Shown piece by piece: positions 1 through 64,000 of a DNA stretch of 64,000 bases (position 1 is the first letter of the stretch; each line of letters opens with the position of its first letter). Both the position numbers and the translations under genes were made by a program. Origin of the DNA: a virus. The stretch covers positions 1 through 64,000 of IMG/VR virus record IMGVR_UViG_3300009159_000053; one strand, written 5' to 3'. Below the pieces are notes generated by a model. It was not told the DNA's origin. It searched no databases and was given only the letters and a program-made list of their open reading frames with translations.

Positions 1-545
1 CTCATTGCCTTTTTGATCTTTAGTTACAAATGTAATACCAGAATCACGAACAGGCTCACGATAGAAATCTGAGTAACCAACTAATCCTGGTTCACCCTTT
101 GGATTCTCTCTAACTCCGCCACCCTTTGGATCAACTGCTCTTGGCGTTGAATCTTTTGGATCATATACAGAAAGACGACGTGCATCACCGTAGGAACGGA
201 TTGGATGCTTGTATGCCGTCTCTTCAGGCATATCATGCTCAACGTAGTGTCTTCCTGCTGAGTCTTGGAATTCTGCATATCTGGCCATGAATGTATTGTG
301 ACATTGTGGCTACTGTCTGGAGTGGCTATTGCAAAAAATTTAAAGGGCGCTGTTTTATGTTTTAGCAATGATCTACCACATAGCCATTAACCAACTCTTC
401 GAGTTTCAAAAATTTTGGGCTATGTATTCCTTGTAATAACAAAAGAGACAGCCCACGATACCAATACCGTGGGCCGTTTTAGATAACCCCCCACTGATGG
501 GGAGATTACTTGCAAATCATAACATCTATTAGGACAAGTGCAAAA

Positions 546-914
546 TTACAGATTGGTATGAGTGTAGTGCCCTCTCTCGTGGGTCCTCTGCCTATGACAG
601 TTAGAACATACGACATCGCACTTGCGGATCTCTTTAATCATCTTCTCCCAACTGCCTGTCTTGTGTAATGCTGCTGGTGTGAACTTCTTATCACTTGGAT
701 CACGATGATCTAGATCTAAGACATAGTAAGGATATTTAACGCCGCAATCCATACATCCTCTATGTTCTTTATACTTACGGATGTAATCACGTATCTGATC
801 CTTCTTGGTCTTATTACGGATTAACTGGGCGCCTCTATTTTTAAGGTAGTACTTCTTACCTGCCTTTTTACTAGTCGCCTTAGCCTTATCGGACTTCCTG
901 TCCTTATATGGCAT
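546..914 (-). CDS. HNH endonuclease
   Basis: CMDCG...LDLDH...KKF...KCDVVCSNCHRQRT, the phage HNH pattern with Zn ligands. Confidence 0.8.
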   Translation of the reverse strand: MPYKDRKSDKAKATSKKAGKKYYLKNRGAQLIRNKTKKDQIRDYIRKYKEHRGCMDCGVKYPYYVLDLDHRDPSDKKFTPAALHKTGSWEKMIKEIRKCDVVCSNCHRQRTHERGHYTHTNL

Positions 915-917
915 TAG

Positions 918-1088
918 TTATTGCTGAGAATATAAAAATGCCGCAACAATCCAGAGTAAGGCAATCATCACCGACAAGATCTTCATTACTAGATATACGG
1001 GATTACCAGCCTTGCGGGATACCCACAACACATATATCGCTACGACGCTCACGCAAGTCAATGCTAAGAAGTCAGTTATTAAGATCAT
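918..1088 (-). CDS. small membrane protein (56 aa)
   Basis: Hand-translated MILITDFLAL...AAFLYSQQ; two hydrophobic stretches; tightly packed with neighbours. Confidence 0.55.
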   Translation of the reverse strand: MILITDFLALTCVSVVAIYVLWVSRKAGNPVYLVMKILSVMIALLWIVAAFLYSQQ

Positions 1089-1104
1089 TTGATTCTCCGA
1101 TCAG

Positions 1105-1245
1105 TTATTTACAACTCGAACAGTAATTAGGAACTCGCATATTGTCTGCGGAGATCATATAGTCCTTAGAGCACCTGGAACAGGTGACCATGACTACATC
1201 CTTAGTACGACGATCTCTTCGCAACTCTAGACCAAATAGATACAT
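1105..1245 (-). CDS. small Zn-ribbon protein (46 aa)
   Basis: Hand-translated MYLFGLEL...CSRC...CSSCK; GAGGAG RBS upstream. Confidence 0.55.
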   Translation of the reverse strand: MYLFGLELRRDRRTKDVVMVTCSRCSKDYMISADNMRVPNYCSSCK

Positions 1246-1247
1246 GA

Positions 1248-1376
1248 CTACTCCTCAAACTCAGTTGGTGGTAAATTGCCCCAAGTTGGGTTTCTTGCAC
1301 CACACATCACGCAGGTTACTTGACCATCCATATCTAGATCAAATTCGCACTTAGTGGCGCAGTCATTAGTACTCAT
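1248..1376 (-). CDS. small Cys-containing protein (42 aa)
   Basis: Hand-translated MSTNDCATKC...CVMCG; TAGGGT 7 nt before ATG (leaderless-like). Confidence 0.45.
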   Translation of the reverse strand: MSTNDCATKCEFDLDMDGQVTCVMCGARNPTWGNLPPTEFEE

Positions 1377-1432
1377 GGGATAAACCCTATACCCTCTTGG
1401 CTACTGCTTTGGTTAGTACTGAGAAAAAATTA

Positions 1433-1588
1433 TTAGGGGCCTTCTTGGGCATCCTTAACTATCTGAGTTATCTGGTCAATGGTAGGGGCCGATAAATTTA
1501 GACCTTTGATACCCTTAAGTATCTCCTTGGCCATCTGCAGGCGTGTACTAGCCTTTATTTCATCAAATAGGTGTGAATGCTGTTCCAT
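1433..1588 (-). CDS. hypothetical protein (51 aa, MEQHSHLF...)
   Basis: 3' part of track ORF 1433..1747; TATAAT 6 nt before the ATG at 1588. Confidence 0.5.
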   Translation of the reverse strand: MEQHSHLFDEIKASTRLQMAKEILKGIKGLNLSAPTIDQITQIVKDAQEGP

Positions 1589-1605
1589 AGCCTTATTATA
1601 TATAG

Positions 1606-1681
1606 TGGAGCGGATGACGAGACTCGAACTCGCAACATCCACCTTGGCAAGGTGGTGCGCTACCAATTGCGCTACATCCGC
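1606..1681 (-). tRNA. trnG: tRNA-Gly (anticodon GCC)
   Basis: Minus strand GCGGATGTAGCGCAATTGGTAGCGCACCACCTTGCCAAGGTGGATGTTGCGAGTTCGAGTCTCGTCATCCGCTCCA: 76 nt cloverleaf, TTCGA T-loop, encoded CCA. Confidence 0.97.
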
Positions 1682-2070
1682 ATATACCCTCATCCTAGAC
1701 CTCTTTCGGCTACTGCTTTGGCCTAAACACGTCAACCATGTCTCCAACCTGGGGGGTCCCCTGTGCGCTGGCGTTTAATGGTGGGGGGGTCTTGGCAATT
1801 TATTAGTGTTAACAATCTCCCCTGACTATTAATCAGGTGCGATCTTGTTAACATGCGCTCAATAACTATGTGTTCCACATGGCTTGATGACTATTTGATG
1901 ACGGCATAACTAATTAGCGTTCGGCTACTGACTACGGCAACAGTTTGTTAATACGGATACCACCAGCCTATTAGCCAACTCTCCGAGTTGTTATCAGATC
2001 AATACATCATTAGTGCCTTATCTCCTTGTAATAGCCAGTTGATCAAACGCATACGCATCACTACATAGCC

Positions 2071-2150
2071 ACATGTTCCATGTAGCAATTAGTATCTCTT
2101 GGCATCACATAACTATTAACTATTAACTATTCATTAGACATGGAACATGT
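2071..2150. repeat. 13-bp perfect inverted repeat flanking (TAACTAT)x3
   Basis: ACATGTTCCATGT 2071-2083 / ACATGGAACATGT 2138-2150; tandem TAACTAT 2110-2130. Confidence 0.85.
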
Positions 2151-2267
2151 ATCTATCTATCTCTTATATATATCTCTCTTAGTTATTACTGGAAAAAAAT
2201 ACTTCGGGCGCAATTTCCCACATAACTAATTAACTAAACATCTCTCACAAGGCGCACACACTTAACT

Positions 2268-2300
2268 AACTAACTTGATGACCAACTCCCAAAGTTAGTT
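2268..2300. repeat. palindromic site AACTAACTT-N15-AAGTTAGTT (copy 1)
   Basis: Read directly; extra half-sites at 2304-2312 and ~2374-2381. Confidence 0.85.
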
Positions 2301-2354
2301 CGCAACTAACTTGCTTCCACCACCGCCACCGCCACCATGAGTAAGTTCGCAATT

Positions 2355-2370
2355 TCGAACGGGTGTTCGA
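2355..2370. promoter_or_regulatory. LexA (SOS) box, actinobacterial type
   Basis: TCGAAC-GGGT-GTTCGA, perfect match to TCGAAC-N4-GTTCGA. Confidence 0.75.
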
Positions 2371-2488
2371 GATAGTTAGTTCCAGCCCCAGTTCGCCAGT
2401 TAGCCCCCACGCTCAGGCTCTCAGGCTCAATCGGGCAAATCGGACATACCGCCACTCCTATCAGGTGATCAAGGTCAACTGGATTTTG

Positions 2489-2497
2489 TGCTAAAAT
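2489..2497 (+). promoter_or_regulatory. extended -10 promoter (TGcTAAAAT) of the plus-strand block
   Basis: TG-n-TAAAAT immediately upstream of the structured leader. Confidence 0.5.
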
Positions 2498-2504
2498 CGG
2501 CTCA

Positions 2505-2790
2505 GGCACACAACGATAAAAGTTTGATCTTTTTAGAAACCTCTAGGGGCAAAAGATCAATAATTTTCAAGTGAAAAAAGCCTAGATAGAGATTGAACTC
2601 TAGTGAACTTAATAAGTCATTAAATCCTTCGGGAACTTATTAAGGTGATAGCAAATCAATTAACTATTAATTACATAGAGAATTAGGCAAACATAATCAA
2701 TATGTTTTCTATTAATTAATCATGGATAGTTTTGTTAATAACAAATGCCGACAGTATCCAATCTGATCTAAGCACTAAGAAGTTAATTAA
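2505..2790 (+). ncRNA. candidate structured leader RNA
   Basis: Nested stems: AGGC/GCCT, TTGATCTTT/AAAGATCAA, TAGAG/CTCTA, CTTAATAAG/CTTATTAAG with TCC-TTCG-GGA, AAACATA/TATGTTT, GGATA/TATCC, TAGTG/CACTA. Confidence 0.5.
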
Positions 2791-2950
2791 TAATAAATAA
2801 AATAAACATATTGCTATATGTGTTTTCTGCTATTACTGGCAATAAATAATCTGCGAATTATCTTTACCAGTAATAGTGGTGAATACATAATGTATTCAAT
2901 ACAACTTAATATAGAACTTAATTCCTTCCCCCCAACAAAAGGAATAAGTA

Positions 2951-3133
2951 ATGAAAACAAATACATATATAGATACAAACGGAAATATCGTTGCTACTGG
3001 AACAATCTCAATTAACCAAATTGATCTCGTTCTATCTAATGGAACTCGGTTCTTTTCTACTCGTTCCGATAATTACACTCTTGATGTTTTGAAAAACTTA
3101 AACATCAACAAAATAGTCAAAGGACTAAAATAA
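2951..3133 (+). CDS. hypothetical protein
   Basis: ORF with AAGGAA RBS; first gene of the plus-strand block. Confidence 0.65.
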   Translation: MKTNTYIDTNGNIVATGTISINQIDLVLSNGTRFFSTRSDNYTLDVLKNLNINKIVKGLK

Positions 3134-3418
3134 ATGGAAAACAAAAAAATGATCATTAATGATCTAACTTATGATGAAGTTGCGTTATTACTTACATCAT
3201 TAAAAACCATGATAATAAAGATGAAGGAACTTGAAGCCCCTGAGTTCTTTATTGAAATGGCAATACCTTTGTTTGATCAGGTCGAGATTATTCTTGATGA
3301 AAAAGTGGCTGAACAAAAAGCGTTCATTGAATTGGTTAGCGACCAACTTGATGATGTTTTACTCGCTTCATCAATTATTGAAAAAGACCCTGATGTGGTA
3401 ATACCTGAATACAAATAA
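3134..3418 (+). CDS. hypothetical acidic protein
   Basis: ORF abutting the previous one; AGGA RBS. Confidence 0.7.
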   Translation: MENKKMIINDLTYDEVALLLTSLKTMIIKMKELEAPEFFIEMAIPLFDQVEIILDEKVAEQKAFIELVSDQLDDVLLASSIIEKDPDVVIPEYK

Positions 3419-3424
3419 ATAAGT

Positions 3425-3605
3425 TTGTGTTAGTAATAACCGATTAAATAGGTTCGGGCGGTTTTCTGAATATCAAATGGTTGCTATTTAATCATTTGAG
3501 TTTTGTTCCTTCATTTATGAACGACAACAGATTAGCCAATGTGTGCCTACATAGAACTCCATAATAGATAAAGAGATCGTCTTTATTCCGTTATTGCTAA
3601 CACAA
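3425..3605 (+). ncRNA. candidate structured RNA closed by a 24-bp terminal stem
   Basis: TTGTGTTAGTAATAACCGATTAAA (3425-3448) pairs with TTTATTCCGTTATTGCTAACACAA (3582-3605); internal hairpins TCAAATGGTT/AATCATTTGA and TTCA-TTTA-TGAA. Confidence 0.6.
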
Positions 3606-3657
3606 TTCAATTCCCCAGTAATACAAACCAAACCAACAAATAGAAACGGAAAACAAA

Positions 3658-4521
3658 ATGACTACAACAAATAACAAATCCTTCTTTGTTCCTTCGCTGG
3701 AACAAACTGGGCATTACATTGAACGATCTTTCGGTGGTGGTATTACCGAAACTCAGATGTATGACTATTCACTTGAAAACAAAATGAATGTGTTAATTGA
3801 AGGTGATGCTGGAACTGGTAAAACAACTTCCGCTATGGCTTACGCATCAAAACGCAAAATGAACTTCTTTGCCGTTCCTTCTAATAACGCACTTGATTTC
3901 ACACAATTAACTGGCGGTTTATTTCCTGATAGCAACGGCGAGTTAAAGTGGATTGACGGCGCAATTACAAAGATCGTTCGTGAAGGTGGCGTGTTATTAA
4001 TTAACGAATTAAATAACGCACCAAAAAATCTTTCACAATATCTAATGAGTTTATTAGATGATCGCCGATCAATTACATTGATGAGCCACGACAACGAAGT
4101 TATCCATGCTCACCCTGATTTATTAGTGGTTGCTGATATGAACCCTAATTATCGTGGAACTCAATTACTTAATGAAGCGTGGAAAGATCGCTTCGCAATT
4201 AAGTTAACTTACAACTACGACACAAAGATTGAAAAACAAATCCTTAGTTCAAGTTCATTACTGGAACTTGCTAATGGTATGCGTTCAACGCTTCGTGTTA
4301 GTGATGTTTCTAATTCATCAACCATATTTGAAACTCCAGTATCAACTCGTATCTTAAAAACATTCGAGAAACTTGCTAAGGGTCTTTCTTATGAGTTTGC
4401 TAGTGAAGTATTTGTTAATAACTTTGCTGATGATGAGAAGCCAGCAGTTCGTATGTTGCTAGAAGGTAGCGAATACAACATCAAATCCGATCTCGGATTA
4501 CTTGAAACAGTTAACGCTTAG
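3658..4521 (+). CDS. MoxR/CbbQ-NirQ-NorQ/CobS-like AAA+ ATPase
   Basis: Walker A GDAGTGKT, Walker B variant LLINE, MNPNYRGT, LNEAWKDRF, STR sensor. Confidence 0.9.
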   Translation: MTTTNNKSFFVPSLEQTGHYIERSFGGGITETQMYDYSLENKMNVLIEGDAGTGKTTSAMAYASKRKMNFFAVPSNNALDFTQLTGGLFPDSNGELKWIDGAITKIVREGGVLLINELNNAPKNLSQYLMSLLDDRRSITLMSHDNEVIHAHPDLLVVADMNPNYRGTQLLNEAWKDRFAIKLTYNYDTKIEKQILSSSSLLELANGMRSTLRVSDVSNSSTIFETPVSTRILKTFEKLAKGLSYEFASEVFVNNFADDEKPAVRMLLEGSEYNIKSDLGLLETVNA

Positions 4522-4535
4522 TTAGGAATAAATAA

Positions 4536-6416
4536 ATGGATTATCCATTCTTAGATTTAGATACGGCTTTAGCCCAATCTGATCTAAAAAATAAGCAGAA
4601 GCAAGAAGCGGAAATTAAACGCCAAAGAGTTGAACGATTTGCTCAATTCTTTGGCAGAGTTAATTCCGCATTAACACTTCGTAAGGTTGAAGTTAAAGTT
4701 GAACATGCGGATATAAACGCACCTGCTTGGTCAGGTGCTAGTCATGTTTGTTTTAACTCTCGATTACTTGGCAACTTAAATACAGCAAAAGAAATTGCTG
4801 GATTGCGTGGTCTTGATTTACACGAAGTTAGCCACATTCTTTATACACCAAGAGAAGGTTCTGAAATCTTTGAATGGTGTAGAGATAATGATTATTTATT
4901 TGCTTACAATGCGTTAGACGATCAACGAATTGAAACTTTATTTACAACTCGTTATCCGTCAACGATTGATTGGTTCACATCAACAATTCTTATTCACTTT
5001 GTTGATGACCCAAAAGCATTTGAAACTTCGTATGGCTTATTGCGTGGTCGGCAATATCTACCAACTGAATTGTTGGCACGATCACGCAACGCATATAAGT
5101 TCCAAGATCAATTAGATGAAATCTGCGAAATTGTTGACCAGTATCGTGTATTAATTTTTCCTGATGATACTGAATTAGCAAAAGATTTAATCAAACGATT
5201 TGATGCGTTAATGCCAAAACAAGAAGTTTCCCAAGACGGATTAGCGGATTGGGAAAAAGATTTACTTGGTAATGGTGGCAAGAAAGTTATGATCTCAATT
5301 AAATCTCCATTTGGTCATGGTGATAGACCGCATGAAGGTATAGAGAGTTCATCAACATCTCGCCCAGTTCCACCAATTCAACAAAAGCGTGATCGTGATA
5401 GGGCTAAAACAAAACCTATTAAAGATGATGCTAAATTGGCAGAACAATTAAAATCAGAACCAGTAATTGAAATTGATTTAACAGATCAAAATAAAAATAC
5501 TGGTAATGGTAAAACTGCTGGTAATCAAACTCCTGATGATCAATCTGCTTTATCAGATATGTTAAATAACATATTAGATAATCAACAGATTGCTAACGAG
5601 ATCAACGACATCATTAGACAAATTGGTGGCTTACCTTCTCTTGCTACTAATAATTCTAAAGAGCCACAAAAATCTCGGTATCATAATCAAACTCCTGATG
5701 CTAAAACTTTCCAAGCATCTCTATCTTTTAGTAGAGAGTTAGAAAGATTAAAAGCAACCTTTGACCCTGCTTGGAATAAATATCAATCACAGGGTCGCTT
5801 ACAGGCGCATAGATATATGCGTGGTGATGATTTAGATACGATCTTTGATCAATGGTCAGAAGGTCAAGATGATGCCACAGAGATCGAGTGCGTAATCCTT
5901 TTAGACAATTCAGGTTCAATGAGTGGCAGTAAAGAAACTTCTGCTTATCGGGCTATGTATGCGATTAAAAGAGCATTAGATCGCATTAACGCAAACACCA
6001 CAGTAATTACATTCAATACGCATACAAACATTTTGTATCGTGCTGATGAAAAAGCAACTGGTGTAATTCGTAATGCTGGCTCTCAGGGTGGAACTAATCC
6101 AACAGAAGCAATTACTTACGCAACTAAAATACTTGCTGAAACTGAAAAGCCAGTTCGTATTTTCTTTGCCATTACTGACGGAGAGTGGGAACATTATTCC
6201 GTTAGAGAAAATGATGAAGCAATTAAGAAACTAGGTAATGCTGGTGTATTAACTGCTTTTGCTTATATTGCTGATCAAGATGAATTAGTAAAACTTGATC
6301 AGGAAAAATCACACTATTGCGAAATTGGTGCGATTGTAAATAATCCCCTTAACTTAATTAGCATGGCTAAATCAATCGTGAAGTATGCGATTAGTCGGCG
6401 ATTAGTTAACGCATAA
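4536..6416 (+). CDS. VWA-domain protein with N-terminal HExxH motif (CobT-like MoxR partner)
   Basis: LHEVSH, NALDDQRIE; MIDAS DNSGSM, GGTNP, ITDG. Confidence 0.88.
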   Translation: MDYPFLDLDTALAQSDLKNKQKQEAEIKRQRVERFAQFFGRVNSALTLRKVEVKVEHADINAPAWSGASHVCFNSRLLGNLNTAKEIAGLRGLDLHEVSHILYTPREGSEIFEWCRDNDYLFAYNALDDQRIETLFTTRYPSTIDWFTSTILIHFVDDPKAFETSYGLLRGRQYLPTELLARSRNAYKFQDQLDEICEIVDQYRVLIFPDDTELAKDLIKRFDALMPKQEVSQDGLADWEKDLLGNGGKKVMISIKSPFGHGDRPHEGIESSSTSRPVPPIQQKRDRDRAKTKPIKDDAKLAEQLKSEPVIEIDLTDQNKNTGNGKTAGNQTPDDQSALSDMLNNILDNQQIANEINDIIRQIGGLPSLATNNSKEPQKSRYHNQTPDAKTFQASLSFSRELERLKATFDPAWNKYQSQGRLQAHRYMRGDDLDTIFDQWSEGQDDATEIECVILLDNSGSMSGSKETSAYRAMYAIKRALDRINANTTVITFNTHTNILYRADEKATGVIRNAGSQGGTNPTEAITYATKILAETEKPVRIFFAITDGEWEHYSVRENDEAIKKLGNAGVLTAFAYIADQDELVKLDQEKSHYCEIGAIVNNPLNLISMAKSIVKYAISRRLVNA

Positions 6417-6427
6417 CAAACAAATGT

Positions 6428-6459
6428 GGTGGAACATGGTCGGGGGGCTATGTTCCACC
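6428..6459 (+). other. intergenic 14-bp hairpin (terminator or processing site)
   Basis: GGTGGAACATGGTC-gggg-GGCTATGTTCCACC; no U-tract. Confidence 0.6.
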
Positions 6460-6483
6460 CTTCTAACTAAGGAGAATAAATAA

Positions 6484-7104
6484 ATGAAATCCGCAGAACT
6501 AAAAATAGGAACTAAATATGGCGTAATTCCAGCATGGGATTATTCATCAAGCGATAAGAAAAATCCTGATCGTGTTCAACGCAATCATGTTGCTAACGCA
6601 ACTCTTGTATCAACTGATAAATATGAATACAAAGTTTATAGATCAGATAAAAAAGATGATCAAAACTTTGCGCCAGCAAATAAAGGTTCTCGTAATGTTG
6701 GTTATTTAGTTTGTTCAGATGATTACATTCAATCAGGACAAGCATCAACAACTATCTTTTGGTTGGCTAGACCACAAGACATTGTTGCTGAATACGCAAC
6801 TCTTGAACCAAAGTGGGCGCAAAGAGAGCAACAAGAATTACTGGAACGCCAAAAGCAAGAAGCAGAACAGAAAGAGCGTGAACGCAAACAGCGTGAAGCA
6901 AGGGAATACCACGAAAGAGTTTCTGCTTCTTTAATCGCATCTCTTAAAACAATTCTTGGTGATCGTGCTAATCACATAACAGTTGACCAACGCAATCGCA
7001 GAGTTGGAGATAACTACATTGAAGTTTCAGAGATGAGTATTGATCTCAAAACTATGAGCATATTAATCGAGAAAGTTCTTGAAGCGAAAGATTTGGTGGG
7101 TTAA
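6484..7104 (+). CDS. hypothetical protein with coiled coil
   Basis: AAGGAG RBS; E/Q/R-rich helix. Confidence 0.75.
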   Translation: MKSAELKIGTKYGVIPAWDYSSSDKKNPDRVQRNHVANATLVSTDKYEYKVYRSDKKDDQNFAPANKGSRNVGYLVCSDDYIQSGQASTTIFWLARPQDIVAEYATLEPKWAQREQQELLERQKQEAEQKERERKQREAREYHERVSASLIASLKTILGDRANHITVDQRNRRVGDNYIEVSEMSIDLKTMSILIEKVLEAKDLVG

Positions 7105-7832
7105 TGACTACACAAACTAAAGATAGTTTTTATCTTGAACGATTAAAAACTAAGTTCAATAATAAAGACGGCTATTGGAGTGTTGGAGATACCAGCACTT
7201 CAATTTGGCAACCACACACTCGCAATAAGTTTGATGTATTAACTGAACAGAAGTTAATTGATATAACTTTTGATGAACAAACTTACAAAAGTTTTCAACT
7301 AATAATTGTTGGGTTTAATTATGAGTTCAGATCAGTTTTGGACTTAAATGGAAATACAACTGATAACTATTTGGCTGATAATGAAATTGGTGGATACGCA
7401 AATGATGTTAAATCTTTTGTTCACTACGAAGGTATTGCTTACGAAATCGGTGGCGTTGGCGATACACGACAAAACTTAAATTGGTTAGGTGAACTTGCCA
7501 CGCTTTATATTTATGGTGGTGATACTGACCCCAATAAAGTTATTAAAAAATGCCAAAAGAAATTAGATTTACTTTCACAAATTGTAGATGTGAGAGATGA
7601 ATTAATTTCTATTTCTAATGAAAGGATTGGTTCATACGATACAAAAAATCCATACAACATTAATGTTGGAGATCAGGTGTTTATTCAAGCGCATGGGCGT
7701 TTGCGTAAAGGCAAAATTGTATCCACAACTGGTAGCAGATTTAATGTTGCTTATCTAACTCCGTCAAACCATAGTGATCTTAAATATAAGACACTTAGAT
7801 TGGATTGTTTGTGGCTACCAATAAATCCGTAA
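7104..7832 (+). CDS. hypothetical protein with C-terminal SH3/Tudor-like motif
   Basis: TAATG coupling; INVGDQVFI...RKGKIVS...FNVAY. Confidence 0.7.
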   Translation: MTTQTKDSFYLERLKTKFNNKDGYWSVGDTSTSIWQPHTRNKFDVLTEQKLIDITFDEQTYKSFQLIIVGFNYEFRSVLDLNGNTTDNYLADNEIGGYANDVKSFVHYEGIAYEIGGVGDTRQNLNWLGELATLYIYGGDTDPNKVIKKCQKKLDLLSQIVDVRDELISISNERIGSYDTKNPYNINVGDQVFIQAHGRLRKGKIVSTTGSRFNVAYLTPSNHSDLKYKTLRLDCLWLPINP

Positions 7833-8422
7833 TTAAATTAAAACGAACTAAAGTGTGTATAGGTTGCTTTACTGCTCTACCACTTAATCGGTTTAATAAA
7901 CACATTGACGGAAAATACAAAGTTAGGGCAAGGTGTAAATCTTGCTTTGCCCTAATGCGTAAAGGTTCATCAACCCGCAAAGCAGAAAAATTAAACTTAC
8001 TTGCTAAGGGTAGAAGGCGTTGTAGTTATTGTCGCAAGATCAAATCACTATCTCGCTTTCAACCTAAATCACACGCAAGCGGTAATAAAGGCTATGAAGG
8101 GGCTTGTAAGCCTTGTGTGTCTATCAGACAAGCGGAAAAACACAAAACTAATCACAAAGAAGTAAGGGAGTTTGTATTTAATTATTTACTACAAAATCCT
8201 TGTATTGATTGTGGTGAAGGTAATGTGCTGGCTTTGGAGTTCGATCACTTACATAGTAAAAAGTTTAATATCGGAACTGCGCTTGGTAGCAACAAACTTT
8301 CTAAATTAATTAAATCAGAAATTAAAAAGTGCGTTGTTAGGTGTTCCAGTTGCCACCGAATTAAAACTCATCAAGAACAAAATAGTTGGAGATACCAATT
8401 ATTTTTAGAAAGGAGTAAATAA
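7805..8422 (+). CDS. HNH endonuclease with tandem N-terminal Zn-finger repeats
   Basis: CxxC pairs, then CIDCG...LEFDH...KKFNI...KCVVRCSSCHRIKT; paralogous to 546..914; start uncertain. Confidence 0.8.
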   Translation: MFVATNKSVIKLKRTKVCIGCFTALPLNRFNKHIDGKYKVRARCKSCFALMRKGSSTRKAEKLNLLAKGRRRCSYCRKIKSLSRFQPKSHASGNKGYEGACKPCVSIRQAEKHKTNHKEVREFVFNYLLQNPCIDCGEGNVLALEFDHLHSKKFNIGTALGSNKLSKLIKSEIKKCVVRCSSCHRIKTHQEQNSWRYQLFLERSK

Positions 8423-8581
8423 ATGAGATCAAAAACTTATTATCGAGTTCGAACTGCGGTTCGTATTCTTTTTTGGAGTGCGTTAGCAGTTGGGATTTAT
8501 TACTTAGCAACACATATTAACTGGGTCGGTGATCACTATTGCTTTGGCACTATTGATCAATGTTATTTAGGTGGTAAGTAA
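8423..8581 (+). CDS. small membrane protein (52 aa)
   Basis: Hand-translated MRSKTYYRVR...ILFWSALAVGIYYL; AAGGAG RBS. Confidence 0.6.
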   Translation: MRSKTYYRVRTAVRILFWSALAVGIYYLATHINWVGDHYCFGTIDQCYLGGK

Positions 8582-8758
8582 ATGGGTTATGTAGAAATTG
8601 TTAGACAAGTTCAAGATCACGAATTAGATTTATGTGATCAATGCGGTCAGCAAGGCGTTCGCAATAATGGCAAAACAATTACTGATAACTATTCTCAGGA
8701 CATTCTTTGGTTTTGCTATAACTGCGTAGAAACACAAAAGAGATCACTCTCTCGCTAA
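8582..8758 (+). CDS. small Zn-finger protein (58 aa)
   Basis: Hand-translated MGYVEIV...CDQC...WFCYNC. Confidence 0.6.
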   Translation: MGYVEIVRQVQDHELDLCDQCGQQGVRNNGKTITDNYSQDILWFCYNCVETQKRSLSR

Positions 8759-8767
8759 CTTAAAATT

Positions 8768-8907
8768 GTTGGGTAGGCGTTAACACAAGACCTTACTGGG
8801 GTTTTGTTTTCATTCCCCACTCCTTTCACTTGTGAAGGGCGGTCAAGACTTTTATTTCCTTAATTTGCTTTGGATAATAAAACGAGCCGTATCTGCGCCT
8901 ACTCAAC
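8768..8907 (+). ncRNA. candidate multi-branch structured RNA
   Basis: 12-bp closing stem GTTGGGTAGGCG/CGCCTACTCAAC; inner GACC/GGTC, TGGGG/CCCCA, CCTTTCA-CTTG-TGAAGGG, TTTTATT/AATAAAA. Confidence 0.6.
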
Positions 8908-8930
8908 TCCTAATAGAATTGGAGTAAGTA

Positions 8931-9089
8931 ATGTTTAATGAAAATGAAAAGAAAAAGATAGTTCACCAAAGAATTGCGTATCAAAAATCTTTATCCGAAG
9001 TTGCTCGTATGTTTGGAACTTCAAGAATACAGATTAGAAAGATAGAAACGGAATATCTAAATCAATTAAGGGAGAATAAAAATGGCTGA
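8931..9089 (+). CDS. small HTH protein (sigma region 4-like)
   Basis: Hand-translated ...KSLSEVARMFGTSRIQIRKIE; GGAG RBS. Confidence 0.6.
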   Translation: MFNENEKKKIVHQRIAYQKSLSEVARMFGTSRIQIRKIETEYLNQLRENKNG

Positions 9090-9282
9090 TGATTTACTTG
9101 ATGAAAGTTTATTTGATGAAGTGTTTAGCACCGAGCCTGAATGTAATTGTGAGTGCGGTTGTAAAGTTCCAGTATTAGGTCAATGCGTTGATTGCGGTGA
9201 TGATACTGGGCATCAAAATAACAATGGATTACCTAAATACGATTACTTGAACGAACTATTTACTACAAAGGAGAGCCAATGA
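9082..9282 (+). CDS. small Cys-rich acidic protein
   Basis: CNCECGC...CVDC. Confidence 0.65.
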   Translation: MADDLLDESLFDEVFSTEPECNCECGCKVPVLGQCVDCGDDTGHQNNNGLPKYDYLNELFTTKESQ

Positions 9283-9590
9283 ACCAAGAACAAATGGATT
9301 TAATTAAATCTATTAACTTTGCTAATGAGTTTATTAAAATTGTTCGTGGGTTTAAGTTAGATCAAGAACGGCAAGATAGTTTGCCACAAGAAGTAAAAGA
9401 GTATTTAGCCAACGAACACCTAAACAAATTAATTACAGATCAGGGATTAGAACCTGAAATGTTAGTTTGGGGCTTACTACACATGATTGAAATACTCTTA
9501 AATGTTGCTGAATTAGAACCTAATGATTTAGTTGAAATTATGGAGAAGTTTGTTGAACAAATATCTAATAGTAATGGAGATCAAACATGA
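9279..9590 (+). CDS. hypothetical protein
   Basis: ATGA-coupled ORF; AAGGAG RBS. Confidence 0.7.
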   Translation: MNQEQMDLIKSINFANEFIKIVRGFKLDQERQDSLPQEVKEYLANEHLNKLITDQGLEPEMLVWGLLHMIEILLNVAELEPNDLVEIMEKFVEQISNSNGDQT

Positions 9591-9910
9591 CTAGACCTAA
9601 AAGCCAAGTGTCTTTTACTAAAGCAAGAAAAGTAGTAAAACCAGTTGAATTAACCACACCTACTCCACAAGATATTGATGATGCGCCATGCCAAACAGTT
9701 GACCCTGAAATCTTTTTTCCTGATCCAACTGATGTAATTGGTATTAAAAAAGCCAAAACTTTTTGTGGTAATTGCGATCAAGCAATTAAAACTAAATGTT
9801 TATCTTTCGCATTATCTAACAAAGTTAGATATGGCGTATGGGGTGGATTAACTGAGATTGAACGCCAAAGTTTGCTTCGCAAACAATATAGGAGTGGTAT
9901 CAATGGTTAA
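9587..9910 (+). CDS. whiB: WhiB-family Fe-S transcription factor
   Basis: C-QTVDPEIFFP...AKTFCGNC...CLSFAL...GVWGGLTEIER. Confidence 0.92.
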   Translation: MTRPKSQVSFTKARKVVKPVELTTPTPQDIDDAPCQTVDPEIFFPDPTDVIGIKKAKTFCGNCDQAIKTKCLSFALSNKVRYGVWGGLTEIERQSLLRKQYRSGING

Positions 9911-10373
9911 TACTTTTATTCCTTATCCTGACTTTGTTAAGTCTGCTAAGGCTCTTGATTACAGGCGATTAGGTAAGCAACGAGTTGAAGCGTGGCAAAT
10001 ACTTAGGGCGTTAATGGGTATTAGTCAGGGCTGGCGTAATCACCCTGCTACAAAGATGTGGCGTGGGCATGAGAAGGCTTTGTGTGAATACGGAATTGCG
10101 ATCTGCCAAGAGTGGATAGATCGTGGCTACAAAGATACTTTGTTGCCCAGTTTTGTAGCAATACACCCAACCTTCCCTGATACTGGATTACCTTTTTGGT
10201 TTGGTAATTCAGAACTTCATAATTCGCATCAAAGTAATCTAAATCGTAAAGATAATACTTATTATCAATTTAATGTGCCAGTAGATTTACCTTATCTATG
10301 GGCTGATACGGAAACTAAAACTACAAAGTGGGGAACTAAACCTAATGAAACTAAGCAGAAAGTTAAAAGATAA
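9903..10373 (+). CDS. pyrimidine-dimer DNA glycosylase / endonuclease V-like (MSMEG_6728 family)
   Basis: TFIPYPDF...LDYRRLGKQRVEA.QIL...WRNHPA..MW.G...SHQSNL.RK; start moved to ATG 9903. Confidence 0.85.
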   Translation: MVNTFIPYPDFVKSAKALDYRRLGKQRVEAWQILRALMGISQGWRNHPATKMWRGHEKALCEYGIAICQEWIDRGYKDTLLPSFVAIHPTFPDTGLPFWFGNSELHNSHQSNLNRKDNTYYQFNVPVDLPYLWADTETKTTKWGTKPNETKQKVKR

Positions 10374-10375
10374 AC

Positions 10376-10564
10376 ATGAGCGAATGGCTAACAAATACAG
10401 ACATAGCAAAACTAACTGGATTAAAGATCGAAACTCTACACAGTTATCTAAATCGCAACACCCTTCCCAAACCCGACAAATACATGGGGAGAACACCAGT
10501 TTGGTTAACAACAACCATAAAACAATGGGCATCAGAGAGAGAATTGGAGATTGAAAATGAATAA
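10376..10564 (+). CDS. AlpA/excisionase-like winged-HTH protein
   Basis: LTNTDIAKLTGLKIETL..Y..RNTLPKPD..GRTPVW. Confidence 0.8.
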   Translation: MSEWLTNTDIAKLTGLKIETLHSYLNRNTLPKPDKYMGRTPVWLTTTIKQWASERELEIENE

Positions 10565-10718
10565 AGATCAAGCAATTACTGAATTGTTAAATCTACGCCA
10601 GTTGTGGGAATTAGAACAACAAAATACAGAAGCAGACGGCAATTCAGATTACGCAACCTATACAGGTGCTATCAACGCTATTGATGTTGCTATTAAAATT
10701 GTAAAGGAGATCAAGTAA
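10557..10718 (+). CDS. hypothetical protein (53 aa)
   Basis: Hand-translated MNKDQAITELL...; fills the gap and overlaps both neighbours. Confidence 0.55.
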   Translation: MNKDQAITELLNLRQLWELEQQNTEADGNSDYATYTGAINAIDVAIKIVKEIK

Positions 10719-11254
10719 TGGGTTTAGATATGTATTTGTATGCTGAAAAATATATTGGTAGCGGTGCTGATAAAACTGGTTCTTATACCAAAATTAAAAA
10801 TCTTGCTGGATTAAAAGATTTACCAACTCCTGATTTTTCTGCTTTAATTGTTAAATCAATGGTTGGTTATTGGCGCAAAGCAAACTCTATTCATGGCTGG
10901 ATTGTTGATAAGTGTGGAGAAGGCGTTGATAAGTGCCAAGTAATTTATTTAAGTGATGAAGATTTATTACAATTAAAAAATGATTGTATTAAGGCTTTGG
11001 CTAATCCTAGTCGTGAATATCAGATAGAAAACCAAAAAGTTTTTTATCAATTATGCGATTACTTAAATAGTTTAGAAACTGAATTAACTCCTGATACTTT
11101 TCAAAATCCACTTCCACCAGTTGACGGATTTTTCTTTGGTGGTAGTGATCTGACCGATCATTACTATTACCAACTGGAATACACGATTGATTTAATTACT
11201 TCCCTATTAGAGAGCGATCACGAATTAGGATTTAGTTATCAAGCCAGTTGGTAG
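10718..11254 (+). CDS. conserved phage protein (MGLDMY...YWRKAN...YQASW family)
   Basis: Motifs MGLDMYL, YWRKANSIHGW, GFFFG, YQASW. Confidence 0.8.
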   Translation: MGLDMYLYAEKYIGSGADKTGSYTKIKNLAGLKDLPTPDFSALIVKSMVGYWRKANSIHGWIVDKCGEGVDKCQVIYLSDEDLLQLKNDCIKALANPSREYQIENQKVFYQLCDYLNSLETELTPDTFQNPLPPVDGFFFGGSDLTDHYYYQLEYTIDLITSLLESDHELGFSYQASW

Positions 11255-11258
11255 ATTG

Positions 11259-11334
11259 AACTAACTTTATTTAATTCCAGAAAAGTTAGTTCACGCTCAA
11301 TAACTAACTTGTCTGGTGTTCCACCAAGTTAGTT
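11259..11334. repeat. tandem pair of AACTAACTT-N15-AAGTTAGTT sites (copies 2 and 3)
   Basis: 11259-11291 and 11302-11334; perfect arms with different 15-bp cores. Confidence 0.9.
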
Positions 11335-11374
11335 CCAAGCCTGACCGCCTAATTCCCTATGTAGCCGATAGTTC

Positions 11375-11411
11375 AGCCCTTAGTCCGATTTGGATTAGGG
11401 GCTTATCTTTT
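11375..11411 (+). terminator. probable intrinsic terminator of the early operon
   Basis: AGCCCTTAGTCC-gattt-GGATTAGGGGCT followed by TATCTTTT. Confidence 0.6.
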
Positions 11412-11422
11412 GATTAAGAACC

Positions 11423-11478
11423 TACTCACCAGTAGTATTACTCGCCAGTAGAAGGGTCATTACTCGCCAGTAGAAGGG
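11423..11478. repeat. direct repeats upstream of the recombinase (arm-type or operator candidates)
   Basis: ATTACTCGCCAGTAGAAGGG at 11437-11456 and 11459-11478; TACTCACCAGTAG at 11423-11435. Confidence 0.85.
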
Positions 11479-11485
11479 GCAACTT

Positions 11486-12823
11486 ATGGCGTATGTGATT
11501 AAACGCAACGGCAGATTTACAGGCTATTACAGGCTTCAAAATCGCCGTTTATCGGCTGGCACATGGGCTAATGAAACCGAAGCCATGTATCACGCCATAC
11601 AAGCCGAGAAGCAGGGCTTAAAAGCCCCCTCAAAGGCTAATTTAAGGGTGGTTGATTTTGTAGATCAATGGCTGGCGGTGGCTGATCTAATGCCGATCAC
11701 AAAAAAGGGCTATAAGTCGGTCTTAACTAGATTTGTAATTCCAGTTATAGGAGATCGAGAACTAACTTCCCTGAAGCCTTCAGACCTAGTTAAGTTAATT
11801 GATGATCTCAAACTATCGGGAGTTAGACCTGCCACCTTAAATCAGGTGAAGGCTTCTCTTGGCTCAATGTTTTCAAAGTTGGTTAATGCTGGTCAATTAG
11901 AGAGCAATCCGACACATGGAATTAAGATCAAGGTCAATCATGCCAATATATCTAATCTCCTAGACCCTGATGAGTTTAAGGAGATCATTAAGCATTTACC
12001 GACACAAGGAACTAAATTATTCGCCCAATTCTTAGTAGCAAGTGGGTGTCGGTTTGGTGAAGCAACGGAAGTAAGAGCAAAAGACATTAATTTCAAAACT
12101 GGCGAAATCTTTATTCAAAGGCGAGTTAGTGATCTAGGAACAAATTACAACAATGGAACTAGGTTCATGGTGATAGATGCCACCAAGTCAGGGCATAAGA
12201 GAAGCCTAGTAATAGGAAAAGCCCTATTACAGCAGTTAAATGCGTATGTCCTAGCAAAAGGCATAGCAAAAGATGATCTGATGTTTCCAAGAACAATACT
12301 CTTAACGGAAGGTAAACTTAAAGGTTCACGAAGCGCAAAGCCCTCTCGACCATTCGAGAAAGGCGGAAAACAGTTCCAGCATGGAACTCTTTACTCCTAT
12401 ACACATGGGGGTTGTAGATGCGAAGGGTGTAGGCAAGCAGTAGCAAACTACCGCAAAGCCAAAGCCCAAGCAGAAGCACTAGCAGAAGCAGAGCAGGTAA
12501 GAAGCCGAAGCCGTAAGGCAAAGCAGAAGCATCAGCAGAAGCACAAGCAAGGGAGTTTCATCAACAATATGAGCCACATGCCTCGTGATGTATGGAGAAC
12601 AACTTGGAACAAAGCAATAGCCAAGTCCGCAATCGGCTGGTCGCCTAGAACTCATGATTTACGACATGCAAACGCTACGCAGTTGTTAAAGAACGGCATA
12701 GATGTCCATGAAGTAAAAGAGCGATTAGGACACCAATCGATCAAGACGACAGAGCGGTATTTACACCGCCTTCGTTCACACCAGTCAAAGGCATCTGAAA
12801 GTGCCAACGACTATTTGGAGTGA
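11486..12823 (+). CDS. int: tyrosine recombinase/integrase with an internal Zn-finger insertion
   Basis: GCRFGE (R), TKS (K), HDLRH, LGH, TTERY (Y); N-terminal arm- and core-binding domains. Confidence 0.93.
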   Translation: MAYVIKRNGRFTGYYRLQNRRLSAGTWANETEAMYHAIQAEKQGLKAPSKANLRVVDFVDQWLAVADLMPITKKGYKSVLTRFVIPVIGDRELTSLKPSDLVKLIDDLKLSGVRPATLNQVKASLGSMFSKLVNAGQLESNPTHGIKIKVNHANISNLLDPDEFKEIIKHLPTQGTKLFAQFLVASGCRFGEATEVRAKDINFKTGEIFIQRRVSDLGTNYNNGTRFMVIDATKSGHKRSLVIGKALLQQLNAYVLAKGIAKDDLMFPRTILLTEGKLKGSRSAKPSRPFEKGGKQFQHGTLYSYTHGGCRCEGCRQAVANYRKAKAQAEALAEAEQVRSRSRKAKQKHQQKHKQGSFINNMSHMPRDVWRTTWNKAIAKSAIGWSPRTHDLRHANATQLLKNGIDVHEVKERLGHQSIKTTERYLHRLRSHQSKASESANDYLE

Positions 12824-13425
12824 TGATGAAAACAAACGCAAGAATAAGAGCCGAGCAGATGCCAAAGGCAATAGCCAAAGCATCAGCAAAAGCCCAAGCA
12901 AGACTAAAGGCTTTAATACTTGGTGGGTCAATTTCGACCTTAGCCGTAGCATTTGGAGTAGCAACTACATCAGATGCCATAGCACCAACAAGAGCCGAAG
13001 CACTAATAGTTAGCGAAACAACAAACGAAGCAACCTTAAAGAAGTATGAAAATACTCATAAGTTAACCGATCTTGAATTGGTTGAGTTGCTTCATGCCGT
13101 AGGCTTTACAGGCACAGACCTGAAAGAAGCATGGGCAGTTGCTAAGAAAGAAAGTAATGGGCGACCCCTCGCTCACAATCCTAATACAAACACAGGTGAT
13201 AACTCGTGGGGCATGTTTCAAATAAACATGATCGGAGAGTTAGGCAAAGATCGTAGAGAAAAATTTGGTTTAGAAAATAATGCCGAATTGCTCAACCCTG
13301 TGGTTAATGCAAAGATCGCTTACTACATGAGTAGAGGCGGTAAAGATTGGAGTTCTTGGCATGGACTTACTCCAAAGACTAAGCAGTTAATGGAACAGTT
13401 CCCAGCAAAGAACGCAAAGCAATAG
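12820..13425 (+). CDS. membrane-anchored or secreted lysozyme-like transglycosylase
   Basis: Hydrophobic N-terminal segment; KKESNG, SWGMFQINM, LLNPVVNAKIAY, DWSSW. Confidence 0.85.
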   Translation: MMMKTNARIRAEQMPKAIAKASAKAQARLKALILGGSISTLAVAFGVATTSDAIAPTRAEALIVSETTNEATLKKYENTHKLTDLELVELLHAVGFTGTDLKEAWAVAKKESNGRPLAHNPNTNTGDNSWGMFQINMIGELGKDRREKFGLENNAELLNPVVNAKIAYYMSRGGKDWSSWHGLTPKTKQLMEQFPAKNAKQ

Positions 13426-13482
13426 CAGAAGCCATAGCAGAAGCATAAGCAAGCAAAGCAATAGGAGAAGCAATAGGAGAAG
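13414..13482 (+). repeat. AGCA-rich repeat tract (CAAAGCAATAG[C/G]AGAAG units)
   Basis: GCAAAGCAATAGCAGAAG at 13414-13431 is identical to 13898-13915; variants at 13454 and 13467. Confidence 0.85.
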
Positions 13483-13504
13483 CCCCATCAGAGATGGTGG
13501 GGCT
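13481..13504 (+). terminator. GNRA-capped hairpin, possible terminator
   Basis: AGCCCCATCA-GAGA-TGGTGGGGCT. Confidence 0.45.
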
Positions 13505-13511
13505 ATCTTAA

Positions 13512-13553
13512 AACTAACTTACCTGGCAGCCAGGAGAAGTTAGTCAGTTAGTT
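13512..13553. repeat. AACTAACTT-N16-AAGTTAGTC site (copy 4) plus an extra half-site
   Basis: 13512-13545, followed by AGTTAGTT at 13546-13553. Confidence 0.75.
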
Positions 13554-13563
13554 AGGGGCAATC

Positions 13564-13890
13564 ATGGGAGAACACTCTTTCGTAGATCGTTATATAGAAT
13601 TAGATAAGCAATACATACAGCATAAGCAAGAACAATATAAACATTACAAAGAACCTAATCTGCCTTACACCGAAAAATTGTTTTGGGATAAATTAATTCA
13701 TTTAGGTTGGAGAAAAGATTACACAACAACAGAGTGTTTAGTATTAGTTTGCTCTGTTTGTGAAGGAGCCATAACAAAGGTAGTTCTTAAAAATAATGTA
13801 AATATTAGACCTTTATTAAATATTGAAGATAAAGTAGAAATTCACAAGACAGCATATTGCAAAGCAACAGCAAAGCAGAGCAAAGCATAA
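13564..13890 (+). CDS. hypothetical protein with CxxC...HxxxxC
   Basis: Last ORF of the plus-strand block; GGGG RBS. Confidence 0.65.
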   Translation: MGEHSFVDRYIELDKQYIQHKQEQYKHYKEPNLPYTEKLFWDKLIHLGWRKDYTTTECLVLVCSVCEGAITKVVLKNNVNIRPLLNIEDKVEIHKTAYCKATAKQSKA

Positions 13891-13916
13891 GCAAAAGGCA
13901 AAGCAATAGCAGAAGG

Positions 13917-15950
13917 CTATTGATTATCTTTAATTAGCCTAACTTCGCAGGCATCGGTTGTACAGTAAGCCTCACCAATAGCATCAGCAGCCATACCAGC
14001 ATAAACTCCTGACAAATCAATTGGAAATAATTTCATAGTTCCTTCTGATTCATATTCTTCAGCAGTGATTTGAGTGTAAGGCATTTGAGGATAGGTAGCA
14101 TTACCAGAAGGTAAGAAGGATACGGTTTTAAGTTGACCATCATACATATGCAAAGCCGTACCAATAGCCGAGGCTTCGGTCTCAGGATTAAAACTAATAG
14201 TCACACTTACAGAGTTGTCTGACCAATACCTTTGTGCAGTTGCAGCAAGAGCCATCTTTTCGTAAATGCTTACGTCTTTTTCAGAACGTCTAGCATTAGA
14301 TTTGATTGGGAAAAATACAACAGAAGTAGTATTTGGAGATTCACTTGCTGGTTCTACTCTGTAGTTAGCCATCTTAAACAAAGGCAACATTGGATCAGAG
14401 TTTGCAAACCGAATAGCACGATTAAAGTACTCTCCGCCTACAGTCCAGTGAACGCCAGGTGATTCACCTGCCAAGATGCTAACTGTTCCACTTGGCTTCA
14501 CGGTAGTCATCTTGATTGACTCACGAATACCAAGCCATTCAGAATAAGTGGTGTCGTAGGTCTTGATTACTTTGTATCCTTCATCCATCCACTGACGGAG
14601 TATTGGTAATCCTTTTCTATCTGCAAAGTTAGCCACTCCTGAAACAGAAGTTCCAATGCGCCGATTTCTTTGCATTATGGCGTTTGTTTCTTCCCAGTGC
14701 GTAGGGATAAGGGTTACCGTCTTAGCGTATAGATAAGCAAACTTTAGAGTTCTTTTAAAATCTTCTATATCGTCGTGGCGATTTAGATAGGTCTCTACTA
14801 AAGTACAGCATTCAAAAGATTCAAGAGATTGTTCTGCACAGGGGTTATATCCTGCAATGCGCCAATCTTTATTATTAATTGGATCAATGAGACGACCATA
14901 TTGTTTCGAGATATCCATCCAAACAACTCCTGGCTCTCCGTTACGAGCAATGCCGTCAATAATGTTATCTAAATTATCTCCAACATTTACCGATACAGAG
15001 TTGTTGGACATCCAAGCCCATCCTGGTTTTTCTGGATTGTAAGAGTTTCTTTCTGGAAATTTTTCTGCGTTCTTTAAATTTAAGAAATCTTCATCATCAA
15101 TTCGACCAATAAGTAACTCAGCAGACCGCCGAACATTACCAGATACAACACAAACCCCAATAAGGTTCCCAATATCAGCAATATCAATGCGGGTAAGTTT
15201 CTCACCAGCACGTTCTTTGAAGATTCCATCGATGTAATTATGTAACTTAATGAGCGGTTCTGGACCTGCTGCTGTTCCACCAAATGTCTTGATGGGTTCG
15301 CCTGCCTTGCGAATTTCTGCATAATCAAACCTAGGACGTTTTGAGTCTGATCGTAGGTAAGAGTTAATAAGCGTGGCCGTTGACTCGACCCAGCCTTCTC
15401 TGGTATCTGGAATGACATATATTTCCCCCTCCTGCGGTTTGTAAATCGTAAAGTCTTTGTCGGCACCCTTATCGTCGAACCCAACTCCAACACCAAGCAT
15501 ACTAGCCTCCATTAAAAACGCAAAAGGCTTTGCTGGATCGGTCTTAGTCATTGAGCCAGTCGATACAAACGCACAGTTTTGTAAGGCTGCTGAGTTACGT
15601 TTTTCATTTACAAGCGGAGTACCCATAACCCAAAGACCCCTACCTGGTGGTGTCCACTTTAAGTTCCACAAACGGTCGAAAGCCTCTTTGGCTGAGGCGG
15701 CTGCTTTAGCATCTGACCAAGGTAAGCGGTTTGTTTTAGCGTGGTCTTTTTGTAAAGAATACATACCGTTGATTACTCTCTCACAAACGTCAACCCAAGT
15801 TTCTTTAGTACCATCTGCTTTAAGTCGTGAATAGGTCCTAAGAAAAGTTATTTCACCAACGGAATTACCAGCGGCATCTTGATATCCGAAGGGAGCCTTT
15901 AAACTCTTATATGGTGTAACAAACTCTTCGGCTAACTTAAAAGAAAACAT
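13917..15950 (-). CDS. nrdJ: class II (adenosylcobalamin-dependent, monomeric RTPR-type) ribonucleotide reductase
   Basis: RTYSR, PPGRGLW, NC, GNVRRSA, NPCAEQ, TTVKPSGT, C-terminal CxxDxC. Confidence 0.95.
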   Translation of the reverse strand: MFSFKLAEEFVTPYKSLKAPFGYQDAAGNSVGEITFLRTYSRLKADGTKETWVDVCERVINGMYSLQKDHAKTNRLPWSDAKAAASAKEAFDRLWNLKWTPPGRGLWVMGTPLVNEKRNSAALQNCAFVSTGSMTKTDPAKPFAFLMEASMLGVGVGFDDKGADKDFTIYKPQEGEIYVIPDTREGWVESTATLINSYLRSDSKRPRFDYAEIRKAGEPIKTFGGTAAGPEPLIKLHNYIDGIFKERAGEKLTRIDIADIGNLIGVCVVSGNVRRSAELLIGRIDDEDFLNLKNAEKFPERNSYNPEKPGWAWMSNNSVSVNVGDNLDNIIDGIARNGEPGVVWMDISKQYGRLIDPINNKDWRIAGYNPCAEQSLESFECCTLVETYLNRHDDIEDFKRTLKFAYLYAKTVTLIPTHWEETNAIMQRNRRIGTSVSGVANFADRKGLPILRQWMDEGYKVIKTYDTTYSEWLGIRESIKMTTVKPSGTVSILAGESPGVHWTVGGEYFNRAIRFANSDPMLPLFKMANYRVEPASESPNTTSVVFFPIKSNARRSEKDVSIYEKMALAATAQRYWSDNSVSVTISFNPETEASAIGTALHMYDGQLKTVSFLPSGNATYPQMPYTQITAEEYESEGTMKLFPIDLSGVYAGMAADAIGEAYCTTDACEVRLIKDNQ

Positions 15951-16086
15951 ATCGGTAAACCCCCACTATTTCTGTTTGGATGCAAATACCCCTCGATGGG
16001 AATGCGTATTGTGACGGGTCTTAACCTATCACACACTTGTTAACTTGGTAGAGTACTTATGCCTTAGACAAAAGGGTAAAGTTCCC

Positions 16087-16112
16087 TCCACTGTGTTCCA
16101 CTACTCTCCACT
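16087..16112 (-). promoter_or_regulatory. three AGTGGA direct repeats at 10-bp period (MraZ-box-like)
   Basis: TCCACT at 16087, 16097 and 16107 on the plus strand. Confidence 0.55.
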
Positions 16113-16128
16113 TACTGTTATCAGATAA

Positions 16129-17634
16129 CTAATCTTCTATTGATTGTTGAATAATTTTTGTTACAGTATCTTCTTTTAAAGCATCAGGTAACTCTCGAAG
16201 AGCCTGTGCTCTATCACCAAATATTGCAGAAAGAACGCCACCAGAACTTTGACGCTCTGCGGTAATGCGAACAAACTCTCTGTTTTCTTCTAACTCTTTT
16301 AAATTACCAACAAGTTTAAACAGCCGATCAATTTCTTGAGATACATTGGGATCAGCATATCCGCCATTCATCTCTTCTGCAAAACGCATAAAAGCCACTC
16401 TTTGGCCTTGCATTTCAATGATTGCGTTCAATAAAGCCTTAAGTTGATCTTTAGTCTTTACTTCAACAGGAAGGTTGAAAGCACAACTGTTGTCAGGCTT
16501 GAAAGCAGGACAGTTTGAAGCAACAAAACAGGTATTGCACTGACGAAGTGACGAATGTTGATTATTAATAATTGGGACATCTTTAAGAACATCTTTTCCC
16601 TCTTCATCAGTTTCAACTATTGTCTTCATTTTATATCCAAAGACAGGCAAGTTTTGAACCTCTAAAGGGTCTCTTTGTATCACTTCATTTGCAGAATTTT
16701 TCCGCACTTCAACCTCACTGTTATCAGAAGAGGGTAATTCAAATCCCATTAAACCTGTTAACAACTCATCGCTATTATCAGATACTTTCTCCTCTTTACC
16801 ACCATTGATGATGTGAAAATTTGGGCTTTTCTTATCCATAGACTCCTCTAATCGTTTGTAAGACCATACCGCAACTCTAGTTGCTTCAAGGGTACCATCC
16901 TGGACAAACTCCAAATAGTCTAGTCCAGCCTTCTCTACAATGGGCTTGTATCGTGGTCGTGCTTGATCTTTCATTCTCTTTGGATAACGAACTAATTTAG
17001 TTCCATCCCAAATAATAGTTTCACCTCTTCGCATAGGTGATAACCAAGACAATGTGCTGGCTGTAGCAAATGGTATCTGTCTTAAGTTATCTGGTTTAGC
17101 ACATCCAAGGGCGTGATAGACGGTATTAAATTGTTTAGAGTAACTCCGTGTAACGGCTGCTAAGTTAGTTACTGACTCAATTTCAGCATAAGGCACTACT
17201 ACGTTTTTGTACTTTTCAGAGATATCCTTAAGATTTAACAACCCATATTCCTCATGCCATACTACCCATAGTTTTGGATCATTACCAAAAAATGGACGTT
17301 GTTTTTCTACCCAATCTAACCCTAAAGTAAGTGAATCAAATTCTTGAAAAGCCTCTGCTCTATCAGCGTTATTGACTAAAAACTCTTGATAGTCTGCGGC
17401 TATCTCTAATAATTCTTCTTTAGATAGACCTGCTTTGTCCGCTTGTGCTGCCCCAGATTCTATATAAACTTTAGTCTCTGGAGTAAAATGTTCGCTAATA
17501 AGCCAAAGTTTAGTTTTTGGTAAACCACGTTTTCTAAGACCCCAATAGTTGAGTCCCATTGACTCAACTTTCTGACCTTCTAACAAGGTACGGTTTGAAC
17601 CAACTTCAGTTCCTGAAAAAATTAATTTAGTCAT
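16129..17634 (-). CDS. TGT/DpdA-like TIM-barrel protein (degenerate motifs) with C-terminal 4-Cys and helical domain
   Basis: YIESGA~FLDSGA, VVWH~PVWH, HALGC~HGFG, PFATASTLSW~PFxSVDSSSW; CNTC-x5-C-x8-C. Confidence 0.6.
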   Translation of the reverse strand: MTKLIFSGTEVGSNRTLLEGQKVESMGLNYWGLRKRGLPKTKLWLISEHFTPETKVYIESGAAQADKAGLSKEELLEIAADYQEFLVNNADRAEAFQEFDSLTLGLDWVEKQRPFFGNDPKLWVVWHEEYGLLNLKDISEKYKNVVVPYAEIESVTNLAAVTRSYSKQFNTVYHALGCAKPDNLRQIPFATASTLSWLSPMRRGETIIWDGTKLVRYPKRMKDQARPRYKPIVEKAGLDYLEFVQDGTLEATRVAVWSYKRLEESMDKKSPNFHIINGGKEEKVSDNSDELLTGLMGFELPSSDNSEVEVRKNSANEVIQRDPLEVQNLPVFGYKMKTIVETDEEGKDVLKDVPIINNQHSSLRQCNTCFVASNCPAFKPDNSCAFNLPVEVKTKDQLKALLNAIIEMQGQRVAFMRFAEEMNGGYADPNVSQEIDRLFKLVGNLKELEENREFVRITAERQSSGGVLSAIFGDRAQALRELPDALKEDTVTKIIQQSIED

Positions 17635-18115
17635 CCCAAAACTCTAGTTCTTTTGGATTGGCCGCATCCTTTGAACGAGCAATATTTACTCGATTAATAG
17701 ACTCCTCTATTTGATTCCAAGTACGAACTTTTTTAGGTGCATCAGGTCGTCTTTCTACAGCCAAATATCCTGGATTCATAAACATGATGGCTGGAATACC
17801 TTGTTCTTCAAAAACCCAAGCACACATAGACGGGTCAGAATCAACATACATCTCTATTGGAGCACGAGAACGACTCATAACAAATTGTCTCTTTTTTAAG
17901 TCTTCGCCTTCTAAATAAAAAGAACGATCAATTAAATCATCATAATTAATAATTCCGTGAGAATTAAGCCAATGTTCTGCATCCTCTGTTTTTCTAGAGG
18001 TCATAATGGCTACACGATTATTGGTGTTTAATGCATAGTAAAGCATTACTCCTGCTCGGATTGGTTCTCCTGTGTCCGAACTAAGTACGCCGTCTAGTGA
18101 TAGTAATATATTAAT
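17627..18115 (-). CDS. HAD-fold protein, probable ATT start
   Basis: Frame extends upstream of the track start to INILLSLDGVL (HAD motif I-like); MTSR (motif II), YVDSD (motif IV). Confidence 0.6.
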   Translation of the reverse strand: MNILLSLDGVLSSDTGEPIRAGVMLYYALNTNNRVAIMTSRKTEDAEHWLNSHGIINYDDLIDRSFYLEGEDLKKRQFVMSRSRAPIEMYVDSDPSMCAWVFEEQGIPAIMFMNPGYLAVERRPDAPKKVRTWNQIEESINRVNIARSKDAANPKELEFWDD

Positions 18116-18118
18116 TAG

Positions 18119-19054
18119 TTATCCTTTTGCTCGGTATGTTGCCGCTCTACGAATTAGGGTCTGAGTATCTGGTAAATCAATACCATAAGTTTCATCTGCT
18201 TGTTTTGCTTTGTATGCTGACCAGTACTCAGACAGTTGTTTTAGTGCAGAAACTGTTCCATATTTCTTACCAGCCTGCCATCTATAATTATAAAAATCTT
18301 CATAACCTTTACCATCTGGTCTAAAAGCGTATCGACGAGAATGGTGGATATCTTCAAAAAGAGCCGAACCTTGCATTAAAGCGGTTTGTAAACCAAACTC
18401 AGCGTTACGACGAGATGCTGGGTTTTTTGCATTTTGTAAATCTGTTAAATACTTTGAATAACGCATAACAATTTCTGAGGCTTTGGAAGTATCTTTTTGA
18501 ATGGCTGATTCCCACGCTAAATTTTGTGTAGCACCCTGTTGCTTAGGAAACACTGTCCACTCATTGTGGTTAAGGTCGTATGCAGCATAAGGATTAATTG
18601 TTCTAATATCTGTGGCTCCAGGATTAACGTAAAAAGTTACTTCAAATCCATTCCAGTTAGTCATTTCAGGCTGTAGGTGTTCTCTAAAATCTTCATTTAA
18701 CATTTTGCTAATTTCAATATCTGATAATCCCATATATTCTGGATGGGCTTTTCTAAATAAAAAATAATCAACCCCAATGAGGATATCTAAATCTCCTGGT
18801 TCACGATCTGCTGACCATTGGAAAGATATCGCTGAACCTGCAATCCAAACTCTTGTCCACAAATCTGCATGGCGATAAGCGTCATCTAAAAATCCATACA
18901 ATTTTTGAAGAATACCATTACGAACCCAACCTTTTAAAGTTGTGTTTACAAATAACTGCGGGTCTAACTCTTCTTCAGGATCAGAAAAATAAGAAGTAGG
19001 GGCAGCCTGTAATTGAACAGGACTTACAAAGCCAGTTAAATCACTCATAGACAT
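18119..19054 (-). CDS. Pol-beta superfamily nucleotidyltransferase
   Basis: WIAGS...GDLDILI motif; distal EVTFY. Confidence 0.75.
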   Translation of the reverse strand: MSMSDLTGFVSPVQLQAAPTSYFSDPEEELDPQLFVNTTLKGWVRNGILQKLYGFLDDAYRHADLWTRVWIAGSAISFQWSADREPGDLDILIGVDYFLFRKAHPEYMGLSDIEISKMLNEDFREHLQPEMTNWNGFEVTFYVNPGATDIRTINPYAAYDLNHNEWTVFPKQQGATQNLAWESAIQKDTSKASEIVMRYSKYLTDLQNAKNPASRRNAEFGLQTALMQGSALFEDIHHSRRYAFRPDGKGYEDFYNYRWQAGKKYGTVSALKQLSEYWSAYKAKQADETYGIDLPDTQTLIRRAATYRAKG

Positions 19055-19067
19055 AGTCTATGGCTCT

Positions 19068-19358
19068 TTAGGCTTGTGGGGTGTCTATGCCTCTATCACT
19101 TAGTGCATTTATCAATTTTTCCTTGAATTCTGCAACATTGTCCTTTGGTTGCAGACTTGCCAATACAGTACGTGCAACTCGATCTGCAAGTAATTGGCTT
19201 TCAATATCGGAGACTAACTCTCTGCTTGTTTGATATATATCAAAAGTAGTTGCTCTTCTTTGAATTACTTCGCTAGGTTCAAGCACCTCGGTAAACACAG
19301 TTCCATCTAATCTAATACCTACAGTATAGGCTGCTTGGATCATCTCATTATCAGACAT
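19068..19358 (-). CDS. hypothetical protein
   Basis: Track ORF; start moved to MSDNEM. Confidence 0.65.
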   Translation of the reverse strand: MSDNEMIQAAYTVGIRLDGTVFTEVLEPSEVIQRRATTFDIYQTSRELVSDIESQLLADRVARTVLASLQPKDNVAEFKEKLINALSDRGIDTPQA

Positions 19359-19360
19359 TA

Positions 19361-19906
19361 TTATATTCCCATCAACTTTCTCTTTCGTTGTGCTACGGAT
19401 ATTGCTACAGGACAAAAGTCGCACAAATAAGTTTTTGGACCTGCGGATTCTTCATACTTCTCCATACCCTCTGCTCTGCGTTCCTTTATTGTTTTCGGCA
19501 CCAACATCTTGTCTTTAATATGCCAATCTGAACAGCCATCCTTTGGTTTGTTGTGTTGCCTATAGCAAGTCATTGCATCTTCCATAAAGGTAGATCGTGA
19601 TTCGTAGAAAGTATCATCCACCTCTGCAATACCAGCAGAACCTCCACCTTTTATTTGTCTAATAATTTCTTTTTTTGACTCTGTCTTAGCCCATGCTTTT
19701 AATGGCAATACAAATAGTTTTCCTTTATGCGGTTCTCCAGAAGGAAAGACATGCTGTTCACAGGCAATTTCTAATAGGTAATCTTGCTCAGGCGCACCCT
19801 CATAAGGTGGTAACTCTTCTAATGTTTGACAGACAAGACAGTACAACAACCTAAACTGTGGTTCATTATCTTGTTTTTTCTGTCCAAGAATTGGTACATT
19901 ACTCAT
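19361..19906 (-). CDS. Zn-binding hypothetical protein
   Basis: CLVC...H..H, C..H..P..GC, LCDFCP; AAGGAG RBS. Confidence 0.75.
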   Translation of the reverse strand: MSNVPILGQKKQDNEPQFRLLYCLVCQTLEELPPYEGAPEQDYLLEIACEQHVFPSGEPHKGKLFVLPLKAWAKTESKKEIIRQIKGGGSAGIAEVDDTFYESRSTFMEDAMTCYRQHNKPKDGCSDWHIKDKMLVPKTIKERRAEGMEKYEESAGPKTYLCDFCPVAISVAQRKRKLMGI

Positions 19907-19942
19907 AGTGCTCCTTGTGGTAGTCCGTTTATCCTATACTAT

Positions 19943-20119
19943 TTAAGCGGCTAAGGCTATTTTACGATGACCTTGATTGTGGTCTAACCTATCTGTTCTT
20001 TTAATTGAATATCCACAACAAGATTTACCCTTGTTTACGTTTGACTTTGGGCTTTTCTTACTTGCTTTACCACACTTACGGGCGTCATTACGACCCCCAC
20101 CACTCTTACTTCTCGCCAA
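19943..20119 (-). CDS. putative 58-aa basic protein ending in ALAA
   Basis: Hand-translated from TTG: MARSKSGGGRND...HRKIALAA; fills the gap; no clear RBS. Confidence 0.35.
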   Translation of the reverse strand: MARSKSGGGRNDARKCGKASKKSPKSNVNKGKSCCGYSIKRTDRLDHNQGHRKIALAA

Positions 20120-20456
20120 GAGGTAGGCCGTAGTCTGGGTTCTTTGCGTTATCGTGTCCGCTTTGGAAGTGGGTGTTCAATGCACGCTTAACGATGGTTT
20201 GATGTTTGGAAGTAGTTCGAGAATATTTTGTTGTAGATTGTTGCCAACCCGCATCTCCGTGCCATGCAATAGGTGTTCCGTAAGAACGTACTGTATATGT
20301 TGGATTTGATTTGCGATATTCACGAGTTTCATCATCTGACATATAGCCAGGGCCAGTGGTACCTTCTACACCAGATAGTGCTGATGCTTGAAAAGGTTCT
20401 TTGCTTGAAATAAAATCAGGAGCCTTTGCTAAATTTGTTTTTGCTACTCTTGCCAT
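20106..20456 (-). CDS. conserved small phage protein (YTVRSYGTPIAW...YSRTTSKHQ family)
   Basis: Motif recognised; start moved to MARVAK. Confidence 0.75.
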   Translation of the reverse strand: MARVAKTNLAKAPDFISSKEPFQASALSGVEGTTGPGYMSDDETREYRKSNPTYTVRSYGTPIAWHGDAGWQQSTTKYSRTTSKHQTIVKRALNTHFQSGHDNAKNPDYGLPLGEK

Positions 20457-20458
20457 AA

Positions 20459-20740
20459 TTAATCCTGAAACTGATCTGTGTTTAACCACGAATGTAGGTG
20501 GTGTGCTTCAACAATTGCAGATGCGGGTGCTGCTTTCTTGCCTTTATACAAAATACCTTCTGGAAGTTTAATATTTGAATTATTCTTGCCTTTGTTTACT
20601 GCAGAGATAGCACGTTTTGATGGTCCAAGCATTGATGCTGGAACTGGTGGATAATGGTTTCCTTGCAAATGTGCAAGCAATCCCATATCTTTATTCTTGC
20701 CTTTCATTGAGGCATATTCTGCTGCATGCATACTTCCCAT
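20459..20740 (-). CDS. hypothetical protein (HLQGNHYPPVP...IVEAHHL)
   Basis: ORF with AGGA RBS. Confidence 0.75.
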   Translation of the reverse strand: MGSMHAAEYASMKGKNKDMGLLAHLQGNHYPPVPASMLGPSKRAISAVNKGKNNSNIKLPEGILYKGKKAAPASAIVEAHHLHSWLNTDQFQD

Positions 20741-20749
20741 AATTAATCC

Positions 20750-20998
20750 TTAATCTCTAAAAGATTGACGTTGAGTTTTTTGCATTCCTTGCAACATTCG
20801 ACCTGCTCTACCTTTACCCGCTACACTGGCTCTTGTTGCTTCTGTTGAACCTGTAGTAACTTTATGAGTCCCACTTTTTTCAATCATTGCTTTAGCGTGT
20901 GCTGCACTTGTTGCTGCAAAAGGAGTTACAGAGCCAGACCATCCACCGTCTTTTTGTTCAACTGTGTGAGTGAATTGTTTTGGCTGAAGATTATACAT
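20750..20998 (-). CDS. hypothetical protein
   Basis: Tightly packed ORF. Confidence 0.65.
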   Translation of the reverse strand: MYNLQPKQFTHTVEQKDGGWSGSVTPFAATSAAHAKAMIEKSGTHKVTTGSTEATRASVAGKGRAGRMLQGMQKTQRQSFRD

Positions 20999-21199
20999 TT
21001 ACTTACCTGGGTTTACCTTTGCTGGATACTCAGAGGTTGCAAAACCATAACCATAAAATGGATGAAGTGATTGACGGTTGGCTTCAGTAGCAGATGACTC
21101 TGGACCTACTTCAGTATCAGGACGTACCTTGCGATACTTTCCATCTGTTGCACCATCATCAAGTGACTTGTTCATTGAGCGAGATGAATTAACGGCCAT
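20999..21199 (-). CDS. hypothetical protein
   Basis: Tightly packed ORF. Confidence 0.65.
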   Translation of the reverse strand: MAVNSSRSMNKSLDDGATDGKYRKVRPDTEVGPESSATEANRQSLHPFYGYGFATSEYPAKVNPGK

Positions 21200-21393
21200 T
21201 ATTTCTTCTTCCTATTTGCCTCAATAACGGCTTCCACCGCTTGAGTTGATTGAGCATACTGTTCCTTGCGAGATGCTGGATACTCTCCTGTTGAAGAAGA
21301 TATTAATCCACCTGTATCTCTGACTAAATTATGCACCCTTTGGCGCTCTTTAGCACTCTGAATGCGGGTCCTTCTGCGGTCGTTAAACATCAT
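21199..21393 (-). CDS. hypothetical basic protein
   Basis: Translationally coupled ORF. Confidence 0.6.
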   Translation of the reverse strand: MMFNDRRRTRIQSAKERQRVHNLVRDTGGLISSSTGEYPASRKEQYAQSTQAVEAVIEANRKKK

Positions 21394-21590
21394 GACATTT
21401 TTTCCTTTATTCTTTTAGCGTTTTTTGCTGTTGTGCAAGACAAGCAGTGTCCTCTATTAGATAGGAATTCAACAGGATTCATAACGACGCCGCAAGTCGG
21501 ACAAGGTGATGAGCCGTTATACATAGTGGCGTTAGAAGCAATTAATCCTGCTTGTAACTCCATCGTCAACATACCGTCGCCATCATTCAT
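21390..21590 (-). CDS. small Zn-ribbon protein
   Basis: CPTCG...CLSC. Confidence 0.65.
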   Translation of the reverse strand: MNDGDGMLTMELQAGLIASNATMYNGSSPCPTCGVVMNPVEFLSNRGHCLSCTTAKNAKRIKEKMS

Positions 21591-21790
21591 TAGAATCCTC
21601 TTTCATCTGCACAGCCGTTACACATACGCCCACCAGGCATGTAATCACTTGCGCCTTTTTTACCACAAGCGTCGCATTTCCATTTTGGATTTTCTCCTTT
21701 AAAAATGGTCGCTTTATTAACTAAACTCATGTATGAACCAGGAACACGTTTTGGATCATTACCACGATCAGGAACTATGTTTGCCATCAT
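21590..21790 (-). CDS. small Zn-finger protein with IVPDRGNDPKR N-terminus
   Basis: CDACG...CNGC; start moved to MMANIV. Confidence 0.65.
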   Translation of the reverse strand: MMANIVPDRGNDPKRVPGSYMSLVNKATIFKGENPKWKCDACGKKGASDYMPGGRMCNGCADERGF

Positions 21791-21990
21791 TAATACCTTT
21801 CTGGATCCCATTCACCAATTCGTTTTTGATATCCGTAAAAAGGATCTTTTGCTCCTGGTTTCCTAGCCTTTAACATCTCTTCATACTGTATTGGGCTAAC
21901 TCTTTTTTTACGTTCTACGTTATTTACCTCTTCAAGATAAGACATCTTGCGCTTTGGATCATCACCACGATCAGGAACTATAGTTGGCAT
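21790..21990 (-). CDS. small protein with IVPDRGDDPKR N-terminus
   Basis: TAATG-coupled ORF. Confidence 0.65.
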   Translation of the reverse strand: MPTIVPDRGDDPKRKMSYLEEVNNVERKKRVSPIQYEEMLKARKPGAKDPFYGYQKRIGEWDPERY

Positions 21991-22352
21991 TAGTTACTCC
22001 CTAGTGCGTTTCGTTCGGCTGCTTGATAACCAGCAACACCGCCAGAGAACCAGGATACTCTTGGTTCAGAGTAATTTCTATCGATAGTTACAATGTCATC
22101 AATACCAGGTTGACTGCGATCTCCGTAGCCATAACGTTCTGGAAATAATTGAATCTGAGGTAGTGGTGGTCTAACCATTTCTTGAATATCTTTTCCAGGT
22201 ATGTTCATAACCATGAGAGCCTGTTGTGTAAGACGTTCTTGATTGGATGCCCATGGTCCTAGATAAGAGTACCTCTTGGCTACCTTGTCAGGTTGTACAG
22301 GTGCACGCCACGGCTTTGTATAATCATAAACGCCATCAAATTTCTGTGTCAT
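21990..22352 (-). CDS. hypothetical protein
   Basis: Translationally coupled ORF. Confidence 0.7.
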   Translation of the reverse strand: MTQKFDGVYDYTKPWRAPVQPDKVAKRYSYLGPWASNQERLTQQALMVMNIPGKDIQEMVRPPLPQIQLFPERYGYGDRSQPGIDDIVTIDRNYSEPRVSWFSGGVAGYQAAERNALGSN

Positions 22353-23020
22353 CCTATTGCTCCTCTATGAGTTACCCAGGATGTTGCTTGTACTTTATTT
22401 GGTACATCAACACCTAACTCTCCAGCAGCATGCTGATACGCATGAACGAAGTGCTTGTATCTACCCATTGAACTTAAGCCTAGATCTTGAGACATAGTTC
22501 CTGTCTGGCGTGGAACTTTTAACTCTTCTAAATTCTTTGGCTTTCCTGTTCCAGCAAAAGGTCTTCCCATTGCAATGTCGTATGCATGACGATCAATTGT
22601 TACAGGCTCCTTATTACTTGGATCATTAATGTTCTTGAAGAAACTAGTTACTTTGTTTCCACCTAATACTTTTTCTGGCTCTTCACCAGCGTGAATTCTT
22701 TGGGCTTTTGCAACATTTGCTGGAAGGAGGGCGCTCTTAACATCGCCAGTCTTTACTAATTCTTTTGCTTCTCTAACATTTCTATCCCAATCACTTAATG
22801 GGGATAATGCCGCAATAATTCCTGCGCCACGTTTTGTGTCTCCACCACCAAGTTTGGTTGCTTCTTCGTGTGCCTTTTCATACCATTGATGTCCGCCTTC
22901 AATAAATGTTGGGGATGCTTCACGGTACTTTTTAATAACATTTTCTACATGGTCTTTAAATTGTGCTTGAGCAATATTCTGATCCCAACGACCATGAGGG
23001 TTGACTCCGAAGTAAGCCAT
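22349..23020 (-). CDS. HhH-glycosylase-like conserved phage protein
   Basis: WY...IIAALSP..W..N...KVTSF..NI...VTIDRHA...QA..W pattern. Confidence 0.65.
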   Translation of the reverse strand: MAYFGVNPHGRWDQNIAQAQFKDHVENVIKKYREASPTFIEGGHQWYEKAHEEATKLGGGDTKRGAGIIAALSPLSDWDRNVREAKELVKTGDVKSALLPANVAKAQRIHAGEEPEKVLGGNKVTSFFKNINDPSNKEPVTIDRHAYDIAMGRPFAGTGKPKNLEELKVPRQTGTMSQDLGLSSMGRYKHFVHAYQHAAGELGVDVPNKVQATSWVTHRGAIG

Positions 23021-23021
23021 A

Positions 23022-23555
23022 TTATGCCCACGCAGGTCTTAGATAGGCAAGCATTGCTTTACGGCGTGCATCAATGGTTCCTGGTTGGTCTGCAACAGTG
23101 TTTGCTTTACCATCATTTACTAGATGTGGAGCAGGTGTTAGTTGTGTCTGTGGTGCACTTCTTTCTGACATATAAACAACTGCGCCATTTATGTTTACTA
23201 ACTTTGCTTTCATTTGGCGTTCAATACCCGTCATTGGGTGTATTTGTTCTGGCCAATAATACATAGAAGGTTCAATGCGCTCACCCTTGTGAACACCACG
23301 TTGATAGGCCTTCTGATTTACACGGTTCTTAATAGAGTCTAATAGACGATCATCTCTTCGAGATCGCATTGTGCCAAGATAACCATCTGGATACTCTGCA
23401 GAAGGAATGCGACCCATGCCCATGCGGGATTCATCAATTGCACTACGTGCTATAGGAGTTCCTGCACCACCTTGATTGTTATAACCGTAGAGACCTCCAC
23501 CACCAAGAGATTGCCAGTTTTGTGATGCTGAAAGATTATTAACTCCACCAGCCAT
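23022..23555 (-). CDS. hypothetical protein
   Basis: ORF; YPDGYLGT...YQRGVHKGER. Confidence 0.75.
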   Translation of the reverse strand: MAGGVNNLSASQNWQSLGGGGLYGYNNQGGAGTPIARSAIDESRMGMGRIPSAEYPDGYLGTMRSRRDDRLLDSIKNRVNQKAYQRGVHKGERIEPSMYYWPEQIHPMTGIERQMKAKLVNINGAVVYMSERSAPQTQLTPAPHLVNDGKANTVADQPGTIDARRKAMLAYLRPAWA

Positions 23556-24130
23556 TACACACCTCTATCTCTGCGGTTTTTTGCAATAGTTGCATAGACC
23601 TCATTTACTGAAATTTTTTTACCCTTATATGTAGAGCCACGACTTATCTGAGATTGTTCTGCAAATTCTTGAGCCTTTGGTTTTGGTTCCATTCTTTCAT
23701 ACTCTGCTGTTCGATGAGCACTTGCTACAAACTCTGGGTTAGATTCAACACCAGGAACTTTGCGACCAAAATAAACATTACCACCCTGTGGGCGCCTTAC
23801 ATCTGTTCCACCTAAATCATATCCAGCAATTTGTTTATTTTCTACACCAGCGGTACGTGCTCCTGGAAGGGTACTGTGTTTAACACTTATATCTGCAAAT
23901 ATTTTTCCACCAGTTTTCCATGCACCTTGATAAACATCGCCTGTTGCTTTTGTTTTATTTTCTTCTTTAAAACTCTTTGCTTGTTCTGCAGTATATGGTG
24001 CGTCAGTAATCTTTTCAGCACCAGGAATTGAAACCATAACTCCAGGACTTTTAGGAGATTCACCAGTCTTAAAACTTCTGCTGGCTCCACCTTCGTTGGC
24101 TAAATTAGCAAATTGTTCATTACTAAGCAT
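23555..24130 (-). CDS. hypothetical protein (GxW...DIS...G...QIA.YD domain)
   Basis: Start moved to MLSNEQF. Confidence 0.7.
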   Translation of the reverse strand: MLSNEQFANLANEGGASRSFKTGESPKSPGVMVSIPGAEKITDAPYTAEQAKSFKEENKTKATGDVYQGAWKTGGKIFADISVKHSTLPGARTAGVENKQIAGYDLGGTDVRRPQGGNVYFGRKVPGVESNPEFVASAHRTAEYERMEPKPKAQEFAEQSQISRGSTYKGKKISVNEVYATIAKNRRDRGV

Positions 24131-24380
24131 TTGGGTTTCTACCACCAGAGTTAGGTGTAACTGATGTATTTGTAGAAGTATCATCCCAATTAAATGTTGT
24201 GCCAGCGGTTTTTTTAGATAATGATAAAGGTTTACCGCCACCAATACTTCTATTTTTCCATGCAGTTGCTTGAGCAGCAGATCCTGCTGTAGAAGAACTA
24301 AATGATAACGGCGTGTCTACATCTGGTGTTTGTGGCACCATTGAATTACTACCGCCGAATTGTGAATTCGACAATGGCAT
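24123..24380 (-). CDS. low-complexity hypothetical protein
   Basis: Start moved to MPLSNSQF. Confidence 0.6.
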   Translation of the reverse strand: MPLSNSQFGGSNSMVPQTPDVDTPLSFSSSTAGSAAQATAWKNRSIGGGKPLSLSKKTAGTTFNWDDTSTNTSVTPNSGGRNPNA

Positions 24381-24381
24381 T

Positions 24382-24798
24382 TTAGTAGGCGTCGCCCATT
24401 CCACCTTGGAAGTTAGGATTTTGACGTCCTGAAACCGAAGGAATGGTTCTTGCGTTAGTCATTGTTGATCCTGAACAAGGGTCAATACAAGGCATTGTTG
24501 TAGTAATTCTATGTGCAGCACCTTTGCGCTCAGACGCTGCTGAATCTGCTACAAGTACATTCTTTCTATTTGCTTTTGTACCGTACATTGGTTCTGCTGC
24601 TTGAGTGTTCTTCTTTGGCATCAATGTACCAACAGAAGGTGTACCACTTACATTAGTAAATGTTGCATTTGCACCAGATGGGGTGTATTGATCTGGGCTC
24701 ATATCTTTTTTCATTTTAGTACCTGCTGACTCTAGATGGTTTGAAGGTGCGCCCATGCGACGTCGCATTGCGTGACCCATATCTGTCCAATTTGCCAT
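24382..24798 (-). CDS. hypothetical protein
   Basis: AAGGAG RBS; probable promoter upstream. Confidence 0.7.
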   Translation of the reverse strand: MANWTDMGHAMRRRMGAPSNHLESAGTKMKKDMSPDQYTPSGANATFTNVSGTPSVGTLMPKKNTQAAEPMYGTKANRKNVLVADSAASERKGAAHRITTTMPCIDPCSGSTMTNARTIPSVSGRQNPNFQGGMGDAY

Positions 24799-24835
24799 GG
24801 TGACTCCTTAGTGTATGTCTAAGGATAGAACTAAA

Positions 24836-25132
24836 TTAACTTGCTGTAATGGCGAATACAATGGCGGAAATTTCTCCATCACGGGATTCAATAGTGGTAA
24901 ATCCTGGTTTGCAGGTTAAATCTAAACCCCTAGGGGCTACATAGCCACGAGATATAGCAATTGCTTTAACTGCTTGATTTACTGCTCCCGCACCTACGGC
25001 ACGTAATTTTACTTCGTGTTTTTCGTAAATAACATGAGCAATTGCTGATGCCACACTTTGAGGATTTGAACTTGCACTAACTCTTAAAAACGGTTCGTCA
25101 GTAGAAATAGGAATTTCAGGTGAAGTTGTCAT
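24836..25132 (-). CDS. spoVS: SpoVS family (Alba-like) protein
   Basis: LRVSASSNPQSVASAIA...RAVGAGAVNQAVKAIAISRGY...P.F...GEISAI. Confidence 0.93.
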   Translation of the reverse strand: MTTSPEIPISTDEPFLRVSASSNPQSVASAIAHVIYEKHEVKLRAVGAGAVNQAVKAIAISRGYVAPRGLDLTCKPGFTTIESRDGEISAIVFAITAS

Positions 25133-25187
25133 GTCTAGTAGTCCTTTGAGTCGAATTTATGTACCGCTCCTAGAATATAGGGTAAGG

Positions 25188-25790
25188 CTAAAGTCTTGGG
25201 GCGTCTCTGTATTTAGGATCTTTCATTTGTTCGGCAACTGCCTTCTCGACCTCATTATAGAAGTTTTTTCCTAAGAGCCTTGCAAGAGCGTAAGAATCTG
25301 CGGCATTGTCATCATTAAATTCTATGCCCCATCTCTTGTATATTTGTAGCAACATCTCTTGTTTTTTTGCATTACCTTTTCCTGCAGCAAACTTTTTTAA
25401 GGTCATAGGTGGAACTTTTAAGGGAAATTTTCGAGGATCATCCTCTTCAAAATAATCAAAAATAGTTAGTCTGACGGTGGCTGACAACTCTCCCAATACG
25501 AGGGCTGCATGACTAGCAAGAACGGTGCCCTCCATTGCTATGTCTAAAATTGTATTATTATTTTCTTCAAGATAATCTAGATGATCTACTAACCATTGTC
25601 TAATATCAGCAAGTCTTTCAATTCCAAAATAAGGTGATTTATAAACCCATGTAATATATTTTGTTGGATCTTCAAATTGAAGTGCAGTTAATGCAAAGCC
25701 AGTAAGTGATTGATCTATTCCTATTGTTACGTTACAGTCTTTAGGTAAATTACCATCAATCGCTTTGGTTGGCACGGCGTTCTCTTTCAT
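25188..25790 (-). CDS. RuvC-like Holliday junction resolvase
   Basis: IGIDQSLTG, AMEG, PPMTLKKF.GKGNAKK, DNAADS. Confidence 0.88.
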   Translation of the reverse strand: MKENAVPTKAIDGNLPKDCNVTIGIDQSLTGFALTALQFEDPTKYITWVYKSPYFGIERLADIRQWLVDHLDYLEENNNTILDIAMEGTVLASHAALVLGELSATVRLTIFDYFEEDDPRKFPLKVPPMTLKKFAAGKGNAKKQEMLLQIYKRWGIEFNDDNAADSYALARLLGKNFYNEVEKAVAEQMKDPKYRDAPRL

Positions 25791-26052
25791 CTATGACCAT
25801 TTGCACAGTCCCTAGATAACCCGCCCCATCAACTAGGTTGTCTCTCTTTTGTTGGTGCACTTCACGACAAATTTTTACCCATGCCATTGCTAATCCAACC
25901 TGTTCTTCAGTTACTTTAGTATTAAAAATAACTTCCCAACCTTTAGCAATACGATTAAAATTGTCTAACGGATGATCGTAAGACTTGTTACGATCACCCG
26001 TTATCAAACGCTGTGCTTCTTCAAGCACCGTCTCGTTATGGAACTCTGACAT
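25756..26052 (-). CDS. DUF6378-like protein
   Basis: LEEA..LI.GDR...Y..P..NF.RIA..W...KI.R...DN.VD.AGY. Confidence 0.8.
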   Translation of the reverse strand: MSEFHNETVLEEAQRLITGDRNKSYDHPLDNFNRIAKGWEVIFNTKVTEEQVGLAMAWVKICREVHQQKRDNLVDGAGYLGTVQMVIDERERRANQSD

Positions 26053-26929
26053 ACCGCCCAGTCACAAATTCATTCTTTGCCTCTGTGGTTGTAGCCATGA
26101 TTGCATTAAAGGTCTCATCAAAGGTTGCTTTTTTATTTAACAACCACCAACCTGCTAATGCTGCTGCAGAGTTAGATGTACCAACAACAAACTTAGTAGA
26201 TCCATCTGTAAGTTTTGTGTAGTAACGAGCATTCAAATAGAAATCTACTTGACCCTGTGCGCCATTACTGTATCGAGCAATGTATGGAGCAGCCGCTGCA
26301 TCATAAGCATATGGTTCAGATCCTGACCATGGATTATCAGTTGCACCAACTGCCACAGTATCTGGCAAACATGCTGGTGAGAATACGGCTTTTCTATTTG
26401 AGTCATTACCAACTGCGGCAATAACAGGAACATTTACTGCCTTTAATGTTGCAATAGATTCGCTCATTCCAGCAGGAACTCTGCAGTTACCCATCACAGC
26501 ACCCTGTGCAAGTAATACTACTGAGATGTTGTACTTTGCTCTGTTTGTAATAATCCAATCTAAAGCATTCTGCACATCATTTAAGTTATACAGACCAGCA
26601 ACTCCTGCTGGAGTCATTCCAACAATTCTTATTGGAATAATCTTTGCCGATGGATTTACAGCCGTGACAATAGACGCCATCTGTGTTCCGTGATTTAACA
26701 TCTTGTCATTTGTAGGAGCAAGGTTTGCAGCCCCTGGACCTTCCATAATGCTCTGTTGATTTGGGCATCTAGGAAGATTGATTAGACAGACTTCATATGC
26801 AATTTTATTTGCAAATAAAGAAGTAGCAACACCGCTATCAATTATTGCGATTGTTGGTTCGCTGTTTGCTTTTGCAGGTGATATAAGTCCAGTTATTAAA
26901 ACTAGAACAAGCATCATTATTTTATTCAT
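26036..26929 (-). CDS. subtilisin-like S8 serine protease with signal peptide
   Basis: Triad IIDSG / NHGT / GTS; AAVGN oxyanion motif; AKA signal-peptidase site. Confidence 0.9.
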   Translation of the reverse strand: MNKIMMLVLVLITGLISPAKANSEPTIAIIDSGVATSLFANKIAYEVCLINLPRCPNQQSIMEGPGAANLAPTNDKMLNHGTQMASIVTAVNPSAKIIPIRIVGMTPAGVAGLYNLNDVQNALDWIITNRAKYNISVVLLAQGAVMGNCRVPAGMSESIATLKAVNVPVIAAVGNDSNRKAVFSPACLPDTVAVGATDNPWSGSEPYAYDAAAAPYIARYSNGAQGQVDFYLNARYYTKLTDGSTKFVVGTSNSAAALAGWWLLNKKATFDETFNAIMATTTEAKNEFVTGRYVRVP

Positions 26930-27390
26930 GTTATGAATGTATCCCTCCGTCCCATTCGGGACTCGTTTGTTCTCCGTGTTATTTCCCTCGAAACTAAAGT
27001 GATATCCCGTTCTTGATTTGAGAGCATCATCTCTAAGATCTTGCGATAAGCATACCGTTCCTCATAGGTATCTCCTAATTGGATAATCTCTGGATCGGTA
27101 GCAATCTGAGCCTTGGCTAAACTTACGGTTGAGCCTTTTGAGGCTGCTCCCATCTTGAGTATGAGCAGTTTGTTCTCAGCCATGTCTAAGGCTCTTTGAG
27201 CCTCACGCTCACTAAGTTGAGCCTGAACTAACTGCGAAGCAAAGTAATCGGCCCAACCAGTAAGAGTAGTAAACATTATTGCTAAATCTTCACTGCTCAA
27301 CTCTGTAATGTCAGGTGGTAATACTGCTTGTTCGTACTGTGGCTTTGGTAGGGCAAGACCCCTCTTCATTAAGACTTCTATCTCACTCAT
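26926..27390 (-). CDS. helical protein, possibly a UvsY-like recombination mediator
   Basis: Coiled coil ending VSREITRR; lies in the recombination cluster. Confidence 0.5.
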   Translation of the reverse strand: MSEIEVLMKRGLALPKPQYEQAVLPPDITELSSEDLAIMFTTLTGWADYFASQLVQAQLSEREAQRALDMAENKLLILKMGAASKGSTVSLAKAQIATDPEIIQLGDTYEERYAYRKILEMMLSNQERDITLVSREITRRTNESRMGRRDTFIT

Positions 27391-28232
27391 TATTTTCCAA
27401 TCAAAGAGCAGTACTTACAGCCAACAGGATCGACATTACAGGCAGGTGAAACACCTGCATCAACTGCATCTATAACTTTCTGTGCAGCATTAAAGATTCT
27501 TTCTACTACGTAGTAGTCAGATTTAATTGTGAACTCTTTATAATCTTGGTCTGCTTTTAATTCATAAATAAAAACAATTTCATTGGGAGCATCATCGCCA
27601 AATTGTCTTTTGGCTAACTCTAAGTACATCTGTCCTTGAAGTAAGTGAGTTCTAAATGGACGGCGAATGTTTTTCCAAGCCTTTGTTAAGTCACCGTCTG
27701 CATCATAGAGTAACTCTGGCGCTTCAAACCTAAGTGTTCCTGCCCCAATAGATTTGATTTCAATTAAACAATCATCTCCAATACCTTTGACCCAACCATC
27801 TGCATGACCATGAATACGAAGGGGTTCATAAACTAAAGGAACCTCTTTGTACTCAAAGACTGATGGGCCATTATTTACCTCAGAACTAACTCCCCACTCA
27901 GATCTATCATCTGTTTCACAGTACCAGTTTCCATACAAGACACCCATATCTGCTAATCGATTTTGCCATTTAGCATGGATGAAATGTCCTTCATCAAATA
28001 TATTTTGAAGGCGAAGATTAGGTTTTTCTTTCTTGGCCTTACCACCATTTAATAGATAATAAGCATACTTGTGACACCAGTCGGCTTTAATAATTTCAGA
28101 AGGATGAAGTACGTCCGTCCTTCTATCTGACTCTGGCTGTCTCATTAGGTGACGTTCTATGTCTCCTATTAATCTAGTATCAGCCTTTTTAGTATCAAGG
28201 AACTTCTGTAAGTCTGTCTTAGGTGTTGCCAT
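27390..28232 (-). CDS. Cas4-like PD-(D/E)XK exonuclease
   Basis: HPSE..C, GHADG, EIKS, Q..Y, C-terminal C..GCKYC; start moved to MATPK. Confidence 0.85.
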   Translation of the reverse strand: MATPKTDLQKFLDTKKADTRLIGDIERHLMRQPESDRRTDVLHPSEIIKADWCHKYAYYLLNGGKAKKEKPNLRLQNIFDEGHFIHAKWQNRLADMGVLYGNWYCETDDRSEWGVSSEVNNGPSVFEYKEVPLVYEPLRIHGHADGWVKGIGDDCLIEIKSIGAGTLRFEAPELLYDADGDLTKAWKNIRRPFRTHLLQGQMYLELAKRQFGDDAPNEIVFIYELKADQDYKEFTIKSDYYVVERIFNAAQKVIDAVDAGVSPACNVDPVGCKYCSLIGK

Positions 28233-28555
28233 TAGTATTCCTTGTCTGTACTGAAAATAAATTCTCTTAGGGACATTTTCTTTTTGTATTTCTTTTGCCA
28301 CTTTCTCATTAAAGCATTACGTTCTCTGTGGCTTAACCCACCCCAGATTCCGTGTGGCTCATCTCTTTTAACGGCATCCCACAAACATTGGGCACGTACT
28401 GGACAATGGTTTTTTCCTGTCTCACCAAAACAAAATGCTTTGGCCTGATCAGCAATGTCCTTGTACTGCTCTTTATCACGAGGAGGGTAGAAGATGTCGG
28501 TGTCTTGTCCCGAACATCTTGCTTCGTATCTCCAGGCATACTCTGGTTCATCCAT
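28232..28555 (-). CDS. whiB: WhiB-family transcription factor
   Basis: ARC..DTDIFYP...AKAFC...CPVRAQCL...GIWGGLSHRER. Confidence 0.9.
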   Translation of the reverse strand: MDEPEYAWRYEARCSGQDTDIFYPPRDKEQYKDIADQAKAFCFGETGKNHCPVRAQCLWDAVKRDEPHGIWGGLSHRERNALMRKWQKKYKKKMSLREFIFSTDKEY

Positions 28556-28558
28556 GTG

Positions 28559-28876
28559 TTAGGCATCCTTGACTTTCTCTAGCATTTCTATGAAGTCGTC
28601 TTCAAGGAGAACCACGTAATTCTCCCCATCTAAATGGATACCAAGTACTGGCATTCTTCCATCTAAAATTGCCTCTCTTACTATTTTTTTTAAGACCGTA
28701 GACTTTATCGTAGTCTGTTTTTTACCAGTCCACTTATGTTCAATCAGCAGGTCGGCTGATCTTACATCGCCTTTACGTGACCAAAACGCACCAGAAGCAG
28801 CATTACGAGAACCGTTAACTTTTTTAGCGAGTCTCTTCTCATGCTTCTGAGATTGTTTTTGTCCTTCAGTCTTCAA
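28559..28876 (-). CDS. PD-(D/E)XK resolvase-like nuclease
   Basis: HEKRLAK...SGA...KGDV...IEHK. Confidence 0.75.
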   Translation of the reverse strand: MKTEGQKQSQKHEKRLAKKVNGSRNAASGAFWSRKGDVRSADLLIEHKWTGKKQTTIKSTVLKKIVREAILDGRMPVLGIHLDGENYVVLLEDDFIEMLEKVKDA

Positions 28877-29114
28877 GTTCTATTTTGCCACTCTCGTAGC
28901 CCTCCAGCAAACGAGGAACAATATAGAACATTGTTTCACGCCAAAAACAAGGAGAACAACCACAAAATGGTTCTCCTGAAAGCGTTTCTAAAATTTCATC
29001 TTCGTCACCTTCCCACACGGCTTCAAAAAGCATGTCTGTATAAGTTTCTACACCTTTTTCTAAATCATGCGCCCATGCTTCATCGTTTACTATAAATTTT
29101 TTACTTTCAATCAT
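28866..29114 (-). CDS. hypothetical protein
   Basis: FCGCSPC..RE; start moved to MIESKK. Confidence 0.6.
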   Translation of the reverse strand: MIESKKFIVNDEAWAHDLEKGVETYTDMLFEAVWEGDEDEILETLSGEPFCGCSPCFWRETMFYIVPRLLEGYESGKIELED

Positions 29115-30156
29115 TGTCAAAACCTCCAGCCATCGGTACATCGGAGGAACTAAGTACAACCTTTTGTAGTTCTTCCTTGAGATCAATTTCGCCACGGATA
29201 CTATCAATGACTGGTTCAATTCCCTGCCATTTTCTTTCTCCATAGTAATACCACCCACCTTTACGATCTATTATTCCTTTTACAACTGCTAGTGCTGCAA
29301 TTTCTTTTGCAAAATCGTATTCTCCTGGCAAACAATGGCCTCCATCTGCAAAATAAAAATCAAAATAAGCAACTCTTTGTGGAGGTGCTGTTTTATTTTT
29401 TAATGTTCTAACTTTAATTCTTTGTCCAATACGAACCTTATTACCGCTAGGTCCAACCTCAATCCATTCGTCTCTGCGAATTTCACATCTTGTAAAGAAG
29501 GCATAATTTTTTCCTTCTCCTCCTGGAGTTGTTCTTGGGTCGCCATGCATTACGCCAATCTTCATTCGATATTGGTTAATTATTAATCCTAAAACAGGAC
29601 GTTCATCTTCTACAAGACTTCTTTTAATTGCAGAACCAACAACTCGAAAAAACTTATTGGTAAGCAATGCACCTCTACCAACAGTCATTTCATTCATATC
29701 TTTTTCCATTTCAGGAGCAGGAGATAGAGCAGGCAAAGAATCAATAACAATTGCATCTACTGATTTTGATTCAGCAAATTCAATTACAGCCTGATACGCC
29801 TCTTCCATAATATTTGTTTCAATAACAATTACCCTAGAAGTGTCTACCCCACACATTTCTGCATAGTCAGGTACCCATTGTTCTGCGGCTACCCACACTG
29901 TTGTGTGTTCTGGGTTTAACTTTTGATTTGCTGCAATAGTTTTTAAAGCAACTGCAGTTTTTCCGTGAGAAGGTTCTCCTATTAATTCATTCCATTGATT
30001 TCCAGGAAATCCCCCTCCAAGAACATAGTCTAAGGTAGTTGAACCAGACGTAATTCTAGGAACCAAATCACTACGAATATCGGAAGCAATTACTACAACA
30101 TTATTACCAAACTTTTTATTTAATTGAGCAACAATCTTTTTGGCTTCGTCATTCAT
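29107..30156 (-). CDS. recA: RecA/UvsX-like recombinase
   Basis: LD.VLGGG.P, GEPSHGKT, IVIDS, INQ.R.KIGVM.G.P.TTPGG. Confidence 0.95.
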   Translation of the reverse strand: MNDEAKKIVAQLNKKFGNNVVVIASDIRSDLVPRITSGSTTLDYVLGGGFPGNQWNELIGEPSHGKTAVALKTIAANQKLNPEHTTVWVAAEQWVPDYAEMCGVDTSRVIVIETNIMEEAYQAVIEFAESKSVDAIVIDSLPALSPAPEMEKDMNEMTVGRGALLTNKFFRVVGSAIKRSLVEDERPVLGLIINQYRMKIGVMHGDPRTTPGGEGKNYAFFTRCEIRRDEWIEVGPSGNKVRIGQRIKVRTLKNKTAPPQRVAYFDFYFADGGHCLPGEYDFAKEIAALAVVKGIIDRKGGWYYYGERKWQGIEPVIDSIRGEIDLKEELQKVVLSSSDVPMAGGFDND

Positions 30157-30530
30157 TACTCTATTCTCCCAATTATTCCTTGTGGATTCCAATTACTTTG
30201 CGTGTCATTACCTATAGAAGATTTTATATTTCCTTCTACTTTTGCACCAGTTAGTGATCCAAATTTACTTCCTGATTGTTGTAAAGGATATCCGCAATCG
30301 TAACATCTTGGAGCAGCGTTTTGAACAGCCATGTAGTTATTACTATTACAGTCAGGACACGACTGAGTTTGACCCGTGCTTCCAATACGAATACTTGGTT
30401 GTTGAGGTTGTGGTGGAACATATGGAGTCATAGGTTGTTGAGAAGGAGGCATTGGAACATTCTCAGTTCTTGGTTGTACAACCTGTGGTTGTGTTCCAAG
30501 TTGTTTAGCCCACCAATCTGAGTTACTCAT
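30156..30530 (-). CDS. Pro/Gln-rich Zn-ribbon protein
   Basis: CPDC...RCYDCGYP. Confidence 0.75.
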   Translation of the reverse strand: MSNSDWWAKQLGTQPQVVQPRTENVPMPPSQQPMTPYVPPQPQQPSIRIGSTGQTQSCPDCNSNNYMAVQNAAPRCYDCGYPLQQSGSKFGSLTGAKVEGNIKSSIGNDTQSNWNPQGIIGRIE

Positions 30531-30679
30531 TTTTGTTTTAACTCCTTTGCAATGGCACGACGCAATCTTCGTCCAGTTAATGTTGAAACTTGAACACGAG
30601 ATGATTTTCCATGTCCAACAAGTGAAACTTTCCTTATTTTAGGAAGGTCTTTATTTAAAGAGTTTTTAGTAACAATCAT
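30527..30679 (-). CDS. small basic protein (50 aa)
   Basis: Hand-translated MIVTKNSLNK...; ATGA overlaps on both sides. Confidence 0.5.
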   Translation of the reverse strand: MIVTKNSLNKDLPKIRKVSLVGHGKSSRVQVSTLTGRRLRRAIAKELKQK

Positions 30680-32676
30680 TTTGCCTCTCCCCATTTGTCT
30701 ACTATTTTTACATCGGCAATTAGTGGAACAATAATTGCTGGGATGTGTACGCCTTCCATTGATTCTCTAACTGCTTCGGCAACCGATTCTGCTAGATCTT
30801 CACGAGCAACTGTAACAAGTTCATCATGCACAGTCAAAATTACATTGGCATCAGGTTCTGTTACTAAACAAGAGTGGGCTCTAATAATTGCTAACTTCAT
30901 TAAATCTGCTGCAGATCCTTGAATTACTGTGTTAAATGCTTGTCTTTCAGCCCTTGCTCTTAAACCTATCTCTTTACTTTTTAAATCTGGCAAGTATCTT
31001 CTGCGTCCATATACAGTGGGAACATATGGGACTGGACTTTTTGCCAAGGCTTGTCTAATAATTTTGGCTTTATATTTTGATATATCGTGAAACTTTTCTG
31101 TAAATCTATTTAATAAATTTTTTGCATCAGTAACTGTACAGCCAATACTTGCTGCAATTTTTTCTGGGCCAACACCGTAAGCAATAGAAAGAACAAGAAC
31201 CTTTCCCGCTTTACGATCTACTCCCATTGTATTGCCAATTGTTGTGTAGATATCTTCTCCATCTAAATAGTTTTTTACCATAATTGGATCTTTAGAAAAA
31301 GAAGCAATGATTCTAGGTTCAATCTGAGAGTAATCAGCAACTATTAATTTATATCCAGGAGGTGCAACAAATAGGTTTCTAATTAACTTTCCATACTCTC
31401 CTGCACTAGGTATGTTTTGTAAATTTGGATCGCTGCTGGAGAATCTGCCAGTTTCTGCTCCGTGGGCTTTAAAGTTGGTATGAACTCTGCCATTAATTAA
31501 CAAACTTTTTTTATCAAAAACTTTTTCTTTACCCATTGTAGTTCTTGTAACTTCTCCACCTAAATATGGCATAACGTAAGTTGTCATTAATTTATTTAAA
31601 TCTTGATACTCAAGAATTGCATCGACTAACTCATCTTTAGACCTATAAAATTCAAGAGCATCTGATGAAACAGAGTAATGATAGATAGTTAAGTTACTTG
31701 CATCAGTTGCTGCAACGGCTTGTCCTCTTGCAGTAAGGGCTACCCGTACACGTAAATTTGGTTTAATGCCACGACCTTCTGGTTTGGAAGAGAACAACAA
31801 TTCTTGTTTTTCTTTTACCGAATTCATAGCAAAAGGTTTTCCAGTTAATTTCCAAGCCTTAGCCTTTGCTAAATCAATGTCTTTTTCAAGACTTGCTTTT
31901 AAAGAAGTAAGTTCTTTTACATCAATTGTTGCACCAGTTAATTCCATATCACATAATGCTGGAATTAATCCCATTTCTAAATCCCATACATCTTTTAATC
32001 CGTTTTGTAATTTTGGAGAAAAAGTTTTATATAAATTCCAAGTTACTTCTGCATCTATGCCTGCATATTTAGCCACGACAGAAAAAGCGTGAGCCTCAAC
32101 TTCTGCACCTACGCCTTTTTCTACTTTTAAACTTAACTCTCTTTCAGCACAAGCAGCAAGATTTAAGGCTATTCTATTTCTATTGTCAATGATAAACGCT
32201 GCCATTAGAGTATCAAAAAATGGTTTTGAGGGAACAACACCACGATAATATTTAGCAATTGATTTTAAATCAAATTTAATGTTATGTCCTATTTTTAGTT
32301 TGTCACTAAAAAACAATGGTTTTAATGCTTGAAACACTTCACCAGGTAGTAACTGTTCTGGTGGTAAATCAAATACTGGTTTCCATTTTGCTTGGTTTTT
32401 AGAATAGTCGGCATCTGTTAAAGGTTTACCAGCAACTGCCTTGCGTTGACCACTTAACAAAATTTCTTTATCCCAACTTAAAAATTCCCCATTAGGATGA
32501 CCCATGGGAATTACATCTGTTCTTCCTTCTGTTGCTAAAGAAATCCACAATACGTCGTTTACCACAGGTTGAATTCTGTTTTCTCCAACTGTTTCTACAT
32601 CAAATGCAAATGCATTTACTGATGAGTAATACTCGACCAGATCTCTTAGTTGTTCTTTAGTTGTAATAATGTTCAT
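30676..32676 (-). CDS. polA: family A DNA polymerase (3'-5' exonuclease plus polymerase)
   Basis: FDVET, HNIKFD, TGRFSSSDPNLQNIP, ADYSQIE, motif B RKAGKVLVLSIAYG, VHDE. Confidence 0.95.
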   Translation of the reverse strand: MNIITTKEQLRDLVEYYSSVNAFAFDVETVGENRIQPVVNDVLWISLATEGRTDVIPMGHPNGEFLSWDKEILLSGQRKAVAGKPLTDADYSKNQAKWKPVFDLPPEQLLPGEVFQALKPLFFSDKLKIGHNIKFDLKSIAKYYRGVVPSKPFFDTLMAAFIIDNRNRIALNLAACAERELSLKVEKGVGAEVEAHAFSVVAKYAGIDAEVTWNLYKTFSPKLQNGLKDVWDLEMGLIPALCDMELTGATIDVKELTSLKASLEKDIDLAKAKAWKLTGKPFAMNSVKEKQELLFSSKPEGRGIKPNLRVRVALTARGQAVAATDASNLTIYHYSVSSDALEFYRSKDELVDAILEYQDLNKLMTTYVMPYLGGEVTRTTMGKEKVFDKKSLLINGRVHTNFKAHGAETGRFSSSDPNLQNIPSAGEYGKLIRNLFVAPPGYKLIVADYSQIEPRIIASFSKDPIMVKNYLDGEDIYTTIGNTMGVDRKAGKVLVLSIAYGVGPEKIAASIGCTVTDAKNLLNRFTEKFHDISKYKAKIIRQALAKSPVPYVPTVYGRRRYLPDLKSKEIGLRARAERQAFNTVIQGSAADLMKLAIIRAHSCLVTEPDANVILTVHDELVTVAREDLAESVAEAVRESMEGVHIPAIIVPLIADVKIVDKWGEAK

Positions 32677-32700
32677 TATTTTCCCTCACTAATAAGTTAA

Positions 32701-32740
32701 GTGGTGGAGCCTGAAAACGGAAATAAACAGGCTCCGCCAC
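32701..32740 (-). other. 13-bp hairpin with 14-nt loop between ssb and polA
   Basis: GTGGTGGAGCCTG-AAAACGGAAATAAA-CAGGCTCCGCCAC. Confidence 0.7.
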
Positions 32741-32753
32741 ATTGGAATCTTGG

Positions 32754-33413
32754 TTAAACCAAGGAACGAGCAATCTTAAGCATTTCGGAGCGAGGGGTCT
32801 CTCGAATTACTTCGGCTGTATACGGAACAGCCCGTGCTACTAGTTCTTGAACCTCATCGAGGTTCAACTTCCATTCCTCCGCTAGGTCACGACCACGAAC
32901 AAACTCCATAGTGTAGTTTGTTGTAGGCCCTGTACCCATCCGAGAAATTTCCCAGAACTCTTTTGACAGAGGTCCTTTGCGCTCATCTTCATGAGACTTT
33001 TTAATTAGTCTTGCAAGTGTTGGAGGTGCTGTAAGAATCTGCACACCCTGTGCTTCGCCAGTTAGTACAAGCACATTAAATGCAAAACGTGAACGTGGTT
33101 TACTTCCAAGGATGTCAGTAAACGGATCATTTTCTGCTAAAGCAACAAAAGATTTTTTGCCTGTTGGCCGTTCAATCCAATGCTGCTCGTAGACACGGAA
33201 GGGTCCATCCTCTAAGAATTTAATTAATTGTGGTTGTTCAGAAAAACGAAACTCTGTTGGAAACTCTGAGGAATTCTCAGTTAAGAGAGCCTCTGCTGCT
33301 TCCCAACCTTGTTGAACTGTAGTACCAATCTTTGGTTCTGCAGTTTCGCTGTCTTCATCTAAATAATTTGCAGGATTTTCTGCAACATCATTTGTTGGTT
33401 TGGTTATTGGCAT
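32754..33413 (-). CDS. gp32-like single-stranded DNA-binding protein
   Basis: IKFL...Y.QHW...FNV...W.ISR.GTG..T.Y; next to polA; start moved to MPITKP. Confidence 0.7.
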   Translation of the reverse strand: MPITKPTNDVAENPANYLDEDSETAEPKIGTTVQQGWEAAEALLTENSSEFPTEFRFSEQPQLIKFLEDGPFRVYEQHWIERPTGKKSFVALAENDPFTDILGSKPRSRFAFNVLVLTGEAQGVQILTAPPTLARLIKKSHEDERKGPLSKEFWEISRMGTGPTTNYTMEFVRGRDLAEEWKLNLDEVQELVARAVPYTAEVIRETPRSEMLKIARSLV

Positions 33414-33473
33414 TTGTTTCTTCTTTCGGTAATGAGGCACGGAGGATGTTGTATCACTGTACAAACTTAATCA

Positions 33474-33950
33474 CTACTGGCTCTCTAGGTTTGTGATTTC
33501 CTTCCAACGACTTATTAAAGCCTCTGTTAGGTCATCTTGGTTAGACCACTCTACACGAGCAGACCCTAGTAATCCACGTTTTGAAAACTCTTCAATAGCG
33601 GACTCAATTAATGGTCTGGTGTACACCCTATTTCCTCCAATTTTTTCTCCCTTTAGAGTTTTAGACCGAAGTCTATAAGGTGCTCTAGGTATGTAGCCTT
33701 TTCTTTCCCATAAGCGAACAGTAACAATTGTTTTTTCTAACGCTAGTGCTAATGCACTAATAGTAAAAACCTCTGTTTCTTTTCCACTTAATGTTTTAAT
33801 GATCGGATTTGCATCCCAACCATTACTCTCCCCGTTTTTACGGCGAGAAACTTTTGGATCTTCTTCACGGCGTTTTCTTTTAGAACCTGGAATGTATTCT
33901 AAATCAGCAAACGCTTCTAAAATTTCATCGTCTCCACGTAATCCAGCCAT
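33474..33950 (-). CDS. MerR-like HTH DNA-binding protein
   Basis: FTISALALAL...TVRLWERKGYIP...RVYT. Confidence 0.75.
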   Translation of the reverse strand: MAGLRGDDEILEAFADLEYIPGSKRKRREEDPKVSRRKNGESNGWDANPIIKTLSGKETEVFTISALALALEKTIVTVRLWERKGYIPRAPYRLRSKTLKGEKIGGNRVYTRPLIESAIEEFSKRGLLGSARVEWSNQDDLTEALISRWKEITNLESQ

Positions 33951-33952
33951 AA

Positions 33953-34393
33953 TTATCTCTTATTTAAAATTAAAGCCCATACAATTTTTTGTGGATACAT
34001 TAAGTCAACCTCTTCTTCAGTTAACTTTCCCTCATACAATGCGGCCATTAAAGCATCCTCATCAATAATCTGAATAGTTTTATACAACTCAGTTTCAAGA
34101 CCTTTAGACACAATTAAATTATCAGCCATTTGTGGATCAATTTTACGAGACACTCTTCTTTGTTTTTGTAACATGGTTACGCCGTCTATTTCATTTGGAA
34201 GTTCTACAAAAATATTTCCATTGCCATCGACTTCACCCTTGGTGTCTACAACTTCAAATATTTTTTCTTTGAGCAGTTTTAATTCTGACTCAAAATACTC
34301 AACTTGTTTTTTAAAAAATATATATTGTTTAGCCTGTGCTTCAAGGTCATCTATTGCAGCCACTCTAGGTTCTTCTTTTTTTATTCTTGCCAT
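33953..34393 (-). CDS. hypothetical coiled-coil protein (Gam/gp157-like)
   Basis: N-terminal coiled coil; replication-module context. Confidence 0.55.
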   Translation of the reverse strand: MARIKKEEPRVAAIDDLEAQAKQYIFFKKQVEYFESELKLLKEKIFEVVDTKGEVDGNGNIFVELPNEIDGVTMLQKQRRVSRKIDPQMADNLIVSKGLETELYKTIQIIDEDALMAALYEGKLTEEEVDLMYPQKIVWALILNKR

Positions 34394-34403
34394 GTTAACC
34401 CCC

Positions 34404-35975
34404 TCAAGGTCTCTGTTGTTGTAGGAAACTTATCAGACTTCCCACGGTTAGGTCAATTCCTCCTTTAGAATTGATTCCCGTTCCATCCATTACTGCGTCT
34501 GCTACTGCATTTTTTTGTTGAAGCATTTCAAATTGTCGTTCTTCAATAGAGTCCTTTACAATAATATCTTGAATAATTATGCTTGGCCATCTACTTGATG
34601 CTCGTTTAATTCGTCCATTTCTTTGTACGGCTAAACCCGCAGACCAAGGCAGATCATAGTTTATTAACAAATTTGCAATAGGTAAATCTACACCGTAGCC
34701 ACCTGCATCTGATGAAATAAACACACGACAATCTGGGTCTGTAAGAAACTTTTCTTTACTTGCTTCTTTCTCTTTTGCATTCATACTTCCCGTATATATA
34801 GTCCCACCAGTAACTTCTTTAATTCTAGAAAGCATGCCGACCCAAGATGTAAAGATAACTACTTTTGCTTCTGGATCAGTCTCTAAATGATCAGCCACAT
34901 AACTTTTTAATACATCTAATTTTGGTTGTTTAGTTATGTTTTCTAACAACGAACGTTCTTTTAAACTGTATGCATAGGCACTGCCTTCGCCTTCTTGTTT
35001 TAAAAATTTTTCAGAACTATCGATCAATAAACTGGGATGATCACAAAGCATTCTTAAAGAAGTAATCTTAGACATAATAGAACCCCGCATCATGTCTGCT
35101 GGACCACCTGGCTTACTATCGTGTCCGTAGTGTGCTAGTAAAGAAAAGTTTGCTCCAAGTAATTGTTGTGCTTCATATAATTCTTGACTCAATTCATTAG
35201 CAATTAAGTTGTATAACTCAGAGGTTTTTGTGTCAAAAGAAATTTGAATTGGATCTAGATGAATTGTGTCGGGAAGATAGGGAGCGACGTCTGGATCTGT
35301 TTGTACTTTTCGGACCGACGCTTCTTTCATTTTTGCGTGAAATATATTTAAGTTTCTATACCGTTGAACACCACCAAAGTGATTTCTTACAATAAAAGTT
35401 TGATCAAACAAATCAAATCTTCCAAGTAATTTTGAATCTACAAATTGCATAATGCTATACACCTCTTCTGGTTTACCATTTTCTATTGGGGTGCCCGTAA
35501 GAGCAAATCTAATAGGTACATTTGCAGATAACTTTTTTACAGCCTTTGAACGTTTAGATCTAAAACCTTTAATGGCTGTGGCTTCATCGCACACAACCGC
35601 TCCCCAGTCTTCGTCTTTAATAGAGTCCCAATCATTAACAACTGTTTCATAATTACAAATAATATAATCTGCAGATCGTACTCCACTAAGTTCTCTATCC
35701 CAACGAATTAACCGAGTACTTTTTGAACCGTCTATAACTACGGTTCTTGCGTCAGAAAACTTTTGAATTTCTTTTTCCCATTGATATTTTAAACTAGATA
35801 AAGCAATTATTAAAATAGGTTTAGTTAACTCTCCGTTCTCTTTTAATTTTTCAAGTGCTGCAATAGTCATACAGGTTTTTCCAAGACCCATCTCATATGC
35901 AACAAGCATTCGTTTACGATTAACCATTTTGTCTACTGCTTCGGGTTGATATGGTTTTAAAATTCCTTTAAACAT
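34404..35975 (-). CDS. SNF2-family helicase
   Basis: MGLGKT, DEAT, LTGTPIEN, GVDL, QRNGRI.R. Confidence 0.92.
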   Translation of the reverse strand: MFKGILKPYQPEAVDKMVNRKRMLVAYEMGLGKTCMTIAALEKLKENGELTKPILIIALSSLKYQWEKEIQKFSDARTVVIDGSKSTRLIRWDRELSGVRSADYIICNYETVVNDWDSIKDEDWGAVVCDEATAIKGFRSKRSKAVKKLSANVPIRFALTGTPIENGKPEEVYSIMQFVDSKLLGRFDLFDQTFIVRNHFGGVQRYRNLNIFHAKMKEASVRKVQTDPDVAPYLPDTIHLDPIQISFDTKTSELYNLIANELSQELYEAQQLLGANFSLLAHYGHDSKPGGPADMMRGSIMSKITSLRMLCDHPSLLIDSSEKFLKQEGEGSAYAYSLKERSLLENITKQPKLDVLKSYVADHLETDPEAKVVIFTSWVGMLSRIKEVTGGTIYTGSMNAKEKEASKEKFLTDPDCRVFISSDAGGYGVDLPIANLLINYDLPWSAGLAVQRNGRIKRASSRWPSIIIQDIIVKDSIEERQFEMLQQKNAVADAVMDGTGINSKGGIDLTVGSLISFLQQQRP

Positions 35976-36138
35976 TATCTATTGGCGTTGGAGCAGTTGC
36001 TAAACTGCCACACAAGGCGCACTCCATATCTAACATATATAAAGATACTTCTCCATCTTCAAACATTGCTTTTACATTCCACAAAGTAGAGCCGCAAATA
36101 CATACGTGTAAGGGTTGATCTTTATCTCTTAAGTCCAT
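35968..36138 (-). CDS. small Zn-ribbon protein (56 aa)
   Basis: Hand-translated MDLRDKD...CICGS...CALCGS. Confidence 0.55.
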   Translation of the reverse strand: MDLRDKDQPLHVCICGSTLWNVKAMFEDGEVSLYMLDMECALCGSLATAPTPIDNV

Positions 36139-37070
36139 TATAGGTAAGCGGCTTTTCCATGCAACATGTGTTTTGCAGTTTCTAGTCCAGTCAATATTTC
36201 TGACGGAGTCATATCTCCCACATCTTTTACATCAACACCCGTGTAATTAAAAAACAATAAATCAAAACCATATTTACGAGCATAATCTCGTATTTGTTCA
36301 CAGGCTTTTTTTCCAGCAGGATCATTATCAAATGCGGCTATCACTCTTTTTGCTCTACGAATTATTTTTGCTTGCTCTTCACTCATCATTGCGCCATAAA
36401 TTGATACGGATCCACAAATTCCGACAGAATCTAACCTCACCACATCTAAGGGAGATTCAACCACTATTAATTGTTCCTCGTTTAAATGTTGAACTCCAAA
36501 AACAGTTTTAGATTTTTTAACTCCAGCAGGTTGATTTTTAAAAAATCTCCCTCTAGCGCCTTTTTCTTGCCAACCTAATAATGAAAAGGTTTCGGGATCA
36601 CGAATAGGTAATATCCAGGCTTCATTTGTTTTGTCCCATAAAACTTCATATTTATTTACGGCCTCTCGTGTTAAAAATCTTTTCTTTAGTTCTATGTCGG
36701 GCGGCTCTCCGTATACCGCTAATCTAGCCTCAGACATTGGTATGGTTTCTTCAGCAACAACGTACTGTGGTAACTCTTTAATTCTTTTCATTAAAGAATC
36801 AATAGGAACTTCTGCGGTATCGTCAATGTAGTCTCGTGCATCATGATAATCAATACCTTTTATATCTGAAATTAAAGTATAAATATTTCCTTTATAACCA
36901 CAAGAAAAACAAATGTGAGCGCCTGTTTCAGAATTTATCCACCAAGAAGGCCTGTGATCATCTTTACCTGTTCTTTGTTTATGCATTGGGCATAAACCAT
37001 TAACTTCAGAACCTCTTTGTGCGTGAAGAGGTACCTCTAAAAATAAAAGAATTTTTTCTACATCAATCAC
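36138..37070 (-). CDS. DnaG-like primase
   Basis: CPMH...CFSCG Zn finger; TOPRIM VVES..D, FDND.AG, KDVGD. Confidence 0.9.
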   Translation of the reverse strand: MIDVEKILLFLEVPLHAQRGSEVNGLCPMHKQRTGKDDHRPSWWINSETGAHICFSCGYKGNIYTLISDIKGIDYHDARDYIDDTAEVPIDSLMKRIKELPQYVVAEETIPMSEARLAVYGEPPDIELKKRFLTREAVNKYEVLWDKTNEAWILPIRDPETFSLLGWQEKGARGRFFKNQPAGVKKSKTVFGVQHLNEEQLIVVESPLDVVRLDSVGICGSVSIYGAMMSEEQAKIIRRAKRVIAAFDNDPAGKKACEQIRDYARKYGFDLLFFNYTGVDVKDVGDMTPSEILTGLETAKHMLHGKAAYL

Positions 37071-38317
37071 ACACGGCCCCAATCAGAACAAAATTTGCAT
37101 TTCATCATTTGTTCTTCGTCATGAAAGCAACCTGTTTCCCAACGCCAAGTTAAAGCAGTTTCACTAGGACCACAGTTACGGCTGGCAACAATTTTTAATA
37201 ATCTAATATCTTCATCTTCTTCAACTGGCTCTAATCCTAAAATAACATCAGAGTCTTGAAAGAAAGAAGATGAGTAACCAATTGAGTCGGCAGTAACCTT
37301 TCCAGCACGCATTTTCCATAACAAGGTTTGTGTTGTAATGATGATTGGTTTGTTTACTCTTTGGGCTAACCGTTTTAACGATCGAGTAACATTTGTTATT
37401 GCTTGTGGTGTATTCATTTCTCCACTTACTTCATCCAACATTAAATAAACACCGTCTACAAATACTATGTCTGGTTTTGTTTGCTCAATCTTTGCTGCTA
37501 AGGCTGAGACCGTAATTCCATTTACAGCATCAATTAAATGAAAAGATGGTTCGGTTTCCATTTTATTTAAAATATCTATATACCTATCTTCTTCTGCTGG
37601 TAATAGTTTTCCACGACGTAATCTGCCATGAGAAATATTTGCTCTCATTGCATCGTGTCTTTGTTGTTGTTCATGGTTGTTCATTTCAAAAGATTGAAAC
37701 ATTGGAATAAATCCCTGCATATGAACATTGACAGCCATCTTTAATGCAATCTGCGACTTACCAGTTTTTGGTGGAGCAATTATTGTTATTAATTGACCGC
37801 CTTGTAAACCTGCAGTTGCTTCGTCGATCTTTGAAAAACCAGTAGGAATACCTAAGAACTCTTCGTTCTGTAGGGCTTGATATTCTTTGTAACGTTGTTC
37901 TGTATTTTTAGTTAAATCTATTTCATGTGTGCCAAGAATGCCTTGTTCATTAACCTTGGTAATAGTTGCTTCCATCGCAAGAAGAGCGGCATCGTGATTA
38001 TTGTCCTGTAATTGTTCAACTGCAGTTTCAAGTCCCTGTCGAGTAAGTAATCTGCGACGAAAGTCAACCATGGTATCCAAGAGGTACTCAAGATTGTCTT
38101 GAACATCCAAAACTTTGTAATTGGGATAATGATCTTTGACTGTTACGGCAGTAGGAACTTCGCTGTACTCACCATAGTGTTTACGAACAAATGACCATGC
38201 TTTACGGTTGTCGTCATCTAAAAACCAAGACTCATTAACACCACGCTGTAGTGCTGGAACGATGTCTCGATCACGGATGACCTTACTGACTAAACGATGT
38301 TCGTTGTCAGATGCCAT
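37067..38317 (-). CDS. DnaB-like replicative helicase
   Basis: GIPTGF..ID..T.GL, APPKTGKS, SFEM, FVDG, QDSD. Confidence 0.92.
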   Translation of the reverse strand: MASDNEHRLVSKVIRDRDIVPALQRGVNESWFLDDDNRKAWSFVRKHYGEYSEVPTAVTVKDHYPNYKVLDVQDNLEYLLDTMVDFRRRLLTRQGLETAVEQLQDNNHDAALLAMEATITKVNEQGILGTHEIDLTKNTEQRYKEYQALQNEEFLGIPTGFSKIDEATAGLQGGQLITIIAPPKTGKSQIALKMAVNVHMQGFIPMFQSFEMNNHEQQQRHDAMRANISHGRLRRGKLLPAEEDRYIDILNKMETEPSFHLIDAVNGITVSALAAKIEQTKPDIVFVDGVYLMLDEVSGEMNTPQAITNVTRSLKRLAQRVNKPIIITTQTLLWKMRAGKVTADSIGYSSSFFQDSDVILGLEPVEEDEDIRLLKIVASRNCGPSETALTWRWETGCFHDEEQMMKCKFCSDWGRV

Positions 38318-38330
38318 TTAGTGCCCCCTC

Positions 38331-38747
38331 TTACAAGTTATCTAGTTCTATTCCTGCTGATCCGTATCTTGCTACTCTCCATTGAACATCTACTACGCCA
38401 CGAAGATTAGCACGGTAAGGAAGTTTTCTAACTAACTCACCTGGGTCCTCGTAGAGGTTCCAATAGTTAAATGGATTGACTACTTCTCTTTCTAACTTTT
38501 CAAAGGCTTTTTCAAGTAACTCTTTGGTCCACCCTTGATCAGCATAACCTGCTAACTCTAAAGAGATACCATAATTGTTTGATAACAACCAGAGTTTGTT
38601 AGCACCCTGAAGATTTATTTCCCCTAACTTTAAGCCAACTTTTGTAACTAATAATTTCTTAGTAACTTCTTCTACTAAAGGAATTACTACATCTGTTACA
38701 CAAATGACTTGCGGAGAGGAGACGTTTGATATGTCTCCATTTTTCAT
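38331..38747 (-). CDS. hypothetical protein (degenerate HAD-like)
   Basis: Translationally coupled ORF. Confidence 0.65.
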   Translation of the reverse strand: MKNGDISNVSSPQVICVTDVVIPLVEEVTKKLLVTKVGLKLGEINLQGANKLWLLSNNYGISLELAGYADQGWTKELLEKAFEKLEREVVNPFNYWNLYEDPGELVRKLPYRANLRGVVDVQWRVARYGSAGIELDNL

Positions 38748-39052
38748 AGTACCTCGACTTTAGCATACCTAACTACAAAATCACGAAATGCCTTTGGGTC
38801 AGAGTTGGCTTGTGAGGCTAACTCTTCTGGGATTTCTTCTGGCACAAGGATCGAATAATGTCCGTTGTTCATTCTCATTTTATTGTTAACAAAAGAGACG
38901 TGCTTACACTTTAAACTCTTTTTCCAAACAGGGCAACTACACCTGACTCTTTTTGTTCCAGTATCAACCTCAACCTCAAACACGCCCGCAGCCTGAGAAG
39001 AGATAAACAATTGAACTGTCCGCCAAGGACTATCCATGCTCATCCCTTTCAT
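38744..39052 (-). CDS. SWIM Zn-finger protein
   Basis: CSCP...CKH. Confidence 0.8.
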   Translation of the reverse strand: MKGMSMDSPWRTVQLFISSQAAGVFEVEVDTGTKRVRCSCPVWKKSLKCKHVSFVNNKMRMNNGHYSILVPEEIPEELASQANSDPKAFRDFVVRYAKVEVL

Positions 39053-39771
39053 TGTGCTGCTCTTAAATCTGCACCGACTATTGGAACTCGAATAAAGGCT
39101 TCGTTAGCAAAACTTGCCATTGCTTCCTTATACTCTGCTTCCCAATTCTCTAATTTTACATTGGTTGTAATAATTGTTGGCAGAGCCTTGTCGTATCTAA
39201 GACGTAGTATCTCATCAAATGATGAGTCATCGTACTTAGAACCGTATTCTTTTCCTAAGTCATCGATTACAAGAATTCTTACATTTAACCAATCAAATTT
39301 AGATCTGCCATGAAAGCCATCTATCTCATAGACAGATTGCTTCTTATCCTCAAAGTCAGAATCAAAGGTTGCTTTCTTTCTAGATAAGAATTCAGGATAA
39401 GTCATGTAGTACACAGGCCTAGCGCCAAGACCAAAGTCAGATGCACTCATGCCCAATACTCTTGCAGCATCAGCATCAGTATCAGGAAGGCGGCGAACAA
39501 ACTCCATAGCAGCAACTACTGCGTGGGTCGTCTTACCAATTCCAGGTCCGCCATCAAATAGAAGACCAACTCCATTAACTCCGATATGGCCGATCTGCTT
39601 TATAACCTGACCGCTCACACAGTCATCTATCCACGTACTCACCTCGTCAGGAAAGGATCCCGCTCTGTCCACAAGGTCTTGTGGCTCAAGGCCGAGGAAG
39701 CGACGTGGGATATTTGAGTTACGAAGTAGCCAGTGCTTCTTTAAGGCTGAGAGTTGATTGATGTCATACAT
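39049..39771 (-). CDS. DnaC/IstB-like helicase loader ATPase
   Basis: IPRRF, GGPGIGKT, LVIDDLGKE, RY..PTIITTN. Confidence 0.88.
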   Translation of the reverse strand: MYDINQLSALKKHWLLRNSNIPRRFLGLEPQDLVDRAGSFPDEVSTWIDDCVSGQVIKQIGHIGVNGVGLLFDGGPGIGKTTHAVVAAMEFVRRLPDTDADAARVLGMSASDFGLGARPVYYMTYPEFLSRKKATFDSDFEDKKQSVYEIDGFHGRSKFDWLNVRILVIDDLGKEYGSKYDDSSFDEILRLRYDKALPTIITTNVKLENWEAEYKEAMASFANEAFIRVPIVGADLRAAQ

Positions 39772-40055
39772 CGTCGTCTTCAAACTCATACTCATACATA
39801 CCGCCATAGCGCATGCCTACATTTAGGATCCAGGAACCAATCATTATCATTACATCGCCAAAAAATCTAAGCGCTCTATTATTAGTTGGATAAATTAATC
39901 TGTTACTCATCTGACCCTCTGTCTACTATGACCTTTTCCCAATCGGTATTACAAGAGTAACACTTAAAATCCATATTCATGCTACCTCGTTCAACTGCTA
40001 CGCCTTGTGTCTTGTCTTTACAAGAAGGGCAAAAGAAACTGAACTCGAGCATTAT

Positions 40056-40337
40056 TTAAGATCTAAAAGTTACAACGCCAACAAATGATGTTGGCTTTCC
40101 TTTAGCGTCTTTTCCTTCGCCTGCAATCATCTTCACGCTCTTGCGTGGTGTAAGTGCTTGCACTTGGCTTTTGACCCAGCGCTTGCCTGCTGATGCGTTT
40201 GACCATGCAGCCATGTTCAGTGTCTCTGTGCCATCTATACCTTCAGTTGTTACACTGATGATAGCCATCCATGCGCCACCCTTTTCAACATTTTTATTTA
40301 GATGTGCACTAAATGTCTTTACTACCTTTTTAGCCAT
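40056..40337 (-). CDS. hypothetical protein
   Basis: AAGGAG RBS; coupled to the initiator gene. Confidence 0.65.
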   Translation of the reverse strand: MAKKVVKTFSAHLNKNVEKGGAWMAIISVTTEGIDGTETLNMAAWSNASAGKRWVKSQVQALTPRKSVKMIAGEGKDAKGKPTSFVGVVTFRS

Positions 40338-41316
40338 TTACATTCTCCTTTAGTCGTTTTTCGTATCTTGCTAGTTGTGCTCTACCAGAAAGTGAATTCT
40401 GGAAAGTACGTCCATCACTTGCTTGCATTGTTCCCATCTTAACTGATGTATCTATTGGGGCGTTAATTTTATTAAGACCAAGGTTCTCTCTGGCTTGATT
40501 CATCTTCTTCCCAAAAGAAGCAAGGTACATCTTATACAGCATAGGTGCTTCATCGCCAATGTTCTTAAAGTTTCTCTCATCTGCCATAAACAGACGGAGT
40601 AACTCTAACTCAATGAGGGCGTTGGTTTCGTATTGCTTTCTAAATTTAGCGAGGGCTCCTGAGAGTTGTTTGACGCTAACTGTTCCAGGGAGTAAGGGGT
40701 ACTTGCGCCCGACACGATAAGAAAACTCTGCAGCGACATCCATTGGAGTCCACTCATGCTCTGGTCGTCGTCCCCTAGTCTTAGGATCGGATTTTCTGAT
40801 CTTAGGGCCTGGAACATCTTTCGGTTCGACGAGTCCAAAGCCTGCCAGATTATCTCCATCATCTTGATATTGTCTCATAGGTACTCGTATCTCTTTCATT
40901 AGAATCCCTTTGGATTCAGAATCTTTTAATTTATTACTATCTTTACTATTAGGTACTAATGACTTATTAGTCATACTACTATGTGACTTATAGTCATGTG
41001 AGGTGCGGTAATTTTCAGTGCGGTAATCTACTGCATCCTTTTCTGTAGTGCGGTAATTTTCCACCACTTCATACCAGTCCATACCTTTAAAACCATTAGC
41101 CCTCTTGCTGGGAGTTCTAATAAGTAGCCCATGCTTCTCTAAGGCTTTGAGAGCACTTCTAACGGTTCGGTCAGAAGTTTTGTTAGTCTGTCTACACAAC
41201 TCCTCTACTGAGGTCTTAAAACGGTCTTTGGAGCCCGATAAATGGCAAATTACAGCAAGCAGTCGGAACTGATAATCGGTAAGGGGAACTGAATAAGCCT
41301 CTAAAGGGATTTTCAA
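40330..41316 (-). CDS. replication initiator-like protein with N-terminal winged HTH
   Basis: SVEELC...SDRTVRSALKALEKHGLL; internal iteron-like repeats; upstream of the DnaC-like loader. Confidence 0.75.
   Translation of the reverse strand: MKIPLEAYSVPLTDYQFRLLAVICHLSGSKDRFKTSVEELCRQTNKTSDRTVRSALKALEKHGLLIRTPSKRANGFKGMDWYEVVENYRTTEKDAVDYRTENYRTSHDYKSHSSMTNKSLVPNSKDSNKLKDSESKGILMKEIRVPMRQYQDDGDNLAGFGLVEPKDVPGPKIRKSDPKTRGRRPEHEWTPMDVAAEFSYRVGRKYPLLPGTVSVKQLSGALAKFRKQYETNALIELELLRLFMADERNFKNIGDEAPMLYKMYLASFGKKMNQARENLGLNKINAPIDTSVKMGTMQASDGRTFQNSLSGRAQLARYEKRLKENVNG
41003..41061. repeat. iteron-like repeats, candidate replication origin
   Basis: GTGCGGTAAT(TTTC) at 41003, 41018 and 41048 (15-bp phase); AT-rich tract at ~40915-40975. 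Confidence 0.7.
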
Positions 41317-41903
41317 GGGGTGTCTTCCTTAAAGGGGGATATGTCTTTGCCCCCATCTCCCTCTTCAATGCGCTTGGCTACTTCAATGGCTAACACATCA
41401 AGCACCGTGGTCATTATGTAGTCAGCCATGTGTTCCACAAAGACACCCATACTATCCATCATTGCGGTATACAGTTCGTCAGTTCCTACCTCTGAGTAAT
41501 CAACCTCAATCTTATCTAATCCTTCTGAGATATCCCAGACCTCTATACCAAAATCTTCAACAGCGCCAAGTATTAGATGAGCCTGTGTCGAGTTGTCCCA
41601 CGCTATTCCAATTACATCATTAGGAGTTATCTGGCGAATAATTTCTTTTACTGGGTTATCGGTAATAACTATGTCATCCGCAGCAATGAGTAGATGATCT
41701 ATTTCAAAAGCATTTACTATAAAGCAAGTTATCTTTATAGAGTGCTTCTTACATACCTCTATAACACTCTCAGCAAAATGGTTTTCATTTCCCGTTACTG
41801 GAATAAAGACCTTTAACTCATTAGTTGCGCCGTATTTATTAATGAGGGCTTCCATACCCTCATCAACACATACGTCTTCAAAAGAGATAACTCCTATATT
41901 CAT
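41313..41903 (-). CDS. hypothetical acidic protein
   Basis: AGGAGG RBS. Confidence 0.7.
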   Translation of the reverse strand: MNIGVISFEDVCVDEGMEALINKYGATNELKVFIPVTGNENHFAESVIEVCKKHSIKITCFIVNAFEIDHLLIAADDIVITDNPVKEIIRQITPNDVIGIAWDNSTQAHLILGAVEDFGIEVWDISEGLDKIEVDYSEVGTDELYTAMMDSMGVFVEHMADYIMTTVLDVLAIEVAKRIEEGDGGKDISPFKEDTP

Positions 41904-41910
41904 ACGCCTC

Positions 41911-42189
41911 CTACAGTTGTGATAAACGAGTAGGTGATTTAATCACTACTGGTTTGTTTAAGTACATTCCTATTGCTAAAGATACAAAAGTTGCTGCAGG
42001 AACTAAAACAAAAAAATCATAATACAAATCCATTTGCGCCCAAAGACCTAAGAAACTTAGAGGTAGCGCAAAGTATTTGTTTAAGGTTGGCTTAGTAATA
42101 AAGCCAGAAATAAATAGATCTAGAAATTCAATTACGTAAGTAACTGCCATTCCTGTGAGTAATACTGGGATAACTATGTCTGTAGTCAT
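41911..42189 (-). CDS. membrane protein, holin-like
   Basis: Two to three hydrophobic helices; follows the tail genes. Confidence 0.55.
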   Translation of the reverse strand: MTTDIVIPVLLTGMAVTYVIEFLDLFISGFITKPTLNKYFALPLSFLGLWAQMDLYYDFFVLVPAATFVSLAIGMYLNKPVVIKSPTRLSQL

Positions 42190-42200
42190 AGCCCAAGATC

Positions 42201-44411
42201 CTACACCGTAGTGGTGGTGTACTCCACTCCATCATAGGTGCGTAATCTCCAGAAGGCATTCTGGGGTACCCAGTCATTCATAGTCTTACCTAATCTAGGA
42301 ACTTTTTTAGGTTTATTTGGGTACAAATGGGTATAAGAAGCATCATCAGTTCCTTCCCAAACCGCTCCATACTCTGAAGGCAATGACCCATCAAAGTAAT
42401 CTGTGGCTATCTGAGACTGTTCAAACTGAATCAAATCAAGAAAAATGGTTCCAGCGGTAGTTCCATAAAAAGAAACCTTGGCATAAGAAGCATTTGATGC
42501 GGAATCTGTTAATCCAGTTAAAGTAAAATTTGCAAAAGATGTGGTTACAGATATAACTTCAGTTACCGTTTCTACAACAGAATCAGCATCATTGTAAAAA
42601 GTAATTTTTAAATTTGCAGATAAAGCGGCCAACGCTTTTATGGATGCAGATAATGTGTAATATTTTCCAACAGTAATAGGTATCTCATAGTCAGTAGTAA
42701 TACTCCATGGGTTTGTTACTACAAATCGACCACTGTAATCTCCTGAATATCCATATGTTGGAACACTAGAGTTTTGTGTAAAGGTTGCCCCACTTAATGC
42801 CCACGTAGTTGAGTTGACCTCAAAAGATGGATTTTTAATATAGTTTGTTTTTAAAGGAAGTAAAAACACATCAATTGCACGTGCTTCATCGTAAGCAACA
42901 ACGGCGCCCTCCTGCATACAGACCTGGTCTATATAATAAGTACCAGCAGCGCTGTAATCAATTGAAATTCCTGCATAACTAGAGTCTGCATCAGACGTTG
43001 CAGTTTTGCTTGCAGACTTCCACGTATTATTAGCAGCAACAGCAGTAGAACTTTTTGCTGCTGATGTAGGTTGTCCATCTTTATTGTAAAATGTAACTGA
43101 TAAAGTTATATTTCCCGCACTTGCTGGAGACTTTAATTTACAAGAAACAGTGTACTCAGTGTTTGGTAATACTGGAACACCTTGTGTAATTACATTGCCA
43201 CCTCCCACAACTGCAATAACTGAACCATTAAGAGCAGAAGCGTTATAAGAAGTAGTTGCAACTGTTGTTACATTAAACTGATTACTTGCTGGAACAGTAG
43301 TGATAGAATATGTTCCATTAAAATCTGAAGTTAATCCTGAAAGAATAACTGTTTGACCTACTGAATACCCGTGGTTTGCAACAGCAACTTGAAGAACGGT
43401 TGTACCTGCATTTCGTTGTAAACCAGTTACTGTTTTTGCGGTTGGGTTTGCATAACCCAAAGCCATACTGCCTGCGGCTGATGCAACTACTTTTCCAGTC
43501 TTTGTTGTGTCAATTTGGTTTGTATTTGAGTCAGGAACTTGTTCAGTGCTAGAGGTTAGCACTGCGTTACTAACAATCCAATTTCCAACTCCTCCATAAA
43601 AAGTCGAGTCTTGAACTGTTAATAATAAGTTTTCAGAAACAGTAATAGTTGGTTCAAATCCAGTCAATGATTCAGCATATGTTTCAATACCGTTTTGAGT
43701 TCCTTTATGAGTATACATATAAAGGGCTTCACGAATTAATCTTTTTTGATTTTTAACTGGCAAAGCAGATTCTGAAAGTAATCCGTAGTTTGTAACTTCT
43801 GCTGGTATTAATTCAAAAGGAGTTTCTAACCCCGTATGTCTTGGCTTTAATAGATCAATCAAAGTGTATAATTCTTCTTGAGCAAAAGTTAATCCCGACA
43901 TAAATTTATAAAGGTCAGAATCTACATCAACTGCTCCCAAGGGTTCTTGAGATTTGCTTGTAAAAACTCTTGGAATAGTTGCCATAAACCTATCTTGTAT
44001 ACCGTGGTCTGACGGAACAATTGCTGTAATAGAACCAGCAACTTTCCAGACTAAAGTATTAGTAAACAAAAACATTCTGTAATAAACTTGTCTGCCAGGA
44101 ACTAAAGGTATATCTGTTGGGTTATCTTCTCCATCAATAATTGATGTTCTACTAACAGTTCCTTCTGTTGCAAATTCATCATAAATAATTACGCCGTCTT
44201 CAGAAGTTTCGGGAAATCCTGCTTGATTTCTTACAAGTCTTATGCGAGTAAATTCACCTCTAGGGGTTTGCCATTCAACAAGCACTTTCGAAAAAGAAGA
44301 CACCGTAGATAGTTCTGTTGCCAATACTGACATTGGTTGAACAGAGAATCTAAGATTAACAAAAGACCCATAACTAGATGAGCCGTAATAATTTACGCCA
44401 TATTTTGCCAC
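42201..44411 (-). CDS. baseplate wedge/tail protein (gpI/gp7-like) with carbohydrate-binding-like domains
   Basis: RLIREALYMYTHKGT..GI; NPSFE CBM-like repeat; YFDG. Confidence 0.75.
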   Translation of the reverse strand: MAKYGVNYYGSSSYGSFVNLRFSVQPMSVLATELSTVSSFSKVLVEWQTPRGEFTRIRLVRNQAGFPETSEDGVIIYDEFATEGTVSRTSIIDGEDNPTDIPLVPGRQVYYRMFLFTNTLVWKVAGSITAIVPSDHGIQDRFMATIPRVFTSKSQEPLGAVDVDSDLYKFMSGLTFAQEELYTLIDLLKPRHTGLETPFELIPAEVTNYGLLSESALPVKNQKRLIREALYMYTHKGTQNGIETYAESLTGFEPTITVSENLLLTVQDSTFYGGVGNWIVSNAVLTSSTEQVPDSNTNQIDTTKTGKVVASAAGSMALGYANPTAKTVTGLQRNAGTTVLQVAVANHGYSVGQTVILSGLTSDFNGTYSITTVPASNQFNVTTVATTSYNASALNGSVIAVVGGGNVITQGVPVLPNTEYTVSCKLKSPASAGNITLSVTFYNKDGQPTSAAKSSTAVAANNTWKSASKTATSDADSSYAGISIDYSAAGTYYIDQVCMQEGAVVAYDEARAIDVFLLPLKTNYIKNPSFEVNSTTWALSGATFTQNSSVPTYGYSGDYSGRFVVTNPWSITTDYEIPITVGKYYTLSASIKALAALSANLKITFYNDADSVVETVTEVISVTTSFANFTLTGLTDSASNASYAKVSFYGTTAGTIFLDLIQFEQSQIATDYFDGSLPSEYGAVWEGTDDASYTHLYPNKPKKVPRLGKTMNDWVPQNAFWRLRTYDGVEYTTTTV

Positions 44412-44423
44412 TAGGGAATCCCC

Positions 44424-44873
44424 TTAACAGCCAGCGAGTAAGAAAGAACTAATTGTTTCTCCTGTTGCGTTAACCGCAGCCCAAGAGGCGGCTGTTCCGT
44501 TAGTGGTTAAATAGTACCCACTATTTCCTGTTTGAGAAGGTAACGCATTAATTGTAGTCCAAGAAGTTGCATAATCACTACCAGATGATTTAGTTAATAC
44601 TTGACCTGTAGATCCACCACTGGGCACTGCTCCCCAGACATCTGTTAACCCGTACTCAATATTAGTAATTCTATCTTTTAAAGTATTCCAAGCCGTGGTT
44701 ACGGTGTCATAGTTACCTACACCACCAGAGCCTGTCTTTATATTAGTTCCGAGGTTAGCCTGTATAGAATTTACTTCTTCTTGAAGGCTATTAACGTGTT
44801 CGGCCAGAACGGTATCAGTAAAGTCAACTTTTGTAGTAAAAGACTTTACCGATGCTGGATATGATGCTGTCAC
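44424..44873 (-). CDS. small tail/fibre-associated protein
   Basis: AEHVN.LQEE; GG.TGQVL.K and LPSQTGNSG.YLTTNG fibre motifs. Confidence 0.65.
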   Translation of the reverse strand: MTASYPASVKSFTTKVDFTDTVLAEHVNSLQEEVNSIQANLGTNIKTGSGGVGNYDTVTTAWNTLKDRITNIEYGLTDVWGAVPSGGSTGQVLTKSSGSDYATSWTTINALPSQTGNSGYYLTTNGTAASWAAVNATGETISSFLLAGC

Positions 44874-44939
44874 TTAATTTCCTCTCAGACCTAACGGTCT
44901 ATTTTCTCTTGTTTGTCTCCTATTTACTGTCTTAACTCC

Positions 44940-45470
44940 CTACCCATTGGTTGTATGGGTATGCCCACCAGTAGTTCTTGTTGCTAAAGTAGACTTTAAA
45001 GTACTTACTGTGCTCTCTAAAGTAGTTATCTTTCCTTCTGCCGTTGTCATACGTGTCTCTAAACTTTTTACCTTATTTGCTAAAGCCATAAAGGTAGCGG
45101 TCAAATCTACTTCTGTAGTTCCGTCAGATTTTTTGACAGTTATAATATGAGCCGATAGTCCAGTTAAAGAGGTTGTATTAGCCAGAGGTTTGATAAATAT
45201 CTTTTTATTCTTACCCTGGTTTTTACCAAATGATCCAATCCAAATAGGGTAGTTTAAACTACCTCCAATAAATTGAATCCAAACACCCTGACCTATAACG
45301 GGAACGTCAATACTTAGATTAGAGGGTTCTACAGAATCAATCCAATCCGTTATCTCTGTCCCTGTAAGTTGTGGAATAGAAACTTTTAGACGTCTTTGAT
45401 CTTTTGGATCCCTATTGTTTTTAACAACTCCCCTATATATTCCAAAGTACAGATTATCTGTATTCATCAA
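44940..45470 (-). CDS. baseplate spike, gp5/gpV OB-fold
   Basis: YRGVV..N.DP...RLKV.IP...P.IG..VWI.F.GG..YPIW.G; HTH tip. Confidence 0.85.
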   Translation of the reverse strand: MMNTDNLYFGIYRGVVKNNRDPKDQRRLKVSIPQLTGTEITDWIDSVEPSNLSIDVPVIGQGVWIQFIGGSLNYPIWIGSFGKNQGKNKKIFIKPLANTTSLTGLSAHIITVKKSDGTTEVDLTATFMALANKVKSLETRMTTAEGKITTLESTVSTLKSTLATRTTGGHTHTTNG

Positions 45471-47026
45471 ATCTCACTAAGGTTTACGTTTTCTTCTAAG
45501 AAACGAAATATTTCATCAGGTTCTCCTATTAGCGTTGTTAAAGAAGATCCTGCTCCAAACTCATACAGAGCAGTAACCGTTACGGTTTCTATACCTGGGG
45601 CTTGTTGAACTACAAACTCAATGTCTCTAGGATAAATCGTGTCTTCAAATGCCATATTTACATAACCAAAACCTGTAAGCAAAGCATTCTTTATGTTTTC
45701 TTCTGCTTCGTCAGTTGTGTAGGTTTCTAATTTTGTGTACTGCATAGTGACAACTGCGTCAACATATGTAGGAGGTTGAATTGTTACAGTGCTTCCAATC
45801 AAAACCTTGTCAGCAAGATACTCGGAAACATCTTCTTGAAGTCGAGTAAATTCCGCTGTTGGGTCCTCATTGTCATCTAACCCAGGAGCAATGTCGGTAT
45901 CTTGCGCTGTTCTAGTTGGAGCAAGGTATAGAGTCACTGATGTCCAAACATTTGCAGTTGCATTTGCTTTTCCTACTCCACTTACCGAAACCGCAAGATC
46001 AGAAAAATCTTTTAATGTTACGGCTCTATTTCCTGAACGCAGAGACGATGGAGCAGCAACACGGATCTGTTCATTACTTTCAGGATCTGAACCACCTAAT
46101 CCAACAGCAGCATTTGTTAAAGTAATTGCACCTTGAATTGCGGTTGTCTGACCTTCGGATAACCCAGGAATATAATCAATACTATCTAAAGTACTGGCTG
46201 ATATATTTCCAATAGACCCTCCACCAACAGTGTACCTAACTCTAATTTCTGAGTAGTTTGTAGGAATCGCTCCTGATACACCGTCACCAAAATTTATAGT
46301 AACAATATTGTCTGAGTCAGAAAAAACTGAGTAAACAAGATTTGTTGGACCGTAATCTAACAAGTGTTGCACTTGTGTCCATTTAGAAAATATGTCTCCA
46401 TCTTGAACAAATACCTCAATTGTTCCATCAACTACTGGTGTCTCTCCAAGTTCAAAAGACATATTCGGAGTGCCATCTGCTGTTCCAACTAACTCTCCAT
46501 ATGTAGTTACATCTTCAGCAACAAGAATTACTGATCGTCCCTGTGTTGCTCCCACCGTATATGTACCAGGAGTTTCTCCAGCAATAGCGGCTACAACAGC
46601 CTCCGCATCAGTAGTAAAGTAAACGGTTTCAACAGTGTCTTCAATAACAACTGTTCCAGTTAGTACAGTTCCTGCGGGTATGGTTACCGAACTTGCTGAT
46701 GTATTTGAAAAAATAACATCAACGGTTGCTGCTCTATAGCCAGCGGGAGTATAGCCATAAGTTAAAGCAATATTTAAAATACTATCTCTTTGAGTAGCAG
46801 TTGCTAAGAAAGCCTCATTAGCGGTTCTATCTATATAGTAAGAGACTAAGTCTCCCATATATGCAAAAGCCTCAACTAAAGCAACACCAAAGTCTGCAGG
46901 ATCTGCTGCGGTCCACTCAGGAATTCGATCTTGAATTCGGGCAATCAGTGCGTCTCTAAGCGAATAGTAATCCCTACCAGTGTAATCAACTGATACTGGG
47001 ATATTAGATACTGGGGCTATGGTCAT
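45467..47026 (-). CDS. baseplate wedge protein (gp6/J-like)
   Basis: DYT.RDY, AYMGD..SYY.DR.ANE.FL.TA, FGDGV.G, GG.DPES, RAVT..D. Confidence 0.9.
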   Translation of the reverse strand: MTIAPVSNIPVSVDYTGRDYYSLRDALIARIQDRIPEWTAADPADFGVALVEAFAYMGDLVSYYIDRTANEAFLATATQRDSILNIALTYGYTPAGYRAATVDVIFSNTSASSVTIPAGTVLTGTVVIEDTVETVYFTTDAEAVVAAIAGETPGTYTVGATQGRSVILVAEDVTTYGELVGTADGTPNMSFELGETPVVDGTIEVFVQDGDIFSKWTQVQHLLDYGPTNLVYSVFSDSDNIVTINFGDGVSGAIPTNYSEIRVRYTVGGGSIGNISASTLDSIDYIPGLSEGQTTAIQGAITLTNAAVGLGGSDPESNEQIRVAAPSSLRSGNRAVTLKDFSDLAVSVSGVGKANATANVWTSVTLYLAPTRTAQDTDIAPGLDDNEDPTAEFTRLQEDVSEYLADKVLIGSTVTIQPPTYVDAVVTMQYTKLETYTTDEAEENIKNALLTGFGYVNMAFEDTIYPRDIEFVVQQAPGIETVTVTALYEFGAGSSLTTLIGEPDEIFRFLEENVNLSEI

Positions 47027-47424
47027 AGCAACTCCTCATAGATTGGTTTAGTACCTTGAATAAGAACCAATCCGACGACGGTACTTACTATTTCGTCGTT
47101 TGGTAATCCATATATTACTTCTATAGTTAGAACGTTTGTGTATGGGTCACTGGTTACGTTAACTTTTTCCAGAGTTAATAACGCTAATTGCTCTGTAAAT
47201 GCTTTAGTTACCTCTGACTCTATTTCAACAGCCGCTGTGTTTTCTGTGTTAAAAAGAGAGTAAGGAATTAAAGTACCAAAATTAGGACGCATAACTCTTT
47301 CTCGTAATGTAGTGCCTAATACTGATTTAACTTTATCTGACCAAATTTTTGATTGAGATTGGCTTGAAGCCACTCGACCATATGGGTCAATTAAAAAAGG
47401 AAGAGAGATCGCTTTTTCAGCCAT
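47023..47424 (-). CDS. gp25/W-like baseplate protein
   Basis: ISLPF...L.T...ERVMRPNFG. Confidence 0.88.
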   Translation of the reverse strand: MAEKAISLPFLIDPYGRVASSQSQSKIWSDKVKSVLGTTLRERVMRPNFGTLIPYSLFNTENTAAVEIESEVTKAFTEQLALLTLEKVNVTSDPYTNVLTIEVIYGLPNDEIVSTVVGLVLIQGTKPIYEELL

Positions 47425-48674
47425 TATTTACCTGTCCACTTTCTTGGGGTAACTTTGTAACCAGCAGATCTTTGAGACACTAGTGGCGACTTAGCACTTA
47501 GTTTAGTGGATGTTGCCTTCCCCTTGGCCTGAGCGTTTTTCAAATCTCTTGTTGGAACAGTACCAGCATTAGAAGGTCTAAATGCACTAGATTTGTTATC
47601 ACCAACTCCATCGGTTACACAAACAAACTCTACTTGGTATCTACCATCGGCATGCATATAGTGTTGTACTTTTTTTACAATCCAAAAGCCATCACTATTG
47701 TCTCCAGTACCCCTTACTTCAATAGTTCTCCAAGGAGCGATTCTTGGGTCCCCTTGTCCAACACCCGTTGCTGGAATTTTAAATCTTCCCAAATGAGATG
47801 CGGCTTCAGATAATGATCTAGCCATTGCGTTACTGTTTACCACAACGGTGGTTTTATTTTGAAAAAATAATGGGTCTTTTGTATTTTGTCTTAAAGACTT
47901 TCCTACTTTATTTGGTGAAGTTGTTGATGAGTAAACTTTACCAGTTACTGGATCAACACCGCTGACTGTGTTTCTGGTTCTATTGTACTCATCTGGATTT
48001 TCAATATAATCTCCAATACGGCTTTCAAACACATCTAGAGTAGGTGCGCTGTAATAATTAGATGGAGATGTTAACAGATCTTTAAATGCCATAACTGGAA
48101 TTACGGTCATAAATTGATTTATCATTTTATCTATAGGATGAAAATGTAATTCAGTTCCTGATACTTGCATTCCATAACCAATTTGATTTGCTAATTCATT
48201 TAATTTTTCCCAGTAAGATTGACCAGCCAAAGACTGTTGAGTAAATCTAGTTGGATGAGATGTAACTACTGGTTTTAATTTAAACTTTCTAGCAATATCA
48301 ATAGCAATCTCAGGGGCTGTTTTATTTATCCATACCTTAGAAGACTGTTCTTTTAAAGGATAGGATGCTCCTACACAAATAATTTTTAATTCACGATATT
48401 GATCTTGTTTAATTGGAAAAGAAACTATGTTTGTATATCCCCTAAAGATGCCAGATACTTTATCGTTTTTCCAAGTAATCTCAACGGGCACTCCAGTCTT
48501 TATACTTTTATATAAAGATGTTGTAACACTTCTATATTTAATTTCCACAATGTCATGTTTACCCATTTCTTGATGTAAAGTAATGCTGCGTGGTAAAGAT
48601 GTTATAGAAGGAAAGTCTGGATAGGTAACTTTAAAAGAAGTACTTCTTCTATTTTGAAGTCCTGGATTAAGCAT
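47424..48674 (-). CDS. baseplate hub (gp27/late control D-like)
   Basis: Q...SYW..L..LA...GY; GDPRI...G.W.V..V.H. Confidence 0.8.
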   Translation of the reverse strand: MLNPGLQNRRSTSFKVTYPDFPSITSLPRSITLHQEMGKHDIVEIKYRSVTTSLYKSIKTGVPVEITWKNDKVSGIFRGYTNIVSFPIKQDQYRELKIICVGASYPLKEQSSKVWINKTAPEIAIDIARKFKLKPVVTSHPTRFTQQSLAGQSYWEKLNELANQIGYGMQVSGTELHFHPIDKMINQFMTVIPVMAFKDLLTSPSNYYSAPTLDVFESRIGDYIENPDEYNRTRNTVSGVDPVTGKVYSSTTSPNKVGKSLRQNTKDPLFFQNKTTVVVNSNAMARSLSEAASHLGRFKIPATGVGQGDPRIAPWRTIEVRGTGDNSDGFWIVKKVQHYMHADGRYQVEFVCVTDGVGDNKSSAFRPSNAGTVPTRDLKNAQAKGKATSTKLSAKSPLVSQRSAGYKVTPRKWTGK

Positions 48675-48942
48675 TTGGAATCCTTAATTGTGTACCTGGT
48701 TGTATTGTGTCTGGATTTATAATTTTAGGATTAATGTCTAAAATTTGCCACCATAAACCAGGGCTTCCTAAAAATTTAGTTGCTAATATATCTAGTCGAT
48801 CAGTTTCAACCCACTCATATATAAAATAACTTTGTAAATAATCTGGGTAAGTTCTAAAAACTGTTAAGTGATACTCTTGTTTTTTAGCATGCCAAGCCTT
48901 AAATAGAGGTCCATCAGCGTATCTGCTATCTAAAAAGATCAT
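48667..48942 (-). CDS. LysM/gp53-like baseplate protein
   Basis: DRLD.LA..FLG...LWWQI.D.NP...I.PGT.LRIP. Confidence 0.85.
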   Translation of the reverse strand: MIFLDSRYADGPLFKAWHAKKQEYHLTVFRTYPDYLQSYFIYEWVETDRLDILATKFLGSPGLWWQILDINPKIINPDTIQPGTQLRIPNA

Positions 48943-48944
48943 TT

Positions 48945-50321
48945 TTAATCCTTTATTTCTGGAGGGTCGTAGAATCTATGACAACTAATTTGTACGTTAG
49001 AAATAATAGGAACCATTCTGTCATTAAATACAGTGTGATTTATATTTATGGAACCTATTCTTACCAAGTACCTAAGTCCATCACCTAAATGAAGTTCTAC
49101 TTGAGCACCCGTTAAGTAACCTCTATCTGCAGTTTTATCATTTAGACTAGATGTATAAGTTGCGTTTGGTCCATTTATTGTTCTAAACAAATATTCTAAA
49201 TCATACATAGTACCTTTTTTATAAATCATTTTTAAATCTTCTAGTTTATTAAAGTTTCCTGGATAAGGATTCTCTGCACCAGTTATAAATCCATTAGAAT
49301 CTAGATAAGTCATGTCGCCAATTCTATTTAATAACAAAGTAAAATCTACAGTGCTTTGATTTAATCCAGCACCTACAGGAGTTATACCCCCATCAGCACC
49401 GCTCTGTACAACTTCTGGGTTAAATCCTTCGGCAATTCCCCACCCCATACTTACCTCTGTTGGATTGTATAGAAATTTAAATCCATACATTTTAGGATCA
49501 ATTGATGAGTCAGTTTTTTTATTATAAAACTGTGTATTATCTATACGACTACGAGACATTTGAATAGTTCCCTTAGCGGCAGGCGCTGACTCAAGTACTG
49601 TTCCAGTAATTGGGTCGTATTTAATTGGGGTATACATATTTTTTGCATCTGTGTAATTGCCTGCATCTGAAATTCCCCTAAAAGTATTTTCACTTTGAGG
49701 ACCCTTACTTCTAAAATATGCGGATCTAACCATTGGTGCGTTGTAGGTATAGAAAGGTGTTGGAGGTGTTGTAGTTGGTGGAGGGTCTTCTGTAGCACCT
49801 TTTATTGGTTTTTCTACAGATTTCTTTCCACTTGGCTTTTTTGTTTTTGGATTAATCACAGGTTTTCTTGCATCAAATTCTTTTTTTGCAGCAGCCTGAG
49901 AAGAAGATATTAATTGATTTTGAATAGATTTCTTTAAAGTTTCAGCCGTATTTATTCTAGTTGTAAGAACAGCGATTGCTGAATTCATTGCATTTATATT
50001 ACCTATAGCCGTATTTAAGTTTGCTTGTTCCCCCGCAGAGTATGGAGGCGGTGCATAAGCGGTGTAAAGGTTTCTTAAGGTAGTTTCTAATCCAGCCAAC
50101 TCTACATACCTTGCTTTTTTTGCAGTTGTTAGTACGTCAAACTCAAAGACCGCTGCTTGTAATGCCTTCTGTTGTTTTGCTTTTTCAGCCTTAATGTTCT
50201 TTTCTTCATTAACTCGTTGCTGTTCGTTTTGTACGTTAGAAATAATTTGGGCTGTAGTTAAACTAACAGATCCTGGTCTAGCATATTTATTAGGGCCACT
50301 TGTTATTAATCTACCAGCCAT
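48945..50321 (-). CDS. tail tube initiator-like protein
   Basis: GFKFLYNP, GT.YDLEYL, FN.RM.P; follows the tape measure gene. Confidence 0.6.
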   Translation of the reverse strand: MAGRLITSGPNKYARPGSVSLTTAQIISNVQNEQQRVNEEKNIKAEKAKQQKALQAAVFEFDVLTTAKKARYVELAGLETTLRNLYTAYAPPPYSAGEQANLNTAIGNINAMNSAIAVLTTRINTAETLKKSIQNQLISSSQAAAKKEFDARKPVINPKTKKPSGKKSVEKPIKGATEDPPPTTTPPTPFYTYNAPMVRSAYFRSKGPQSENTFRGISDAGNYTDAKNMYTPIKYDPITGTVLESAPAAKGTIQMSRSRIDNTQFYNKKTDSSIDPKMYGFKFLYNPTEVSMGWGIAEGFNPEVVQSGADGGITPVGAGLNQSTVDFTLLLNRIGDMTYLDSNGFITGAENPYPGNFNKLEDLKMIYKKGTMYDLEYLFRTINGPNATYTSSLNDKTADRGYLTGAQVELHLGDGLRYLVRIGSININHTVFNDRMVPIISNVQISCHRFYDPPEIKD

Positions 50322-52360
50322 TATTTACTCCCCATCGCTTGAAGATCTTTATCATTTAATAGTATTTCTTTTATTTTTTTGGCTAGAGAGTTAGCCTCTG
50401 CTATTGATGCATTGGCTAAATTTACATTTACATTTACGGTGTTTGTTCCAACACTTGCGGTAGATACTCCTGAAGTATGTTGCAAATACTTTCCACTAGT
50501 ATAGGTAGTCCATGGATTAAAGTTTGTTCCACCTTTAGAAATATCATAAGCAATTTTTGCATTTATAGTTGGATCTTTAAGACTTTCAGGTCCTGTGTAA
50601 CCTATGGATTTATATTTCTTTAGATAAGCCTCATTACGTTTTACGCCCATATTAGGATTACGAGGATCATTGTTCTCCATATTAATTTGAAATAATCCGT
50701 AAGACTTATCAAGACCTGTTGGATTGTATGCGTTTGCTCTTCCACCAGATTCAGCCTTTACAATTCCGTAGGCTGTATTTAAGGATGCTCCGCTAAACCC
50801 AGCATTTTGTAGAGTTTGTACTAAACCAGGATCCATTCCAGCCGCCATCTGTGTTCCTGTTTGAGATGTTTGGACTGCGTTAGCAGGAGTTCCAAACATA
50901 CTTGCTAATGCTTTAGTACCTAAATAACCAAGGCCAGATAAAATTCCCCCACCAATTGCTCCAGGAACTGCGCCAATTCCACCAAAGAATGCTCCACCAA
51001 TTCCACCAGCCGCAGCACCTATGCCAACTGTGCTTAAAAATCCCTGACCAGTTGCTGCACCAACAGCGCCACCAAGCACTGGTACTGCTCTTCCTAACCC
51101 TGTCATACCAACCTTAGCAGCAGTTGCAGCGCCACCAGATGCAAGCACACTCGTCGCACCCTTTGCAGCCATTGCAGCCATTGCTTTCCTTGCGCCAGCG
51201 GCTATTGCAACTGTGGATACACCCGCAGCAATTCCTCCAGCAACTCCACTGACAACTGACCCGCCAGGTGTATTAGAGAATCCTTGAACAAATCCTTTTG
51301 CTTTAAAGAACCCATCAGGCAATCTTTCTAACTGTGCATTTAATGCGGCCGCTGCAGTTGCTGCATTATTAAACCCAGCAATCATTGGCTCTGTACCCCG
51401 CTCCATCAATGACGTCATTGATGTAGCAATTTTCATTTGTGCATTTAATGGGTTATCAGGATTAAAGGGTGCATTTTCTAAATCAATATTTCTTTTACCT
51501 GCAGCCATGTCTGTGAGCAGGGTTCCAAACATTTCTTGTTGTGATTGAGAAAATCCTAGAGCCTTTAAAGATTGTCCTGCAAAACCCTCACGCAAAGCCA
51601 CCGACATTTGTTCAGCAGTTACTTTTCTACCTTGCGTCATTCTGTCAAAGAGTTGTTTAGCAATGTCTCCAGTAGATCTGGCTTTTCCAGTTTTTGGATC
51701 AAAAGTACTAATACCATATTGATAAAGATTTCCACCCATTGCACCAGTGTGCAAACCACCTATAGCCTGAGCAGCAGTAGCATTTGGCATACCTAAGTAA
51801 CGTGCAGCGCCACCAACTTCTTGCATTGCTCTAGTAAAGTCTGCAGTTCCTGGCATGTAATTATATCCTTGGACAAGCATTGCAGCGGCTGCGGCATCTT
51901 CACCAGGACCTGTAATTCCTCCACCCAAAGCACCAAAGGTGGCCCGTGCTAATCCAGCACGATTCATGGCTCCAGCACTACGAAGTGATGCGGTGTAAAA
52001 ACCAGATGCACGAGCAATAGTTGTTCCAAGATCTGGAATTGCATCGTACATTCCGCCAGCAACACCTAAACCAAACTGAACTCCACCAACTGCAGCAGCA
52101 CCTTTTTTAGTGTATAGCCATGGCATCATTCCGCCTTGGCTATTACCTGTTCCATTACTAAACTGAGCGTTGTTACTTCCTAAACCTAAACTAGATCCTT
52201 GGCCAACACTTGGAGTTAAGATTGAAGTTACAGATTTTAAAGTGGTACCAGCAAGTCCACTTAATCTTTTTAATGCCGACTCTATAGAACTTAATTTTTT
52301 TACAGTATTATCTAGACCTGCATTAAGCCCAGATACTTGGGAGATAGGGTCTTTAGCCAC
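50321..52360 (-). CDS. tape measure protein with C-terminal lysozyme-like domain
   Basis: Ala/Gly-rich helical body; AESGG, SYGLFQINM, F.PWTTY. Confidence 0.85.
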   Translation of the reverse strand: MAKDPISQVSGLNAGLDNTVKKLSSIESALKRLSGLAGTTLKSVTSILTPSVGQGSSLGLGSNNAQFSNGTGNSQGGMMPWLYTKKGAAAVGGVQFGLGVAGGMYDAIPDLGTTIARASGFYTASLRSAGAMNRAGLARATFGALGGGITGPGEDAAAAAMLVQGYNYMPGTADFTRAMQEVGGAARYLGMPNATAAQAIGGLHTGAMGGNLYQYGISTFDPKTGKARSTGDIAKQLFDRMTQGRKVTAEQMSVALREGFAGQSLKALGFSQSQQEMFGTLLTDMAAGKRNIDLENAPFNPDNPLNAQMKIATSMTSLMERGTEPMIAGFNNAATAAAALNAQLERLPDGFFKAKGFVQGFSNTPGGSVVSGVAGGIAAGVSTVAIAAGARKAMAAMAAKGATSVLASGGAATAAKVGMTGLGRAVPVLGGAVGAATGQGFLSTVGIGAAAGGIGGAFFGGIGAVPGAIGGGILSGLGYLGTKALASMFGTPANAVQTSQTGTQMAAGMDPGLVQTLQNAGFSGASLNTAYGIVKAESGGRANAYNPTGLDKSYGLFQINMENNDPRNPNMGVKRNEAYLKKYKSIGYTGPESLKDPTINAKIAYDISKGGTNFNPWTTYTSGKYLQHTSGVSTASVGTNTVNVNVNLANASIAEANSLAKKIKEILLNDKDLQAMGSK

Positions 52361-52520
52361 TTGTCATCCTTTCGTATCTAACTCGGGCAACCTCTAACCA
52401 GTTACTTCTCTCTCGTCGAGACATGTCCTTTATCTCTGAGAGAGACCAACTGTCGTACAACTCACTTATGGCAGACCATTCAGAGAACAATCTGACATAA
52501 CCAATTACATTAGAACTGAA
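52353..52520 (-). CDS. tail assembly chaperone C-terminal frame (probably reached by +1 frameshift)
   Basis: FSSNVIGYVRLFSEW...WSLSEIKDMSRRERSNWL; no ATG/RBS at its 5' end. Confidence 0.6.
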   Translation of the reverse strand, partial: FSSNVIGYVRLFSEWSAISELYDSWSLSEIKDMSRRERSNWLEVARVRYERMTSG

Positions 52521-53313
52521 ATAAGGATCCTAAATTAATAGGAACCGTTACCTCACTTCCTGTGTCAGGATCAACAACTACCACATCCTCAAACTGAGGA
52601 CCTGGTGCTCTCTTGTTAATCTCGTCAATAATTTTTCTACGATCAATTACGCTAAGTGCAAGCACTTGGCTCTTGCTATATACAGGGTTCTCACCAATAC
52701 GGACAACGGTGTTCTCTAGAACAATTGTGCTTAGTTCTGCAGGTGTCTTCTCCATATTGTTAATCATTTCTCGCTGTACAACTCCATTAGGAAGTTTGAC
52801 TGTGTAGTCAATAGACTTTCCTTTAACAGTAAATACCCGCTCATTTATTGGGTCAGTAAGAAGTTTTACTTTAATATCTGTATTGACATCAACTTCTACA
52901 AGTTTATCTTCACCATCAACAAATATTGGGATCTTTATTTTGCTACCAAAGGTTGCTTTTAAAATTCCAAGAAGAATGGCATCTCTATCACCAACTAGTA
53001 GATCATCAAGGATCTTGTCTGTGGCTGGTTCATTACCAATCTTTACAGTTCCTAGTTGTAGAACTGTAAGAATTGCTTTACCTAAATTATTAGTCTTTGA
53101 AATTGTCTCTTCATCTTTACCGTTAAGTTCACGAACTTCTGCGGTTCTGATGACCTCCCCAGCGGCGTTTATATAGCCGCCAGGAAGTTCAACAGTAGTA
53201 TCTGAAGGAGATACAATTTCAGGCGTTCTTTCTTTTGGCGTTTCATTTATCGCCTTGTTTAACAGTTGATTTGCTAATGCGGGATTAACCGCTGCACTAA
53301 TTGTGTTCGTCAT
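52510..53313 (-). CDS. tail assembly chaperone / gp26-like hub assembly protein
   Basis: VELPGG, VRELNGKDEE, LL.GDRD.ILL.I..TFG, PGP; between tube and tape measure genes. Confidence 0.8.
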   Translation of the reverse strand: MTNTISAAVNPALANQLLNKAINETPKERTPEIVSPSDTTVELPGGYINAAGEVIRTAEVRELNGKDEETISKTNNLGKAILTVLQLGTVKIGNEPATDKILDDLLVGDRDAILLGILKATFGSKIKIPIFVDGEDKLVEVDVNTDIKVKLLTDPINERVFTVKGKSIDYTVKLPNGVVQREMINNMEKTPAELSTIVLENTVVRIGENPVYSKSQVLALSVIDRRKIIDEINKRAPGPQFEDVVVVDPDTGSEVTVPINLGSLFQF

Positions 53314-53336
53314 TGTTATCCTTTGTTAGATTATGC

Positions 53337-53960
53337 TTAGAACGCTGCTGCGTCTGTAGATAAGTTTGCTGCCCAGTTAACATTAAAGCCCTCATGGACT
53401 AGAGTCATCTGTTCAACAAGTAGAGCATTATCACCTGCGTTTAGATCTGAGTATGCCACAGCAGTTGGCCAGCAGTTGTAAACTTCAAAACGCATTGCTA
53501 CGTGGTCTGTTGCTGCTGGAGAGTTTTGAGCAGTCTCACCTGCTGATGGAACTGGATGAGATAAGACTTTAATCTCTAGATCGCAACGGAAGTTTTCATT
53601 CTTAGCACGGGTTGAACCCCCACCTTGAACTGTTGCGAATAGGTTACGCATCCATTCCCAGTTTTGATTTGTTCCAAGAATTACGCCACGTTGTAACGTA
53701 ATAGGAGCAAACGTAGTCTGTCCAGGAATCTGGTGAACGGTAGTGTTGTATCCACCTTCACGGTAAGGAATGGAGTCGGTTGTAACCGCCATTCCAGAGA
53801 TTGATGTAAAACCAAAAGTAACTGCATTAGCAAGATTGTTAGTTGCAGTACTAGTTGGTGCACCACCAACACTTGTCAATGGTTTAAACGTAACTAAAAA
53901 TCTAAAGTTACGTAACGGATCGGTAATTAAATTTGACCGATTATTAATGATTGTAGGCAT
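53337..53960 (-). CDS. tail tube protein (gp19-like)
   Basis: DPLRNFRF, YREGG, PG..F..ITL.RG, NCWP, L.HEG. Confidence 0.92.
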   Translation of the reverse strand: MPTIINNRSNLITDPLRNFRFLVTFKPLTSVGGAPTSTATNNLANAVTFGFTSISGMAVTTDSIPYREGGYNTTVHQIPGQTTFAPITLQRGVILGTNQNWEWMRNLFATVQGGGSTRAKNENFRCDLEIKVLSHPVPSAGETAQNSPAATDHVAMRFEVYNCWPTAVAYSDLNAGDNALLVEQMTLVHEGFNVNWAANLSTDAAAF

Positions 53961-53981
53961 TTATTTATTATCTCCTTCGGG

Positions 53982-55493
53982 TTAGTTCAGCGTCTTTTGG
54001 CTGAGATCGATGACGATGAACTCTGCTGGATATTGAAGAGCAACACCAACTTGAATGTGAACTTCACCATTTGCAATATCTGCATCTGAGTTGTTCTCTG
54101 CATCGCACTTTACAAAGTAAGCCTGTGCTGGAGTTGCTCCACGCAGACCACCCTGATTGCGATACTCATTTAAGAATGATCCAAGATTTGTGTTTATACG
54201 TGCCCACAGTCTTTCATCATTGTTTTCAAATAATGCAAACTCTGTTAAGTTCTTTAGGTTCTTGCGGATGTAAATTAAAGAACGACGCATGTTCACATAC
54301 TTGTTTGCAGTTCCATCTTGCTTTAATGTACGAGCACCCATTACAGAAAGTCCAGCACCAGGGATTTGGCGAATTGGATTTACTGGGGATGTGCTTGCAT
54401 TCATTGTGTCTAACTCTGCAGAGGTAAATGACTTTTCTACAGAAACGATTCCTAGTACTGGAGTTGAGATACCAGCAGGAGCCTTGAATACGCCACGGCT
54501 TGCATCTGTTGATAGGTAAAGACCAACAACTGCGCCAGTAGGTTCAATCTTACGAAGTGCTCCAGAACTACGTCCTAGTGGATCAGAAATGAACACGTTA
54601 GGATAGTAGACAGCAGCATTGCTTGTATCTGCAAGAGAACCAGCAAAAGAAACAGCATTTGCAACTGTTAAATCTGGATCGGTTCCAATTACAACAAAGC
54701 CGTTACTGTCTTCTGCCCAAGATGTTGCAGCATCAAAGACTGAAACTGTTCCAGATGCTAATGCATTTGCAACAGGTAGGAATAGTACTAGTGGACGGTC
54801 TAGTGAGGTAAAGCGCTCAAATACTGACGAACCACCAGCCTTGTAGTTGGTGTAGTCAGTAGCAGCGGTTGCTGTGCCATTTGAACCACTTGTTAGTGGG
54901 TAGGTTGCTAGAGTAATAGATGCACCAGCATAACCACCAGCAACAGATACTGAGATGTTTGGTGAAATAATGTTAATTACTGTTGGAGCATAATCACTTG
55001 AAGCAGCGTCATTAAATACAATATTTGAATATTGTTCAAGAAGAATGTCATCAGAAATGTCGTTTGCTACACCTGACTCTTTGTAAAGAGTAAGTGTATA
55101 AGTGCTTGCAACGTCACCAGCAGTCAATACAACACGAAGGTTGTTACCATCTGTTCCAGCGTTCTTTGAAGTAACAGTCGCAGCAGTTGCACCGCCACCA
55201 TCTGTTAAGTTTCTAGAAGCAGCAACAGCGTTAGCCGCAAGCAGACGTTGAACATAAAGTTCACGTCCACCATTACTAAAGAATGAGCCAACTTGGAAGG
55301 TGGCTGGATAGGTTGCGTTGTAACCTCCGAAGTACTTGGTAAATTCATACCAAGAGTTAACAAGGGTTACTGTTTCTGGGCCTTGTGCAAAAGGTGCAAC
55401 AATTGCGCCAGCAGCATTTGCAGTAACTCCACTTGGGAGTACTGGTGGTAGTAGGCGTTCACTTATGTAAACACCTGGACGGCTATAAGCCAT
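53982..55493 (-). CDS. contractile tail sheath protein (gp18-like)
   Basis: PGVY..E, KAPAG, GARTL, YVN.RR, FE.ND, FVKCD..NN, PAEF. Confidence 0.95.
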   Translation of the reverse strand: MAYSRPGVYISERLLPPVLPSGVTANAAGAIVAPFAQGPETVTLVNSWYEFTKYFGGYNATYPATFQVGSFFSNGGRELYVQRLLAANAVAASRNLTDGGGATAATVTSKNAGTDGNNLRVVLTAGDVASTYTLTLYKESGVANDISDDILLEQYSNIVFNDAASSDYAPTVINIISPNISVSVAGGYAGASITLATYPLTSGSNGTATAATDYTNYKAGGSSVFERFTSLDRPLVLFLPVANALASGTVSVFDAATSWAEDSNGFVVIGTDPDLTVANAVSFAGSLADTSNAAVYYPNVFISDPLGRSSGALRKIEPTGAVVGLYLSTDASRGVFKAPAGISTPVLGIVSVEKSFTSAELDTMNASTSPVNPIRQIPGAGLSVMGARTLKQDGTANKYVNMRRSLIYIRKNLKNLTEFALFENNDERLWARINTNLGSFLNEYRNQGGLRGATPAQAYFVKCDAENNSDADIANGEVHIQVGVALQYPAEFIVIDLSQKTLN

Positions 55494-55524
55494 TTTTTCT
55501 CCTAACTAGTTTGGGGGAGGGACC

Positions 55525-56424
55525 TTATGGTGCCGATTGAGTGTACGTATCGATGGTAGTGAACTGAGAGCGACCAAGGGTCTGACTTCCAGTTGTACCT
55601 GTGACGTTTAGTTGCAACACTTTGTACATCTTATTGAATGTTTCAGCCGCAATCTCAGATGAGACACGGACTGTTATTGCATTTACAAATAGTCTTTTTC
55701 CTTGTTCTGTAATATCTCTCTTAGAAATATCAAGAACATCCAAACGACGAGTTGTTCCAAACACAGTATTTGGTCCTGTATCTAAAACAGCAAATCGTAA
55801 TGGAATCTTTGAGTAAAGAAGTTGTGCCAAAATTTGACGGTCATGTCTTGGTTGGCGAGAAAAAGAAGTTATTTGATAATCAATGTTTACTGGAATTGGA
55901 TAGTTTATATCCCAGTTATGCTCATCAGTATCCCAAGCAGTATTTGTACCAATGACTGATGGGTTAGTTAAATAGGCTGGCTTTACTCTACCTCTCATGG
56001 CACGAGAAAAGTCTTCAGAGATATCAATCATATCAATAGTTATATAAGGATAAGACTGCGCTCTGATTTCCTGATCGGGTTGTCCAAACCATACTCCTAC
56101 TTTTCTAGTAGTTCCTGGAGTAGCAGTGCCACCTGAAGCAACTCTTGCAATGTTTGCATTTGTTTTTGCATATTTAAATGTAGTAGAAGTTGGAATTAAC
56201 GTAATGTTGTAGGTGCCATTAAAGGGCGTTGAAGCACCAGCAATTGTAACTGTGTCTCCAACTTCAAAGCCGTGCTCTGTAGATGTAGTTATTGTAACTA
56301 CATTGGTAGTAAGCGCTTTGTGTGTAATAGTTTTTGCCGTTGCAGATGCAGCCTGTTGATCAGTAACGGTCATCTCCTTTAAGAGATTTCTTAGTGCTTC
56401 ATCTTCATCTAATAAGAATGTCAT
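55525..56424 (-). CDS. tail terminator/completion protein with inserted beta domain
   Basis: V.FG.P, YPYITI, P.NIDYQI; insertion HGF.VGD.VTI.G...FNGTY. Confidence 0.7.
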   Translation of the reverse strand: MTFLLDEDEALRNLLKEMTVTDQQAASATAKTITHKALTTNVVTITTSTEHGFEVGDTVTIAGASTPFNGTYNITLIPTSTTFKYAKTNANIARVASGGTATPGTTRKVGVWFGQPDQEIRAQSYPYITIDMIDISEDFSRAMRGRVKPAYLTNPSVIGTNTAWDTDEHNWDINYPIPVNIDYQITSFSRQPRHDRQILAQLLYSKIPLRFAVLDTGPNTVFGTTRRLDVLDISKRDITEQGKRLFVNAITVRVSSEIAAETFNKMYKVLQLNVTGTTGSQTLGRSQFTTIDTYTQSAP

Positions 56425-56741
56425 AGGTGACCATCCAGATGTCTCATAGCACGATTAACTAAAAACTTTTCAGCCTCAGTCTGTCTGTTATTAAATCTAC
56501 GTATAGCAGCAGTTGGCTGTGTATCTGGGGTTCCGTATTCAAGATCTAGGATCTGAACTTTATGGGCTGGGTTTCCATGAACTGTAAAGGATCCATTATC
56601 ATGGCGAACATGCAGGTGCTTAACAATCTTTTCTGGCCAACCAGAAGCACGGGCCTCTGAACGCAAGTGAGCGCCCATGAAGCGTGTAGTTTCTACACTG
56701 GCTTTAGTTAGGGATTCTTTGGCTCTCTTTAGGTAGGTCAC
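56421..56741 (-). CDS. neck/head-tail connector protein (HK97 gp10-like)
   Basis: LEYGT...P. Confidence 0.65.
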   Translation of the reverse strand: MTYLKRAKESLTKASVETTRFMGAHLRSEARASGWPEKIVKHLHVRHDNGSFTVHGNPAHKVQILDLEYGTPDTQPTAAIRRFNNRQTEAEKFLVNRAMRHLDGHL

Positions 56742-56944
56742 TTCTTCTTCTTCGCTTTCGCCTTCGCTTTTGCGCCAACGTACACAGCACCAGCAAGATA
56801 GGCTGCGGTTGTACCTGCAAGAATCGATGCGATAGCGGGACGTTTTTCTTTAGGGCGGAATCCAAACACACCCCGAATAAACTCTTCACGTTCGCCTTGA
56901 TTATTCATCTCAGCGACCTGTTCGTACCAAGGCTTATAAGCCAT
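56738..56944 (-). CDS. small protein with hydrophobic then basic C-terminus
   Basis: Start moved to MAYKPW; GGGG RBS. Confidence 0.6.
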   Translation of the reverse strand: MAYKPWYEQVAEMNNQGEREEFIRGVFGFRPKEKRPAIASILAGTTAAYLAGAVYVGAKAKAKAKKKK

Positions 56945-57023
56945 AATAAATAACCCCTTTATCGCAACCTGTGGGACAGTAGTCAGGCACCGCAGCGGTG
57001 TTCTGATATAGCAATGATAAATG

Positions 57024-57046
57024 AAAAAGCCACCCGTAGGTGGCTT
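57024..57046 (-). terminator. intrinsic terminator
   Basis: Minus strand AAGCCACC-TACG-GGTGGCTT-TTT. Confidence 0.8.
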
Positions 57047-57051
57047 AGTCA

Positions 57052-57297
57052 TTACTTCTTTTTCTTTTCTCGCTTGTCTTCAGCCTTCTCGCCTTTTTTA
57101 CCTTCTTTGGCTTCGTGCTTCTTAGATGCGGATTTAATCTTCTTTATATTAGCAACATCCATCTTGCGGTCATCCTCTTGGGACTTAGGCTTGCGATGCT
57201 TCTTATCCATCTTTTCAAACTTGGCCTTCTCTTCTTTATCCAATCCCTTTGTGGTCTTGGCATCCTGCTTCTTGTCAGAGGCCTTGGTGTACTTCAT
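57052..57297 (-). CDS. Lys/Asp-rich small protein
   Basis: Highly charged 81-aa ORF. Confidence 0.65.
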   Translation of the reverse strand: MKYTKASDKKQDAKTTKGLDKEEKAKFEKMDKKHRKPKSQEDDRKMDVANIKKIKSASKKHEAKEGKKGEKAEDKREKKKK

Positions 57298-57416
57298 TAG
57301 ACGATCTTCTTTTTCTTCTTCTTCTTTAGCGCTTTAAAATCTGCGCCAGTAATTTTATCAGCAGGCTTTGCAGCGTTAGCAATCTTCATCTGCTTAGGGC
57401 TTAGTGACTTCTTCAT
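57297..57416 (-). CDS. basic mini-protein (39 aa, KITGADF motif)
   Basis: Hand-translated MKKSLSPKQMKIA...KITGADFKALKKKKKKKIV; TAATG coupling. Confidence 0.6.
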   Translation of the reverse strand: MKKSLSPKQMKIANAAKPADKITGADFKALKKKKKKKIV

Positions 57417-57481
57417 TACTTACCCTTCTGGCAAGTGGAACACTTGCACTTGCAGTTCTTCATTGTGCACTTAAGAGCCAT
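57416..57481 (-). CDS. 21-aa Cys/Lys peptide
   Basis: MALKCTMKNCKCKCSTCQKGK; TAATG coupling on both sides. Confidence 0.5.
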   Translation of the reverse strand: MALKCTMKNCKCKCSTCQKGK

Positions 57482-57600
57482 TATTTTTTGTCCTTCTTTT
57501 TCTTGTCTGTCTTCTTCTTAGCATACTTCTTATTAGCAGCGGCTAGAGTCTTCATGCCGTGCTTATCTTTTGGCTTCATACAGCCACAGGTGCTACACAT
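57481..57600 (-). CDS. basic mini-protein (39 aa, MCxxCGC start)
   Basis: Hand-translated MCSTCGCMKPKDKH... Confidence 0.55.
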   Translation of the reverse strand: MCSTCGCMKPKDKHGMKTLAAANKKYAKKKTDKKKKDKK

Positions 57601-57602
57601 AT

Positions 57603-57779
57603 TTATTTACCTTTCGTCTTAGTCTTCTTAGCCTTTTTAGCAACTGCTGCATTATCGACTAAGTTTGGGTAGGGGCGTCCTGCTGCCTTGGCTCTCGCCT
57701 TAGCCGCAGACTTCTGAGATGGTGTTAACTTCTTATCTTTACCTGAAGGATCTTTTGTATTCCAAAATGCTTTTGCCAT
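57603..57779 (-). CDS. basic mini-protein (ARAKAAGRPYPNLVDN)
   Basis: Start moved to MAKAFW. Confidence 0.65.
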   Translation of the reverse strand: MAKAFWNTKDPSGKDKKLTPSQKSAAKARAKAAGRPYPNLVDNAAVAKKAKKTKTKGK

Positions 57780-58039
57780 TAACAATCCCACTTTCTTAAT
57801 GCTAGTGCCTTACGAGTTGGCTTGCCATTCTTTTCCATTGGTCCCTTGACCCCACCCATTCTTGCACAAAATGATTTACGACGTGCTGCTTTTTTAGGAG
57901 ACTTCTTTGCCTCTTTTGCCGATACTGGAGGTTTTAATGTTCCGCCAGTTTCACGCTTATAGGATGCACGACCCTTTGCATTTAATCCACCCTCTGGATT
58001 CTTACCTTCCTTGCGTTGCCATGCTGCTGTCTTTGCCAT
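57779..58039 (-). CDS. DUF6321-like basic protein
   Basis: GKNP.GGLN.KGR...RRKSFCARM...ALRKWDC. Confidence 0.75.
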   Translation of the reverse strand: MAKTAAWQRKEGKNPEGGLNAKGRASYKRETGGTLKPPVSAKEAKKSPKKAARRKSFCARMGGVKGPMEKNGKPTRKALALRKWDC

Positions 58040-58290
58040 TATCGTCCCTGACTTCTATGAGGATTGCTTTTGTGCCAACTCTTTACAGCCTTGACACCTT
58101 GCTTAACAGTCTTTGATCCGCCCATTTTTGTGAGATTGATTTTATCCCACTTACCTTGATTGGTATTGGTGTGCTCAACAACCACATCACCCTTTTTATT
58201 TTTAGAAACTTTATGAACTACCTTGGCTTTTTTCTTAGGAACACCAATAGCAAGAGTTACTGGCTTTTCTGGCTTCTTCTTATCAGCCAT
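58039..58290 (-). CDS. basic small protein
   Basis: Translationally coupled ORF. Confidence 0.65.
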   Translation of the reverse strand: MADKKKPEKPVTLAIGVPKKKAKVVHKVSKNKKGDVVVEHTNTNQGKWDKINLTKMGGSKTVKQGVKAVKSWHKSNPHRSQGR

Positions 58291-58472
58291 TAAGCCACCG
58301 ACTTCTTATGCTTATAACGAATTGGGGCTTTAGGTTTTCTCACTATGCCGCCCTTCTTTCGTTTTAATTTAGCACCGCCAGCCTCGTATTTACTCTCAGT
58401 AACATTTGTTTGAATATTCTTCTGTGGCTGCTTACCAGCCCTTGCTCCAATGTTCCTGCGCCGTCTTGCCAT
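58290..58472 (-). CDS. Arg/Lys-rich small protein
   Basis: Translationally coupled ORF. Confidence 0.6.
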   Translation of the reverse strand: MARRRRNIGARAGKQPQKNIQTNVTESKYEAGGAKLKRKKGGIVRKPKAPIRYKHKKSVA

Positions 58473-58654
58473 TACTTACTCTTCTTCTTCTTTGACATTC
58501 CCGCTTCGCTCATTGCAATAGCAACAGCCTGCTTCTTTGATTTAACAACTGGGCCTTTACCAGGACCCCTCTTACCTGAGTGCAACTTTCCTTCTTTGTA
58601 CTCCTTCATAACCTTTTCAACTTTGCCTTTTGCTTTTTTAGTTGCCATCATCAT
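58472..58654 (-). CDS. DUF6496-like basic protein
   Basis: KV.KVM.EYK.GKLHSG...QAVAIA.SEA. Confidence 0.75.
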   Translation of the reverse strand: MMMATKKAKGKVEKVMKEYKEGKLHSGKRGPGKGPVVKSKKQAVAIAMSEAGMSKKKKSK

Positions 58655-58735
58655 CCTCTTCTACTTGGTCATCTAATTCTACCGCATCAAACTCAAAGAG
58701 AGATGGGTCTAATAACTCTTCAAAATTTCCCAAGG

Positions 58736-59269
58736 CTAGTTTGCGTATGCTTGGAACTGAGGATCATTTACTAACTCCTCTGAGTTGACTAGGTTGCAGT
58801 CTATAGTTACTACTGAATAACGTTCGGCGTATCTTCCACGAGGTAAGACTCTGGTAGGAACAAATACTGCATCTTGGAATACGACACGATCCTTAATGTG
58901 TTGGTTTGGATCGGTGACCATTGCAGGGAGTAATCTATTTATATCTGCTACAGAAACAACGAGGCGCAGAGTATCTACTACGTAGAATCCTCGTTCATTC
59001 ATTATGTTTGTACCACGCATTAATTGCGCCAAAATTACGGGCAAATCAAAGGGGTCATTCCATCTGCGGCCCTTAGTAGGATCTTGATTTGATACATCGT
59101 AAACTGGATCTACGTAATTGGCATAGTCAGCAGCAAGTGCTGCATCATCCCAACTCCACCAATCAACAATTGTTCCTACAGGATCACGGAGTTCATCGAC
59201 CATACCCTCATCCATAGAGAGAGTCTCAAAACCTATCTTAAATCGTCCTTGGACTTTTGAACCACGCAT
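58736..59269 (-). CDS. head closure / head-tail adaptor-like protein
   Basis: DPVYD, D.LRL, KDRVVF; position in the structural module. Confidence 0.55.
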   Translation of the reverse strand: MRGSKVQGRFKIGFETLSMDEGMVDELRDPVGTIVDWWSWDDAALAADYANYVDPVYDVSNQDPTKGRRWNDPFDLPVILAQLMRGTNIMNERGFYVVDTLRLVVSVADINRLLPAMVTDPNQHIKDRVVFQDAVFVPTRVLPRGRYAERYSVVTIDCNLVNSEELVNDPQFQAYAN

Positions 59270-59307
59270 GGTGTGGATTATCCCCTACCGTTATTTTTAT
59301 AAAAGGA

Positions 59308-60669
59308 TTAACTATTAGGATAACGAATAATTACTAAACCTGAACCGCCTGCTCCACCATTACCGTTGCTGTAACCGCCACCACCACCACCACCGCCAGT
59401 ATTAGCAGTACCAGCAGTTCCAGCAGTTCCATTACCTGCACCACCAGCACCTCCACCACCAGTACTTGCTGCACCACCAGTTCCAGTACCTCCAGCGCCC
59501 CCTGCGCCACCACCGCCACCGCCAGCGTAAAAATAAGTATTATTTGAAATTTGACCAGTTACAGTTGCATAACCCCATGCAGAAGCAGCGGATGAACCAA
59601 TACCTCCAGCACCACCTGCTCTACTACTAGTTCCATCTCCACCTACGCCCCCTGCGCCACCACCGCCACCAGCACCGTAGTTTGCACTTGCACTATTTGT
59701 ACCTGAATAACCACTATTGTTTCCTTGTGAAGGAGACGTTGATGGTATATTACCTAATCCAATATTTGATGTTGTACCAAATCCGTTAGTTCCTCCACCT
59801 GAACCACCATCTTCAATTCCTGAATAATTACCGTCTCCACCAATTCCACCACCACCACCAGTTGATGTAATAGTAGAAAATACAGAATTTGAACCATTGG
59901 TTCCATTATTAACTGAAATAGAACCACCATTACCACCTGCACCAACAGTTACTGTGTAAGTATTTCCTGCTGGTAATAATAAACCAGAAACAATACGGAA
60001 CCCACCTGCTCCACCACCACCAGCATAGTTTCTTCCACCCCCACCACCACCAGCAATTACAAGTGCTTCGGCATTTTTAATTTTTTCATTTGCAGTAAAA
60101 GTACTAGTAGAAGTAAATGTATGATAAGTGTAAGCGCCATCAGCAGTAATAGTTCCACCAGTGGCACGAGTACCACCTACGCCGTATAGGTAAGCAGTTG
60201 AGTGTTGGTCAAAAGTTCCAGCACCAGCAGTTATAGTAATTTTTGTTATTGCTGAAGAATCACTCCACTGAGAAGCACTTATTTGAACATAAGCGGTAGT
60301 CGCATTGTTTTCAGTTACTGTATCCACACTAACAGATTTATTATTTGAACTTGTATAATTTGAAATATAAACAGAAGAACTGCCAAAAACGCTAGCAGTT
60401 GAACTAGCATAATTATCAAAAGTTTCAAGAAAAGACGTAACTTGATCACTTGATGTAGCAGTAGCGCCATTACCTCTTAAATAGCGGTTAAGATAATTTG
60501 AGGTGCTATCGTTAAAAGTAATTTGAGCAGTAGCAGAATTACCTGATTCTCTTAAAGAATGAACTAATAATAAATCTGTATAGGTTGCTGGGATATTGTT
60601 AAAATTAATACTAGCCGCACCGCCACTACCAACAGTGACTGCTCCAATTAATTGATATGACTGTGCCAT
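59308..60669 (-). CDS. glycine-rich tail fibre-like protein
   Basis: I.F.NIP.TY.DL domain plus ATGG...YHTFT...GGGG repeats ending G.VIIRY. Confidence 0.8.
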   Translation of the reverse strand: MAQSYQLIGAVTVGSGGAASINFNNIPATYTDLLLVHSLRESGNSATAQITFNDSTSNYLNRYLRGNGATATSSDQVTSFLETFDNYASSTASVFGSSSVYISNYTSSNNKSVSVDTVTENNATTAYVQISASQWSDSSAITKITITAGAGTFDQHSTAYLYGVGGTRATGGTITADGAYTYHTFTSTSTFTANEKIKNAEALVIAGGGGGGRNYAGGGGAGGFRIVSGLLLPAGNTYTVTVGAGGNGGSISVNNGTNGSNSVFSTITSTGGGGGIGGDGNYSGIEDGGSGGGTNGFGTTSNIGLGNIPSTSPSQGNNSGYSGTNSASANYGAGGGGGAGGVGGDGTSSRAGGAGGIGSSAASAWGYATVTGQISNNTYFYAGGGGGGAGGAGGTGTGGAASTGGGGAGGAGNGTAGTAGTANTGGGGGGGGYSNGNGGAGGSGLVIIRYPNS

Positions 60670-62018
60670 TATGCTGAGTACCTCACAATCACAATACCCG
60701 AACCACCAGCACGTGAACTTCCACTGCTAGGAGAACCTCCGCCACCACCGCCGCCAGTATTTACTGTTCCAGCAACTAAACCAGCACCGCCGCCGCCTGT
60801 TCCACCTGAACCAGCGCTGACTCCACTGGCAGAACCTCCACCACCGCCACCTGCGAAGTAGTAGTTACCGCTAGATAAAACTCCAGTACCAGTTGCTAAA
60901 GCCATTGCGTTTATAGTTGCGTAATTGGCGTAACTAACGCCACCTGCACCGATTCCACCTGCACCAGATTGTCCACCTGTTCCATTGGCACCAGCAGCAC
61001 CTGCGCCTCCACCACCGCCTGCGTATGAATTGCTTGATGAATTACCATTACCACCAGCGTAACCTTCTACAGGAGAATATGATCCAGCGTTACCTGCTCC
61101 ACCAAATCTTTGTGCACCATCTTGAGACAAACCACCACCACCTGAGCCGCCTGATCCTCCAGCACCATCTCCACCGCCAGTAGCACTAATAGACCCTAAA
61201 GATGAGTTAACCCCACTGGAACCTGAAGCCCCACCCGCTCCAACTGTAACTGTATAAGATTGTCCTGATAAAGATTGAGATAAAAGAACACGGAATCCAC
61301 CTGCTCCACCACCTCCACCTGTTTCTGCTGAACCACCTACAGATGCACCTGCACCGCCGCCTGCTACTACCAAGTAATCAGCGGTAATTCCTTGAGTAGG
61401 TGTAAATACTCCTGAAGAAGTAAATGTGTGATACCAATAAGTTCCATCTGTTCTTACTGTATTTCCACCAGTTGCTTTTGGCTTTAATGCTGCTGCTATT
61501 CCATAGAGTGTTGCTGTGCAACCCGATGCTAAATTATTAACGCCAAAATCTCGACTTAAAGTAACTGAGTCAATAGCACTAGTAGAACGCCATAAGGTTG
61601 CATATGCTTCCACTACACTGCTTGGAGTATTTCCTCTTGATATAAATGTTTTATATGTTGTTGTATTTGAATAGTTCATAAAATTAATTATAATAGTTGA
61701 TAAACTTGTACTACTAGTTTGAGCAATATCTGCTGGTTCAAAAAATGCAGTACTAGTATATCTAGTACCGCTAGCCGTAGAACCATCACCTTTTATTGGA
61801 GTTCCTGAATAATTTGAGCCAGTATCACCATTAACTCTACATCTAAAACCATTTGTTGCAGAACCTGTAGTCGTACTTTTTCCAGTAAATACAATAACTA
61901 AATCTGTATAATTTTGTGGTATATTAGAAAACGTAATCGATGCCGTCGCACTACCTAAAGTCTGACTAGCAATTTTTGTATATGTAGGACCTGCATTATA
62001 GTTGTATACAACAGCCAT
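60669..62018 (-). CDS. glycine-rich tail fibre-like protein
   Basis: Paralogue of 59308..60669. Confidence 0.8.
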   Translation of the reverse strand: MAVVYNYNAGPTYTKIASQTLGSATASITFSNIPQNYTDLVIVFTGKSTTTGSATNGFRCRVNGDTGSNYSGTPIKGDGSTASGTRYTSTAFFEPADIAQTSSTSLSTIIINFMNYSNTTTYKTFISRGNTPSSVVEAYATLWRSTSAIDSVTLSRDFGVNNLASGCTATLYGIAAALKPKATGGNTVRTDGTYWYHTFTSSGVFTPTQGITADYLVVAGGGAGASVGGSAETGGGGGAGGFRVLLSQSLSGQSYTVTVGAGGASGSSGVNSSLGSISATGGGDGAGGSGGSGGGGLSQDGAQRFGGAGNAGSYSPVEGYAGGNGNSSSNSYAGGGGGAGAAGANGTGGQSGAGGIGAGGVSYANYATINAMALATGTGVLSSGNYYFAGGGGGGSASGVSAGSGGTGGGGAGLVAGTVNTGGGGGGGSPSSGSSRAGGSGIVIVRYSA

Positions 62019-62618
62019 TTATGCTCCTCGAATTCCGTATAGGGCAAAATGGCTGTATTGAGAAAATGTGCCTGAACTTATAATAATTTCTATTGTTGTA
62101 ATTGCGGCTGGGGTAGCAGACCATAGACCTGAGTAAAGACCTAAAGCACCACTTCCATTAGCATCAAAACCTTCTAATATTTTTACAGTTTTATTTTTAG
62201 AAGTTGATGTGTAATCCAATATATCAACAATACCTCCGTTAAATGTACTTGATGCACTAGTAAATCCTTGCCCTGATAAAACTATCGCATTGAAAGAACT
62301 TCCCGAATACGCTTGTGCGCCCAGTGATCCGCCACCACCACCATAAAGTTCGTGTGTATAATAATTGGTGCTGGTATCTGAATTAAATCTTAAACGACTA
62401 TAAACAGTACTGCTTGAACCACGACCAATATACCTAATTTGTAAATGTTTATAATTTTGCGGAATATTAGAAAAAGTAATGGTACTAGCACCACTGCTAT
62501 CAACTATTGCAGTAGAGATACTTTCAAATGTACCTGGAAAAGTTTCTTGGTCCCAGAGTTTAGATGACTTTATAACAGCACTAGAGATGCTGGCTGAAGT
62601 AAACTTTCTAACGCTCAC
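62019..62618 (-). CDS. virion protein (ITFSNIPQ.Y..L...LYG domain)
   Basis: Stand-alone copy of the fibre N-terminal domain. Confidence 0.75.
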   Translation of the reverse strand: MSVRKFTSASISSAVIKSSKLWDQETFPGTFESISTAIVDSSGASTITFSNIPQNYKHLQIRYIGRGSSSTVYSRLRFNSDTSTNYYTHELYGGGGGSLGAQAYSGSSFNAIVLSGQGFTSASSTFNGGIVDILDYTSTSKNKTVKILEGFDANGSGALGLYSGLWSATPAAITTIEIIISSGTFSQYSHFALYGIRGA

Positions 62619-62651
62619 AGGACAAATCCTTTTCTAGAAAAAGGGGGAAAC

Positions 62652-62882
62652 TTAAATTACTAGTACTGCTGCTTCTTCGGCAGTTAAAGGTTCTCCTGCA
62701 ATTAATTTTGCCTTTGCAGATTCTTTTAGCGCAGCCTTTGCAGCAGCCTCTTCTTCACGAGCCTCTTGTGCTTCTAGTGCAGCAGCAGCATCTTGATCAC
62801 GTTGTGCAATTTCTGCAGCAGTTAGTGGAACAATCTGTGTTTGACCAGTAGCGCAATTTACAATTACTTTTGTATCAGCCAT
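62652..62882 (-). CDS. fibre-associated small protein
   Basis: NC.TG...LTA.E...AKL. Confidence 0.7.
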   Translation of the reverse strand: MADTKVIVNCATGQTQIVPLTAAEIAQRDQDAAAALEAQEAREEEAAAKAALKESAKAKLIAGEPLTAEEAAVLVI

Positions 62883-63256
62883 TATTCAGTTACCTCTTTC
62901 CAGGATGTGGTTGCTTCGTCCCATGTGAAGAACTTTCCTTCTTCAACAGGCATTGGTGTTGGTGCCTCCCAAAGGCATGTGTCATTGTTTAATGTCCATG
63001 ATGGGAATGGCTTTGGTGGAATGAATGCATCTTTTACAGCATCGTACTTGTATCCGATGCCAGCATAATTTTTGCGATAGGCAGTTCCACCACTTGTGTG
63101 TACTCCACCAACGGTGTTGTATGAAGTCTTCTTCCAGGTGCCACCTAATCCTAAATCATCTGCCAAAAATTCTTGGCCACGATTCTCTTGATCATCAGCA
63201 ACAACTAGAACACGAAGTACTATTCCAGCGTTATCAATCTCGGCAAAATGTGCCAT
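62882..63256 (-). CDS. fibre-associated conserved protein (MAHFA...TSYN...RKNYAGIG...W..P)
   Basis: Motif family that typically follows Gly-rich fibre genes. Confidence 0.8.
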   Translation of the reverse strand: MAHFAEIDNAGIVLRVLVVADDQENRGQEFLADDLGLGGTWKKTSYNTVGGVHTSGGTAYRKNYAGIGYKYDAVKDAFIPPKPFPSWTLNNDTCLWEAPTPMPVEEGKFFTWDEATTSWKEVTE

Positions 63257-63265
63257 TGTTTCTCC

Positions 63266-63439
63266 TTAATTCAATCCACTGTAGAGTGAAATACTATCCT
63301 TTAATTCTACATCACGCTTGGTAACGTAGCCACCATCTTTATCTAATTTTTCTTTTGCAGCCTCTTCATCCTTAGCCAGAATTTGAATTAGCATCCTTAC
63401 TTCATATGTATAACAGGTTGTAGTTTCATCTTGCGCCAT
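63266..63439 (-). CDS. small hypothetical protein (57 aa)
   Basis: Hand-translated MAQDETTTCYTYEV...; AAGGAG RBS. Confidence 0.6.
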   Translation of the reverse strand: MAQDETTTCYTYEVRMLIQILAKDEEAAKEKLDKDGGYVTKRDVELKDSISLYSGLN

Positions 63440-63450
63440 TTATTTCTCCT

Positions 63451-64000
63451 TTAGCCTTTATATCTTACAACAATGATACCTGAACCACCAGCAGATTGAT
63501 CACTACCTCCACCACCGCCAGTATTTGATTTTCCATTGGCTACAGATCCACCTCCACCAGCGCCACCAGTTCCATATGTGGCGTTACTTGGAGCGCCACC
63601 GCCACCTCCTGCAAAATAAGTGTTTCCTGAAACAGTTTCTCCAGCACCAATAGAGCCTATAGAATTTATAAGACCACTTGTTCTACCAATGCCACCATTG
63701 GCATCTGTTGCTGCTGCTCCAGCGCCTCCACCACCGCCAGCCCTTTGACTTAAATTGTAGGTATAACCATTATTTCCTTGACCAACGGTTCCAGTACCAG
63801 CGGTTCCTGTTTGTCCACCACCTCCACCAGAGCCACCATTCTTACCATTACCCCCGCTAACACCGCCACCGCCACCGCCACCGCCAATAGTTTCTGTTAA
63901 AGATCCAAATTGTGAGTTACTGCCATTATTTCCAGGGATATTAGTTACAACTCCAGTTGCTCCTGCACCAACAGTGCAAGTATAACTGTTACCACTTGAT
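63451..64000 (-). CDS. glycine-rich tail fibre-like protein (5' end outside window)
   Basis: Open frame with GGGG repeats ending GGSGIIVVRYKG*. Confidence 0.75.
   Translation of the reverse strand, partial: SSGNSYTCTVGAGATGVVTNIPGNNGSNSQFGSLTETIGGGGGGGGVSGGNGKNGGSGGGGGQTGTAGTGTVGQGNNGYTYNLSQRAGGGGGAGAAATDANGGIGRTSGLINSIGSIGAGETVSGNTYFAGGGGGAPSNATYGTGGAGGGGSVANGKSNTGGGGGSDQSAGGSGIIVVRYKG

What the first reader, a model, noticed from the sequence alone, without database searches (positions are those of the whole stretch)
12430..13915. Strand-polar AGCA/CAAAGCARTAGC repeat field that ignores reading frame, mirrored at the other flank
Seen: dense AAGCA/TAGCA words on the plus strand at ~12430-12550, 12610-12625, 12850-13030, 13414-13482 and 13850-13915. 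They run through three genes in different frames (KA, QKH, SK) and intergenic DNA, and stop at the nrdJ stop codon. The 18-mer GCAAAGCAATAGCAGAAG is exact at 13414 and 13898. The same motif occurs inverted at ~1396-1412 and ~1708-1721 (CAAAGCAGTAGCC; the first is 15/16 identical to 12610). Frame independence shows a nucleic-acid-level signal. Inference: a polar protein-loading array acting as an injection-stop or packaging signal, a fork trap, or a UGCU-repeat termination zone for the 50-kb leftward transcript.
Basis: partly seen in the sequence, partly recalled or inferred. Interest (0 to 1): 0.75.

Follow-up and report, generated by a model that had tools for sequence, protein, structure and literature searches.

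The report
Frame-blind AGC repeat in integrase operon
A lake phage that probably infects actinobacteria writes the word AGC every six letters, always on the coding strand and in any reading frame, through its integrase operon; distant relatives keep the pattern, so it looks like a real signal, but its reader and function are unknown.

Summary
In the 86,892-bp phage genome, only four 120-nt windows on the + strand hold 3 or more AGC-N3-AGC pairs. All four lie at 12.4-13.9 kb.

The repeat has a strict 6/12-nt period, with consensus AAGCAATAGCAG. It runs through a linker in the integrase, the N-terminal tail of a lysozyme-like protein, that gene's 3' end up to a terminator hairpin, and the tail of ORF108 up to the hairpin shared with nrdJ.

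Amino-acid composition explains about half of it. Relatives settle the rest:
- Of 49 nrdJ-anchored loci with the int-lys module, 43 carry the array on the int strand. Of 31 without the module, 1 does.
- Integrases only 43-47% identical keep the same nucleotide repeat in another frame, as (Ser-X)n built on the rare AGC codon.

So a nucleic-acid-level element tied to the int-lys operon is supported (about 0.7). It is not tied to the genome position, which argues against an injection stop, a fork trap or a leftward termination zone.

My ranking:
- a periodic single-strand (RNA) landing pad, 0.3
- integrase arm-type or other duplex sites, 0.25
- slippage-driven low complexity, 0.22

This scan noted the same kind of array before, on another genome (e1-6029826).

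The parts
11405..11485 (+). Promoter/operator region of the int-lys operon. It follows an upstream terminator hairpin (11375-11403) and holds a TTGAYT -35-like hexamer, 2-3 TTACTNNNNAGTAA-type palindromes (the 22-nt tandem repeat at 11437-11480) and a GGGG ribosome-binding site.
   Evidence: The same layout appears in 39 unique upstream sequences from 61 loci, including distant lineages. That it works as a promoter is inferred.
11486..12823 (+). Tyrosine integrase, 445 aa. A CRCxxC mini-domain and a hypervariable linker are inserted in the catalytic domain.
   Evidence: Pfam Phage_integrase 3.3e-23, matched in two stretches. PHROG 1 integrase 1.9e-52. AF2 model: N-terminal three strands plus helix with pLDDT 81-86; best PDB match is lambda Int 1z1b_A.
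12430..12553 (+). Array 1: about 20 hexamers with an AGC core inside the integrase linker. The register slips twice, so the ORF reads them in all three phases.
   Evidence: AGC 16 against 7.9 expected, and distance-6 pairs 11 against 2.9 (0 of 4000 resamplings reach either). Cores vary at 2/48 columns, spacers at 16/76.
12610..12625 (+). Isolated 16-mer CAAAGCAATAGCCAAG inside the integrase gene.
   Evidence: unchanged in most relatives.
12820..13425 (+). ORF201: a lysozyme-like (SLT_3) protein with an N-terminal Lys/Ala tail and a membrane anchor. Its start overlaps the integrase stop.
   Evidence: Pfam SLT_3 5.5e-17.
12850..12905 (+). Array 2, in the N-terminal tail of ORF201.
   Evidence: The excess over amino-acid expectation is marginal (AGC 7 against 4.2; 113 of 4000 resamplings reach it). 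The array is rebuilt and longer in relatives whose protein tail is different (L046-L053).
13405..13483 (+). Array 3: five 12-mers of the type AAGCAATAGCAG. It covers the last codons of ORF201 and 56 nt of 3' UTR, and holds four in-frame TAGs.
   Evidence: Present upstream of the hairpin in lineages down to 43% integrase identity. Predicted unpaired.
13474..13510 (+). Terminator-like GC-rich hairpin (stem 13482-13489 / 13494-13503) directly behind array 3.
   Evidence: Every lineage keeps its own GC stem, with compensatory changes such as A-U to G-C. A T-run follows it in L248, L270 and L279.
13512..13545 (.). 33-34-bp dyad AACTAACTT-N16-AAGTTAGT, the second strong hairpin behind array 3.
   Evidence: the two hairpins together give z -5.3. 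Its role is unknown.
13564..13890 (+). ORF108: a small protein with no family match. Its tail KATAKQSKA is written in the repeat.
13855..13915 (+). Array 4: the ORF108 tail plus 25 nt of intergenic DNA. Its length varies between relatives, and it is a junction for gene replacement.
   Evidence: AGCA 6 against 1.9 expected in the coding tail (1 of 4000 resamplings reach it).
13904..13922 (.). Hairpin CAATAGC-AGAAG-GCTATTG, shared by the converging ORF108 and nrdJ transcripts. Its left arm is the last repeat unit.
   Evidence: The stem changes with compensation in relatives.
1396..1412 (-). Single copy of CCAAAGCAGTAGCCAAG, 22 nt upstream of a small leftward ORF.
1709..1722 (-). Single copy of CCAAAGCAGTAGCC, 27 nt upstream of the leftward tRNA-Gly (1606-1681).
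   Evidence: AAGCAGTAGCC is kept at the equivalent place in 3 of 4 related records that match this flank.

Best explanation
The field is a conserved cis-acting repeat that belongs to the integrase-lysozyme operon of a family of uncultured freshwater phages, probably of actinobacteria. Its unit is AGC every six nucleotides with an A-rich, U-poor spacer; a 12-nt consensus is AAGCAATAGCAG. It is always on the sense strand.

SHOWN:
- It is a nucleotide-level feature. It is kept across deep divergence and in all three reading frames.
- It sits only where a protein tolerates low complexity (the integrase linker, protein tails) or in 3' UTRs that end at terminator hairpins.
- It gains and loses units by slippage.
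- It travels with the operon, not with the genome position.

INFERRED (my committed mechanism, about 0.3; the general claim 'functional nucleic-acid signal of this operon' about 0.7):
- It is read on the single-stranded transcript. Runs of 4-22 AGC triplets separated by three variable bases form an unstructured landing pad for an oligomeric RNA-binding factor, working like the (G/U)AG arrays bound by TRAP.
- Because arrays 3 and 4 run into the 5' arm of their terminator hairpins, occupancy would set termination, 3'-end stability or translation of the int-lys message. That would control how much integrase is made.
- The arrays inside ORFs would be further copies of the same pad, placed where the protein allows.
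For: Uniqueness and periodicity.

Excess over amino-acid composition plus codon use, with the genome's forbidden 4-mers respected: integrase array AGC 16 against 7.9 and distance-6 pairs 11 against 2.9 (0 of 4000 resamplings reach either); ORF108 tail AGCA 6 against 1.9 (1 of 4000).

Frame independence across lineages. The linker reads KAKAQAEALAEAEQVRSRSRKAKQKHQQKHKQ here, KPYQKPKPYQKQ in L224 and SLSKSLSKSESPSKSHSKSLS in L279. All are written on AGC hexamers, and AGC is only 134 of 1,696 Ser codons in this genome.

Cores are more conserved than spacers in the coding arrays.

Association with the module: 43/49 against 1/31; opposite strand 0/49 and 0/31.

The array sits upstream of a covarying GC hairpin in lineages down to 43% integrase identity, while the lysozyme stop moves from 12 to 66 nt before the hairpin.

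The arrays are predicted unpaired and are 45% A, 7% T.

int-lys is a self-contained unit with its own promoter-like region and terminator in all lineages.

A 3-nt core with a 3-nt free spacer puts successive cores on opposite faces of a duplex but suits a single-strand reader. This last point rests on general knowledge and was not tested.

Pieces of the arrays occur in contigs of four lake or freshwater RNA libraries, which is weak evidence.
Against: - No reader protein is known or was found. ORF108 and the neighbouring genes have no RNA-binding family match.
- The RNA-library contigs give no strand, no ends and no proof of transcription.
- Array 3 has a well-defined 12-mer with about 10 conserved positions, which looks more like a duplex protein site.
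- The two minus-strand motif copies lie just upstream of -10-like hexamers and may not be transcribed. No sigma-70 consensus promoter was found there either.
- Some int-lys lineages have short linkers and weak arrays (L247, L252-L254: 2-3 pairs), so the element is dispensable at least in part.
- Ribosomes would sweep a bound factor off the arrays inside ORFs.
- Slippage plus tolerance could maintain much of the pattern without any function.
Confidence: 0.3

Rival explanations
1. Duplex DNA sites for the operon's own lambda-type integrase (arm-type sites). Array 3, the hairpin and the dyad would be the P arm and core of attP, and array 4 the other arm. The coding arrays would be extra or autoregulatory sites.
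For: - The arrays co-occur strictly with the integrase.
- The AF2 model gives an N-terminal three-strand-plus-helix domain with pLDDT 81-86, and the best PDB matches are full-length lambda Int.
- Array 3 is five tandem 12-mers in direct orientation next to a stem-loop. Passages of PMC3203893 describe pairs or sets of 11-bp direct repeats and a stem-loop terminator inside Cluster K attP sites.
- AAGCAATAG recurs in lineages whose integrase N-termini are nearly invariant.
Against: - There are more than 40 hexamers over 1.5 kb and inside three ORFs, against 4-7 sites in a few hundred noncoding bp for known attP sites.
- The conserved unit is 3 nt at a 6-nt period.
- No core or attB was identified, and no integrated copy was found in one genome per 185,579 species.
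- Pfam finds no arm-domain family in residues 1-60.
- The noncoding region directly upstream of int, the usual attP place in actinophages, is filled by a promoter/operator layout.
Confidence: 0.25
2. No function at the nucleic-acid level. A slippage-prone hexamer microsatellite encodes tolerated Lys/Ala/Ser-rich disordered linkers and tails. It was spread between nearby sites by ectopic conversion and left partly untranslated where stop codons moved.
For: - Amino-acid composition alone predicts about half the AGC count.
- In several lineages the array is translated as a polycationic lysozyme tail, for example HKAKAKAKAIAKAIPKGKAKAKAIAKAKPKQKQ in L264.
- Copy number varies: a 12-nt indel in array 3, large variation in array 4, and a 53-nt deletion in L042 that truncates the integrase.
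- Linker length tracks repeat number.
- Weak arrays in L247 and L252-L254.
Against: - The same AGC core, on the same strand, at the same two to four places persists in lineages whose integrases are 43-47% identical, where neutral sequence should be randomised.
- It is written with rare codons (AGC for Ser; AAG and CAG over AAA and CAA).
- Cores are conserved against spacers.
- There are no comparable arrays elsewhere in 87 kb, nor in relatives without the module.
- The noncoding array 3 is as conserved as its flanks while the lysozyme gene next to it has diverged to 66%.
Confidence: 0.22
3. Oriented roadblock sites of the stoperator kind. An asymmetric 13-mer (CAAAGCARTAGCC) is bound by a phage repressor, with operator copies at the start of the leftward unit and stop sites at the end of the rightward unit.
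For: - The motif is asymmetric and co-oriented with transcription on both sides.
- With one mismatch or fewer there are 8 sites in the window, against about 0.3 expected by my own arithmetic (site list).
- The minus-strand copies sit 22-27 nt before the first leftward genes and are conserved.
- Passages of PMC9283540 describe 13-mer asymmetric sites in promoters and short intergenic spaces whose orientation follows transcription.
Against: - There are only 7-8 sites, mostly inside one operon and inside ORFs, not more than 20 dispersed intergenic sites.
- The bulk of the field is a degenerate 6-nt repeat, not copies of a 13-mer.
- No repressor of the L5 type was looked for or found.
- AAGCAGTAGCC also occurs in related phages without the module, in varied contexts.
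Confidence: 0.08
4. Linker sequences for modular exchange. Short conserved direct repeats at cassette borders let diverged phages recombine and swap the lysozyme, small-ORF and downstream genes.
For: Mosaic borders coincide with the arrays.
- The integrase and array 3 are nearly identical in loci whose lysozyme is 66% identical.
- Different genes follow array 4 in L006, L027 and L030, and a gene is inserted before the ORF108 homologue in L003.
Against: - Borders at conserved stretches are expected anyway.
- It does not explain the 6-nt register, the strand bias or the array inside the integrase.
- Direct repeats also cause harmful deletions (L042).
Confidence: 0.07
5. One reading: an injection-stop or packaging signal, a replication fork trap, or a UGCU-repeat termination zone for the long leftward transcript.
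For: - The field lies where the rightward and leftward gene blocks converge.
- The complement of array 4 supplies a U-rich tail behind the nrdJ hairpin.
Against: - Relatives that keep nrdJ but lack int-lys next to it show no array on either strand (1/31 and 0/31).
- Three of the four arrays lie 0.4-1.5 kb inside the rightward operon.
- No data on termini or forks could be obtained.
Confidence: 0.05

Closest known systems
TRAP-binding (G/U)AG repeat arrays of Bacillus trp leaders, and HutP UAG repeats (recalled, not from a call)
   Same: - A 3-nt core is repeated many times with short non-conserved spacers on the sense transcript.
- Some arrays overlap coding starts or terminator elements.
- Low information per unit and high valency.
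   Different: - The period is 6 nt rather than 5 or 7, and the core is AGC.
- The arrays lie inside ORFs and 3' UTRs rather than 5' leaders.
- No cognate ring protein is known.
- The host phylum is not known to have TRAP.
Arm-type integrase-binding sites of heterobivalent tyrosine integrases (lambda P/P'; Cluster K mycobacteriophage attP, PMC3203893, passages read)
   Same: - Tandem direct repeats of 11-12 bp next to an integrase gene, with a stem-loop among them.
- The integrase has a predicted N-terminal arm-type domain.
   Different: - Many more units, a 6-nt sub-period, and extension through three ORFs over 1.5 kb.
- No core or attB is known.
- No evidence of lysogeny was found.
Stoperators of Cluster A mycobacteriophages (PMC9283540, passages read)
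   Same: An asymmetric 13-mer whose orientation follows the direction of transcription, with copies near a promoter and copies at gene ends.
   Different: - Few sites, clustered in one operon.
- Most of the field is a degenerate repeat inside genes.
- The repressor is unknown.
Start-associated sequences of Cluster K mycobacteriophages (PMC3203893)
   Same: A short conserved, strand-specific actinophage motif whose function is unproven. The units next to the hairpin contain ATAGGAG, like the SAS core.
   Different: Not start-associated here. ATAGGAG occurs 14 times in the genome, and the two copies in array 3 precede a hairpin, not a gene start.
Coding microsatellites and low-complexity linkers that evolve by replication slippage
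   Same: Unit gain and loss, placement in disordered segments, and length polymorphism between close relatives.
   Different: The core is conserved across frames and across deep divergence, the repeat is confined to one strand, it recurs at several sites of one operon, and it is conserved in noncoding DNA.

Membership tests
Arm-type integrase-binding sites (attP arms) | The integrase is heterobivalent, with an N-terminal arm-binding domain. | tested here: inconclusive
   In the AF2 model residues 1-45 form three strands plus a helix with pLDDT 81-86, and the top PDB match is lambda Int 1z1b_A at E 1.6e-7. Pfam gives no family for residues 1-60 even at E 10. The model as a whole is poor (mean pLDDT 58.6).
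Arm-type integrase-binding sites (attP arms) | The sites flank a common core that is shared with a bacterial attB. | not testable with these tools
   No integrated relative was found in genome contigs: 0 of 209 candidate stretches, then 2 weak unrelated hits of 86.
Arm-type integrase-binding sites (attP arms) | A handful of 10-11-bp sites confined to a noncoding attP of a few hundred bp. | tested here: not met
   63 AGC units and about 12 12-mer-like sites are spread over 1.5 kb, mostly inside three ORFs.
Stoperators (L5-type) | An asymmetric 13-mer whose orientation correlates with transcription. | tested here: met
   The plus-strand copies lie in the rightward operon and the minus-strand copies at the head of the leftward unit.
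Stoperators (L5-type) | More than 20 sites dispersed through the genome in promoters and short intergenic spaces. | tested here: not met
   The 64-kb window holds 8 sites with one mismatch or fewer; 5 lie in 12.6-13.9 kb and several are inside ORFs.
Stoperators (L5-type) | A cognate monomeric two-domain repressor is encoded by the phage. | not tested
   No search for such a protein was made.
TRAP/HutP-type periodic RNA-binding arrays | A trinucleotide core repeated six or more times with short variable spacers on the sense RNA. | tested here: inconclusive
   The sequence pattern is met: perfect-period chains of 4-11 units, spacer first base A 73%, C 21%, T 0%. Presence in a sense transcript is not shown. 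The family definition is recalled.
TRAP/HutP-type periodic RNA-binding arrays | A cognate oligomeric RNA-binding protein. | not tested
   Nothing suggestive appeared among the neighbours scanned. The host is unknown.
Neutral coding microsatellite / low complexity | Copy-number polymorphism between close relatives. | tested here: met
   A 12-nt indel in array 3, variable array 4, and a 53-nt deletion in L042.
Neutral coding microsatellite / low complexity | No constraint on the unit sequence beyond the encoded protein. | tested here: not met
   The AGC core is kept in three frames with rare codons. Cores vary less than spacers. The excess over codon resampling remains.
Terminator / termination zone of the leftward (nrdJ) transcript | Present wherever the leftward unit ends, whatever the neighbouring genes. 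| tested here: not met
   Only 1 of 31 nrdJ loci without int-lys reaches 4 pairs per 200 nt on that strand.

The most novel reading that the evidence does not exclude
A new class of cis-element: a frame-blind, six-nucleotide-register AGC code written through an integrase operon and read on single-stranded nucleic acid by a still unknown oligomeric factor of a phage or of its actinobacterial host. The factor would meter integrase expression by occupying arrays that run into terminator hairpins. If so, selection on the RNA would shape the proteins' disordered linkers and tails, not the reverse.
Probability: 0.25. Interest if true: 0.85.

Novelty: new variant of a known kind. Interest (0 to 1): 0.62.

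Why it matters
If the arrays are functional, they show a regulatory or recognition signal that overrides reading frame inside a recombinase gene. They would also explain why the integrase linker is hypervariable in this phage family. That would give a handle on how abundant freshwater phages, whose hosts are hard to culture and for which I found no integrated copy, control a conserved integrase whose role there is unclear.

The element is short, periodic and easy to synthesise, so the question of who reads AGC-N3 repeats can be tested directly by pull-down and reporter assays.

If the arrays prove to be neutral, they are a clean example of a microsatellite that stays at orthologous sites while the protein around it diverges to about 45% identity.

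Tried and rejected
Of the 80 rows I saw, three (L107, L128, L154) are on contigs already fetched for this family. It says nothing about distribution, so I dropped it.
- Rfam at the E-value threshold on 11000-14500 gave only two miRNA-model chance hits on the dyads before int.
- The annotated phage collection gave one record, matching nrdJ only (Actinomycetia phage DSL-LC01, 68.7%).
- TGCT-dense bins in distant lysozyme loci turned out to be Ala-rich structural genes on the other strand, not arrays.
- The idea that ATAGGAG marks gene starts (SAS-like) was rejected: the genome has 14 sites, and the two in array 3 precede a hairpin rather than a gene start.
- T-avoidance after AGC was first taken as an array property. 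It is explained by genome-wide absence of AGCT. I therefore repeated the codon resampling with forbidden 4-mers, which raised the expectation from 4.7 to 6.2 AGCA in the integrase array.
- RNAalifold on the hairpin alignment gave a poor consensus because of indels. The hairpins were read sequence by sequence instead.
- No sigma-70 consensus promoter was found at the minus-strand motifs.
- The antisense pairs in L252 and L247 are scattered, so there is no natural inversion to separate strand from gene orientation.
- RNA-library contigs cover parts of 12340-13810, including arrays 1-3. They give no strand, no ends and no proof of transcription. The parts without cover say nothing.
- Considered but not testable here: DnaA-trio-like or primase sites, Chi-like protection, decoys for Type III or ISP restriction enzymes, R-loop origin, read-through of the four in-frame TAGs.
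- Not used: metagenome contigs, the large protein searches, the ESM atlas. Supplementary files of papers were not asked for; figures S1-S4 of PMC10865867 and the figures of PMC3203893, which list arm-type sites, might refine the comparison.
- Searches for a published description found nothing relevant: (the 12-mer occurs only in 15 unrelated papers, 5 of them listed).

Full report
SETTING. The window is the first 64 kb of a single 86,892-bp virus record.
- Genes on the + strand run from about 2.5 to 13.9 kb. They include MoxR/CobS-like AAA_5 and CobT-like VWA genes, a pyrimidine-dimer glycosylase and a WhiB-like factor.
- From 13,917 onward the genes are on the - strand, starting with nrdJ.
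- The finding therefore lies at the end of the rightward block, where the two blocks converge.
- The genes under it are a tyrosine integrase (11486-12823), a lysozyme-like SLT_3 protein with an N-terminal anchor (ORF201, 12820-13425, its start overlapping the integrase stop) and a small ORF without family (ORF108, 13564-13890).
- WhiB, and the nrdJ match to an Actinomycetia phage, suggest an actinobacterial host. That is an inference.

OBSERVATION.
- AGCA occurs 586 times and TGCT 588 times in the genome. Four 200-nt bins at 12401, 12801, 13401 and 13801 hold 12, 8, 9 and 12 AGCA and no TGCT.
- The real unit is AGC at a 6-nt period. In 12400-13920 there are 63 AGC on + and 12 on -. Pairs number 27 at distance 6, 21 at 12, 16 at 18, and none at distance 3. 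The other 85 kb of the + strand has 30 pairs at distance 6 and 37 at distance 3.
- Genome-wide, on the + strand, only the four arrays give 3 or more AGC-N3-AGC pairs in 120 nt. One window on the - strand, near 86444, has 3.
- Tandem Repeats Finder reports period 6 at 12468-12549, period 12 (AAGCAATAGCAG, 5.3 copies) at 13417-13483, and periods 5, 11 and 18 at 13859-13917.
- The arrays are 45% A and 7% T.

IS IT ONLY AMINO-ACID COMPOSITION? Partly.
- I resampled synonymous codons from this genome's usage. The three genes under test were left out of the codon table, and 4-mers that the genome or the block avoids were forbidden.
- Integrase array: expected 7.9 AGC and 2.9 distance-6 pairs, observed 16 and 11 (0 of 4000 resamplings reach either).
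- ORF108 tail: expected 1.9 AGCA, observed 6 (1 of 4000).
- ORF201 N-terminal tail: expected 4.2 AGC, observed 7 (113 of 4000).
- The non-array parts of the three genes are unremarkable by comparison; the rest of int and of ORF201 show a small AGC excess (134 and 114 of 4000) and no excess of distance-6 pairs.
- The 56 nt behind the ORF201 stop and the 25 nt behind the ORF108 stop are noncoding.
- Within the integrase the register slips twice, so a single ORF reads the repeat as X-Ala, Ser-Arg and Lys-Gln/His.

CLOSE AND MIDDLE-DISTANCE RELATIVES.
- A scan of viral contigs with ORF201 gave 109 confirmed loci, of which the best 80 were kept. I examined 28 of these 80.
- All 18 with a full-length match (66-99% identity) have dense AGCA bins at the same four relative positions. 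None of the 10 that match only residues ~47-199 at 54-68% does.
- The integrase array is nearly identical in all of them. The changes fall in the spacers. Among 28 unique sequences of that segment, 2 of 48 core columns vary against 16 of 76 spacer columns.
- In the ORF201 N-terminal array the figures are 3 of 16 against 25 of 40.
- The noncoding arrays show no such contrast (12/35 against 12/44; 19/32 against 13/29, the latter blurred by indels).
- In L046-L053 the ORF201 N-terminus is a different peptide, yet it is again written in AGCA hexamers and is longer.
- Array 3 with its hairpin and dyad is kept almost unchanged beside a lysozyme gene that has diverged to 66%.
- Array 4 changes in length and composition. 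It is where other genes are joined on in L006, L027 and L030. L003 has an extra gene inserted before the ORF108 homologue.

DISTANT RELATIVES AND THE KEY CONTROL.
- A scan with nrdJ gave 595 confirmed loci; the best 80 (79-99% identity) were kept.
- Of these, 49 carry an integrase and/or lysozyme relative on the other strand next to nrdJ, and 31 do not.
- A 200-nt window with 4 or more AGC-N3-AGC pairs on the integrase strand is found in 43 of 49 (median best window 6) and in 1 of 31 (median 2). On the nrdJ strand the figures are 0 of 49 and 0 of 31.
- Many of the 49 are close kin, but the set includes integrases at 43-67% identity. The exceptions with the module are L223, L231, L247 and L252-L254 (2-3 pairs).
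- The array therefore belongs to the int-lys module. It does not belong to the end of the leftward unit or to a genome position.

FRAME INDEPENDENCE ACROSS LINEAGES.
- In an alignment of 11 integrases (44-89% identical to the window's), everything is alignable except a linker between the CRCxxC motif and SH(L/M)PRDxWR.
- That linker is KAKAQAEALAEAEQVRSRSRKAKQKHQQKHKQ here, KPYQKPKPYQKQ in L224, and SLSKSLSKSESPSKSHSKSLS or SHSKSDSRSNSRSDSKS in L279 and L270.
- The DNA under all of them is AGC hexamers (AGCAAAAGCCTT and the like): 9-14 AGC in the 117-141-nt linkers of the four lineages with 44-48% identical integrases.
- AGC is a rare Ser codon in this genome (134 of 1,696). AAG and CAG, used throughout the window's Lys-Gln part, are the minor codons for Lys and Gln.
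- Long linkers (117 nt or more) hold 5-11 distance-6 pairs and short ones 0-3. The rest of the integrase gene holds mostly 1-3 (up to 6) (L271 and L283 were mis-parsed for the lysozyme, and L257 and L271 are cut by contig ends).

THE MOST CONSTANT ARRAY.
- This is the one at the lysozyme 3' end, with 2-7 pairs in most lineages.
- I collected every place where (A/G)A(A/G)GCCCC is preceded by 7 or more AGC in 100 nt, so the array is present by construction. This gave 38 unique segments.
- In all of them the repeat runs straight into a GC-rich hairpin whose stem differs between lineages but always pairs. A T-run follows it in L248, L270 and L279.
- In 16 representative lineages the lysozyme stop lies 12 to 66 nt before the hairpin; it is TAG in 12 and TAA in 4.
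- The same DNA is therefore a translated Lys/Ala tail in some lineages and a 3' UTR in others.
- As RNA, array 3 is predicted unpaired and is followed by two strong hairpins (z -5.3). Array 4 ends in a 7-bp hairpin that overlaps the nrdJ stop.
- Upstream of the integrase, all lineages share the same layout: a terminator hairpin with a T-run, a TTGAC-like hexamer, two or three TTACTNNNNAGTAA-type palindromes and a GGGG ribosome-binding site (39 unique sequences from 61 loci).
- int-lys is therefore a self-contained and probably regulated unit. That last step is inferred.

THE OTHER FLANK.
- CCAAAGCAGTAGCC occurs twice on the - strand, 27 nt before the tRNA-Gly and 22 nt before a small ORF.
- AAGCAGTAGCC is kept at the equivalent place in 3 of the 4 related records that match this flank, with or without the tRNA.
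- The 10-mer AAGCARTAGC occurs 1-5 times in each of five related records, and its reversed control occurs in none.
- It also occurs in a complete relative without the int-lys module, in varied contexts.
- These are single sites at the head of the leftward unit, not arrays. Their link to the field is a shared word and co-orientation with transcription, nothing more.
- No sigma-70 consensus promoter was found there.

WHAT READS IT. Three readings remain close.
- Single strand. A 3-nt core with a free 3-nt spacer, U-poor and unstructured, on the sense strand, running into terminator arms. This works like TRAP or HutP targets (recalled) and suits a single-strand reader better than a duplex one, because a 6-bp period puts successive cores on opposite faces of the helix.
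- Duplex sites for the integrase. The model has an N-terminal three-strand-plus-helix domain (pLDDT 81-86) and matches lambda Int best. Array 3 is five tandem 12-mers beside a stem-loop, as described for Cluster K attP sites. But the field is far larger than any attP, lies mostly in ORFs, has no identified core, and no integrated copy was found.
- Slippage alone. Polymorphism is real, including a 53-nt deletion that truncates the integrase in L042. This does not explain conservation of the core across frames, strand and depth of divergence, nor the confinement to one operon.
- My figures: functional signal about 0.7 in all, of which single-strand reader 0.3, integrase or other duplex sites 0.25, stoperator-like roadblock 0.08 and recombination linker 0.07. 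Neutral 0.22.

EXPRESSION DATA. Four lake or freshwater RNA libraries from four studies hold contigs over parts of 12340-13810, including arrays 1-3 and a variant with the 12-nt deletion. Contigs show neither strand nor ends, and DNA carry-over cannot be excluded. I count this only as presence.

EARLIER NOTES OF THIS SCAN.
- A follow-up on another genome (e1-6029826) describes a strand-specific, frame-independent repeat array in the integrase operon of freshwater actinobacterial phages. It names arm-type sites as the closest known kind. I reached the same picture from my own calls, so it is not independent evidence.
- Notes on this genome pointed to the dyads and to a restriction-site desert. 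I confirmed the latter and found it wider than noted.

LITERATURE. Searches for a description of such a repeat found none. For PMC9283540, PMC3203893, PMC10865867 and PMC7157519 I read only the passages returned by 'find'. For the other papers I saw only the search listing.

Noticed in passing
whole genome G000; + block 1750-13920: AGCT, CCGG and CGCG are absent from the whole 86.9-kb genome (0 against about 308, 137 and 137 expected). ACGT, GGCC and GTAC are absent, and TGCA nearly so (3 against 41), only in the rightward block; they are common elsewhere. This looks like layered restriction avoidance, stricter in the block that may be exposed first.
   Followed up: partly
window 11405-11485 and the equivalent place in L-loci: Every int-lys lineage has, between an upstream terminator and the integrase start, a TTGAC-like hexamer and two or three TTACTNNNNAGTAA-type palindromes. 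This is a conserved operator-like layout for an unknown repressor.
   Followed up: partly
L042, integrase linker: A 53-nt deletion between two repeat blocks shifts the frame and ends the integrase at ...KAKAQAEASAKA*, before the catalytic C-terminal part. It is either a real knock-out by repeat recombination or an assembly error.
   Followed up: partly
window 13512-13545; also 11258-11335: 33-34-bp dyads with AACTAACTT / AAGTTAGTT arms lie on both sides of the int-lys unit. The one behind array 3 folds as a long hairpin and is conserved in relatives. They have the size of lox/FRT-type sites, but their centres differ. Function unknown.
   Followed up: no
L003, L006, L027, L030 downstream of the ORF108 homologue: Different genes are joined exactly at the end of array 4. 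L003 has an extra ~0.8-kb gene between the dyad and the ORF108 homologue. The arrays coincide with mosaic borders.
   Followed up: no
window 1606-1681 (-) and relatives L081, L083: The tRNA-Gly(GCC) is present behind the conserved AAGCAGTAGCC motif in the window and in one relative. It is absent in another relative, where the motif directly precedes the next small ORF. The tRNA is an optional insert.
   Followed up: no
integrase residues ~296-325 (window 12371-12460): The HGTLYSYTHGGCRCEGC motif inserted in the catalytic domain matches PHROGs annotated as HTH DNA-binding protein and HNH endonuclease (E 3e-4) and is invariant in the 11 aligned integrases. It may be an extra zinc-ribbon-like DNA-binding module of unknown role.
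   Followed up: no
G007 (complete 104-kb relative without int-lys next to nrdJ): AAGCAGTAGC occurs three times on one strand and the reversed control not at all. One copy sits just before a terminator-like hairpin. The 11-mer may be a wider motif of this phage group.
   Followed up: partly
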